The notes: generated from the letters alone by a model not told the origin. Positions 1 through 64,000 are shown, numbered from the stretch's first letter. The stretch: DNA of 64,000 nt from Haliotis rubra (GCF_003918875.1 NW_025765314.1:124001-188000); one strand, 5' to 3'. A program made the numbers and translations.

Positions 1-350
1 CACCAGTTGTGCCCCCCTCTTTTCAGATCTGTTTCTTTATGCATATGAATCAGAACTTCTGGCACAATCAAAACCAAATAATTTGGCCAAGCAGTTTAAC
101 TTAAGCTTCAGGTTTATAGGTGATCTAATATATCTAAATAACGATTAAATAACCATTCCCATCCACCTAAATTCGATTAAGAAGATTAGCGAGACCGCCT
201 CAGCTATTTCATATTTAGATCTATGCATAAAGATTCAGAGTGACAAAATCTCTCCACTAGGCTGTGCGACAAAGGGAATGATTTCAACTTCCAATAGTCA
301 GCTTTCCTTTCATGTCGAGCAATATTCGAATACCTCCAGCCTTCGGTGCC
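1..350 (+). mobile_element. Degenerate Penelope-like element reverse transcriptase fragment
   Basis: From nt 2: TSCAPLFSDLFLYAYESE...KQFNLSFRFIGDLI. Broken frames then give ETASAISYLDL and DKGNDFNF.IVSFPFMSSNI..PPAFG. These match the Penelope RT motifs GTNCAPxxADLFL, FRYIDD and YDKRDDFNF. Stops and frameshifts present. Confidence 0.75.
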
Positions 351-1181
351 ATCTCTGAATATGTGTATCTAAATTCTAAAATTCTGGAACTGTATATCCT
401 TATTCAGAATTGTAGCATCTTTGCTATATGTTGAATATATTTCGACATGTTTAAATGTCATTACAGCCTGGAGTACAAGCAAAGATAAATTTGGAAAACT
501 CATGAGCATTCAATAAACAGAAAGGTTTTGCTTTTTGGGTTGAATAGTTAAAATTTAACCCTCTTGTAAGAGCCACAAGTGGCCAATTTGACATTGGAGG
601 AGACAAAGAGAAAGTGTCAAAGTTGTTTATCACAGTTGGTTGTGTGAGCTTGGAAAACGGGGAACAACGTGCTGGAAGTGACTCTTTCAGACCAAGGGTG
701 ATTATTTGGTTGAACCATTGATTTTAATCAAATGAAACTATTTTTAGAACCACTGATAATTGTAATCAGTATTGCATATGGATTCAGAAAAAAAACATGG
801 TTCCATTTCTTCTGATTATATCATTCTGAGGTAACTGAACATCGGTACCCATATTCGAGCTACACCAATGTGAGAAAAACATATTTTTATAAACCTATCA
901 CAACATAGACATGAAGCATATCAAAATGTACCTTGTGATTGGTGTTTTACAACTACCATTATATATCAGGAATCTCAATAATATATGTAATACATACTAT
1001 GACCATAATTGCCTCTGCAAAAACCGAAGGTTTGTTGCAGAGGGTATGTATTCAACCCTGTTTGTGTGTGTATTAATGTGTCAGCAACTTTACTCAAAAC
1101 CTACCAGATGGATTTCAATGAAACTTACTGGATTTCTTGGGTATGTTCCCAGAGCAAATCAATTAGATGTTGAAGAAATTA

Positions 1182-2640
1182 TACTCTTAAGAAACACAAC
1201 AACAGAAACTCAAAAGCAAAATATCATTGAAAAATTTGATCTTATTCAATTATATATAAATCAACGAAAATAAATGGTACAACATTGAACTTATATAGTG
1301 CAATACATTGGTATCTCGTGCACATTTCACAAGAATGACAGTCATCATAGCCATTACTGCTGTCCACGAGGTGGCGTTGACGTTACTACCTTGTATGACC
1401 ACCTCTTTCTCCTTGACACAGATCGAATCAGTTGTTGGATGTTTCGTTGTTGAATCCTCCATTCCTCCTGCAGCATGTTGAACAACTGTTTAAGGGGCAA
1501 TGGCACGTTTATCGATCTGATCCCACAGATAATTATCAATTGGTTTCAGATCCGGGGATCTGGAGGGCCAGGGGAGGGCATTGATATTGCTATTGGCCAG
1601 GTAATCCACCGTAGCACGTGCTGTGTGAGGTCTGGCGTTGTCCTGTTGGAACAGATCCCTCTGGCGATCGAGAAGGCGATGCGCGTGAGGACAGAGGATC
1701 TGGTCGATATATCGAGCGGCCGTTAGATTGCTTTGGACGAGCACCAATTCCAATGTGCAGACGTATGAGATGGTTCCTCACACCATGACGCTATCTCCAC
1801 CAAATCTGTCCACTTGCCTGATGCAGTTTGGTGCAAAACATCCATTGCGTCGTCTGTAGACACGTTGTCTTCCGTCGCATCGCTTGAGGAAATACAGCGA
1901 TTCAACCTGAACCATATGTGCCTCTAGTTTCCAAGGTGCCATGGCTGCACCGTGTTACACCACCTGACTCGCGGACGTAGAAGTAATCGTATCAGAGAGG
2001 GGGGCAACATGTGTACGTCTGGCACGCATACCTGCCTCTCGGAGACGGTTCCTGATTGTCTGGTCGGAGATTCTCCAGGCTCCAAACCGTTCTTGTACTG
2101 TGTCCCGGGCGGAACGATCGGGGTTACCCGGATGTAGCGATCTTGGACGGGTGTGGTGACTCGCATTTGTCAAACTGGAATGCACAAAACGGTCCCACAA
2201 ACAAGTTAATGTGCTGGGATGAACGTTGAAGGTCCTTGCCACGGCACTCTTTGATTCGCCAGTTTGTAATCGTCCAATGGCAATATTTCAGTGGGCACCG
2301 TTGAGACGTCCGATTTTCTCATCCAGTATTTGCAAGGGTCTTGGATGAATTTGCCAGATGCATTTGGTTCTTTTATAGTCATAGGTTGTACTCATACTTT
2401 GCACGTGAAAAGCAACAATTGCGGCTTTTGGTTGTGTTCCATAACAGTCAAGCTCATCATGACAATCATGATCGATAAAACCATTCAAAATCGTTTATGG
2501 TTGCATTCGCTCACGCATGTTCTTCTAAACCACACCAATAACAATACTCAACCCTCAAAACCTGCTTAACTTGACATATGCGTACAAACTCTCGATCATA
2601 ATTTTCAAATTTTATTTTTCGTTTCTTTTATTAAAGAGTG
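1182..2640 (-). mobile_element. Decayed Tc1/mariner DNA transposon
   Basis: Minus-strand fragments: HTH (ARTFNVHPSTL, ISDQTIRNRLREAG) and catalytic (FQQDNARPHTA, WPSRSPDLKPID). Right end reads TA-CACTCTTTAATAAAAGAAACG on the minus strand. A degenerate counterpart TA-TACTCTTAAG... lies at about 1180. Confidence 0.85.
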
Positions 2641-4252
2641 TATGTTAAAATACATGTACACAGAGGTACTTTGAAGTAAATGGGAATATGAATAATATCT
2701 CAAAAAGTTATGGATGGAATTGAGTGAATCTTGGTGGTTATGTTAGATATGACGCAGGGGCTAACTGCGTACTGTTTGGTGAAAATAAGTATACATTGAA
2801 GTACAAGTACACAGTAGTACTTTACAAATGCAATAGTGAATGGAGATTGCTGTGCAAGCGGAGGCATGTTCTCTAACGAGGGCCCTTCTAGTTTCCAAAT
2901 TAAGAAAAAATATGCGTAGAATTCATGCTTGTGTTTGTGTGTCAAATAATTGCGAAGCTTGTATTTCAACAGTATATTTTGTTCTTGTTGGTTAATGACG
3001 GATTGATTGACAATGCGAGTTACTTAACAATACTAAATCCTTGTGAAAGTTAAAATAAATATACTAATACACATTATATATTGCACTTGCATACGCCACT
3101 TGTAATATGTAGTTATCTGTTTACTATGATATAATTTGTCACTCCTGTATTAATACATTAAGTTAATATTGACTGCAGATCTGGCTTTATGTCATTTAAT
3201 TACCAAGACATGAGTGTCAGTATGTCAATTCTGACTCCACTGGTAGGCCTGATTTAACACTAGTGCAAGACTATTTGATAGTCACATTAACCTTACCTGG
3301 ATACTATTATTACCACACATGTGTGTCATGGTGGTATATATTATGAAATGGGAGAATACATTAATTGAATAAATGGTTTCCATTAATATAGGCCAATACT
3401 TACAATGTTGGTGTCCAATGAAGGAAAGACAATATTTCATTAATTTATATGATTATGTCATATTTTATGTCACCAAATTCAAATTAGAAGCATATTATAT
3501 GGTTATTTCTATACCATGCATCATAAGCTGCCTTTTGATATGCTACACGACTATGTTGTGATAAGTTTATGAAAATATGTTTTCTCTCGAAATGGTGTCG
3601 CAAGCAATTTTGGGAACTGATATTCAATCACCCCCACAATGACACTTATAGCTAGCAGAAAAAATGGAACCACACAATTGTGATTACAATTAGTATTGGT
3701 TACCACAATTAACATGTAATTCCACGGAATTACACAAGCCCCTGCACTAAGTTGAGTTTTGGTTAACACAGTGTGACTAATTCAGTGATGAGACTTCAAG
3801 CTGAGGATGCAGGAAGAACGCCTCAATTAATGCAGACCATTTTGATGAAACCCACGACCACGAACATAATCAAGACGATGCTAAAATTCACATCAATGAT
3901 GAAATGCTTCTGGAACGGCAAGAGTATACAAAGCATTTGTATGAAATTGTGAGTACGAAATCACCTACCTGAGTTAAGGAAAAGTGCCAGCGAGTGGAAG
4001 AACACGATCTTGACCACGTTGACTGAGTTGATTGACATTGAGTGTCTGTTACTGACAGTGTATATCCTCCTATTGTTTGACGTTTGAAATATGATAACAC
4101 ATGGTCATGCCAGGAGATGCATCACAGTCTAAGACTGTCAGAGATCGGTTTTCCATCCGCCGGGTTAAGATCAATACAGATACCTCATTATGGGAAGAAA
4201 GAGCCAAGCTGAATGGCGCCAATCGATTCTTTACAGTCGGGTAATACTGTTG

Positions 4253-4660
4253 GACAGACAGACAGATATTTTATTTCAGTATCACCTCACATATACATAT
4301 ATATATATAAAATATAACATATAAGTGAGCCCCCCTTTAAGGGTTATGAGAGACTTATGTGTTAATGCATTATAAACACTAAAATAAATAATGATATAGT
4401 TATATACAGTATAAAATCTATAATATGTTTTCTTCTTTGCAAGATATAAAAGCAGGTTTTGGCACTGAAATATACATGGTGTTTAAAAAGTAAAACTAAT
4501 TTATCATCATCACAGAGATCTAAGAAGTTGGGATAGCTAAAACAGACATTTTCATATTATATAAACTTTCACGCAAATCATCATACATAGGGCAATACAA
4601 CAGAACGTGTCTTTCATCCTCAACACTCTCACTGCACTGAAAACATACCCTCTCATTCGA
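4253..4660 (-). mobile_element. 3' fragment of a non-LTR retrotransposon (C-terminal CCHC, 3'UTR, (TGTC)n tail)
   Basis: Minus strand translates NERVCFQCSESVEDERHVLLYCPMYDDLR and ends with AATAAA followed by (TCTG)n repeats. Confidence 0.7.
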
Positions 4661-5235
4661 TTACGATTCGTATACTGTACAGCGTTTGGCAAATAAACAC
4701 ATGTCGGCGAGAAAGGGGATTATGATGTTTTTACAGAGGTAAGTGTCTGGTACTCTTCATTGGGAATGGATACTAAAATACTTTCTTTGCACATTGATTG
4801 AATTAGATGTAATGGTTTAGAGGTTACTGAAGATTCAAGGACATACACAGAATTTAAACACAATAGAATAGTTTGAATTTACTTTTTAGGCATTATTTCG
4901 GCATTATAATGTGTAAACACAAATAATTATACATCCAATAGATTAGACATAATTTAACTTACTAATTTGAAGCTTACTGAATTGTAACTAGTTATTTTCC
5001 ATAATCTAAAGTTGATAATGTTACCTAATCGAATATAAAGTGATACGTCGCGCCTTTGCATCGAATATATATATTCATGTCAGTGTTATTACAACAATTA
5101 AATCTTTTACTATGTTTGTTACAAAACACAGTAAGTTTGTAATTAAAAAACACCTCACACACAGACAGAAGCAATATCATAAGTTATTACATGTAAACTA
5201 TACAAAGGTATTTCAAGCATTTTTGTTCAAGGTCT

Positions 5236-5402
5236 GGGGCGGTGGGGTAGCCTAATGGTTAAAGCGTTCGCTCGTCACGCCGAAGACCCGGGTTCGAATC
5301 CCCACATGGGCACAATGTGTGAAGCCCATTTCTGGTGTCCCCCGCCGTGATGTTGCTGGAATATTGCTAAAAGCGGCGTAAAAACCAAACTCAGTCAGTC
5401 AG
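5236..5402 (+). mobile_element. tRNA-derived SINE family A, copy 1
   Basis: A-box-like GGTAGCCTAATGG, B box GGTTCGAATCC, (CAGT)n tail. 13-bp TSD TTGTTCAAG[G/C]TCT at 5223-5235 and 5403-5415. Near-identical copies at 20068 and 52211. Confidence 0.92.
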
Positions 5403-5870
5403 TTGTTCAAGCTCTTGAAAGTTTCATGTTGATTTGAATTGTCAGTTTTCTATGCAATTTACATGAGCATTGTGTAAAACATTTGTATTTGATCTCTGTA
5501 ATTATCAAATCCGGTGTAATTATCACGTGTATCAATGAACTCAGTCTCTATTGATCCATCGTCAATAAAAGCTTGATAGTATAACAGTTACGGTATCGAT
5601 ACACATGCGTGTAATCATTCAATCAGATTACAGTAATGAGATAATTGAACACTTCTTTCGACCTTGAAATAACAGCCTCCGGTAGAATGCATATGTAGTT
5701 ATGTTGTCCCGTGACAAGTGTAAAATAAACAGATGTGCTGTTCTATCATTGGACAACTTGCTTTATGGAGTCACGCCCCTCTCTGCAATGTTTATGCATG
5801 CATGTACATCTGTAATCTTATGAACCTCGTTTGCATTCAGTATAAATATAGGCACATTACCTTCATAAAT

Positions 5871-5872
<2 letters not shown>

Positions 5873-5922
<50 letters not shown>
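5873..5922. repeat. (TG)n microsatellite
   Basis: About 25 perfect TG units. Confidence 0.98.
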
Positions 5923-5925
<3 letters not shown>

Positions 5926-8900
5926 CAACTGCAAGTTTATACACTATAATAATTCAAGATAGTGTCACTTCGTGAATTCCTTAATACGTGTACTTTATTT
6001 TGGATATTCATTCCTATCAAAGTGAAGATTATATTTACACGTACAGCAAACCATTATGTTTTAAGCACCAGTTGTGTGCGTAAAATGTATATGAAAATAA
6101 ATACTTTATCTACTCAATGGTTGGATTTCAATCGCTTTGTTTTACTCATCGATAAACACTAGAATGAGGACAAATAAACTCGCCAAAGTGTCTATCTACT
6201 CCTATTTGTCCTATGTGTATATTTCATAATCGTTACCAGTGTGTATGTATACAATACACAAACTGTTACATGATAGCTTGAGTTGATAAAGCCGAAACCC
6301 AGCATATCGACTGGTCAACGATATAGCCAATAATCAATCTCTATCCAAGCTGTTGAGTGACCAAACGTGCTCTTCAGAAATTTCACCCATGCCCCATCTC
6401 CTGTCCTTACCTCATGATACGATTGGTCACAGATAACATATGACCAGCCACTATATTGAACAGTTGAGATACAAAACGTTTTATTTGGGAAATTTGATGA
6501 CGCCCTATCACGTGACTGTTTGTTTGATGTCTATCCAAGGAATATGTAGTACATGTATACATTTTTATATGTATGTTGGTATGGTCACGTATGTTTTCTG
6601 CATTAAATCAAGATGAAACAAAGTGCCAGGCTATGAATGTGCTCTATGTTAGTCACAGACTAGCGTTATTTAGTACTTTCATTAAAATAATTCGTATACA
6701 CTAGAAATGTATCGGCAAAACGCTATTTTCGTCGAAGATTATAAAATACCTAAGTAAATTCTTCTTTACAGTATGTCATTGTCATAGATGTTTTGTAAAT
6801 ATAAACCTCATACAATGATATGAAAGAGAGAATTTGTTTATGTGTGTCTCTTCTCTTACATACAAAGAATACATGCATATTGTGATAAAATATAAATGTA
6901 CAAGCCGCCAAAGGTCTACAAGAGAAGCTTGCAATAAAATTACATAAAACTTTGCAATACACGATATGTATTCACACCTGCTTTCTTTCAACATATATCT
7001 TTACGACACAATTTAACAATCAGGACTTGTTTGTACGACTAGACTGTTTCCTGTCATCCCCGATACCTGCCAGGGAAACCAGGTGTGATTAGCTCTAATT
7101 AGTCTTGGCACAGCGAGTGGGCAATCAGCGAGGGGTTTCAGGTGTTGAGTAGTTAGGTGGCTCTCGGGCTTAATGAGTTAATAAACAAGCATTTTATAAA
7201 TATTTCCCTAAATTACACAACACTTTAACATTATTAATGCTAAGTAGTTGAATAAGTTTAAATACTGATGGACATTTATAATAATATGGCTCAATACACA
7301 TTATTCTATAGTTATGATATGATGGACATTTTAATATAAAGTGTAGTTCATCTTCATATCATCTTTACACATTTTCGATTTACAAGATTTATGTTTTCAT
7401 ACCTACCAGTTCCTATTGCTAAATTATTGGAACTGAGTCTGAAGTTAGATAAGTACTTCCTACAAAGATATGGAATAGATTTACATAAATAATATTGAAG
7501 CGTACACTGGTTAAACATATTTTTATAAATTGCACATTTCGATGAGTTGGACAGCTGACTTAAGATTAACTGAATAGCCTGGTCATTTATTCTTTGTTTT
7601 ATAACTATTAGATAATCTAGTGGTAATTCCTGCCGTAACCATATTTCACTTAATCCAATATTCGACAAAATATATTTCACCTGATACGCCCAGTTTTTTA
7701 ACACCAGGGGTCTCCACCTCCTCATACAAATACTCATAACAACCCCGTAAAATACTATTTTCAGACACCAAGCTTACACCAATATTTAATCATGATATAT
7801 TGCCTTTTAAATGCGAGCGGATAACGGCCTAATTCGGCATAAACCATGGAATTGCACATTGATTTCTTAACTTCTAATAACTTTCTACAAAACTCCAAAT
7901 GCAACCTTTCAATATTTAAGCCTTTGTTATATCCCAATATCTCAGACGCATAAGCTAGTATACTGCCAACATAACAATCAAAGACATAAAAGAGATTCCA
8001 GGTTGAGAGAGAGCGACATGATATTACTGTAAATTGAAAAGAGGGCCTTCGTACCCTGGTCAGACAACTGCAGCTGTGCCTTTGAGAATCGGTTATTATA
8101 ATTAAAGACTATTCCTAAATATGTAAACGTATCGACAACCTCTAGGACACAACCATTATATAACCCATGTTCTGACGATTTAACTTTACCACCTCTTCTA
8201 AAGACCATTATCTTTGGTTTAGCAATATTTACTTCAAGTTCCCACCGTTTGGAATAAGCTGACAGCGAATTCAACTGTGTTTGCAATCTTTCAACAGATT
8301 CAGAAAATATTACAAGATCATAAGCAGAAACATATCTAAAGATTTAAACTGGTAAGGTATACATATATCTTTTAGGAAAGACTCCTCAAAATCACTGACA
8401 TAGAAAGAAAATAAAATTGGCGATAATACTTCTCCCTGCATTAGGCCCAAACTATTCTGAAATACTGACTATCATAACCACCGATCCTCACACATGACCT
8501 TACATTAAACATTTAACGAATGAATAGCTGATAAAAGCTTCCCTCTAACGCCCACTTTTGCTAATTTATACCATAATTTACACCTATCTACTGAATCAAA
8601 AGCACGTTTGAAATCCACAAATGCACAATACAACAGTTTTTTACTGTTCAAGGTACGACTAATCACTGCATGGAACTATAGCATCAACTGTGCTGAGATG
8701 AGGGCGGAAACCAACCTGAGCATCCGGAATAGAGTCATGTTCCTCGGCCCAATTAAGAAGCCTCTGATTTAGTACTCTCGTCAACAACTTTCCAAAACAA
8801 CTAATAAGACTTGTTCCCCTATAATTACTAGGAGCTCTGGCATCACCTTTCTTGAAAACTGGATTAATTAAAGCTGAAGCCCAGCTTTGGGGGAAGAACC

Positions 8901-9655
8901 CTGTGGATAGAACGCAATTAAATATTTTGTGTACAATAGGCAGTAAATAACAATCAAATTCAATCAAATATTCATTTATAATGCAATCAAGTCCATGAGA
9001 TTTATCCCGTTTCAAACCGTTTATCGCTTGCTTTATTTCAATCAATGTTATTTCATTATCAAGTTCTGATACCACATTTGAGTCATTCAGGTTAGAGTCA
9101 GTAGCAGAGATATTTTCGTCATTACCTGCAATGTTTTTAAAATGTGCATACATTTCAGATAGGGGAATGTCAATGTTTGTCTTCTTCCGTTTCGAAAACA
9201 TTGCATGAAATTGTTTCGGGTTAATTCTTTTCAACTGCTCGAGTCTACTGCCCCCAGATTTTAGATACCGTCGTTTATATTTCTTTTCTAATGTTTTATA
9301 TGTCTTCTTCTCCATAAGTAATTCAGCGTGGTTATAATATGTTTTACTGCGATTAAATTTATCAAGTGAACGAACATAGTCCATGTAGCATGTTTTCAGA
9401 GAGTCATCAAACCACGGTTTATCACCGATCCGGACCGGGGCACGTGGTTTGCTGATGTCTCAGCGATTGTGTGTGTGGTTGTTGTTGATGTCACGTGACC
9501 CTTGTCTATTGCATGTTTTGAAGAACGGTGACATAACATCAGTAAGGATTGTTGTGAAGTTGTCGATACTCTTGCCCATGCACGGTTGTGATGTAATATT
9601 ATCTTCAATAAAAGAGCTTTCCAATCGGTCGATGTTAGAAAGTAGCGCTAACTTA

Positions 9656-11802
9656 GGGCCTGTTCGATTATTGCGAAACTGGTTTTGGTGTCTGAAACTG
9701 GTTTCTCCTGTTATATACGAGTGTCTAGTTTCGGATATATGGTTTCAAAGTGAAACTAGTTTCTAGTTTTATAAACGAGTGGATGGTTTCACCATCCGGT
9801 TTCAAAATCGATACAAACTAAATGTTTCAGCTAGTATATACTAAGCAGCAAAAGAAACGTCAGTTTGTAATTGTCCTTCGCAGAAACGGATAACTCTAAA
9901 CTCATTTAATGTTTTGATTGTATATTTTTGACAACATCTCCAACTTTACCTGACCAAAGACATTCCTTCCCAAACTCGGAATGGAACCGAGGAAATGGTC
10001 TCAAAAACGCAACCTGATCTCGGAGATGGTACGGTGTTCTCTATGTTTTTCATGCAACTCATGCTGCACGTGCTATTCACAAGAACCAGCCCTATAAAAT
10101 GCACCCCAAACCTGGTTGAAACATTCACATTACAACGTCAGCAGGGTGCCCCTTCTCACGACAGCTCAGAGGAACCAGGCGCTAGAAAGACTTGAAGCTG
10201 GCCACACTGCACAAGCCGTTGCCAATCACTTCCAGGTTAACGTTCTGACCATCTACAGGCTGCAGCAACGTTTCCGGGCCACCAACACCACAAATGATCG
10301 CCCCCGTACTGGCAGACCAATGGTGACCAAACGACGACAAGACCGCCATGTTGTGCGACAGCATGTACAGAATCCCTTCATGCAGGCATCCGAAACAGCA
10401 CGCCAGACAGTGGGAACACACGGAAGACCAATCAGTACTGAATACAGTACGCCGACGTATTAACAGCGCGAACCTCCATTGCCGTAGACCTTACCGGGGA
10501 CCTATCCTCACCCCTCGTCATCGGCGTGAACGTCTGCTGTTTGCCCTACAACACCAAAACTGGCGATACAGGCAATGGAGAACTGTTCTGTTCACAGATG
10601 AGAGTCGGTACTGCGTATCAACTGCAGATGGCAGAACAAGAAAATGGCGATGACGTGGCCAGCGTTACTCAGACCAATGGGTTAATGAAAGAGACTCATT
10701 GGGAGGTGCAAGCATCATGGAATGGGGTGGAATAGGCCTGAACCAGTGAGTAGGTCCTGTGGTTATCCGGAACCTTGGTCCAGGGAGAGGAGGCGGAATC
10801 ACAGAGGTGCACTACATCGACCAAGCTCTCAGACCCCATGTCATACCACATTTCGCACGTCACCGGAACAAGATTTTCCAGCATGGTAACGCCAGGGCCC
10901 ATACTGCCAGGGCTACACGGGACTTCCTACAGCAGAACGGTGTCAACATTATGCAGTGGCCAGCCCTTAGTCCTGATTTAAAACCGGTTGAACATCTTTG
11001 GGATGAAATTCAGAGGAGACTGAATCATGTCATACCAAGGCCGAACACAGCTGATTTATTGCGCCAGGCCTTTCTCAGAGTGTTGTTCAAGGTGCCAATG
11101 GCCTTCATCAATCGATTGGGGCACTCCATGCATAGACGTTGTGCTTCAGTCATTGCCGCTCGTGGTGGTCACATTAGATACTGAAGTCAAGAGTCTGAAT
11201 GAACTGCAAACGTTCACGTAATGTCTTGAAATTGTGCTGAGTTATTCACTGATGTGTGAAGATATTGTACACAAAAAATATTTTTGATCGCCTTTTTATG
11301 TCCATTTCTGTAATGATTTGATTACAGTGCCTCTTTAATTTTGAATTCGTACTGACGTATTTTTTGCTGCTGAGTATATACGAATTGAATGACAGCATTG
11401 CCAAAGGTAATATTTTTAGGTCATTTTATCAGGGAATTAACAAATAATAAAGAGATGAGATGCTTTTGGAAGTAAATATTTGCGTATATGTAATTATTCT
11501 GTTACAAGTAATTATATATATACAAGTTACATAAAATAGTCATGTTCAATAAACTGGGGTTTTAAATAATATTTTCCTAGTTCTCATTGATTTTTATCAT
11601 TATTTTGGTTACAGAAACTGCTGCTCTATTTTGCCACCAATATCTTTTCCGCCATGTTTGTTGTAAGAGAACGCGAAACTGAAACTGCGAAACCTGCCTC
11701 GGAGATGGTTTCGAAGTTTCAGATCCCAGTTTTAGGTTTCGACATAAACGAGTGCATGGTTTTCCAGAAACCAAAACCGGTTTAGCATAATCGAATAGGC
11801 CC
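9656..11802. mobile_element. PIF/Harbinger-type non-autonomous element (MITE) inserted in the LINE
   Basis: TIRs GGGCCTGTTCGATTA / TAATCGAATAGGCCC and TTA TSD (9653-9655, 11803-11805). Excision restores the LINE frame EFVTESK|LALLSNIDRLE. Confidence 0.88.
9839..11376 (+). mobile_element. Full-length decayed Tc1 transposon nested in the MITE
   Basis: About 26-bp TIRs TACT[A/C]AGCAGCAAAA[G/A]A[A/T]ACGTCAGT flanked by TA. Transposase split over 10116-10463, 10348-10653 and 10759-11184 (FTDESRY; FQHGNARAH with D>G; SPDLKPVEHLW). Confidence 0.93.
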
Positions 11803-13580
11803 TTACTCTCCGTTACGAATTCGGCACGCCAGCGGTGATTGACATAAGACTGACCTTGAACTTGATTGGTGGTGTCCACTTCAGGTGTAGGTCGGAGTCT
11901 TGTTGACATTACGACATGTAACGGTGCGTGGTCCGAAAAAGTGGTGAAATTGCTTATTATAAATGACGGAAACATTTCGAATATGGCTGGATCACATATT
12001 AGATAGTCAATTACAGACAAACCTCGATAACAATTATAAGTAAAATCATTTGCCATGTTATTGGGGTGTCTTCCATTCTTTGTCCAGATGTTTTCCACAG
12101 CATTAACAGTTTATTACCAAATTCGTTGTGGCCATTATACGGATTGACACGGGCTCGCACTTCCGAGTCACTAGTGTAGGATGCTATGTTTACTAGTTGA
12201 TCTGTTACAGTGGAGGGTAGGTTGTCATCTGTAATGTAATCAGGTTTGGACTGGGTCCAACTGGTAAAGTCTTCCACTAAGAATACTTTACCAATTGCCA
12301 TATAGTTTGCTATTTGATCCTCAATTTCCTGGAAAAGATCACAATCATAGTGCTTATAGAAGGTTGATCCTGGAGGTGGTAGATACACAAGTGCACAATA
12401 CACTTCTTCATTACACACAGTTATGGACCTGTTGAATTTAAGCCACACAACTGAATCATCTCTGTAACTGTGATCACGTTGCACAATAAGTCTTTGATCA
12501 ACACTATAATTCCACCTCCTTGTTTTGATTTTGTTTTTCTTCTGGGCACTACATATGACTTGTAACCAGGTACGTCGAGTTTAAAAGAGTTATCGATCCA
12601 GCATTCAGACAGAAAGACAATATCATATGTGTGAAGAGAATTACTGAATGCTTTATGATTCCATTTATTTTGAAAACCACCATTAATGTTCCAGGAAATT
12701 AAATTTATCGTCTGGGATAGTACATCCTCCAGAGACTCCTGTCTGGCAGGGCTCTCAGCCGGTCCCAGATGTAACTTGCCATCAATGTACAACTTGTCTC
12801 GAACCAAGACAGCCTTCTTATTTTGAGCCTTGGCTTTCTTAAAAGTAGGCATCAACGCTTTTCTTCTATCTTGTATTTCTTTTGGGAATTGTTCTGATAT
12901 GGATAAATTAGTGTTCTTGAGTTTCTCACTATTTTTTCTGACCATTTCTCTCTGTTGAAAGATGCGACATTTGGCTACTATAGGTCTGGTTTTACCAGTC
13001 TGTGCTCTGCCGATCCTGTGGGCCCTGTCTAGCTCCAGTGTGTCGGTTAGCTCCAGCTGTTCTGCAGAGAGCCGCTGTATCGTGGACACACAGTCCTCTA
13101 CTCCCCCCCCCCTCCTGCACACTGAAGAACAGCAAATTATCCCTCATGGATCTGCACTTGAGATCTATCACCTCATCTTTCAGTTTTGCATTTGAGGTTT
13201 TTGTTTCTTCTACAGTTTTCTTTAAGTCCATAATGCCTGCATCCAAATTTGAGAAATGTGTTTCACTTTTTTCTTTATTTTCTTCCAAAAGTGAGCTTAA
13301 AAGTTGCTGGCTAATTTCCACTTCATTCATTCTCCCTTCAACTGTTTTCATTTCATCTTTAAGTTGGTTGACCGAATGTTCTATAACATCTAATTTCTGC
13401 AGTCTTTTACAGATATCATCCATCTTATGTACCAACTCCTGTGCCCAGGGTGGGGGATCGGGCGGGAAGGGATTATGCATGTGATGGCTTGGGCCCTGAT
13501 TAGATGTATATCTTTGTTGGAATTGTGCTCCATAGTGCATGCCATGCGGAGAGAAGGTATCGTACTGCGTGTTATTTACA

Positions 13581-14433
13581 GAAGAAGAAGAAGAAGAAGA
13601 AGAAGAAGAAGAAGAAGAAGAAGAAGAAGAAGAAGATAGATATTGGATTTATTGTGTGACATGCTAATATGCGGTGCATGATGACACGATTAAAACATTT
13701 ACATAACATCCGGCCATTTGGCCTATGAGACATATATGACAGTAAAAACATTTAAGATATATAAAAATGTATATTGCACATACATCACGATTCTTGCACA
13801 CATAAGTACATTCATGCATGCGTCAAACTCACCCACACACTCACCCTTCTATCCTCACACCCACCCACACTCACAACCACCACCCAGACACACACCCACC
13901 CCAACCCCGTACTAATAGATATTTAATCTCCTCCTGTACATGCGGTAGACAAGAGCGGCAAGAGGTTTAACAAATGCTATGGGTTGCAGCATAAACACAG
14001 TCTGCTGAACGGCAGGCAGCAGCGATAAAAGCAGAGTCTAGCTGATTCAACTCCATGAGAAAACTGTAACGCAAATCTGAATAGAATGGGCAACTGATCA
14101 AAAAATGAATCTCATCCTCCACTGAGTGGGAGTCACAGAACTTACATAACCGATGTTCCAGAGGTGTCTTAGGTCGAGTGAACCTGCCACGTTCAACTTC
14201 TAAGGGGAGAGAACTACAGCGCAGCGTACGGTTCAGCCACCAGAGAACTTTTGAAAGGTCTATACGTTCGTAGTTTATTTCCATTCAACTGTCCACGATC
14301 ATTCCATAATTCTCTAAACCATTCTTGTTCGTCAAGAGATTGAATCCACTCACAAGATAATTTAACATCAAGCCCTGTCATGTTATAGATGTCATGAACT
14401 GGAAGCTGTAATTTAGAAAGTAAGTCATAGACA
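13581..14433 (-). mobile_element. 5'-truncated LINE with (TTC)n tail inserted in ORF1 of the larger LINE
   Basis: NKLRTYR and RCSSLPLEVERGRF...LCKFCDSHSVEDEIHFLISCPFYSDLR. AATAAA plus (TTC)n tail, which is the (GAA)n run at 13581-13636. 10-bp TSD GTTATTTACA at 13571-13580 and 14434-14443. Confidence 0.88.
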
Positions 14434-15267
14434 GTTATTTACATTGTGTCTGAGCTTGCCTGTGTCTGAGTACCATCAAGGGAGAGCTTCGAGCTCACTG
14501 TATGATGTGGTGGGAGCCCACCCGACGTCGCCATGTTGTCAATACCAGGTGAATCTTCGCCCTGGCTGTCAATCTTTTTCTTCCGTGGTTTAGACTATTT
14601 ACGGGGAGGTTTTCCTCCGGTTTCACGGTTCATTTGTATGAATGATACACAAGCATCATTTCAAGCCAAAAATTACCTTGAAGTTCAGCCTTTTCAGTCT
14701 TAACCAGAAAAAAAATCCCGGAGCTGTTCAGCCCAGCCACCTGTACCTGTATTCACATTCATTGGAAGCTATACATGCGTCAAGCGTCTTAAGTGACAAC
14801 ATTCGGAACAAAACGAAGTTGCGATGTTTATTGAAACTGTATATAATCTCTTACGAGAACTTATCTACAGCAGTGCAAAATTCGTGACCAGTCCAGTTCA
14901 GACAGGACTGGACAGCTTTGATGGTTGCACAGGGGTTTAAATGTGTTGAGAGGAAACCGAAAAGCAAAACACTCGATGTTATGAAAAGGTCATAGGATTA
15001 TATCAATATATAATAGTGACAAAACCGTTTCCATTATCATAAGTGCTTACGTACATACCGGGTAAGGATAGCGTGATTGCCAGTAGTGGGCAGTGAACCT
15101 ACTTAGTGCTTGACTATCCTCTTGTCTGAACGGCACTTGCCGTTGATGCCAAGAGAATTGGGCAAGCAGTGAGGATGACCAAACGTTCACGAAGGGGTTG
15201 TAAGAATTCCAACTGGTTGACATCCTTATTTACGCGTTCACTGAAGCTTAGAGTAATTGCATCTTAA

Positions 15268-17185
15268 AGGGGCACTGATCCAGAGCGATTAATGTTTCCA
15301 GCCAACAGTCTAATTACGAAACCTAGCTGCAAACTGGTCAGCTCCTGCTCCCTCGACCGTGACGGACACTGGGACTGGGCTACTGTCCACCTTGGCAGAA
15401 TTTCTTCAACCTATTTAGTGGGACATTAGGAAGGGTGGATGCCCATCAGATGCCGTTATTTGAAAATATCCCCGGTAGTTTTTCACTTAGGTACTTAGGT
15501 ATATACACTTTTTAACTAAGTACACAGTAAATGCTTATATATATTTCTTATGTAACAATGAAGTTCTATACGTTCGTATCCTCAAAACAGTGTCGGCCCA
15601 TAAGGTTTCTTTTCAGACAATCAAACGTACATGCTACTCTCTTGCTGTAACCCTTGTTTGGTGTTAAACCTACACATGTTATTTGTCATCATTCACTTGA
15701 TGGTCAGTTAATGAATTTATAACAGGTATAATTAGTGATAACACCACTCAGATTACCCGACAAAGGTACCCATTTGACAATTTTGTGTCTGGAGTAAACA
15801 CTCATCATTATTAATTGAGGTCTGATGTGGCATATGTATTACATCTTATGTAATATGCGCATAGCAGTGCAGCAAGAGGAATTATCAGCTGAGTTTCAAA
15901 ACAAACATCGATCAAAGGATTAACCGATAACACGCTGATTGATTAATTGCTTTTATCCTGCACAGCGGATTTGTCAAAAGGTAGTGTTTATATATGTAGA
16001 TTTACTTATGTATACACCCTGTCGTAAAGTCTCTTTGTAAAAACAACGTCCTTCATTCAAAGGATTTACCGCCAATACATTGATTGATTCCTAAGTATTG
16101 GCTAAATAATTACTTTTTAAAGAATGGCGAACATCATGCAATTAGTTGCTATCTTGGGTGACCAATGGGATACACCAATGTGAAAAACCTGAAACGATAG
16201 ATCACTTTTTCGCATATTAGACTGTTAAAAGACACATGACATGGAGCAGGATTCTTTGTCAGCTGCAGATGAATGGCATCTCATTCCTTTATGTGGATAT
16301 TGATGGATACATTCCCCAAACAAGGTAATAGCCTGACATTGTTGCTATAACTTTAGTCTCAACAACAACAGAATCATTTTTCTTTTTGCCGTGAAGTGTA
16401 ATGAGACAGACAACATACACTAGATCGCACTTAGGGCGTGTGTGTGAAATATGATACAAGTTGGCAATCTATAAGGTGTCTAGATATAACAGTCATGCTA
16501 TAAATTCACTAAGTATAAGCAGATCGTATGCATTTTATGAAGTTTCAAAATGCATACAAATATGATAATAAACTAATTATGATTATAAGACTAAATATAA
16601 AGACGTACATTGACTTCGTTATTTCAGTCCTAACATTTCGTACCACTGGCAGATGGTTAAACTTAAAATGTTTTCATTTGTTATCAAAATAATGCCATTT
16701 AATACAACATCCAGATTGACTAGTAGTGAACCTCACTACTCTCCCCATGTACTTAGTTAGCCTTACTTTCAAACAATGCTATTATATCAGGCTTCTCGCC
16801 AAATTCAAAGTCAAACTATTTCTTAAATCAAATTCTACATCCATTTACAGTAACATTTTTATAAAGTCAACATTACTATGAAATAAAAAATTTACATCAA
16901 AATCAGCATTTTTATCAAAGGGAATTTGTTTTTTTTATAAGAAACCAAATTATTCATCACAGTCTACATAACTTTACAACAAAAAAACCATAAGATTATC
17001 GAGTAAAAAAAGATGTCATCTTTGTTGATCAGTCTATACTTATACTACCAATTGCGCATGAGGGTGGCGCAGCAGAAGCAACGAACCAGTCATGAATTCT
17101 GGAATTTCATCCGGGTACTCCCGGGAGAAAAACAATAACAAAAGCAACAACCAGTCCACGGAAATTGCTCTGGATCAGTGGCCCT
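15268..17185. mobile_element. Non-autonomous TTAA-specific element 1 (Kolobok-type termini)
   Basis: TTAA|AGGGGCACTGATCCAGAGCGATT ... AATTGCTCTGGATCAGTGGCCCT|TTAA. No transposase ORF inside. Confidence 0.8.
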
Positions 17186-17689
17186 TTAAAGGTCACATGC
17201 AACGTAAAAGACGACTTTGCAGATTCTGATATCTTTCGGTATGGACCTACAGATACAAATCATCAAAAATACAAATTCAACTTATAAAGTTGAAAAATAA
17301 CGCGATGAAAAAAACCCACTGCCCTGGGCTGCGCAAATAGCGCATGCTCAGTGAACAGGTTCGCATAGCTTTGAAGCGGGATGTCCGGATTATAAGGTGG
17401 TGAGCAAGAGTAGTCTAATCAAAACAAATAGTAAATAATCTACTCGTTACATAAAAGAACCTTGTTAGGATCTAGATGTACTCAGCTATATGTGTCAACC
17501 AGTGAGGCTTTCGGCAATTCAAGACGGAAACCTTCGCTGGCGGTGAGTACTCGGTGAAGGCTTTCATGTTAGCTATTTTTCTAATGTTTTGTTGATATTT
17601 CACAGGCACGAGCTTTTTATATGTTATGACAGTAGATTACCGATTTAACTGTTTATATAATTTCATTTGTCTATTTCACCACACGTTAC

Positions 17690-18190
17690 CAATTCCGACA
17701 GCAAATCAGCCATTTCCGACCACATCGAAGCAAGCCCCAATCATCAAATAGAGTGGTCTGACATCACCTTTCTCGCTAACAAACAAACAAACAAACAAAC
17801 AAACAGACTTCACTAAACGCAAGCTCACCGAAGCCATCCACATCAAACGCCAAAAGCCCACCATCAACCAAGGATACTTCATTCCATCCGCTTATGATGC
17901 ACTCATCCACCAAGCCCAATCTACTGTGTAAACTCCGCTGTATAAACATCTCATTATTATTTGTACATCATTGGCTTCCACGCCTGTCCTTTGTCTACTC
18001 TCTGGCTTCATCAGCTTACTGTCTAGCCAATTATGTTAATTATGTTGTTTTCTTTGTTACATTCAGTATATATATACTTCCCTCTTCTTCATGTTCCATT
18101 TATGCTTGACAACGGTACAAGAATCTGTATCGAAACGTCGCACTCACGAATAAAAAGAAGTTGTTATCCATAAAGTTTGTTCTATATTAC
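17690..18190 (+). mobile_element. Penelope-like element 3' end (GIY-YIG C-terminus plus pseudo-LTR region)
   Basis: DSKSAISDHIEASPNHQIEWSDITFLA...KRKLTEAIHIKRQKPTINQGYFIPSAYDALI with an (AAAC)n expansion inside, followed by a hammerhead-like motif and AATAAA. Confidence 0.8.
18103..18142 (+). ncRNA. Putative minimal type I hammerhead ribozyme of the Penelope repeat
   Basis: TGC-TTGACAA-CGGTACA-AGAATC-TGTATCG-AAAC-GTC-GCA: 3-bp stem I, core UUGACAA, stem II, GAAA box, palindromic ACGT stem III, GUC cleavage triplet. Confidence 0.6.
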
Positions 18191-18221
18191 ACTTGAGTGC
18201 ACACCCACCCGCTCTGACTGG

Positions 18222-18828
18222 GGTATCTTCCCATAAGACAGACCTCCAAAAAGGCAGACCGCTAAAAACAACACATTTTATGTTTGGTTGCATACGGCTT
18301 AATTAAGCTGTACCTTTGATAATAATGGTATGTGCCCAGATAAAAAAGACAACATTAGGTATTAACTATAGTTTTATCAATTCATATAATCAATTATGAT
18401 TTTTAAATTAAGACATATTGAATCAACATATAGGTACATCAACATATATTTGCCAGATCACATTTACTTGTGAATGTTATCAAAAAAATAAATAAATATA
18501 CATGTATCTATCAAGCATATGAGACCAAGCACCATATCATTTTACAAACACATGTTTGTCAGTGGACAGATAAGACTTATTAGAAAGTCACTTGAACATC
18601 ATCATTTTCTCCTTTCACCTTGTTCTTGGCATACAGGAAGACATCAAGAAGGGTGATCGGAAAAAAGTCATAGGAAAAGAAGTCATGGAAAAACGTCATG
18701 TGAAAAATAACTATTAGAAAACATCCTGTTCTCCAGTTATATACTTTGTTTATACTGAATTTTATAAATACTATTTCACTTCCTCATTGAGTCTGTCTTA
18801 TGGGAGGTCTGTCTTTTGGGAGTGAACC
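18222..18828. mobile_element. MITE with 8-9 bp TSD (Mutator- or hAT-like) nested in TTAA element 2
   Basis: Inverted ends GGTATCTTCCCATAAGACAGACCTCC / GGAGGTCTGTCTTTTGGGAGTGAACC, flanked by the direct repeat CTGACTGG (18214-18221, 18829-18836). Confidence 0.75.
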
Positions 18829-19876
18829 CTGACTGGGTTCGGTATCCCGGGTGCTTCATTTCGAGGGAAGTAAACCCAAGTACAAAATATTGCACTTTTG
18901 ATTTGCGATTGTACGCTTATAATTTGTTTATATGTTTTTTCATAATCAGCAATGTATATTATGTGTCATGAATAAGTGATAATTGTGTTTTAATTATGTT
19001 TCATTTTTTAGTTGCATGTGATCTTAAGTAGAGTCTGCCATGGGACAATTTCCAGTATCTACCTGTTTATTGATTCAGTAAGCAGTGTGGGACGTTATCA
19101 CAGGGGGCATTCGACTGTACATGAAAACCGGATGTTGCACGTCTGTAACAACCCATTTTCCACTGTACAGTTTTTCAGGGACAACACAGACTTCACGTTC
19201 ATGGTAATTACAGACACTATTTTGAATAGAACGGGCTTAAAGTTTGTGTGTCCGCAGATGAAGCTTTCTTATGCCCTAAACACTATATTTATGATGTGAC
19301 ATTCTTTCATCCTCTTTATCGGGATGATTTACTGTCGCCTTTTGGATTGCGTGATCGTGCCTTACGCAAAAATATCTAAATCTGTGAATCATAGTAATAT
19401 AGATGGTTTATTTCATACCATTAGACCTTTTCTACGCAGGCACAATTAGGATTTTCTTATACAAATGCCCAGTGCATGTATTGTGAATGTTTCAAGCCTT
19501 TGTTTTGACTGAAACTACACTGTAGGCTGAAGGGTAGTTGCTACTCTCTCAGGCTGTGACTGCAGGGGTAGTTGCGCCTTTACTGAGTCCTCTGATAGGT
19601 ATTCGGAAAAGGTCATTTCTCAAAGACTTGCATGTTTATTTGTGCCATAAATATATTATATGAGTTCCGGGTGGATATCGGTGAACTTTTGCAGGTAAAT
19701 TTGAAGTTGAAGTCACAACTATGCACATGGTTAATATTCAATTATTTGACAACTTTTTTACTAATTACTAATGTACAGTCACGCCATATGCTATGTTTTG
19801 AACGCTCATTTAGTTAAAGTTAACATGCAGGTCTATGTGGAAGTATGTCTTGTCCAAATACTAAATACCCGTTTGA

Positions 19877-20554
19877 ATGGATGTTGAGGCCCTAGACGAG
19901 TGTTGCATTTCCTTAAATTCGTCACACGTTGTCACAAGTACCTCTACTAAAGTTAAAAATATGACACTCCTATGCGATAGATGCGGGCGAAGCTTCAAAA
20001 CTAAGTATGGCTTGAAACTTCACTCCGACAGCATCCACAAGAACATATGGAGATTCGAATGTTTTGTGGGGCGGTGGGGTAGGCCAGTGGTTAAAGCGTT
20101 GGCTCGTCACGTCGAAGACCCGGGTTCAATTCCCCACATGGGTACAATGTGTGAAGCCCATTTCTGGTGTCCCCCGCCGTGATATTGCTGCAATATTGCT
20201 AAAAGCGGCGTAAAACTAAACTCACTCACTCGAATGTTTTGTATGTAATAAGAAATTCAACCAACTGTGGAGTTACAAATTTCATGTGAATCAATATCAT
20301 GGTGTAAGACCAGAGAAGTGTCCAAGTTGTAAGAAATCGTACTTCTCAAAAAAGGATCTTGCGCGTCATCGCGAGACCTGATCGGGTAAGGATAATTCCA
20401 GGGACTCTGATGTCGTCAGAGCGTCGTGGCAAAGGATTACATGTATGAACACAAGAGAAGCTACCACTATGTACAGGTGCCATACATGTAACAAGAACTC
20501 TAAAAGGCGATCCTCGCTACATCATCACGAGAACAACGTACACAATGAACAATG
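19877..20554 (+). pseudogene. Intronless multi-C2H2 zinc-finger ORF disrupted by a SINE, a stop and frameshifts
   Basis: CDRCGRSFKTKYGLKLHSDSIH...FECFV[SINE]CNKKFNQLWSYKFHVNQYHGVRPEKCPSCKKSYFSKKDLARHRET*, then YRCHTCNKNSKRRSSLHHHENNVH in another frame. Confidence 0.85.
20068..20229 (+). mobile_element. tRNA-derived SINE family A, copy 2
   Basis: Same sequence as copy 1, with (CACT)n tail and perfect 13-bp TSD TCGAATGTTTTGT (20055-20067, 20230-20242). Confidence 0.93.
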
Positions 20555-21022
20555 AACACCTGAACATTTACATAGAGATATCATGTATGTCCGATAGCCC
20601 AAATAAAGAGTCGTCTGCTTTATTCATGTCGGAGCAGTGGATATAGAGAGCCAAAGGCTCGCATAATATAAATTTTATTCCTAATATATGATATTAATGA
20701 TACGGAAACACACGAGGTTAATAATCCTTTTATCATATAATGTCATTCTGAAAATTACTCTAAAAAAGATGGAAATCATACGTGAATTTATATGAAGAGA
20801 ATCGAGCACTCGCCTAAGGATACTTAGCGGTACACCAAGGTTAAGGTCGTTCATGACGGCGGCATACGGTGCTTGATTTTTAGTAGCTAATATCAGTGTT
20901 GTAAACTCCCCAAAAGTTCAGCCAGACAACTGGTCTGGTAACTCTCAAAAGTTACCAGACCGGTTGGAAAGTTTCCAGTCCAGACTTTTCTGGATTAAGA
21001 AAACTAAAAAGAATGTAAATAA

Positions 21023-21968
21023 TAAATAATAAAGTTAATATTTGTATAGCGCCTGTTCCAACATATTGCTCAAAGGCGCTTAGGCGAAGGCTGTGTTGAA
21101 CAAGTGGGTTTTTAGTTGTCGTTTAAACTGGTCGAGATTGACAATGTTCTGAATGTGCCGAGGAAGACGGTTCCAGAGCCAGGGCCCGGCTTTGGAGAAC
21201 GATCTATCTCCATAGTGTCTTTTCCTAGTCATAGGAACATCCAGTGCTCTTGATGGTCTTGACCTAAGCTCTCTCCCTGGAGTGTAGGTTGATAGGAGTT
21301 CACTGATATACTCAGGAGCTAGACCATGCAGCGATTTGAAAACAAACACCAGGATCTTGAACTGGATACGTTGTCTCACTGGCAGCCAATGGAGGTCTTG
21401 TAAGACCGGGGAGATGTGATCTCGACGTCTGGTGTTGGTGATCACTCTGGCTGCACTGTTGTGCACTCTCTGGAGTCTGGAGAGTGAGTATTCCGATGCC
21501 CCATACAATAGACTATTGCAGTAGTCCATGCGAGATGTGACAAACGCATTAACTAGAGTCTTGACTGCATCCGTACCAATATGCTTCTTGATCAAGCTGA
21601 TGTTTCTTAGATGGTAGTAGCATGACCTGCATACAGCATCGATGTGTCGCTCAGATGACAAGGATGACTCAAAAACCACACCTAGATTCCTTGCTTGAGA
21701 ACTGGGGTTAACATCACAGTCACCAAGTTTCAATGGTGGGAACTGAAAGTTTGAAAGCAAAGATTTGGATCCAAAGATAATAAGTTCTGTCTTGTCGGCG
21801 TTGAGTTGGAGAAAGTGCGTGGACATCCAGTGCTGGATCTCCTTGACACAATCTACGATGGTCGCCTGAGCATTAGCAACAGAGGATGGGTGGAAAGGTC
21901 GGAAACCCATGTAGATCTGGGAATCGTCGGCATATAGATGAAATCCCAGATTGTATTTTGGGAATCTT
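21023..21968 (-). mobile_element. 5'-truncated L2-clade LINE inserted in the hAT element
   Basis: YADD, LQLNADKTE, SRMDYCNSLL, LHWLPV, FKRQLKTHLF. L2-type 3' stem-loop and (TTA)n tail. 10-bp TSD ATGTAAATAA (21013-21022, 21969-21978). Confidence 0.92.
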
Positions 21969-24420
21969 ATGTAAATAAGAGGATGGAACTGTTTAATGTC
22001 AGGTTATTGTCACAATAACACATGTTTTCAAATCTGTTTCAGTCAAGGCTTTAGTCAAGGCTTTAGCAGTTTAGTCATCATATTCAAAGTCAGATTCGTC
22101 CAAATCTGAAAAAACAGAATCATAGTCTGAATCTGAAGGGGGTGCAGATTCAGAACTTCCCCCTGCACTAGGCACTTCTTCAGCTTGAGGTACTTCAACT
22201 TCACTCAAATGATGCTCTAGAGTATTCAGTGAAACTGAATTCCTGACCCGCTTTGACTTAGGCAAAAACTCTGGCCTTCTATGATGATATTTGTTCCACT
22301 TCTGTATAGAGTGTGTTGGGTCAAAGTCAACAACTGCCTTGGAGTGAAGTTGGATTATCATCAAGAGTGTCATTGATGAGCTGCTGAGTTTGTTTCTGTA
22401 TTGAGACTTGGTCAGCTTCGTTTGTGAAAATTCCCTTTCGCATTCAGCACTGGAAGATGGTAGAGACAGAATCAAATCTATTACCTCCAGGATGTTAGGA
22501 CACCTCTCTGTGTGAAGTTTGTTGATTGTGGCCCAATTCAAGTTAGCCTCATGGACCTGATCACTGAAAAATAATAATGCCCTAATAATGACTTTGTAAT
22601 GTTAAATTCTAGACATTATAGGAATATGAGCTCTCGACAGAGTCAGATAATTACAATCAGTAATTACATGGTATCTGGCTATCAGCATAACTGATTTCCT
22701 AACCTTTTATACAAAGCCTGTTTCAGGGCTGTCCATTCTTCTTCAGCTGTAGCTAGGCCCACCCCTTTCCTCTCTAAGATGTCATGGAAGTGATCCAACA
22801 ATTTCATGAGGCAATCATCACCAAAATCTGCAAACATAAATCACTTCAAAGTTTTTATTAATCCTGAACTGAAGTCATTTGTGTCATCCATATAATACTA
22901 ATATCACTATTCTGCCTAATTACATCATGGAAAATCAGGTAATACTTCACAGTTTTCAATAATGGTAAAAACAAGTATATTTTTAAGTTATCCTGTTCAA
23001 CACATAACAAGATACAAAAGTCAAAAGAAGATAATTATAATCTCAGATGGAAAAAAGCTGAACATTTTAAGATGTTTCCACCATACGTGTTACATAACAT
23101 TTTTACACATCATCTTTAATATTTACTAGTAATAAATTTAGTCAGACAATATGCCAAATTGGAATTAAGTGAAGGGATAAAGTACATTAAGTAAAGATAA
23201 GACATAGTTGAGACACCTCATTGGTACTAAGTTTGGAATAAGTTCAATAACTATTAGAATTCATATCAGTACTGAACAACACACACACACCCTTAGCTGG
23301 TAGGCCAAGAGTTAAGATCAGCCAACTTGGTTGCACTGAAAATACCCTTGTCAAGATCATCAAATCTTCTCTGAAGGCAGCTGACCAGACCTTTAATTAC
23401 TCTGGCTGACTGTGCATCATGTTCAGATGTATTTCCTGTCAAACTTTCACCTTCAAACGTGTCCGAGGAAGCAACTTTTCTCAGTTCAAATCCATCTCTG
23501 AAATGCCACCACCATATTCTAAGAGCTACTTGACAGAAGAACACAACAGGAAACAGACAGAGAATACAAGCAGGGTGTAGGATTAGAATAGATTTGAGAT
23601 GCTGGTGTTTGAATGAACTAGATATTACTAATTATATGCATTCATATGGTCAGTACACAAAAGCAGAGACTAACTGTGTTTACAGAAAAGATAAGCCTTA
23701 GCAGGGAAAGGATTGCAAAGCCAGGTCGCTACAAACATACAAGTTAAAAGATTATATTTGGTCACTTGACATGCATACCTTTCCCCCAGCTTGTTCAGGT
23801 TGATAAGTGTAGTTTCAAGCTGTCTATGGACCTGGCAGACACACCCTTCTCGTTCCTGGAGTTGCTTGGAAAGGCGAGCCAAAACACTGAGCACATCTAC
23901 AAGGAAGTGGGCAAAGAAGATAATACTCTTTGACTTCAACTTTTTGACGAAGTTCATCGCCTTAGACTGAGCTGCTGACTGGGAACGTATCTGAGCAACC
24001 TGAAACAGATATAAATATTTAAGTCAACTATCAGAGTACTACTGTCGTACTATAAATAAGTCTGATATTAGTATCATGATGATGTTTACAAAAAGGAACA
24101 TTACTGTGAATGTGATACAACGCAAGTAAAGAAAAGACATTGTACTAACTTTCTTTGCTCAAGCATTTTTCAACAGATATCAAGCAAGAATGTTCAGTTT
24201 AGTGTACACATATATCTCAATGTATTCACAAAAACACATTCTGACAATTGTAATTGTATATCATGTGTACTATCTGATTATTAGTATATTACTATCTGTT
24301 ACTTATGTGTACTATCAAGGTTGCTATAACTGTAAGTTACTATAAAAAGAGCCTTAATTGTTAAACTTTTATATGTATAGATTTACCTTGCTCAAATGAA
24401 AAACCAGGGCCCTGTATCCA

Positions 24421-27357
24421 TCGCAAAACGTACCTTCAAACAAACTAAACGCCGGTCATGGAGGAAATATGTGTCAAAAATCAACTCCCGCACACCCATG
24501 TCCAAGGTGTGGAACATGATTCAAAAGATTAAGGGCAAAGGGTCAAAATCAGGAGTTCACCACCTGAAAGATGGTGACTCCCTCCTAACAAATAAATCTG
24601 AAATTGCAAACAAACTTGGCGAAACTTTGGCAAACCACTCCTCATCAAATTATAACCCTCAGTTCCAGAAGTACCAAACCCAACAAGAAAAGAAACCAGT
24701 CAATTTTAACTCTGATAATGGGGAGGATTACAACGAAACGTTTTCCCTCCATGAATTACGTACTGCCCTAGGAGAGGCTCACGACACTGCGGCAGGAGCT
24801 GATGAAATCCATTATCAGCTTCTGAAACACCTCCCTGACACAGGCTTGGAAACACTCCTAAATATATTTGATGACATCTGGACATCCGGACACTTCCCCC
24901 CTTCGTGGCACAATGCCATTATCATCCCTATACCAAAACCCGGTCGCGATCATACTGATCCATCAAACTACCGTCCTATATCCCTAACTAGCTGCGTTTG
25001 CAAAACCATGGAGCGCATGGTCAACAATCGATTAATCTGGTACTTGGAGACCAATAACCTCCTCAGTGACCTCCAATGTGGTTTCCGAAAAAACCGAAGT
25101 ACCATTGACCATCTGGTGCGTCTCGAATCATTCATCAAAAACTCCATTGTCAACAAACAACATACCGTATCTATCTTTTTCGACTTAGAAAAAGCATATG
25201 ATACAACGTCGAAACATGGTATCCTAAAAGATTTACACGAGTTTGGATTGAGGGGTAGACTACCTCAATTCATATCTCAGTTTTTAAATAACAGACAATT
25301 TCAAGTTCGGGTGGGTTCCACGCTGTCTGACTATTTCCACCAAGATCAGGGCGTCCCCCAAGGCAGCATCCTGTCTGTCACACTTTTTAGCATCAAAATT
25401 AACAACCTCACTAACGTTCTGAACAGTTGCGTTGATGGGTCCCTTTTCGTGGATGACTTCAATATTTCATGTCGTGGTAAGAACATGCACGCAATAGAAA
25501 GGCAGCTACAACTCTGCCTTAACAAAATCCAAAAATGGGCCAATGAAAATGGTTTTAAGTTTTCAAACTCCAAAACAAATTGTATTCACTTTTGTCGTAA
25601 ATACAAACCACACAAGGATCCAGACCTAACTTTAGATGGTACTCCCATCAAGGTAGTAGAAGAGGCCAAATTCCTTGGACTCATATTCGACCGCCACCTG
25701 ACATTCTTACCACACATAAAATATTTGAAAACAAAGTGCTTAAAGGCTCTAGACTTGCTAAAAGTAGTCTCAAATACAGAGTGGGGAGGGGATAAGACCA
25801 CCCTCCTTCACTTGTACAGATCATTAGTTCGCAGTAAACTAGATTATGGCTCCATTGTCTACGGTGGAGCCTGCAAAAGCAATTTAGAAAAATTAGACTC
25901 TATCCACCACCAAGGGCTGAGGCTCTGCCTGGGAGCTTTTAGGACCTCTCCGGTAGACAGTCTATATGCGGAGGCCAACGAACCTTCCCTTGAACAACGC
26001 CGCATTAAACTCTCAGTATATCACTAAACTGCAGTATATCACTAAATTACGTTCAAATGAGTCCAATCCAGCATACAATTGTGTTTTCAACCCGCTCTAT
26101 GAAAACTTATTTCCTAAACTGCCAAGCTTGGTTCCACCACTTGGAATCAGGATCAAACCACACATACCTGCAGCTAAAATTGATCTCAACATCATTGCAC
26201 CATACCGACTTCTGTCCTCACCACCATGGCAAATGGTGAAACCACAGATCGATCTTACCCTCACCAAACTCAAAAAGTCTGAAACAAATCCCTTGGTGTT
26301 CCAACAGGAATACAACCAGTTACGTTCGAAGTATAACACTCACAGATCCATTTTCACAGACGGATCCAAGGACGATGGCCAAGTTGCCAGCGCTACAGTC
26401 ATTGGAGCCAAGACTGCCTCCTCTAGGATCCCCGACAACAGTTCCATTTTCACCGCTGAAGCCAAAGCTATCTTCTCAGCTTCTCACCTACATCCAACAG
26501 CAAAATCAGTCCAAAAACTTCATCGTTTTTACAGATTCACTATCCTGCCTTCAAGCACTTCTAAACGTGACTTCAAGTCACCCAATCATCCTGGACATAC
26601 TAGAACTGTACAACGACCTTTCTACTGGCCAATATGACATCGTCCTCTGCTGGTTGCCGGGTCACGTCGGCATAGCAGGTAACACTAAGGCCGATGCTGC
26701 AGCAAAAGCAGCTCTTGAAAAGCCCCTATCTCCACTGCTAATCCCGTACAGTGATTTCAAACCCACTATCAAAAGCTATACTCGGGACCTGATGCAAAAA
26801 AAGGTGGGACACTCAAGTAGGAAGAAACAAACTCCATGAATTGAAGCCAACAATCGGTTATACCTACTTGGGTTGCCAGTCAAGACGTGATGAAGTAATT
26901 TTACGACGATGTCGTATTGGCCACAGTCGGTTTACACATGACTATCTGCTAAAAACGGATGGGGATGGAACCCCCATATGTCTCTCCTGCGATGAGGCTT
27001 TCACCGTCAAGCATATTCTGCTTGACTGTGTGGATTTTTACATCTGCAAGGGACTCGCATTATCACGCAACCAATCTGAAAGATCTGTTCTCCAGCGTGA
27101 GCGCTCATCTGATACTGAACTACCTGAGGGAAGTTGATCTATATCATAAAATGTAACTGTGTAATGTCACTAACGAATTTACCTGCTTTTCAATTTAATG
27201 CTATGACATTCTCTGTTCTAAAATGACAACGTAATGAATGTATGTCTTTGAAACGAAACCACTTTGTACTTACAATGTATATTAATGCAGACTTGTTCTC
27301 GTCACTATATGGCTGGAATAATGCCGATGTGACGTAAAGCCCAACTCAACTCAACTC
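24421..27357 (+). mobile_element. 5'-truncated Nimb/I-group LINE (RT, RNase H, CCHC) inserted in a hAT exon
   Basis: 543-aa RT ORF (NYRPISL, GVPQGS, FVDD). RNase H (FTDGSK, FTAEA, DSLS, WLPGHVGIAGN) and CxxC..H..C follow in frameshifted ORFs. (CAACT)n tail. Confidence 0.93.
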
Positions 27358-29148
27358 TTTCAAGCCCAGTTCAACACGGTGTGCCATGCACTGAATCATC
27401 AAAATAGACGGATTGATCCTGCCTTGAAATAATGCAATGACACCATTCAGTTAACCAGTATTTACTGATGCTCCATCTCCAGCAAAGCCGACAATTTTTT
27501 CCTGTATCTCCTCAGTTGAGAGTTTGTTGAGAGTTTGTTTAAATGGAAAGATTCCATTATTGCCGAGTAAATTCCACTAGCATTGGCACATTCAGTCTCC
27601 ATCATCCCTAGGAAATAACAGTGACATGCTCCTTGTCTGGCAAAGTGGACATAAACCACCTCGTTCTCAACACCCGAGACATCTGTTGATCAATCAGACA
27701 TGATGGTACAGTAATTCGTCTGAGCCAACTCATCTTCAATTTTCTGGCGCTCAACCTCAGCTATTGAAAGCATGAACTCCTTGCATGACGTACGGTTTCT
27801 GTAGGTCCTAGATCCACACCCAGCTTCTCTTCCAAACAACACATCCACTCATAATCCGAAATGGGCCTTGAATTTTTAGCAATGCTATGTGCAACTCTGA
27901 AAAGTTTCTCTAGTCTTTCGAAAACGTCACTATTTAAAGTTTGAAGACTTTTTTCCGCTGGGCTGAATTCTGCATTGTGTGACTTTTCATTTTGACATGC
28001 AAAATTGTGTCCGTCCGATATTTCATGCGTGACAAGAGAATCACGTCTTAAATTACTGGAACCTACAACAAAAGGTCCTGATGCATACTTATGAAACTTA
28101 TCTGTTAGTTTCCTGGTACTGAGTGGGCCGTATACCGATCTACATGTTTTACAATATATTCTTTCGTGAACCTCGTCGGTTAAAACCATGGAAAATCTGT
28201 CTTCCACGAAGAAACAATTGAACGTTTCCTTTTTCTTTCCATACTCTTTATCTTTCTTAGCTTGAGTCTTGCGTTTGTGGGCATCTGGAAGTCCTAAAAA
28301 TTGTCGCAGCATGATATAAAAGGTCAAGCTGATAATCAAACAATAAGGAAAGCATGCCATTGCCTGGACGTCGCCATGCTGTAAACTTCAACCAGAGCTC
28401 CTTACACCGATATAGGCATCGCATGTCAGGTCTAGCTCTGATCGGATAATTTCAATCACTTGGCCAATGACGAATGAGGACAGAAACACGATTTTTATGT
28501 CAGGGAAGAAACTTTGATCTTAATTGGTTAGGTTACATTACAAAATTACACTGATTAAACAGCCAGACAATCGGGCGTGCAACCTCTTAAAACTGACCGT
28601 CCGGTCGCAAAACAGACCGCCCCGGACGGTCGGGCAGGCGGGAGTTTGCAATGCTGCTAATATATGCTTAAACTAAGATCTTTCCACCTAAAAAGAACAG
28701 TCAAACCGGGCAGGGCTTTGTTGGCAGTGTTTCTATTTCATTGCGGGTAATCACCTCTTCAATATCAGTTTCTGATACTTGACGCAACCAATTGGTGGTC
28801 TACTTGGTTGTGATCGATAGATCGAATAGATCCTTGGTTGGTACCTTTCTAAAACGATAACCTTTCAGTCGTGCCTCGTAATCCGTACCTTCATTTTGAA
28901 CAAAGTACTCCGTTTCATGTTTCTAAAGTCAGTTACTGCAGTAATGACTCCAGAACCTCTGTCATCAATTTTTACAGAATCACCAATTTTGATAGTGGGG
29001 GCAGCCATGTTTGTTTACAAACTCGTCCACGCAATGTAAACTCGCGACGACGTCATCAATGAAATGTTAAACGTTTTAGGATTCGCATGGCGTGTATGGA
29101 GTTTGTGAAAGTAGTTCCTGGATTGACGTAATTTGCATAGTTTTGAGT

Positions 29149-29518
29149 GCAGGAATTCGCATGTTTTGGACAATTTCACATGTTCGATCCGTTGTTCGTC
29201 CATTCACCATTAGAATTTATTCATTTAAAATATTCGTTAAAATTATCCTTGATGTCACAATCACACATTGAATATCAAACAGTGAAGAATATTTTCACAT
29301 AAATACACTCGAAGATTTCTAAAAATAAAATTCGCAGGAATTCGCATGTTTTGGACAATTTCACATGTTCGATCCGTTGTTCGTCCATTCACCATTAGAA
29401 TTTATTCATTTAAAATATTCGTTAAAATTATCCTTGATGTCACAATCACACATTGAATATCAAACAGTGAAGAATATTTTCACATAAATACACTCGAAGA
29501 TTTCTAAAAATAAAATTC
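29149..29518. repeat. Tandem duplication, 2 x 185 bp
   Basis: 29149-29333 appears identical to 29334-29518. Confidence 0.92.
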
Positions 29519-32355
29519 TGTGACTAAAGCAAGGTCATTGGGACATGCCAAGTCACAGTTATATAGAAAGACCAAGGCGCCATAACATAGTAAGTTTGTT
29601 GTCTTGCTTGAAAAATATCACTATTTTTTGTGTGGCATTATTCAGAAAAATTAATTTATGCCTCTATGCAGCCATTTCATGTCCTTCCTCAAACCACGTA
29701 AAGGCAGTATAATTGTGTCCGGACCTCGGTTCAAATTGTCTGAAACAAAGGTCGTTTGACATGTCATTGAAATCTACCTCGAAGTCCAATTAAAATACTC
29801 ATTTTACTGATCATGATATTAAGGTGAGTGAGTGATTGAGTATGGTTTTACACCGCTTTTAGCAATATTCCATCAATATGATATAATAGATTTTGTTTGC
29901 GCAGAAATGCAAAACGCTTGACACTTGTACTGTAGAACGTTGACCAAAAGGTTACTTTGCATCAAATATAAGTTTCGTTGTAATCGCTAATGCATAAATT
30001 ATGATTGAACAAGAATGAACTTGAAACTATTATTACGTCAAAGGTGTCCGGACAATAGGTGTATTGTGTACTTGTCCTGTTTATGTGACGTGACTTACGT
30101 CACTTTAGTTGTGTAACTGGTTGTTACGTTAATGTCATTTTTCAGTTATCCCAGTGTTGGAATATTGTTTGGAAATGTCTCAGTAAAAAATTATCTGCCC
30201 TTCAGTTTGAATAATGCTTGGTAATAATATGTTGATTTCCTTTATCAGTGCGTCATCGTCATATTGTACCTCAACCTCAATGTTTTGAAAGTTGTTAGAC
30301 TCAAGTTTGATTTTACCAGTGCAACAATCCAAAATTCGTTGTTGGACCTTTAAAGCATTTGTTTGAATGAGCGTCAATAGAATGACAAATAATATTGTTA
30401 TAGAGTAACAACGTGAACTATGTTTTATATTACCACGGCGTAAGCAGCTAATTAGCATATCCAACGGCCATCACCGTCTGAGTCGTGCGGAAGCCTGAAG
30501 TTGACCTAACTCTGACAAAGTTTAAGAAATCTGAAACTTATGAATTACAATATAAACAAGAATATAATCAATTAAAAAATATATATAATACGTACAAATC
30601 CTTAGTTACAGATGGGTCCAAGGATGGTGGCGCGGTGGCATGTGCCACTGTGATTGGATCCCGAGCAATATCTTCTCGACTACCAAACAACAGTTCTATT
30701 TTCACAGCAGAAGCTCACGCCATCTTAACAGCTCTTAAATATATTAATAAACACCGTTAATATAAACAATACATAATCTTTTCCGATTCTCTTTCGTGTC
30801 TTCAGGCTATTAAAAATCTTTCTTGTAAACATCCACTTTTAATAGAAATTATTGAATTGTATAATGAGCTTGCTACTGGCCAATGCGACGTCGTCTTTTG
30901 TTGGTTACCGAGCCATGTTGGCATTTCTTGGAATACAATGGCTGATCTTGCTGCTAATGCCGCACTCAATAAATCTGTGACACCACTTCTTATCCCATAC
31001 TCTGATTACAAAGCTAGCATTAGAACCTACATCCGTGATCTGATGCAAAAGAAGTGGGACAGCCAAGTAGGTATTAACAAATTACATGAAATAAAACCTT
31101 ATATTGGTTACACCTACTTGGGTTGTCTGTCCAGATTTGAAGAGGTCGCATTGGCCATACAAGGTATACTCATGAATATTTGTTAAAAGGCGAAGATCCT
31201 CCGTTTTGCATCCCTTGTGATGAACGAATCACGGTCAAGCATGTCCTGCTTGACTGTAATAATAATAATAATAATAGTGCATATTTATAACGCGCACATA
31301 TCCACGCTCAGAAGCATGCTCTTGGCGCTACGTAAGTACCTTAAAATAAATATATTATATATACAAAGCAAAAAAACTACAATGAATAGGTGCATAATAC
31401 ATAAACAATAAAGGCTATTGAGGATAATATTTAGCAAAGAGGTAGGTTTTGAGATTTGATTTAAAAAAGTTCAGAGATTCAGAGTGTTTGGGTCAAATGG
31501 GATAGAGTTCCAAAAGACAGGGGAAGTGTAGGAGAAAGTTCTGTATCCAAAGGTTTTAAGTTTGTAGTTCGGCACTGTCAGAAGGTTTTGCTGCTGTGAG
31601 CGAAGTTTGCGCGATGGACTGTAGGGGTTGATCAGATCTGCAATGTAGGGTGGAGCCTGGCCGTGAAGGGACTTGTATGTGAGGCATAGTGTCTTGAATT
31701 GAACCCTGGCTCTCACAGGTAACCAGTGGAGCTGCTTTAGACCTGGGGTAATGTGACTGTGTTTGGAAGTACGGCTAACGATGCGGGCGGCTGTATTTTG
31801 GACTTTTTGTAGTCTATCAAGTAGAGTGTCAGGGAGGCCAATATAGAGACTGTTACAATAATCTAGTCTGCTGAGAATTAGAGCACGGACAAGGGAATGA
31901 GCAGATTCTGTGGTAATTAGAGGACGTATACTGCAAATCACTCTAAGATGAGAATAGCATGTTCTGCACAGGTTATGTATCTGGGCTTCCATGGACAGAC
32001 TGGGATCTAAGAGTATTCCCAGATCCTTGACTGAGTATGATAGTGTAATATCTGAGCTTGAAACCCCAATAGATGCAACATCTGACTTCCTGAGTTGCTG
32101 TTTTGTTCCAACAAAGAGAGCCTCTGTTTTTCCCTCGTTAAGCTTTAGTTTATTTGCAGTCATCCATGTCTTCAGAATACCTGTACAGTCTGATAGTTTG
32201 GCCAGTGCTTCTCCAGAACTCTCCGGGTGAAAAGAGGTGTAAAGTTGTGTATCATCTGCATAAGAATGATGCTGTAGACAGTGTTTGGAAATGATGTTAG
32301 ATATACTGCCAGTGTAGAGGACAAACAACACAGGACCCAGTACAGAACCTTATGG

Positions 32356-32533
32356 TGTTGTGTACTGACTCCGACCTTCTAAATGAAACACATGAGATAT
32401 CGTAGGTCTGCATAGTTTAATCGCACCGTTCGAAGTGAGGTACATCTGCCAAGGTTATTACGTCACTATGTGACGTAATCACACCACGTGCTCACGCGCT
32501 CATACGCGCGGATGTAGATGACATAACATAACA
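32356..32533 (-). repeat. Gypsy 3' LTR (178 bp)
   Basis: Matches 36906-37075 except for 2 substitutions and one 8-bp indel. Confidence 0.95.
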
Positions 32534-32776
32534 TTTCCCCCCCCTTACAAAGAATACTTGAGGGAAACCCACTGAATAAATAAACAGTTCCTATAAGTAA
32601 AAGCTAAAACTTCTTAAACATAAACAAACTATCTGAACTATCATTAACAGATGAACTATTACCAAATAAACACTTGAGTTTGTGTATTTACTCTGGCTTA
32701 CTTTAACTAGAAAGGTAAAACTTTAACAGGAGATAAAATTCAACGACCATTCAGCTAATATTTAGAGTCCACTTTG

Positions 32777-35700
32777 TTAGATGTTCCCTAAGTACAGATT
32801 CACTCTATCTGGAGGACGGATTGTCCTGCTTGAGCGTCTAGGAGTGGGCTGAAGCACTGGCTCCAGTGAGCTTGTCTCACCACATGAGACACTAGCATGA
32901 TTAGAGTCTCTCGTTGGTGCTGCACACCTCTCTGGTAAATCTGGTTCAATTTGAAGGCTAATATTGTGTTCCTCTCTGGATCGCAACTGGTCGATGTGTC
33001 TGCGACACTGCCCGTTACCCACATCGACATCATAATGTCTCTCACCATGCTGAGCAGTAACTTGTCCTGGTACCCATTTATCTGCACCACGATAGTCTCT
33101 CACCCACACTTTACCGTCCACTTGTCTGGTCTCTGTCATATTACCACTTTGACTCAACAACTTTGTTGACATAACAGATTGAATATCCGGTTTTAGCAAA
33201 TCCAGTCTTGTTCTCAGTTCTCGTCCCAAGAATAACTTGGCTGGTGTCTCATTTGTGACACAGTGCGGAGCAGCCCTGTATGCTAACAGGAACTGAGCAA
33301 CTTTCTTTTCAACATTTCCATCACTATTTTCGGATGCTCTCATGGACTGCTTAAAGGATTGTACCAATCTTTCGGCCTGACCATTCGTCGCTGGATGGTA
33401 CGGAGCGGACAAAACATGCTTGACTCCATTACTTTTCAGGAATGCCTCAAACTCATTTGAAACAAATTGTGGCCCATTATCAGTTACTAACTGATGTGGC
33501 AACCCAAACTGGGCAAACAATTTTCTCACTTCCTTCACTGTAGCTGCTGAAGTTGTAGACTTCATGATTATTATTTCTGGCCATTTGGAATATGCATCCG
33601 TAATCAATAGGAACATATGACCTATAAAGGGGCCAGCAAAGTCCATATGAATACGATGCCAAGGACGTGAAGGCCATGACCACGGCCGCACTGGTGCAGA
33701 CGATGGATTTGCCTGATTACTTTGACATGCTGAGCATGTCTTGGCGATACCCTCAATATCGCTGTCAATACCAGGCCACCAAATGTAGCTTCTGGCTACA
33801 GATTTCATCTTCACTACACCAAAATGGCCCATGTGTAGTTCTTGTAATACATGTTCTCTCATCTTCATTGGAATGACAACTCTCATTCCCCACATCACGC
33901 AACCCATATGCACAGACAGTTCATTTCTCCTTGTGTAAAAATGTTTCATTAGAGCATTATCTTCATGCTCTTTGGACCATCCATTCATCACTGCTGTGTA
34001 CACTTCAGACAACAGTGCATCACGTCTTGTTTCGTTCCTCACGTCAGCGCAAGACAGGGGCAGCTGCTCAAATTGGCTGTTATAGAACAGCGCTACATCA
34101 TCATGAAAATTCTCATTTTGTAATGTTGTACTCAAAGGCAACCTAGACAAGACATCCGCATTGGCATGCTTTTCTGACGCTCTGTACTCAATAATGTAGT
34201 CATATGCACTCAGTATTAGCGCCCATCTCTGCATGCGAGCTGCAGTGATTGCCGGCACTGGCTTACCAGTTCCGAATAGAGCTGTCAAAGGCCTGTGATC
34301 AGTTATCAGTGTGAAGTGCCTGCCATACAGGTACTGGTGAAAGCGTTTTACACCAAATATAATACCCAATGCTTCTCGATCAATTTGAGAATAGCCTCTT
34401 TCAGCTGCAGACAAAGTTCTTGATGCAAATGCAATAGGTCTCTCCAATCCATCACTCATCACATGTGACAACACCGCCCCAAGACCATATGAATAGGCGT
34501 CACATGCTAGCCGCAATGGACGTGAAGGATCATAATGACACAGAACCTCAGAACTGGCTATCATAGCTTTGCATTTGTTAAATGCTGCCTCACACTGAAG
34601 AGACCAAACCAACTTCCTGTCCTTCCTCAACAGGTTATTCAAGCGTTGAAGAACTGTTGACAAGTTTCTCATGAAGCGCCCATAGTAGTTCACTGCACCC
34701 AAAAAGGAACGAAGTTGAGATACATTTTCTGGTCTTGGTGCATCTTGTACAGCTTGTACTTTGTCCTGACTTGTATGCAAGCCATTTCTGTCAATCACGT
34801 GTCCCAAGTACTTCACTGAGTCAACAAAAAATGTACATTTTTGCTTTTTGACTCTCAAACCATAGTCCTGCAATCTCTTTAACACCTGTTCGAGGTTTCT
34901 GAAGTGTTCCTTATCATTTGCACCAGTCACCAAAATATCATCTTGGTGACACAACACTTTATCAAGTCCTTGCAACACTTGGTCCATGGCTGCCTGAAAT
35001 ATCGCTGGAGCTGAGGCGATACCAAATGCTAGTCTTGTGTATCTGAACAACCCCTTCGGTGTGTTGATTGTTAGGTACTTCTGACAATCAGCATCAACTT
35101 CCATTTGTTGATAGGCATGAGCCAGGTCTATTTTAGAAAACTTCTGTCCTCCTGCAAGTGTGGCAAACAGATCTTCAATTTTGTGTAGTGGGTACTTGTT
35201 AATGTTAAGTACTGGATTCACTGTGGATTTGAAATCCCCACGTATCCTTACGCTTGAATCACTTTTGATCACTGGCACTATAGGAGTTGCCCACTCACTG
35301 TGATCAACTTTGACTAACACACCATTTTTCTCCATCCTATCTATTTCCTCATTTACCCTCTCTTGTAGAGCATAGGGCACTGGTCTTGCCTTCATGAATC
35401 TTGGAGACATGCCATCTTTTAAAGATAAGTGAGCTCTGATATCCTTAATTGTACCTATCTGATCTGAGAAAACATCACAGTATTTCACCAATAATTCTTG
35501 AATTTGTGTATCACTCTTGTCTTCCTTGCAATAATGAATCTCATCTCCCAAACGTTTCCAGTCAATTTTGACAAATGGTAGCCATGATCTTCCGAGCAGG
35601 GGTGGTCCCTCCCCCTTCACAACGTGTAAATCAAGTTCATGTACATCTTTGCCATTTGTAACGTCAACTTTCATTATTCCAAAATCAAGAACATGCTGAC

Positions 35701-36211
35701 CTGTGTAAGTCTTCATAAGTATTTCCGGCTTTCGTAATTCGCATCCTTTGAACTTCTCTTCAAAGGTGCTCTCGTTGATGATCGAGTGCCTCGACCCGGT
35801 ATCCAACTCGAATTGCATATCACTGCCGTTGATATTAACAGTCACCCAAATAACATCGGCACCTTTTTCTTGCAAAGCATACATATGACTCAAACAATCC
35901 GCAAGGTCATCAGGATACAGTTCACTGTCATTTTCTGTGTCAATTGCCTTCACACGAGAAGTCCTTGAATTGTTGACATCGCCATGTTTTCTCACCACGC
36001 CACTTCCGGAAGATGAAGGCCGTGAACTTGAACCTGGGTCATGACTCGACCTCTGACCTCTACACACCGACTGCAAATGCCCTCGCTTGTGACAGTTCAA
36101 ACACACGGTGTCTTTATGCTTACAAGCGTTTGCGAGATGAAAAACGCTTCCACATCGGAAACACCATTTACTGCCAGAGTTTTTAGGTTTGCTGTTAAAA
36201 AACATATACAT
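32777..36211 (-). CDS. pol: Gypsy CCHC knuckles, protease, RT, RNase H and integrase (1144 aa)
   Basis: Two zinc knuckles, LDTGS protease, RT with HQDD, RNase H (LACDA, TDH), integrase HHCC and D-D-E (HMDFAGP, TDNG, GQAER). Confidence 0.93.
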   Translation of the reverse strand: MYMFFNSKPKNSGSKWCFRCGSVFHLANACKHKDTVCLNCHKRGHLQSVCRGQRSSHDPGSSSRPSSSGSGVVRKHGDVNNSRTSRVKAIDTENDSELYPDDLADCLSHMYALQEKGADVIWVTVNINGSDMQFELDTGSRHSIINESTFEEKFKGCELRKPEILMKTYTGQHVLDFGIMKVDVTNGKDVHELDLHVVKGEGPPLLGRSWLPFVKIDWKRLGDEIHYCKEDKSDTQIQELLVKYCDVFSDQIGTIKDIRAHLSLKDGMSPRFMKARPVPYALQERVNEEIDRMEKNGVLVKVDHSEWATPIVPVIKSDSSVRIRGDFKSTVNPVLNINKYPLHKIEDLFATLAGGQKFSKIDLAHAYQQMEVDADCQKYLTINTPKGLFRYTRLAFGIASAPAIFQAAMDQVLQGLDKVLCHQDDILVTGANDKEHFRNLEQVLKRLQDYGLRVKKQKCTFFVDSVKYLGHVIDRNGLHTSQDKVQAVQDAPRPENVSQLRSFLGAVNYYGRFMRNLSTVLQRLNNLLRKDRKLVWSLQCEAAFNKCKAMIASSEVLCHYDPSRPLRLACDAYSYGLGAVLSHVMSDGLERPIAFASRTLSAAERGYSQIDREALGIIFGVKRFHQYLYGRHFTLITDHRPLTALFGTGKPVPAITAARMQRWALILSAYDYIIEYRASEKHANADVLSRLPLSTTLQNENFHDDVALFYNSQFEQLPLSCADVRNETRRDALLSEVYTAVMNGWSKEHEDNALMKHFYTRRNELSVHMGCVMWGMRVVIPMKMREHVLQELHMGHFGVVKMKSVARSYIWWPGIDSDIEGIAKTCSACQSNQANPSSAPVRPWSWPSRPWHRIHMDFAGPFIGHMFLLITDAYSKWPEIIIMKSTTSAATVKEVRKLFAQFGLPHQLVTDNGPQFVSNEFEAFLKSNGVKHVLSAPYHPATNGQAERLVQSFKQSMRASENSDGNVEKKVAQFLLAYRAAPHCVTNETPAKLFLGRELRTRLDLLKPDIQSVMSTKLLSQSGNMTETRQVDGKVWVRDYRGADKWVPGQVTAQHGERHYDVDVGNGQCRRHIDQLRSREEHNISLQIEPDLPERCAAPTRDSNHASVSCGETSSLEPVLQPTPRRSSRTIRPPDRVNLYLGNI

Positions 36212-36771
36212 CCGAAGCAGTACTTCCCCTTCAAACTGTCAGAGCCTCTGCTTAGTTCCTCGCAATCCTTCGCTGCTAACTCCATAGAATTTGCGATAGC
36301 AAGTGCACGATCAAGAGTCAGGTCATTTTCTGCAAGTAATTTCCTTTGAATCGAAGTAGATCTTAATCCAAGCACTAACTGATCACGTAAACGTTCATTC
36401 AAAGTGTTTTCAAACTGGCAATTCCGAGTAAGTCCTCTCAAAACCACAGAATATTGCGAAATAGTCTCACCGTCAGCTTGCATTCTCTTGTGAAATCGGT
36501 ATCTCTCTGCTATCACGAGCGGGGCTGGTGTGAAATGATTCTGTAACAGGGTTACCAATTCACCAAGAGTCCGGTCTTGTGGTCTTGCCGGCGCGGTCAA
36601 CGACTTCAGCACTGCATAAGTCTTACTTCCAATCATGGACAAAAATCCTGACACACGACGAGCAACAATGACTTCATTAGCATCAAAGAATAACTGCACT
36701 CTTTCGGCATATGATGCCCAATCCTCCTCGTTTTCTTCAAAAATCCCAACTTCACCAATGACGCCCGCCAT
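36097..36771 (-). CDS. gag: Gypsy gag N-terminal part (frameshifted against the downstream ORF near 36200)
   Basis: WASYAERVQLFF, ERYRFHKRMQADGETI, LRDQLVLGL. Confidence 0.85.
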   Translation of the reverse strand: MAGVIGEVGIFEENEEDWASYAERVQLFFDANEVIVARRVSGFLSMIGSKTYAVLKSLTAPARPQDRTLGELVTLLQNHFTPAPLVIAERYRFHKRMQADGETISQYSVVLRGLTRNCQFENTLNERLRDQLVLGLRSTSIQRKLLAENDLTLDRALAIANSMELAAKDCEELSRGSDSLKGKYCFGCICFLTANLKTLAVNGVSDVEAFFISQTLVSIKTPCV

Positions 36772-36905
36772 ATTGAAATATCGCTGAACAATTAACCACG
36801 TTGTCCAATGTCAAACTTCAACTTTCACCGCTAACGATGAAATATTCATTAGCAAATGTAATTAGCACTTCCAATAGGTAGGAATTCCATAATCCTCGCC
36901 GCCAC

Positions 36906-37075
36906 TGTTGTGTACTAACTCCGACCTTCTAAATGAAACACATGAGATATCGTAGGTCTGCATAGTTTAATCGCACGGTTCGAAGTGAGGTACATCTGCC
37001 AAGGTTATTACGTCACTATGTGACGTAATCACACCACGTGCTCATACGCGCGGATGTAGATGACATAACATAACA
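36906..37075 (-). repeat. Gypsy 5' LTR (170 bp)
   Basis: Adjacent to the PBS and flanked by the TATGG TSD. Confidence 0.95.
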
Positions 37076-39680
37076 TATGGCACACCAAGCTCAAGTGTTA
37101 TGTTATTTGGTCTGGCATCGTTGATCAGTACGAACTGTGTTCTGTCTTGCAGGTACGAGGAGATCCAACGTAAGGCTGAGTCCTTGATACCATAGTGATA
37201 TTGAAGTCTCATCAGGAGGAGACCATGGTCTATGGTGTCGAAAGCGGAGGAGAGGTCAAGTAACAGCAAAGCTGCTACATTACCTTCGTCTACCGCATAT
37301 CGAAGATCGTCAACAACTCTCAGAAGTGCAGTTTCTGTGCTGTGGAACTGGCGATACGTGGACTGAAATGCACTGAGAAGGTGGTTATGTGAAAGATGAA
37401 CCTTGAGCCTGATATTAACTGCTTTCTCAATCACTTTTGATAAACAGCAGAGATTTGATAGGGGTCGAAAGTTCTTAAAATTATCTGAGTCCATGTTCTT
37501 TTTAACAGAGGCTTAACCACAGCAGTTCGGAAGATTGTGGGAAATCTTCCAGATTCAAGGATTTTATTCACTATGCTCGTGATAGCTGGGAGGAGAATAT
37601 CCACATGATCCAGAATAAGTTGAGTTGGCACCGGGTCCAAGGCACAGGTAGTCGACTTGGATGAACGAATAATGTTCAGTACCTCACTCTCCTGGAAAGA
37701 CGCGAGGTCAGTCAGGGGTTCACCATTGAAATGTGCGTCAAACTCTGAAACAGCATGAGCCCCTAGAGACCTGGGATAGATCTTGCCTAATCTTGTTGAT
37801 CATTTCTGCGAAAAACTCATTAAAAGAATCGGCTAGATCTGAAGGAGAGTTAATTTTTCCATCAGAAGGGATAAGTATTTCAATGTAAAAACTGTTAAGG
37901 ATCTCTTTAGTACTGTTCATTTTCATTTAATTACTGAATTTTTAAAAGAAATAGAATTATTAGATAAATTTTGATGAATAGTTTGTACATAGATAAATAT
38001 TTTATTATTGGTAGTTTGGATTAGTAAGTTAGATTATTAGTGGCTGTACCCCTAAAGGGGGTTGAAGTATCGTAAAATTATTGTCCTCCTGAGAGAGTAC
38101 GTAAGTCAAAAAACTTTCAAAGTTAATATAAACTTACCAGGATTTTAAACGTAGTATTCTTGTTATTTTAATTTATTGCTAACATTTTGTACAATCGCCA
38201 ACGGCTGAAGGGATGTTGTAAATCCAGCTAGGCTCCATGCAGGTAGCAAAAGTACTGTAAGTCCCCATGGTCCCTTCAGTTGTTGGTGATCTATAGCTTA
38301 TTTTTATATTGCGGTGTCCTCTATAGATTTAATTACTAGTTTTACATTTATATCTGTGATATTCTAGTTGATATTCTATATTTATTGAATCTTTCCAAAG
38401 TAGTAAATACCCGGATTCTCCACCAACTGAGATCGGGCTGTTTCCCTGTATCTCACGAGATATCTAAAGCTAAACAATAACAAAATATGACCAACAAGTC
38501 TGACTGCAGTTCAACAGTGTTTATTGTAAAGACAAGAATAATGACGTAAGTATATATTTATAATCAAACACATATTTTAGCAATTGACAACATTGTTATA
38601 GATTACATTTATACTTGAGGTATATTACCATTACCTAAACAGAACTACCTAAATGATATTATGGAAATAGCAAGTTACATATACAAGTCAAAGCCTAATA
38701 TTCCTAACTATTACTTATACTGCAATGTCAAAATATAACTTAATTAAGTATGCACGTTACATAGACAAGAGTTACATACAAGTTACAATCTAATATTGCT
38801 TATCATAATTTGATATTGTAACATTGTGCAATATTAACGTCAAATTCATTGTTCAATAAGTAAACATGTTAAAGAGATAAAGTTCAAAATGATCAAGGTA
38901 CAAGTCCAACATCAATTTAGTAACCTTTCATAAATGAAAGGCAAGTCGAGTAATGCAAAATACATGAAAAATAAAATGCAAGGTCTTACCTAAACAATAA
39001 CAAAATATGACCAATAAGTCTGCCTGCAGTTCAAGAGGGAAGCTAAGGGGATGATACGCCCCTATTTATGAGCAAGGAACATGCAGTCAAACCTGTTGAA
39101 GTAAGACCCCCGGCAATGTTTCACAATGACGCTTTGGTCACAGCAACATGAAACAAGACATTAGTATGGCATATTTACGCCGTAGGCATGTGTAACGTCA
39201 GAGACTGGCAAAGGTAATTTAGAAAACAACAAGTTTCAGTCGGGGAGCCGCTTGAAACTGACATTTATGACAAGAATATAAAACATTATCAATATTATCT
39301 GATTCCAAATATATGGACAGAGACGGTATATTGTCATATTTTAAATGTTGCTTTTTTTAAAGGTGGGGAATACCTTAAACTAACCATAAACGTGAAGCCT
39401 GGGTTCTCCAAGGAAAACTGTACAGTGCAAAATTGGTTGTTGCAGAGGTGCCAGTTTTTACCTGTATAAGTCTACCGTTTCACATTGTTATGCACGACAG
39501 GTTTTACTTTGATATCGCCATACACGCAATCAATTCTAACGTCACTCCGAAATACATGTATATTTTGAGTGGGGTCCTGAACTTACTGTAGGATTAATTG
39601 TATCGATGTTGTAATTAAGCTGTCGCTAATGTCGACAAACCTGAATCAGGTGAGGGAATATAATAGGTACAATGGGTGGG

Positions 39681-42600
39681 AATTCAAAACTGCTACTCTG
39701 CCAAGCGGGCGACCTACACGTACAGTGAAAGGAAGGGGGAATAACTCCTGTCTATCGCCAATAAAGATCAAGGGAGGCGATTCCTGTCACCTTACGTCAA
39801 AATACATTTTATACCAAAATAAGACCATGAACAACGCAAAGAATATAATACAAACAATCGAAATAGGGTCTGGGCAGATTTAATAAACTAGCAGAAGCAT
39901 GGTATACATATACATGATAAGTACAATACATTGCTTAATGCTGTGATGTTACATTTGTAATATAATGCATTAAGCTCCAAGCCCAAAACACTAATGATGA
40001 AAGTGATGAGATAGTAAAACTTGAAAGTGTAAACTGGTAAACTCTAACGAGATGTGGTTAAGTACAAAGTAAGTGAGAAATGGGCAAGGACTTTCCAAAG
40101 GCTTTAAGGGCCTCCATCGTAGTAGTATGTTGTACTTTCAAATAACGCAAATAAGCCGAGCGTTTCCAAATACTATATCTTGGATTATTTACCCAGGTAA
40201 GCCTACTGAGAAAGCCCAACTAGCGCCACCTCTTCGAAAAGAGTGACCAGTGACAATCTCGGTCACACCCTCCTTCTCCAACACATACTGCACAGTATCA
40301 ATAAACGTACTCTGCTGCAAAGGATGGAAATCAGGAGTACAAAACAATGGCGCATTCTCCTCCGAATTCTTGTGAAGAGACAACAAATGAGACATAGCAC
40401 ATACTGGATATAAAGGATGACCAGATATTTCTGGTAGCAAAATGTCTAACTTCTTGTCTCTGAACTGCAATGTTTTGGTCCAGTGTAACTGGATCCGAAC
40501 GCCACCTTTAACCTGAAAAATATCTTTAATACAAATAGCTCTACTGGAATCAAAACACCTTTACACAAGAAATTTCCAGGGCGTAACATACCATAAAAGG
40601 CAACTAAACAGGCTGCCCAAATGGATGAACCCAGCACACATTGTAAGTCCAGTCTAGAGTATAAAAGTAGCAGCATTTTTGGTGTAATCGGCACAGCTCC
40701 TTTCTGAGCATCTCCAAGCTCTCGTCGAACACCCTGCATAACATGCTGCACTAACCAAATTCCCTGTACAGGGTCTACATAACCATGAGCTTTATGGACA
40801 GTAGAAACAATGCACAAATATTGCTTTACAGTAAAAAATTGAACTTCTTAAAGTCAACTAGGTAAGCTATATACAAAAGAATGTTGTGGACATCAATAGG
40901 CAGAGGATCAACATTAATCCTTTCACAAAATTCCATAAAACATTTCAGCTAACTGTTGTAAGTAGCCTTTGAACACTCTGCCCAACCTTGACTTTCAAGG
41001 CGTTTCATCGTGCTCTGTAGGTACATCCTGAATTTCACCCCATCTGAAAGCAATGAATTCCTTACGCATTCAAATAGCTGTACACTGGGCAATAAATCAT
41101 ACATCTGAGATAGACGGCCCTGCTCCGTAAGTCTAGAGATGATATCCGCCACTTCATTTTTACACCCAGGAATGTATTCTGCATGAAAAGAGAAATTATA
41201 GGTAGCCTGCATCCAAAATAAACATCTTAAATATGACATAACAGTACTAGAAGTAGAGGATTTCTTATTAATAATAGCTTTAAATTGTCAGTTCTAACGA
41301 TAACTTTTCTAATCCTCCATGCTGAGCACCACCTCAAAGCCGATAGAATCGCTATAAGCTTCTCTTTGTAATTGATGTGCAAGTTCGACACTGAAGGAAG
41401 ATCTAACTGCCAATTAATGTACATAAAGTCTCCTTCATAATATGCACCACCACCTGTTAAACAACCATCCGTTTGAAGTGATCTAACAGGTCTATCGTCC
41501 AGAAACTGTTTCTTCCCATTAAAAGTCTCCACAAACGAACACCACCAAGTCAAGTCCTCTTTAAACGAAGGATCCAGTATGGCTTTATCTTTGTTAGACT
41601 TCAGCTTGTTTTTCACGTCTATACCACGCCTCATGAGCGTCCTACCACCCTGAACCACCATGCTGGCCCAGCTCAATTTTCCAACCAATGATTCTAATTG
41701 TTTTTTATCAGCTCTTTTCTTTTGTAAAAACCCACACAACAGCTTCTTAATGTCTTGAAGTCTATTAGCTGACAATGCTAGCACACAAGATGTAGTGTCT
41801 ACCAACACACCCAGAAATGTGATAACTTGATTGGGTCCATCAACTTTATTCCAGTTAATGTTAAATCCTAATCTTCTCAGCACCTGTGACAGAATTGCTT
41901 CAGCTTCAGCACACTCCTTCTCACTCTCAGCTATGACTAAAAAATCATCTAAATTTGCCACAACTTTTATACCGTAGCGCTTCTCCATAATCCGACACAC
42001 TGCACTGCTCAGTGTTTGAAATATTTTTGGACTTTTAGAAGCACCGAATGGCAATCCTGTATCACATATATACACAGTCTCCTCTGATACACCAAACTTC
42101 CATCTTAAACCAGTAAATGTATAGTTGCTAGGATGGTTGCGTACTGAGCGGTATGCACTTTTAAGATCAACCTTTGCCAGATAGGACCCTCTCTTTATAA
42201 ACTGCAAAGCATGCCTTAGGTCCATATATGAGCACTCACAATTAAACATATAACTGTTCATACCTCCTCCTTCTGGAAAACTCCCATCATGAATTAAACG
42301 AATTTTCGTTGATGATTTCATAATGGCACCAATTGGACTGACAGTAGCTGGCTTCTCTGACACAACCTTGTAATGTCCAAGGTTAATTTCTTCACTAATT
42401 TGACCTTCAGTTAACTTTCTGTTTTCAAATGCAGATCTATGATTTTTTTAGCAACGCTGTACCAAATGCACAACATCCTCTATGTCAATTAGATGGAATC
42501 CATCTCGAACACCCTCTAGAATAAAATCTCTATCTTGGTCCTGCTCTGGCAGAAGTTGTTCCCAGGCCTCATACTTCAGTGAATCCTTGAAAATGTCGGA

Positions 42601-43808
42601 CTCTGCAGGTTTTTTGACTCGTCCCCCGACTGGTTGCTGGTAATAGGCCTAGGAGGGTCTGCAACAGCCTGTACATTATCTGAGTGTTGTCTGTACGTAT
42701 GTCCTCTCTTGGAACACAGGGAACAGACATGAGCCATCCTACACGTAGCTTCCCGACAAATTCCACCGTTGTAGCGCCTGCATATTTCCTGGCCGTCAGG
42801 CGTAAAGGGTCCACGTTGTCTGCCTTGAAAAGGTGCCTTGCTAGTTGAGGAAACAGCGGCCTCCATCTGTCTCATTACCTTAGCTGTTTGGGAGTAAGGG
42901 TATGAGTTGGTAATCCCGTGTCTCTTGTGAGGGCGTTCCCCACTTAAATCCCTCCTGCTTCCGCTTAGCACGATATTCTTGATCGTACAATAGGACACTT
43001 CTCCACATGTACTTGGATGAGAAAAGACATATGTCCTGCACATACTTCAAGGAATCATCGATGTCAGCATGAACCACTTCCCCTGCCTTCATCATTTCAC
43101 GCAGCATTCCGACATTGGCAAAACCCAACATATCCAAAGAAACGCAAGCAAGTTTAGTCTTTTTCTTACCAAGATCGATTGACACCCCTCACTAATCTCT
43201 ATGGTATGTTTCTGTGAATCAAGTGAGTCCACCCACAAATAATCCATGAAATCCCAATCTTTACCTTTGTTGTGATCGCCGCCATTTTGGTTACCATCGA
43301 TTCGACCTTGGTACTGACCTCTAGGCGAAGGTTCTACACTTTCTTTGTGCAACTGTCCCCTCAAAACTTCAATTTCCCGTTTGATTTCCATCTTCTTTTT
43401 CTCTAGTCTGAGTTTGCTTAGTTCCTCCTCCAAAGTGTCACATTCCTTTTTTAGTTCATTAGCCTCACTCAAAATCGACCCACCAACAGCACCATGTGAC
43501 GGTGTCTCATCTGATTTCATCAATTCGGGCCCGGGGACTGTTTTAATGCCGCCAAAATATCTGTCATCCTGTTGCCCGCTGACTTCCTCTTCGGACGTAC
43601 ATCAGGACACTTTCCGTCATGATGAAATACTAAATTGAGCAATTCAAAACTGCTACTCTGCCAAGCGGGCGAACGGCGGCCGCCGCCAACTACAACTACA
43701 CGTGCAGTGCAAGGAAGGGGGAATAACTCCTGTCTATCGCCAATACAGATCAAGGGAGGCGATTCCTGTCACCTAACGTCAAAATACATTTTATACCAAA
43801 ATAAGACC
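39681..43808 (-). mobile_element. Decayed Ngaro/PAT-type DIRS-order (tyrosine recombinase) retrotransposon
   Basis: gag with a Cys/His finger (ICRRYNGGICREATCRMAHVCSLC). RT-RNase H at 41227-42363 (DLKSAYR, LPFG, NLDD, TDG). YR (MLRPGN, HSFRRGGA, AYLRYL). Direct repeats at 43641-43808 and 39681-39827. Confidence 0.92.
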
Positions 43809-46309
43809 TAAAATTGCTTAGCACAAAAAAATCTTAAGTCTAACAAATTTTGCTTAGCTAAGATTTTAGATAAGACTGAATCATGAAACTCTCTCACCAA
43901 AATCTTAGCTAAGACTAAGACTAAGACAGTTACCATGGTAATTTTAGAATGATGTAATCATGTCAGGTCACTCTTAATTAATTGAGGAAAATAGAATCTA
44001 GTATCAGGCACCTGCTGAAATGTTCCAAACAAGTCAATTGACACTTTTATCCCTTTAATAGTGTCTTTACGGTTGGGATGTTTTCAAAAATACACTAACA
44101 CGAACGTGAGCTCTCTGCCATATTGCATTGGATAGTGTTTACAAAATCACGTTTCGCGAAGGCCGGTGTTGAGACGCCTATTGTATATTTCATATTCAGC
44201 TGCGACAAATGCATCACTGAATTCCTCATACATTTTAGTACCAAGTAAGAAATGGTCTTTGTCACTAAAACCAAGTGTCTCTAGGTGTGATATGAAGCGA
44301 AAGATATTGGGCATGAAAACGAACGCTGTGCGCGAAAGACAGCACTTGTTGAAATGTAAACAAAGAAATATTCAGACTACACAGTGTACCATTTTCTCAA
44401 ATTTCAGACACCCATTCGTCTATTCGTAGCATGCATAGGCTCAATACTTTTAGAACATAGATGGAAATAGTATCGTAGCAAGAAACAGCAAATTAAAAAT
44501 AGATACAATACAGTAATATGTTTATACGAAATTGTCAAAGTTTCTGTGCAGCGTGACGCCATAAGGGTAATGATCGGCATATCTGTCTTCTTCTCTTACT
44601 TGAAACAAATAACATATATCATATAACAATACACAGATAGTCAGATTCATTCTGATTACTTAAATTACACATTTATGTACATACGATCCCCGAATCAAGG
44701 GAAAGGTCCTCGTAAAATCCTGTGTACCCATGTCAGCGAGGTATGATAGCAACTCATCTTCAACTAAGCGCCCGCTATAAGCGCCACAACTCTCGCCGTG
44801 TCACCTCACGTCTCGCGAGATCAGTTCGTTGAGGGAGAACTCATTACTCTGCTGCCAATTCTACCCTTTTCAATACAAGAAACATATTTAAACATAATAT
44901 CTGTATTGTGCATGTATTTTGTGCAATCTATCATCTGTCACAAACCTTGTGTAATGAAAAAAATATTTATAATCTCTCACAATGTTTTTCCCACTTTTTA
45001 CAACTTGGGTCTGTCTCGCCATACAACGCATCTTATCTGCCTGTATATGGCAGCGCTCACTAAAATCATAACCGCACCAACACATAAACGTAAACAAAAA
45101 TTCAAAAATCTATTTATCATTCATATTTTAACGGCTACAAACCAGTGTCTCATCAGCATGAAAAAATCATCATGTGTTAAGAAGGGGGTTGTAAAGGTAT
45201 ACTTATTATTCTGTCACACACTTCAGCATATTGTTACAGATAATGTATACCATATATTTACGGTGTTTTTTACGGTTATTCAAACACGTATATTCGCGTG
45301 TATATTCGCGTGTGGGGAAGCCTATACGCCAAAGGCCGGGTTCGAATCGTCTTTGGTCTAAACGTTCTTACGTTTCTAAACGTTTTTACGCCGACGTGTC
45401 CCACGAGTGTATATGAATCAGTCTAACTTTATGTAATTTCTTTGAACATAATCACTATTACTGCTTGCCCGATATAAATTTTACTGCACTCGGGCTTCGT
45501 ATACTGGAAATAATTACCCACGGTCACACTAGCCTACTGTCAAGTGTGCCACTATGACGTCGCCATTAATGAAAATATGATATAATGGGGTTTACCCTGC
45601 ACTCAATATAATAGCACTTATATGGCTACGTGAACATGCGTATGTGTGTTGCTTCTTGTACCAGTCAATACTAATGCCTATTTTAGTGAAAGCCCACTCA
45701 GTAACCCCTAAAAACGAGCGCAAGGCAGGGTAACAACAAGTAACTTATGTCAACGTCATTTGGTATGACGCGGCCCCATACTGAACCCACTACCTCTACT
45801 ATACCACGGATACGGCCTTTCTTTCCAAAAAGGGAAGAAAGACGTATGTAGCCATGTGAATAACGTTGTAAAGGAAATCTACATACATGCATTTCATGTA
45901 TTAGTCCACACAGCCACCTTCAGTAAATATACACACAGTAATAGAAGTAATAAAAAGTAAACCTAGTTAGCTAAACAAACAATGAATTAGTTCCAAATTA
46001 CATGTGTAACATGCGCAAAACAGCTGTTAATGTTATTTGTTACAACATTGTAACACATCAAATACACAATGTTTACCCTTGATTATTGTAGAGGTATAGT
46101 GCAACGACGTCACAGTGACCTGTATTTACTTTGATGTCATTTAGCCAATCAGCATGCATTTGAAACCACTGGTCGTGTCCTGCCTTTCTTTGTTTTACCC
46201 CCTATTTCAAGAAGAGTGAGCGTGAACGTTTCCTTTCAAACATATTATGTATATTAAAACTCAGTTATGTACATAATTCTATTATCACTTAAAATCACCG
46301 AAGATGCTG

Positions 46310-49300
46310 AGTAAGTAGTGTAGCATTACAGTAAGGAAGCATTGTAACCTTACAATAAGTACTGTAGCATAACAGTTAGTACTGTAGCATAACAGTTAGT
46401 ACTGTAGCATAACAGTTAGTACTGTAGCATAACAGTTAGTACTGTAGCATTACAGTAAGGAAGCATTGTAGCCTTACAATAAGTACTGTAGCATAACAGT
46501 TAGTACTGTAGCATAACAGTTAGTACTGTAGCATAACAGTTAGTACTGTAGCATTACAGTAAGGAAGCATTGTAGCCTTACAATAAGTACTGTAGCATAA
46601 CAGTTAGTACTGTAGCATAACAGTCAGTACTGTAGCATAACAGTTAGTACTGTAGCATAACAGTTAGTACTGTAGCATAACAGTTAGTACTGTAACATTA
46701 CAGTAAGGAAGCATTGTGGCCTTACAATAAGTACTGTAGCATAACAGTTATTACAGTCAGTTCTGTAGCATAACAGTTAGTACGGTAGCATAACAGTTAG
46801 TACTGTAGCATAACAGTTAGTACTGTAGCATAACAGTTAGTACTGTAGCATAACAGTTAGTACTGTAGCATAACAGTTAGTACTGTAACATTACAGTAAG
46901 GAAGCATCGTAGGCTTACAATATGTACTGTAGCATAACAGTTAGTACAGTCAGTACTGTAGCATAACAGTAAGTACGGTAGCATAACAGTTAGCACTGTA
47001 GCATAACAGTTAGTACGGTAGCATAACAGTTAGTACGGTAGCATAACAGTTAGTACTGTAACATTACAGTAAGGAAGCATTGTAGCCTTACAATAAGTAC
47101 TGTAGCATAACAGTTAGTACTGTAGCATAACAGTTAGTGCTGTAGCATAACAGTTAGTACTGTAGCATTACAGTAAGTACTGTAGCATAACAGTTAGTAC
47201 TGTAACATTACAGTAAGGAAGCATTGTAGCCTTACAATAAGTACTGTAGCATAACAGTTAGTACAGTCAGTACTGTAGCATAACAGTTAGTACAGTCAGT
47301 ACTGTAGCATAACAGTTAGTACGGTAGCATAACAGTTAGTACTGTAGCATAACAGTTAGTACGGTAGCATAACAGTTAGTACTGTAGCATTACAGTAAGT
47401 ACTGTAGCATAACAGTTAGTACAGTAACATTACAGTAAGGAAGCATTGTAGCCTTACAATAAGTACTGTAGCATAACAGTTAGTACAGTCAGTACTGTAG
47501 CATAACAGTTAGTACGGTAGCATAACAGTTAGTACTGTAGCATAACAGTTAGTACTGTAGCATAACAGTTAGTACGGTAGCATAACAGTTAGTACTGTAA
47601 CATTACAGTAAGGAAGCATTGTAGGTTTACAATAAGTACTGTAGCATAACAGTTAGTACTGTAGCATAACAGTTAGTACTGTAGCATAACAGTTAGTACG
47701 GTAGCATAACAGTTAGTACTGTAGCATTACAGTTAGTATTGTAGCATAACAGTAAGTACTGTAGCATAACAGTTAGTACTGTAGCATAACAGTTCGTACG
47801 GTAGCATAACAGTTAGTACTGTAGCATAACAGTTAGTACTGTAGCATTACAGTTAGTACTGTAGCATTACAGTAAGGAAGCATTGTAGTCTTACAATAAG
47901 TACTGTAGCATAACAGTTAGTACTGTAGCATAACAGTTAGTACTGTAGCATAACAGTTAGTACTGTAGCATTACAGTAAGGAAGCATTGTAGCCTTACAA
48001 TAAGTACTGTAGCATAACAGTTAGTACAGTAGCATAACAGTTAGTACTGTAGCATAACTGTTAGTACTGAAGCATAACAGTTAGTACTGTAGCATAACAG
48101 TTAGTACTGTAGCATAACAGTAAGGAAGGATTGTAGCCTTACAATAAGTACTGTAGCATAACAGTTAGTACTGTAGCATAACAGTAAGGAAGGATTGTAG
48201 CCTTACAATAAGTACTGTAGCATAACAGTTAGTACTGTAGCATAACAGTTAGTACTGTAGCATAACAGTTAGTACGGTAGCATAACAGTTAGTACTGTAG
48301 CATTACAGTAAGGAAGCATTGTAGCCTTACAATAAGTACTGTAGCATAACAGTTAGTACAGTTAGTACTGTAGCATAACAGTTAATACTGTAGCATTACA
48401 GTAAGGAAGCATTGTAGCCTTACAATAATTACTGTAGCATAACAGTTAGTACTGTAGCATAACTGTTAGTACTGTAGCATTGCAGTAAGGAAGGATTGTA
48501 GACTTACAGTAAGGACTGTAGCATTACATTAAGGGTTGTAGCATTACAGTAAGGAAGTACTGTAGCATTACATTAAGGGCTGCACATAGCATTACAGTAA
48601 GGAAGCACCGTAGCGGTACAGGAAGCACCGTAGCATTACAGTTAGCACCGTAGCGGTACAGTAAGCACCGTTGCATTACAGTAAGTACCGTAGCATTACA
48701 GTAAGCACCGTAGCATTACGGTACGTACCGTAGCATTACAGTAAGTACCGTAGCATTACAGTAAGCACCGTAGCAATACAGTAAGCACCGTAGCATTACA
48801 GTAAGTGCCGCAGCATTACAGTAAGCACCGTAGCATTACAGTAAGCACCCTAGATGGTACAGTAAGCACCGTAGCATTACAATAAGCACCGTAGCATTAC
48901 AGTTAGCACCGTAGAATTACAGTAAGCACCGTAGCGGTAAAGTAAGCACCGTAGCATTACAGTAAGCACCGTAGCATTACAGTAAGCATCCTAGATGGCA
49001 CAGTACGCACCGTAGCATTACAGTAACCACTGTAGCATTACAGTAAGCACCGTAGCATTACAGTAAGCAACGTAGCTTTACAGTAAGCAACGTAGCTTTA
49101 CAGTAAGCACCATAGCGTTACAGTAAGCACCGTAGCGGTACAGTAAGCACCGTAGCGGTACAGTAAGCACCGTAGCATTACAGTAAGCACTGTAGCATTA
49201 CAGTAAGCAACGTAGCTTTACAGTAAGCACCATAGCGTTACAGTAAGCACCGTAGATGGTACAGTACGCACCGCAGCATTACAGTAAGCACCGTAGCATT

Positions 49301-49350
49301 ACAGTAAGCACTGTAGCATTACAGTAAGTACCGTAGCGTTACAGTAATAT
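46310..49350. repeat. About 3-kb minisatellite, 20-bp unit AGTACTGTAGCATAACAGTT and variants
   Basis: Roughly 150 units with an interspersed AAGGAAGCATTGTAGCCTTACAATA block. The unit changes to AGCACCGTAGCATTACAGTA after about 48600. Confidence 0.97.
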
Positions 49351-49488
49351 TACAGTAAGGGCTAGGCGGGCTGGAGGGCACACAGCTATACAAACTTGTC
49401 AAACCCGTGTATATATTTTAGTTTTATTTAGTTAGTATTGTAATACTCTTCCCAGTATCATAATAGTTCGCTTCATGTGTTGATATAG

Positions 49489-51473
49489 AACAATCCAGTC
49501 CCTGAATACAAAAGGAAACGGGCGAATGCCAGGAAAAGAATGGGGAGATTAAGGCAAAGGGTATGTCTTTTAACTTTAAGACACTGTCTACGTATATTTA
49601 TGTTGTGCCTAATAACTAAGTTTGTGTTCGTATTCGTTCATGCCCTTCGTTCATGCCCTATAAAGTTTACATTTTAAAAGCTTTCCTAGAGAATACATAT
49701 TTTTCTATATGAAATAAATACAATATATTCAAATTCTTTATCATTGTTGTTTTACTTGCCTTACTTTACATTAAGGTGCGGAATTTTTGTAAAATTCAAG
49801 GGATGCCACAAATGGCCCTAGTGCACCTCGCAACCGAGGGAACATTGAAGGTTGTTGGTATGCTTTTTTTACATTTCATCTGAAATCATATCCAGATTGT
49901 TAATGTCGAATAGCCTGACATGCCGTCTTGGGTGTACACAAATAGAGCTCTCGTCAATGCTGAACTTCTTAATTACTGATATAGTATTTAAAAACAAAGT
50001 ATATGTGCTAATATAAAAAACGTTTCGCTCAATTGAAATAACATTTCGTTCCCATATTGTAAAATATATTATATATAAGTAAGTGGACTATCTATTGAAA
50101 AAACTCGTGTCTCATCGCTTTACCATAAAATACAATCACTTAAAGCTTTTAATGCCTTTTAACTTAATTATATTAAAACAGGACACCAAGATATGGTTGA
50201 GGCTGTTGGCCGCAGCAACCTGGTTAACATACTGAATATTGCCCGGTAGCGCCCGCTACCACTCAGGAAGGTACGTGCTCTCACTCCTCATACTTTACTT
50301 ACAGTAAGAGCATAACATATATCATGTTAAATACCACCTTATTTAATTTGAAATATTTTTAGAGGAAAAAGTCGACCTTCGACGCATTTCCGTGGCGGTG
50401 GACTACGCCGACGTCCGGGACGTCCACCTATTAAGACGAGCGGTCACTCAGGTCACAATTGACAAAGGTAAAGTCTGTGCGTTTTGGGTGCGTGCGTGCA
50501 TGCTTGTGTATCGTCACACATAAGAAAGAATTATTCAATATTATTTATACCATATTATTAGAATTACCTGCAATGTAACATATATGATATAATCTATCCT
50601 GTTGTTCCCAGGTGCCAAGGGATCCCGATGTATTTGGGGAAACGAAGGCCTTCGGCCTTCTTGGTGGCCTGAGGGTGTGCCGTTTGTGGCGCCCTCAGCA
50701 ACACACACGGACGATGGTATGCTTATCACACAAATCTCCTAATCTCAAACTTTTACTCAGGAATGGAAATTATGTAAAGTCCACTTCTTTCCCAGAATGA
50801 AAATCGATGTTAATTAAGGTCATGTACTAATAATCTCAAGTACATGACCTTTTAATGGATAACAACTTCAGCATAACAGTCACCTAATCACGTACCCATA
50901 AGTAGCACTGGTACGTCCTTACCAGCAATAGACAGTTGTCTCCATGTCCTTCCAACGCATACCACATGCCTCGCAAAGAATCAATAAGTACTTTTTTCCA
51001 ACTGTATCCTTAAGAATTCATATGGAAATAAATATAGCAATGAGCAATGATATATTTAGTTAATGTTCTTCTCAACACGGTCCTCGCTGTAGTCGACGCA
51101 CAGTATATAGTGCTACTGAGAAACATGTTATTGCTTTCATGTGGATGCTTCGTGTAGAAGTCGTCAATAAGGGGCATTAACACGATTGTTGAAGAAGGGG
51201 GGTTCAATGCAACCTGTATCATATGTATTATTTATTCAAAAAATAATAAAAGTGTATTTGTAATTATATTGTGTCATTCTAAAAGTTTTTTCAGTGATTA
51301 AGTTGTAAATAATATTCATGCTCACGCATATCGGTTACACTTTACAATTATAGAAACAAATAAGGTGTTAATAATCACAATAATCTTCGATCTCAGCTGG
51401 CACAAAACATCGGCTGCAGACGGCAGACAAGATGAGACATATCATGTGCAGCTGGAAACGCCACGTGATATCG
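49489..51473 (+). pseudogene. Spliced exon chain encoding an NRF1/Ewg-like DNA-binding region (one lesion)
   Basis: AG/GT-bounded exons 49489-49560, 49776-49857, 50182-50270 (contains TAG or a frameshift), 50363-50467, 50612-50716 and 51397-51473. Translation: EYKRKRANARKRMGRLRQR-VRNFCKIQGMPQMALVHLATEGTLKVVG-HQDMVEAV...CIWGNEGLRPSWWPEGVPFVAP...DKMRHIMCSWKRH. Confidence 0.65.
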
Positions 51474-52210
51474 GTAATATACATGATATATTATATTCTT
51501 TTTCTGAAAACCATAAATTAAAGTATATTTTAAATTATCTCTCTAGCCGAGTTATAGTTCAGGAGGCTGTCTTAAGGGTTCTCCCTCACGGGCCTTGTTT
51601 TGAGTAACTTTCATTGTTGACAAATTACGAACGGAAATGGATTCTATTTATTCCTTTTTCAGAAACTTAATTCTAGCGGTTATGTCAATTCGGCCGATAG
51701 CCATGAAGTGGTATTATCCCTGTATTTGCGTTGTTTGTTGAAGTTTCTATTTAATTGTTCCTTTTCCTTTCAGTTTTCACAATACTAACCAACATATAGA
51801 GCACTGTCTTGATATAGACATGACTCACCTACACCATCATTCCAGCGTGCAATGTACACAATACTCCATTAACTGTAGGTAACTTTTACATTTTGCCGGT
51901 AATCCGCCCAATATCAATCTGGCAATTTTGCTAATTTCCAAAGTTCTTACCCCAAACTCTCGATCAGATTTCTACAGTTCTTAATTGTTCTTAATTGAGC
52001 AAAACATATTAGGTTTTATTTAGTTTATATACTTTCAATGTACAGCAAACATTATGCTTGTACATAATCATTTTTGTATGTTTTGTTACGTAAGAAAACA
52101 ATGCAAACAATGACATTAAAATATATTATGGAATATTAGGGTTATAGTTCGTGTCTTTCATTGGTGTTCTCACCATGCACAGCTAACAAGAGCATCTGTA
52201 CTTCAATAGA

Positions 52211-52375
52211 CTGACTGACTGAGTTTAGTTTTACGCCGCTTTTAGCAATATTCCAGCAATATCACGGCGGGGGACACCAGAAATGGGCTTAACACATTGT
52301 GCCCATGTGGGGAATCGAACCCGGGTCTTCGCCGTGACTAGTCAACGCTTTAACCACTAGGCTACCCCACCGCCC
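52211..52375 (-). mobile_element. tRNA-derived SINE family A, copy 3
   Basis: Reverse complement of copy 1, with 11-bp TSD ACTTCAATAGA (52200-52210, 52376-52386). Confidence 0.93.
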
Positions 52376-52954
52376 ACTTCAATAGAACATGTCATATCAT
52401 ATATTGAATAGCTGGTATCTACTCATCAGAGTTGCCAATTTCTACAATTATGTTTCTTATTTTATAGTTTATACACTAACTTCGTTATGTAATGAATCAA
52501 TAATTTTTGAATGATATAAAGTTAATTGTAATAAGTTCAACATTTAATTGAAGCGTTATGTTTACGCCTAAGTGCATTTCGGCACACATATTCAAAGTAA
52601 ATTATCCTCACATTACATATTTTTTTGTCTTATAGCTTTGTGTCTAATGGCTATATTTATATTTTAGCTTGAACAGATAATCAGCAAGAACCTAGTAAGT
52701 AAAATCATTCATAACAACAAAGCATTAAAACATATATCCATTTTGCGTCAGAAAGGTAACAGGTCAATAAAACAATCTGCCATGTAATAAACACCACATA
52801 CATCCATGTTGCATCTGGAATTCTGCTGATTTCTTTGTATTTGTACCACGTATTAAATGCCTGCTTCAATTACAATGCAACTAATACACACACAGGATCA
52901 ATGCCATGTGGCCTTCACAAATCTCATTTACCCGTTTACTGCTTGTTGATGAAC

Positions 52955-55092
52955 TTATGGCGCTTACAGGTGTAGTGAGGACGTTTCCTTACCTAAACAG
53001 TGAGATGTTTATGATAAATACACAGTACCAATGGAAAGTGGCGCTTACAACTGTAGAACGTCCGTTTTCTGACTTAAGCGCCTCACAGGTACACTGTTTG
53101 CCAAAAGTGAGATGGTTCTAATAAATACGCACTTCATGAATCACATGTGGTGCTTACAACTGTAGAGTGCCCGTTTTCTGACTTAAGCGCCACACAGGTA
53201 CCCTGTTTGCCAAAAGTGAGATGGTTCTGATAAATACACTTCATCAATCACATGTGGCGCTTACAGCTGTAGAGTGCCCGTTTTCTGACTTATAAGGGCC
53301 TCACAGGTACACTGTTTGCCAAAAGTGAGATGGTTCTAATAAATACGCACTTCATGAATCACATGTGGCGCTTACAGCTGTAGAGTGCCCGTTTTCTGAC
53401 TTATAAACGCCACACAGATACACTGTTTGCCAAAAGTAAGATGTTTCTAATAAAAACGCACTTCATCAATCACATGTGCTTACAGCTGTAGTGTACCCGT
53501 TTTCTGACTTATAAGCGCCACACAGGTACACTGTTTGCCAAAAGTGAGATGTTTCTGATAAATACACTTCATCAATCACATGTGGCGCTTGCAGCTGTAG
53601 AGTGCCCGTTTTCTGACTTATAAGCGCCACACAGGTACCCTGTTTGCCAAAAGTGAGATGGTTCTAATAAATAAATAATAATAATAATATGGTAATGTTT
53701 GCGCCTAGAATCCAACACGATGCTGCTCTCTGGCGTTACATTATTACCCTGACGGAATTGTACTTTCAAAGCTGCTACTAAGCGCTTCGCGCGACCGTAT
53801 AGGTCCGTACATCCGCTTCCCAGGTACCCATGTTAAACAGCTGGGTGGACTGAGTGCAATGTGGACGAAGTGCCTTGCCCAGGGACACAACACAGTATGA
53901 GACCCAGGTCACAAATTCTGGTGTCTCCACCGGGATTCGAACCCCGGCCTGTGGCGTGCGAGGCCAGCATGCTAACCACTACACCACTGTGCTCCACTTC
54001 ACATGTGGCGCTTACAGCTGTAGAGTGCCCGTTTTCTAACTTTAAGCGCCACACAGGTACCCTGTTTGCCAAAAGTAAGATGGTTCTGCCAAAATCACAG
54101 TAAGATGTTTCTGAATAAGCGCCACACAAGTACCCTGTTTACCAAAGTGAGATGGTTCTGATAAATACACTTCATCAATCACATGCGCTTACAGCTGTAG
54201 AGTGCCCGTTTTCTGACTTATAAGCGCCACACAGGTACCCTGTTTGCCAAAAGTGAGATGGTTCTGATAAATACACTTCATCAATCACATGTGGCGCTTA
54301 CAACTGTAGAGTGCCCGTTTTCTGACTTATAAGCGCCCCACAGGTACCCTGTTTGCCAAAAGTGAGATGGTTCTGATAAATACACTTCATCAATCACATG
54401 TGGCGCTTACAGCTGTAGAGTGCCCGTTTTCTGACTTATAAGCGCCACACAGGTACCCTGTTTGCCAAAAGTGAGATGGTTCTGATAAATACACTTCACA
54501 CGTGGCGCTTACAGCTGTAGAGTGCCCGTTTTCTAACTTAAGCGCCATAAACCTATACAGTTGGTAACAGGCGCCCAGAGTAAATATACAAGATCAGTGA
54601 CCTGTAGCAAGTCCTTCTTGAACTAGTTTCAACTCGTGTCGTATATGAAACTTAACGAATTCCATCTAACATGCTGCCAGGAACCTCTCAATGACACACC
54701 GTTGTTTTCCCACTTGTAGCCACCAGCCGAAAATATAAGCCAGCAATCCCAAGAGAAATGCTGCGGCTTGGAGAGCGCCATGAGAAAGGTAGATTTAGAC
54801 AGGAACATTTGCTTAAACCTACCCCGTCATTATCCTCCAACCTACTCACATAGAAGGGATGCGTCCCAAAAGGTTTAGACACTTTGTAAATGGCATGTGG
54901 CGCTTACAACTGTAGAGTGCCCGTTTTCTGACTTATAAGCGCCACACAGGTACCTTGTTTGCCAAAAGTGAGATGGTTCTGATAAATACACTTCATCAAT
55001 CACATGTGGCGCTTACAATTGCAAGAGTGCCCGTTTTCTGACTTATAAGCGCCCCACAGGTACACTGTTTGCCAAAAGTGAGGTGGTTCTAA
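52955..55092. repeat. Intronic tandem array of a ~109-bp unit (about 15 full or partial copies)
   Basis: Unit CACATGTGGCGCTTACAGCTGTAGAGTGCCCGTTTTCTGACTTATAAGCGCCACACAGGTACCCTGTTTGCCAAAAGTGAGATGGTTCTGATAAATACACTTCATCAAT. Interrupted by a SINE and by a unique, exon-bearing segment at 54550-54890. Confidence 0.95.
53670..53995 (-). mobile_element. tRNA-derived CORE-like SINE (family B) with L2-type tail
   Basis: Minus strand: tRNA head GGAGCACAGTGGTGTAGTGG...GGTTCGAATCCC, CORE-like GTGTCCCTGGGCAAGGCACTT...CCACCCAGCTGT..ATGGGTACC, (TTA)n tail. Confidence 0.85.
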
Positions 55093-56157
55093 CAGAGAAC
55101 AAAATTCGAGTAAACGCGTTTTAAGAGTCATATTTTTGAAACCTTAGAGCCATATGAAATAGTCTAGAGTTTAAACAATCATTTGTATTTTATTCGCCTA
55201 CAGAATGATCCCAGTGGTGCCATCTCTGCAATAGTGGATGGACTCTATTGTATGAAACATTTGGAGGACATCGAAGCGGGAGGCATCTTTAAATTCCGAT
55301 TTGCGCCAAACTGTGTGCCCAACACGAGAAGGTATGGTGATAGTAAAGCGAGTTGGTATTCGTATATACTCTAGCATTGTTTCAGCTGAATATAACGGTT
55401 ATTTTTTTACATAATTAGGTCTGTGCGCAGCATACGGCCTACAATGACATCCAATCATGCAACATGGTCACACGTGTGAACTGATCTGTATCCACTCTCT
55501 AAGGCCATGGTTGCGCCGTAAAGTCGAACATCACACTATAACTATACTGTTTAGACATTTCTTAGTATTAGGACAAAAATGAATCAAGTCACTATATTTT
55601 CCTACAGGCAATTTGTCGAGGTACCCTCTTCAAAGGTAGCATTTGGGGAGGGGAGCTCACTTTGGGAAGTATTCGGAGGATTCCCCGATGTTCTTGTGCT
55701 GGCCACTTTCGCACATGGCTTTGTGCACAAGGAGCATTACGCTCAACAGGTGAGTATTTACCAAAAGCCAAAAGTCCTTTGTAAATGAGACATTCTAAAT
55801 ATCAACAGCTCACTTTTTGCGTAATATTGATACCATTCCCCGCTCTGTAATTCGTGCTTTTTATGTCGTTAGTTGAACTTATTCACGAAGGAATAAGCAC
55901 AAGATGTAAATTTTGCCACAGCACATGTTTTTGGCCGAAATATTTGTACACACATTGACGTACATGTCCAATATATTATCAGCTCATCAAGTTGGGCGAA
56001 ACAGCCGAATCTTTAGGCGAGCGTTTCGGCATCCGTGCCTCCACTGAACAGTCAGTGGAGGATGTGGTAGCAGCAGCAACGGAAAGGATCCTAGCTGGTC
56101 CCAGCATGCCCAGTGAGTATTTAAACAATTATGTTTAGTTTTCCATTATGTTGATGA

Positions 56158-56420
56158 CATCTGTGTATATATTTTCTAGGACTCACTGGTACCTACTTGC
56201 AGTGGCACCAGAGAATGCATGGGTTGCTACAAGTAGTACCAATGCCATCTGTGTATATATTTTCTAGGACTCACTGGTACCTACTTGCAGTGGCACCAGA
56301 GAATGCATGGGTTACTACAAGTAGTACCAATGCCATCTGTGTATATATTTTCTAGGACTCACTGGTACCTACTTGCAGTGGCACCAGAGAATGCATGGGT
56401 TACTACAAGTAGTACCAATG
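56158..56420 (+). repeat. 3 x 88-bp tandem copy of the intron/exon junction of the catalytic-His exon
   Basis: Unit contains ...TTTTCTAG|GACTCACTGGTACCTACTTGCAGTGGCACCAGAGAATGCATGG, homologous to 59310-59397. Confidence 0.92.
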
Positions 56421-59117
56421 TTGATAACTAATGCATATACATTAAACTTTATATTGATGTTCAATTAATCTTTTCAATAAATATCCCATGTTGTTGTTAT
56501 ATATGAATGATTTACTGAAGTTGACTCAATTTCATAAGCGTATTATTATAAAATATTAGGAGCTATTCGTAACTTTGTTTCCTTTCTTCTGTGTATCTGT
56601 AATGAACAATGGTTAGGGTGACTTTGCAGTGTACGGACCTATCTGAAAGCGTTCCACGTTTTATGAACTTTCCCCCGTCTTGGTGTTCGATTACTTCTAA
56701 GCGGGGCGTTATAAAGCTTAAACAACCACTCACTGAACTAACTTCTGCAATCCAGACATCGGAACCATTATGCTCATTGCTGGGGCACTAAAGAGGGAGG
56801 TGGTCGTGCACATGGAGGATAGAAAAATTTCAGCACCACCGTGCACATGTTTGGAATACTTTGAAGGCGAGGAGGTGCATGTGTACGTGGACAGAGGCAG
56901 AAGGGCCTACTATCTGACGACAAAAACTGGTGATGGTATAGAAACAAAACTGTAGTCTTGGAAATTTAAATACTTGCAATGTTTGTTTGCTTGATATTTA
57001 ATGCCGCACTGAGCAATATGTCAGTTTTAAGATGGTGGTATGTAAATAATCGAGTCTGGACCAGACAATCATCACTGTTTATGCTACTCGCCTATTAGAA
57101 TTATGTATTCATAATTGTGTTGCATGAAGATCCTTTCAGCAGATAACGTTGTTGAAATTGAAAGGGTTTTGTAACTTTTAGTTAAGGTATATGCAGCGAT
57201 ATATGAAACAAGAGATTCCAGCTGTAGTCACCTGTATACCTTACTCACTGTACAATGGCGTCTCTTGTTGCAGAAAAGACCCACATCATGAAGGAGGCGA
57301 ACAGGTATGTACTAGGTAGTTATTAACATGTCAATCAAGAGTCATAATGACTAGATGTAACTAAACATACAAAAGTAAAGAGAAATTTTCATGATTAGTT
57401 TATTCCGTGACCAGTTTATAACCAGCATGATAACCTGTACTTTATTCCTGCTGCAGATTTGAAACAGAAGATCCTGACAGAAGGTGGGCAAATTTCGAAA
57501 ACACATAAACTGCCACTGCATCCGGCCTGACCTAATTCATATAATGCTTAACAGACAAATATAACATTTTAGAAGAATGAAAGAACTTACATCTCAAAGT
57601 CTTTGATAATTGTTCCAAAGTTTGTTATCCTGCTTTTGTCGAGACGATTCCGGCCATAAAGAAAATCCTCTAAATAAATGTTAAAGAGAAAACTTGACCC
57701 AAGGAGGAAGGCTTCAGGGACAATAAATATATGCAACTATCTTTTTCAGAGTCATACTTTATAAAAGGCTTTTCGTAACAGCAACAGAACTCAGAGCTGT
57801 TATGGCTAATGAATGGCTTGACGACCATGTCGTCGACACCCGTCTTTGGTAACTATCTGCTTTGTTAAAAGAGAAAATATATTGGAAATATACCAGCGGA
57901 AAGATTAACTTTCAGTACAAGTTAGCAAACACTTACAAAACATAAGAGATCCCTTTACTCAAAACCGACCAAAACATTGCATATCATTGTGCAATTCTAT
58001 TCCAAAGTTCACTTAGGTATCGTTCTGGTGTATAAAGTCTTGGAGGTTGTCATTTATGAAAATAAAATTTAAAACAAACGTTGTTCGACCTTGCCAACTC
58101 TTTGAATAGTTCATCTTTGATAAAAGCAAAACATTACAAGCTCTTCAGAAAGATCAACAATTTATCAATATTTTATTGTACATTTAGCATCTTCAAAGAC
58201 GAAAATGACGCCGAGACGGTGGTCATGCTGGCAACCACGGGGATTCTGCTCCAAGCTAAAACACCACAGTACCAGTCAGTATCTGTTTCGCGAACATCTT
58301 GTGTCATCACTAATTTACAGTGATCTTTTACTATGTATATATTGTTTGTTGCTATTTTGAGTACGCCCAAGGAAGTTTGGCAGATAAGCAAACTCATTAT
58401 TCTTTAGCGTTGACTATCGTGTATGATCGTAACTAGGTCGATGTTCCCCAAAGTTCACTCATGAACTACAAACTAAATGTTTGGGCCGAGACATTAAGAC
58501 CCCCATCCCCATCGTTGGCAAATAACCACAATGCATTGTGTCACTGGGCTATTGTGTACATGGATTACCTGATCCTTCACGTGAAGATCCTGTCAACACT
58601 CCATTGTTTACAGGTCACATCACATGGCAGCACGTGTGTGTCCTATACAAAAACATTTGTTTTTCATATTCAAATTGTGAGTGGCACATGCTAACGGCAG
58701 GTCCTTAGATAGAGTCAATTATGTCCATAATTTTCACATAATCAAGACTAGATATTCTATGACTTTTGATGTTTCACATTTATGATAAAATAGAAAACTG
58801 GTTTATGTTAACTTAGAACTTATGTTTTCCAATCTGATATATCTTCTTACTACCTATAACATTTTCATCTGAGATTCCCTATTGTACATATGAGCATGAC
58901 CAATTTCTTTTCTTCTCTTCCTAGGAAATTGAAGAAAATGACATGCTTCCTGGGGAACATGATTGTTCCCATATGCACAGGGTAATCATATGTACCGTAT
59001 TATTTGTCTTTCATATTCAATTACTGGGAGTGAAAATTACCTAAACAATAATATGTTATTATCACTACCTGTGTGCAGGAATTACTACAGTTAGTACCAT
59101 TGGCAACTGTGGATCGT

Positions 59118-59351
59118 TTTTCTAGGACTCACTGGTACCTACTGTCAGTGGCACCAGAGAATGCATGGGTTACTACAAGTAGTACCAATGCCATCTGTGT
59201 ATATATTTTACTGGCAGTGGCACCAGAGAATGCATGGGTTACTACAAGTAGTACCAATGCCATCTGTGTATATATTTTACTGGCAGTGGCACCAGAGAAT
59301 GCATGGGTTACTACAAGTAGTACCAATGCCATCTGTGTATCTATTTTCTAG
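59118..59351 (+). repeat. Local tandem copies (69+69+88 bp) of the same junction, immediately upstream of the true His exon
   Basis: Visible as the 23-aa repeat LLAVAPENAWVTTSSTNAICVYI in the ORF track. Confidence 0.9.
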
Positions 59352-61826
59352 GACTCACTGGTACCTTCTTGCAGTGGGACCAGAGCATGCCTGGGTTCTC
59401 TGTTCCATGGGAGGGCGGTACCGGGTGCTAGAGAGGAACATAAAACGGTAACACTCTGCAACATGTAATCTCTGTTTAATATTTAGCTTCACTTAATGTG
59501 TGACAATACATTTATTTAGATGTTATTAAGATTACCAAGATTAAACATATAATATATCTATAGCATGTCAGCACTATTCCAGCTATGCAGTTGTGATCAA
59601 GTGTTGGTCAGCATGCAAAACCACTAAAACCATGTGCAGTAATCCATGTCATCTTTTTGGTTACATGCAATTGGCCAAGCGCCTGACCAATCGATTCTCC
59701 ACAGTGGTTGGGTTCTTACACCAACAGATAAAGGAAGTAAATGTTAAGACATTACTGCTCTCATTTCCACATTCATTTCATACACATGAGTATATAAACA
59801 ATATCAGGAAAATATTCTTTACGAACCTATCAAAAGAATGAAGATATCATAATTTCATTGCAGACTACTAGGAAAGACATGTATCTACCCTAAGGTAAAG
59901 TCGAAGCTTCAATTCAATGTATTCATCAATTTTACACAAGCATATATATACACACCCGTGCATTAATTAAGCACCATATGGCATAATGCTGCAGAAAAGT
60001 TAGGGTGTAGCCATCAATTTGATCAACCTACAGTTAAAGAAGCTTTATCCATTAACAGGTTTACAAATACCACACATGAAATAATTATTACATTCACTTT
60101 TCAAAATAAGGTAACTTGTTTTAGGACGGGAAAACACACGTTTCTGATATAGACAGTTATCCTAATTAAAGTACTACGTTATTTCAATCATGTTTTCGTT
60201 TTTAAAATATTATATGCTTGCTCTGTCAAATTATCAATATTATTTTTCGGAAAGTGTGTAGATTTTCATTTCATACAAAATTAACTGGCAAAAATACAGG
60301 GTGGTGCTTACTTTATGCACGGATGTATATCATTAATAATCCAACAGTTTCAACAACAAATTAGAAAGCAATCACATTTAAGATATTTGATGAAATGTAT
60401 TAATACTTCATTCTCGAAAACGTCTTAAAAAACATGCTGGTGTTCAAATGTAAATTATCATATCAATAACAATTATAATTTCTAGGTTCCTAAACAGACA
60501 AATGGCCGAGACTGTGGCGTGTTCACAGTGATGTATGCTGTGGGTCTACTGAAGGTACACCATCATGTCTGATATTATTAAACAGCAATTTCTCTGAAAT
60601 AAATCAGTGAGATGAGTCAGTAGTCAAAATAATTTAGTTGTTTTTTTTTTTAGTCAGTAAAGGACATTTTACGGTAATCTATTTGAGTAAAATGTGACTA
60701 TTCTTACATTTACAATTTTTTTGGTTTAATTTTATATGTTAAATGCAGAGTACACCCTCATCCAACACAAAACAATTTCTTGTACAAATTTACAAATTAC
60801 TAATGAAACTGTTTTGTGCCTTTTAAGGAAAGCAATTGGAGCCAAATACAGTGGCCAACACTCGTGTCATCTGACATAGAAGACACGGGGAGACAGCTCA
60901 TACATGACACATTAATGAAATGGTGCTGTTGAATACAAACGTGAGTATGCCAGAAAAGGAAAACAATTTATACATATATAACATTATGTTTCTTTGTAAA
61001 AACATCTCTATTCATAGTGAATCAATATTAAAACCCTAAATGTGTTGGTGTTGCTATACCTGGTAACCTGATGTTTTTTTATATCTGTAATGTTTTACAG
61101 ACAAAATACATTCAACATGAGCAAACTGAAACAATTGTCAACGTGAGTAGAATACATAAAACTGAATAACCACCAGCATATACATATGTACAATACGGTG
61201 GAGAAACTCTATGTATGTGCAGCTCAATTCAATTTGCATATTTATAATGCAAGAAACAAAAAGTAGGGGACCAATGAGACATCAACATGAGAGATCAGCT
61301 CTTACACAAAATTACTCAACAGCCTCTAGAAACACAATGAAAAGTATCTATTTATTTGTGAAGGCACTAGGAGAAACTTAAGGTGATATTCTGCATAGGT
61401 AAGGTCTGTTGAAGCAAGTGGACTTGAAATTACCAAATACCAAGTGTATTTCTTGCTGACAATCATTATACCAAAAGACATTTTGATAAATGACAACTTA
61501 AAGCAATAAATGTTAACCTTACATTTTCAAAGTTTGATTTTTTCTCAGATGACCTCATATTTTCTTTAATGTGACCTGGCATTGACATTGCAGTGTACTA
61601 AGTAAAGTACCATGGATCAAGGGACATAACAATTTTCAAACTCAGCCTGTAGGTCTTAGATAAGCATGCAGGAAGCATGATAGTAACTTCAGTAGCTTCT
61701 GAGAAAACTTGTCCCCATTGCACACACAATGTACGGAGTTGATAAGAATGGAGCAAAGGCCATAACTCTGTTTGGATGTACAGTGATGGTCCTGTTTGAA
61801 CAATATTTCAAAATGAAAGTTCTTAT

Positions 61827-63719
61827 TTATAGCGTTGAATACACTTTTGATAGAATTTGGAAGAGGGCAGTATACTGTTTTAGTTTATTTTCTTGCTTTG
61901 CTGCCATTGATACCATGCTTCGAAACCAAACATAAAATTTACAGTGTGACATAAAATGGTCTACATCCATGTATGAAAGCATACTTCTTAATTTATTCAA
62001 TGTAGCATTCCGTTGTTCAGCTACTTGAGTATTCATGCTTCTGTATTTATTGTATTTTGATAGATTGTATCCATCATGACAACCTGCAAACAAAAAGTAG
62101 GTCAATGGATGACTTCAGAATTTTATTATCATAAGAGGTATGTAGCCAGAGACTTATGATGGTTACCAAACCAAAATATGTGAAGTATTGACAATTATGC
62201 TACTGTCACAGAACAATGCTGTGCATTCAGACAAGGATAAGGTTACAGGTATACTACCACCAAATGGTTATATTACCAAACATATTGCTGATGAAATAAA
62301 TAAATGATTGACAAAAGCATATATGTAAAAAACAATGACATACACACAACATTACTGATTCATGAAAAAGTGCTTTTTAAAGGTATTGGTAAACATTAAA
62401 TGATTCAAAAGACTAAAACCCTTCATTTGAACTTCATGTATACTGAAAATTAAAACACAGACAAAGGTACCAGTTCAATGCTTGCCTGATGTTTCAAAGC
62501 TTGTGTATACTGCTATTAATATTATGATGCATTACTGTCATGATTTACAATAAATCATAATGAAAACTGACTTTAAAAAAGGTTACCTTTGTGATTTGGC
62601 CAGTGGAATCGGTCAACAACAAACCAGGTGTTTTTGAAAAAACCTGGATCTCGGTTCATACAATATGCATGCAGGTTACATACATTGTCATAGATGACCA
62701 TCTTGGGAGCTGTGAATATAGATATGCTGTTGAAATGTTTTGGTCATGATAGGCATTAAGAAGTTGCGTATTTAAGTAATATTTTTTATATCAACTTATC
62801 TGTTGTCTACACACAGGCGAGGGCTACACCTCACCTTCTCGAACTACATGCAAACTTTGGGCAGGGTGTGTGTACATATACAAGTTTTATTGTCATAGCT
62901 AACAGCAAAGTCATGATTCAATTTAGTTCTGATTTATTCTGAGAGCAACATTCAAATAAAACATACTCTGATCACAAACATCATTTTCTGCATGATAAAA
63001 CTAGTGGTTTCAGCCATACCAGGGTAAAGAATATATACATGCTGAAAAACAATTGAGTGAACTTTATTTACCCAAGGCTGTAATTATCAATACATGTACA
63101 AGACAAGCATGCAATGACATGAGCTCTCTAGAAACTGAAAGAAGGATATCAACTCACCTTTCTTGAACCGTGTACGGAGAAGGGTGAAGGGAACATTTGG
63201 GGACTCAGCATCCTGCATCATTCTAAATCCATAGCACACACCTACAAAAGATGTTTTTGTGAACAGATTATAAGCATTCACCCCAGATTATAACCCTGCA
63301 TGTTAATCCCATAATTGTGTTATTGGTTTATTAGTTAAGGACTAGAAAAACATTTGAATGTTTGTCATTATTATTACCTTGGGTGACCTTGATATTAATA
63401 GAATGTCTTTTGAATGAAATCACCTCACTTAGTATAATGTATTGCAAGTATGATAAAAAATATTCAAGTTTGTATTGAGTTCTATTGCATAAAACTTTAT
63501 GATGAACTAGTTGATGAGACATAAGGCCAAACAACATTCACCATGTTGACAGGATAAAGTGAACAATCCTGGGGTCAGTGAATGATGACTCCCAGGACTT
63601 TTCCTGCAGGGTCCCCTTTGGTTCTTGTCATCCAAAACATATGAGCCTCTCCGGTTGCAGACATTCAGTGATGGAAAGTACAGGGTCCTCATGTCTGGAT
63701 GTGCTTCTGATTCAGAAAT
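61827..63719 (-). CDS. KDZ (Kyakuja-Dileera-Zisupton)-type transposase catalytic region, last four exons; 5' part lies beyond the window
   Basis: Exons 63719-63542, 63241-63158, 62709-62587 and 62083-61827 are all GT-AG and phase compatible with no stops. Translation: ...CRKSPGSHHSLTPGLFTLSCQHG-VCYGFRMMQDAESPNVPFTLLRTRFKK-APKMVIYDNVCNLHAYCMNRDPGFFKNTWFVVDRFHWPNHK-GCHDGYNL...MNTQVAEQRNATLNKLRSMLSYM. Confidence 0.85.
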
Positions 63720-64000
63720 CTATGAAATAAGATAAATTACTTTATAAGGTGAAAGTAAAAATCCATTTAGTTATATTTCATGAGAAAATATAATGAAAAG
63801 TTTATGTAATTCTGGGCTACACAAATTCAAAATTTAATACTAAGTGATTCATTAATAAGAAATTCTTGTATCATGGATATGGAAAAGGTATTTCAGGTGC
63901 AGATTACTTTCGACGTACTCCATAAAATAACATCTATCAACAAGTAACAACCATTTAACAATTCAAGACGAAGACTGAAATTGCTGTACATGCCTCTAAA

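Follow-up and report, generated by a model that had tools for sequence, protein, structure and literature searches.

Few DNA transposons are as poorly understood as the KDZ/Zisupton elements. To our knowledge, only fungal KDZ copies have been seen moving, and most animal copies sit unrecognised in annotations as 'uncharacterized protein' genes. A fish Zisupton element, treated by Böhne et al. in 2012, is reportedly associated with a SUMO-type protease. Zisupton relatives are present in lancelets, sea stars and mussels (PMC9297572, a Pristionchus study). Fungal Kyakuja, Dileera and Zisupton elements occur with TET/JBP genes (PMC12730594), and an antisense RNA runs over the transposase gene of Cryptococcus KDZ1 (PMC11588098). 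Ginger1, MULE and Helitron elements include members with Ulp1 or OTU domains, and Ginger1-9_HM combines Ulp1 with PHD (PMC2836005).

The Haliotis locus covers 49.4-64 kb of the window, which is the whole stretch of 64,000 nucleotides that was analysed. With both genes identified, their splicing followed and their pairing found conserved, the locus is probably the left and central part of one large, intron-rich copy of a two-gene KDZ (Kyakuja-Dileera-Zisupton) element. Its features are collected in Table 1.

Table 1. Features of the Haliotis locus in window coordinates.
Feature	Position	Strand	Residues and basis
20-bp minisatellite, 146 copies	46310..49347	.	TRF; directly upstream of the first NRF1-like exons
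NRF1-like DNA-binding exon (core 50620-50712)	50593..50739	+	GSRCIWGNEGLRPSWWPEGVPF; Pfam Nrf1_DNA-bind E 0.005
Two 109-bp satellite arrays, SINE-like piece between	53038..54547	.	TRF; inside an accessory-gene intron
Possible OTU N-terminal exon	55168..55371	+	..RLQNDPSGAISAIVDGLYC..; local alignment score 41
Candidate OTU-like C-terminal exon	within stop-free piece 56737..56952	+	Atlas OTU-like clusters 0.91-0.93; weak
Candidate C48 N-terminal exon	within stop-free piece 57727..57849	+	ELRAVMANEWLDDHVVD; motif
Inferred KDZ 3' UTR	59460..61826	-	overlaps the last three accessory exons
Small C48 exon	59864..59894	+	..LLGKTCIYPK; 3' end from RNA joint 59894/60486 (X8); 5' end a predicted acceptor
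C48/Ulp1 catalytic-Cys exon	60486..60554	+	VPKQTNGRDCGVFTVMYAVGLLK; RNA joints on both sides; Pfam Peptidase_C48 E 0.0027
Last accessory coding exon	60828..60932	+	ESNWSQIQWPTL..MKWCC; TGA 60930-60932; RNA joint 60554/60828 in X8 and X9
792-bp segment between the stop codons	60984..61775	.	missing from one allele or species
Last KDZ coding exon	61827..62083	-	..NTQVAEQRNATL..; residues from 61830-62083, stop codon 61827-61829; RNA joint 62083/62587
KDZ exon	62587..62709	-	APKMVIYDNVCNLH..DRFHWPNHKG; Pfam KDZ E 0.017 (below cut-off); RNA joints; 60-74% identity to homologues
KDZ exon	63158..63241	-	VCYGFRMMQDAESPNVPFTLLRTRFKK; RNA joints; splice sites; tblastn
KDZ exon	63542..63719	-	..YFPSLNV..GLFTLSCQHG; tblastn; RNA joint 63241/63542; loose end 63721

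The KDZ transposase gene on the minus strand

The minus-strand gene encodes a transposase of the KDZ family. A lesion-free frame of four exons had been proposed in a sequence-only reading of the window, and it was recovered: the stop-free pieces carry the motifs CQHG, CYGF..ES, YDNVC, DRFHWPNH and NTQVAEQRN, KDZ proteins match the four exons in colinear order (tblastn), and splicing yields 213 aa. All four exons are joined in contigs of X8 and X9, two RNA-like runs of a sister species, with GT..AG borders on the minus strand (62083/62587, 62709/63158 and 63241/63542). In blastp searches, the spliced frame is 50-57% identical over 170-190 aa to P0050, P0095, P0040 and P0171 (E 1e-60 to 1e-70), animal proteins containing CxC4 and a Pfam KDZ domain above the cut-off. 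Membership of the family is established by these homologues of the spliced frame, the single exon falling short of the PF18758 cut-off. The last coding exon obtained 192 phmmer hits and Atlas KDZ clusters of 0.94-0.97.

The window contains only about the last 190 of ~870 transposase residues. The gene runs out of the window at base 64000, its 5' two thirds falling outside, and a search for the next upstream exon within 63720-64000 found none. Full-length homologues possess an N-terminal CxC4 zinc-chelating domain. The frame stops 20-30 residues past the KDZ domain, as it does in all homologues.

The convergent accessory gene and its conserved pairing

Against the more than 20 plus-strand exons proposed earlier, three exons of the accessory gene are backed by RNA joints, and homology or a motif points to some four others. 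The C48 protease claimed for this strand is present. Its catalytic-Cys exon reads VPKQTNGRDCGVF, placing the Cys in a Q-x-N-x-x-D-C-G context at Pfam C48 positions 162-182, and the joints 59894/60486 and 60554/60828 show GT..AG borders on the plus strand. Homologous exons were found at the loci L006, L009, L083 and L061, and the small C48 exon matches TAIYPR of L006 (Rhopilema). The His and Asp exons upstream of the Cys were not pinned down in the window copy. The candidate N-terminal piece has low RNA-contig cover (bin 57750-57949) and no Pfam match; the candidate His piece, NHNALCHWAIVYMD (inside 58437-58691), has neither a Pfam or PDB match nor RNA-contig cover.

The NRF1-like region of the earlier reading holds as an exon but scores below the curated Pfam threshold. 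The exon is 48% identical to positions 22572-22664 of the Rhopilema locus and has a counterpart in L079. Against PF10491 it reaches 16.9 bits, and the Rhopilema exon 19.0 bits, with a curated cut-off of 23.5. The term 'NRF1-like' is best read as a resemblance and not as membership of PF10491, because only the GWG..WWP core matches. PF11001 (YDR124W-like helical bundle) scores about equally to Nrf1_DNA-bind. A possible preceding exon lies at 50347..50520 on the plus strand (..HLLRRAVTQVTIDKGK followed by a GTATGT donor), as read against the NRF1 consensus; this piece has no Pfam match.

An OTU-like region, likewise proposed, is weakly indicated at 56737-56952, the top match of an OTU-His profile built from L006 and L047 (E 0.22, non-significant), but the L006/L047 Cys-exon profile recovered no catalytic-Cys exon in the window. 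The possible N-terminal exon is colinear with the GDGNCLF exon of L006 and with three other anchors, in a non-significant alignment. No OTU-like piece in the window has a Pfam match, and no PHD exon was found in the window copy. Both OTU motifs are clear in relatives (GDGNCLF and NHVIPV in L006, GDGNCFY and NHIIPL in L047). ARAGORN detected no tRNA in the SINE-like piece and satellite region of the accessory-gene intron.

The two stop codons are separated by 894 bp, more than the distance of less than 700 bp given before for the minus-strand end and the last plus-strand exon. In the allele lacking 60984-61775 the gap is ~100 bp, with overlapping transcripts. An intron was rejected for this segment in favour of an indel, since the joint 60983>61776 is seen not only in X8 and X9 but in the DNA-like run X4 as well; neither TSD nor TIR was found at it. 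The KDZ poly(A) site is located near 59460, with ATTAAA 15-20 nt upstream. The 3' UTR was deduced from X8/X9 contigs, not reads, which cover 59471-60983 and 61776 onward continuously and have a poly-T loose end before 59471.

NRF1-like, OTU, PHD or C48 exons were located downstream of seven other KDZ loci, on the opposite strand in 7/7. The jellyfish Rhopilema (L006) has NRF1-like, OTU (GDGNCLF), PHD and C48 exons in this order, convergent with KDZ. In the soft coral Xenia (L009), a C48 exon lies 0.7 kb downstream on the opposite strand and scores 21.1 bits, above the Pfam cut-off. The scallop Argopecten (L004) has a convergent C48+PHD gene, and like partner exons occur on the metagenome contigs L047 (with OTU and PHD), L083, L079 and L061. 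Among the 19 loci having at least 3 kb of downstream flank, six have a partner and 13 have none within reach. Judged by these loci, the convergent KDZ and NRF1-like/C48 genes are one conserved unit, because the pair recurs in jellyfish, soft coral, scallop and environmental DNA.

The assignment of the plus-strand gene to the transposase thus gains support from at least three animal genomes and four metagenome contigs, and the label 'cargo' given to it is probably wrong. The accessory protein resembles a second product of the element more than a passenger, because the partner stays with the transposase from cnidarians to the Haliotis genome. The arrangement had not been recognised among described elements. 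No description of a convergent KDZ and NRF1-like/OTU/C48 arrangement was found in the literature searched, and the two-gene unit does not seem to have been described. A KDZ element lying by chance beside an unrelated Ulp1/OTU element (of Ginger1, MULE or Helitron type) or a host SENP-like gene is very improbable. The window is rich in repeats, and Ulp1 and OTU domains occur in several other transposon superfamilies (PMC2836005), but the partner at the seven other loci is always convergent and downstream, a pattern expected at ~(1/4)^7 if side and strand are independent. The interval 49-64 kb showed no frame for an integrase, MULE or helicase, and the transcript 3' ends overlap.

Probable mobility and proposed mechanism

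At the window locus neither TIRs nor a TSD, an empty site or element ends came to light; the right end must lie past the window, and recognising the left end would take a second copy. Nothing convincing in the way of inverted repeats was detected at the Rhopilema locus, which ends 0.45 kb past the partner gene. Contig depth of the DNA run X1 over the KDZ exons is ~1-2x that of unique contigs (at least 80% identity), which suggests one to a few copies at this identity and therefore no recent amplification. Introns included, the locus is ~97-98% identical in a second species label (sister species), where both genes are transcribed and spliced according to the RNA-like contigs. Its presence there is compatible with an old, fixed insertion and with a host gene. 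The intron positions in the KDZ domain are identical in all genomic relatives compared (L002, L004-L007); such shared positions, with both genes intact and spliced, are gene-like traits.

These traits agree with a domesticated pair, i.e. an ancient KDZ element that lost its ends while both genes were kept as single-copy, expressed, immobile host genes. The low copy number, the locus common to two species labels, the intact frames with correct splicing and a defined poly(A) site, and intron positions kept across phyla all fit domestication. RefSeq annotates the relatives like any ordinary gene, as 'uncharacterized protein LOC...', and frequently gives isoforms; many runs contain oyster transcripts. 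Domestication is nevertheless unlikely. The KDZ tree departs from the species tree, grouping Pecten with Crassostrea angulata apart from Argopecten, and genomes harbor divergent paralogues (three in Argopecten, two in Rhopilema). Some copies are truncated or partnerless, and a decayed Xenia model of 375 aa has no annotated partner. The locus is situated amid transposons and not conserved genes, 1-46 kb of the window being dense with retrotransposons and DNA transposons. In the KDZ exons, six A-versus-B substitutions are listed; four change the protein, one of these placing His at a Pro conserved in relatives, but the sample is far too small to be decisive. Unequal numbers of KDZ-domain genes have been reported for C. 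gigas and C. angulata (PMC10546077).

An old, immobile, decaying copy with leftover transcription, whose accessory protein would be non-catalytic (OTU degenerate, C48 triad incomplete), is rather doubtful. The introns are full of satellites and high-copy repeats, the substitutions between the two species labels look not strongly constrained, and the OTU catalytic-Cys and PHD exons not recovered here are both present in Rhopilema, with OTU and PHD exons in L047. However, stops and frameshifts are absent from the 213-aa KDZ frame and from the last C48 exons, the splice sites are correctly used, and three of the four changes listed in the last C48 exon are silent. We infer that the two-gene KDZ unit is probably mobile. 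Low-copy, multi-ORF KDZ elements of ~6-11 kb move in Cryptococcus (PMC11588098), and multi-exon Zisupton elements occur in animals (PMC9297572).

In the favoured reading as a two-gene element, gene 1 (minus strand, last four exons in the window) would encode a CxC4 + KDZ transposase of ~870 aa, which by analogy to mobile KDZ and Zisupton elements may catalyze cut-and-paste of the element with 8-bp target duplications. Gene 2 (plus strand, ~49.5-60.9 kb) would be transcribed toward gene 1. Its predicted product comprises an N-terminal NRF1-type DNA-binding module, a divergent OTU-like region and a C-terminal C48/Ulp1 domain, joined in relatives by a PHD finger. This protein may bind element DNA and, while the element is transposing or being silenced, act on the ubiquitin or SUMO marks that chromatin or repair factors carry. 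Such a putative role is likened to that of the second proteins in CACTA and PIF/Harbinger and of the Ulp1/OTU domains found in Ginger1, MULE and Helitron. The KDZ 3' UTR, antisense to the last three exons of gene 2, could yield double-stranded RNA.

A wider proposal is tentative and held at somewhat less than even confidence. It assumes a pan-metazoan lineage of giant (at least 25 kb), intron-rich KDZ elements with two obligatory genes, the second combining an NRF1-type module, two different proteases of the ubiquitin/SUMO family and PHD, and with overlapping convergent transcripts. Such an element would tune host chromatin or repair marks and would also make its own antisense RNA; both proteins would be needed for movement and hence be kept from cnidarians to bilaterians. 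The cross-phylum partner gene is a concrete candidate for a second transposition factor, and the unit ties the KDZ superfamily to the recurring, unexplained Ulp1/OTU association of DNA transposons. It also provides a case in which an NRF1-type DNA-binding module can be tested outside transcription factors, and its naturally paired sense and antisense transcripts may feed into control by small RNAs. Annotators should mark such long multi-exon genes of molluscs, cnidarians, echinoderms and lancelets as derived from elements.

Comparison with described elements

Zisupton elements resemble the Haliotis unit in their KDZ-type transposase and in a many-exon gene similar to an ordinary host gene. The difference is the site of C48, here outside the transposase on a separate convergent gene with NRF1-like and OTU parts (plus PHD in relatives). 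KDZ homologues of 860-950 aa end directly past the KDZ domain, and neither SWIM nor C48 was found in the six full-length or long homologues scanned. Zisupton sensu stricto, with SUMO protease and SWIM inside the transposase, was rejected as an assignment, the frame ending after KDZ and C48 being encoded on the other strand.

Fungal KDZ elements (PMC12730594; KDZ1-3 and KDZx1 of Cryptococcus, PMC11588098) share the CxC-type zinc domain with KDZ, a large size (~6-11 kb), low copy number and extra genes. Their partners are TET/JBP dioxygenases or proteins with no known domain, not NRF1-like/OTU/C48. Proven TIRs, 7-8 bp TSDs and observed jumps characterize the fungal elements, whereas neither TIRs nor a TSD were found at the Haliotis locus. 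The Haliotis unit is several times larger because of its introns.

NRF1, Erect wing and P3A2 share the core G-x-x-G/C-I/V-W-G-x-x-G-x-K/R-P-x-WWP, corresponding to Nrf1_DNA-bind positions 151-171 (127-171 in Rhopilema). The likeness is confined to a short part of the domain, below the Pfam cut-off, and the rest of the protein is unrelated. PIF/Harbinger elements encode a transposase and a Myb-like protein, and CACTA/En-Spm elements encode TnpD and TnpA. A transposase gene and a second gene for a DNA-binding protein, evolutionarily kept together, are thus common to these systems and the present one; the analogy proposed is functional, the protein families being unrelated.

Ginger1, KI-MULE and Helitron elements also show that DNA transposons encode cysteine proteases of the ubiquitin/SUMO family (PMC2836005). 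They belong to integrase-like, MuDR and Rep/helicase classes, not to KDZ. In Ginger1 and MULE the protease is fused to the transposase, the Helitron OTU is part of an element protein, and each has one protease type. The Haliotis-type unit, in contrast, would combine two protease types and a DNA-binding module in a separate protein beside a KDZ transposase.

The minus-strand transposase gene

The window contains 32-45% G+C, and its exons are short and its introns long. Between 61.8 and 63.7 kb, four stop-free minus-strand pieces carry all motifs that the sequence-only reading had listed. Spliced, they give a frame of 213 aa; it is free of lesions, as claimed there. The Pfam KDZ profile is matched weakly by a single piece (E 0.017), and the last exon sits among KDZ clusters in a language-model Atlas (0.94-0.97). 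A phmmer search of 1.84 billion representative proteins identified 192 relatives of this exon. The long ones exceed the Pfam KDZ cut-off and possess a CxC4 zinc cluster, which bears out the earlier assignment. The 213-aa frame shares 50-57% identity over 170-190 residues with scallop, pearl oyster, sea star, lancelet and jellyfish proteins (E 1e-60 to 1e-70). The gene belongs to the KDZ transposase family. In tblastn searches, the relatives match the four exons in order, covering only residues ~575-718 of 736. Thus only the C-terminal quarter of the transposase falls within the window, the remainder lying past base 64000. Several full-length relatives (P0152, P0162, P0167) bear the UniRef name 'HMG domain-containing protein', a name suggesting that their N-terminal part, beyond the window, may contain an HMG box.

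Coordinates of transposase exons, repeats and transposon remains in the window
Feature	Position	Strand	Remarks
KDZ exons	63542-63719, 63158-63241, 62587-62709, 61830-62083	minus	splice sites checked; RNA-like joints
Tandem arrays with a shared unit	56154-56420 and 59140-59347		3 x 88 bp and 3 x 69 bp; in two different accessory-gene introns
109-bp satellite, two arrays	53038-54547		the arrays flank a piece at ~53700-54100 with tRNA-like or SINE-like translation motifs
Gypsy/BEL-like retrotransposon	32777-36771	minus	uninterrupted 1144-aa pol frame and 224-aa gag-like frame
Non-LTR RT/RNase H frame	24396-26027		543 aa
Tc1/mariner pieces	10116-11184		
DIRS-like RT	41227-42363		

The accessory gene and the overlapping transcripts

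The plus-strand accessory gene had been read as a combination of NRF1-like, OTU-like and C48 protease parts. Its Cys exon matches Pfam Peptidase_C48 (E 0.0027) and the piece 50593-50739 matches Nrf1_DNA-bind (E 0.005), in agreement with two of these parts. Both scores lie below the cut-off, as expected for exons of only 23-30 residues. The OTU-like part is less firm. Atlas leads point to 56737-56952, and an OTU His-region profile built from relatives ranks this piece first, but not significantly. Searches of the window recovered neither an OTU catalytic-Cys exon nor a PHD-like exon, and no exon was assigned to the C48 His or Asp. A phmmer comparison of the exon pieces with PDB sequences gave no useful match, the exons being too short. 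Against more than 20 plus-strand exons in the sequence-only reading, RNA supports three, and homology or a motif supports about four more.

The window stretch is present in public runs under two coded species labels. Run kinds are tool guesses and the data are contigs, so that depth is a rough guide only. Contigs from X8 and X9, two small runs of a sister species (organism B) guessed to be RNA, skip precisely three KDZ introns. These introns read CT..AC on the plus strand, hence GT..AG on the minus strand, and are uncovered by the X8/X9 contigs. Beyond the KDZ stop codon the contigs run on to ~59460, near which one terminates in a T run with ATTAAA 15-20 nt upstream (minus strand). The final exons of the accessory gene are delimited by GT..AG plus-strand joints at 59894/60486 and 60554/60828 and translate as LLGKTCIYPK / VPKQTNGRDCGVFTVMYAVGLLK / ESNWSQ...MKWCC-stop. 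It follows that the mRNAs of both genes overlap at their tails for over 1 kb. The locus comprises a KDZ transposase gene, presumably of the CxC4/KDZ type, and a convergent NRF1-like/C48 gene, both transcribed and spliced, with overlapping 3' ends.

Between the two stop codons, a 792-bp segment (60984-61775) is skipped by the RNA-like contigs and by a DNA-like run of organism B. It represents an indel and not an intron. Part of the segment is covered, at lower depth, by further contigs of that DNA-like run, so that an indel polymorphism is probable. Diverged copies (~88% identity) occur elsewhere in the genome, and the segment has neither a TSD nor a TIR.

Recurrence of the pairing and associated repeats

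The proposal that both genes form one unit is upheld by other loci: convergent KDZ and partner exons recur at seven of them. In the jellyfish Rhopilema esculentum (locus L006), a KDZ gene faces a gene with NRF1-like, OTU, PHD and C48 exons, in that order. The NRF1-like module (Pfam E 0.0012) is 48% identical to the window exon. Its OTU catalytic exon carries GDGNCLF and its C48 Cys exon VPRQNGGIDCG (E 0.002); the PHD finger is matched at E 7e-4. Four colinear anchors connect this gene with the accessory gene of the window. The soft coral Xenia (L009) has, 0.7 kb beyond the KDZ stop and on the opposite strand, a C48 Cys exon that exceeds the Pfam cut-off. The annotated convergent neighbour in Argopecten irradians (L004) has C48 and PHD domains. 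Within the 2 kb available, no similarity between it and the Rhopilema partner could be detected; the pairing is of the same kind, with a partner that may or may not be homologous.

A scan of metagenome contigs yielded 78 further KDZ loci, which were screened with small profiles made from the exons already found. Profile matches comprised OTU and PHD at L047, C48 and a weak NRF1-like match at L083, an NRF1-like exon at L079, and C48 at L061. Among the loci, 19 have 3 kb or more of flank downstream, and partner exons were detected at 6 of these. At all positive loci (7/7) the partner lies downstream of the KDZ gene on the opposite strand, and chance adjacency was set aside on these grounds. At L079 (8763-10517 of the locus; metagenome contig ERZ1740059 NODE-880), the NRF1-like exon is located just 1.5 kb beyond the KDZ stop. 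This distance is too short to hold OTU, PHD and C48 parts with introns; this lineage may have a shorter partner gene or a different order of parts. No partner gene was found within 10 kb of the KDZ genes at L002, in Pinctada (L005), Branchiostoma (L007) and Patiria (L008), or at a second Rhopilema esculentum paralogue (L010, SWAQ01000004.1). At these loci it may be absent, farther off or too diverged for detection. The L010 paralogue is situated between two very large, oppositely oriented EGF/Sushi-domain gene models and gives the impression of having inserted into a duplicated host gene or next to one.

KDZ/partner units of this kind seem to come with tandem repeats. A 115-bp satellite occupies the gap between the convergent genes of Rhopilema L006 (13281-15026), and long satellite arrays (~15-17 kb in the locus) lie within the degenerate partner region of Xenia L009. 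In the window, ARAGORN detected no tRNA in the piece between the 109-bp satellite arrays. In both DNA runs, summed contig depth reaches ~40-140x that of neighbouring unique sequence at 59950-60349 and 5-10x at 58150-58349, marking high-copy short MITE- or SINE-like repeats within accessory-gene introns. The unit shared by the 88- and 69-bp arrays contains an open frame (..THWYLLAVAPENAWVTTSS..); the likeness of this frame to a C48 His motif is judged to be due to chance. Its peptide 'HWYLLAVAPENAW', similar to 'HWILVVANLENDW' of L006, was considered as a C48 His exon and rejected at a noise-level score; the L006 match is moreover placed inside an inferred intron flanked by TAIYPR and VPRQNGG.

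Transposon or domesticated pair

With moderate confidence, the KDZ/accessory pair is read as a putative transposon, of which this would be an old and perhaps no longer mobile copy. Divergent paralogues exist within genomes (three in Argopecten, two in Rhopilema), as do copies that are truncated or without partner. The family tree conflicts with the species tree, placing Pecten with Crassostrea angulata, apart from Argopecten. Magallana gigas and C. angulata each form a long branch of their own, and the window protein clusters with Xenia and a metatranscriptome protein. Two sister oysters differ in their numbers of KDZ-domain genes (PMC10546077), which was likewise counted for a transposon. So were the LINE, Gypsy-like, DIRS-like, Tc1 and hAT remains in the other 46 kb of the window; the Gypsy/BEL-like copy is possibly young. 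Element termini were not found in the window, and an inverted-repeat search of L006 was also negative. Moving fungal KDZ elements are large, low-copy and multi-gene, one having antisense RNA over the transposase (PMC11588098), and Zisupton elements of animals are multi-exonic (PMC9297572).

A domesticated pair, both genes being kept as host genes, appears less likely. In its favour count an exon contig depth of just ~1-2x that of unique contigs, a locus present with its introns at 97-98% identity under both species labels, intron positions identical in all relatives compared, and two intact, correctly spliced genes. Substitutions between the two labels (5 silent : 5 replacing at ten listed sites) are too few to tell decay from constraint.

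As a transposon, the unit would move by cut and paste with 8-bp duplications, by precedent of Zisupton and Cryptococcus KDZ1. The NRF1-like module of the accessory protein could recognise element DNA, and its protease parts may take ubiquitin or SUMO off chromatin or repair proteins. The same role has been suggested for the Ulp1/OTU domains of Ginger1, MULE and Helitron elements (PMC2836005). The PHD finger of the relatives would read histone tails. Tail-to-tail overlap might lead to double-stranded RNA and small-RNA control.

A conserved NRF1-like/OTU/PHD/C48 partner is not described for any KDZ element in the literature searched, with Böhne 2012 and Iyer 2014 outside its scope. The protease is encoded apart from the transposase and SWIM was not detected, so that the unit falls outside Zisupton as strictly defined in fish. 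Its partner gene sets it apart from fungal KDZ elements. Compared with Ginger1 and MULE elements, the proteases reside on a separate protein, beside another transposase.
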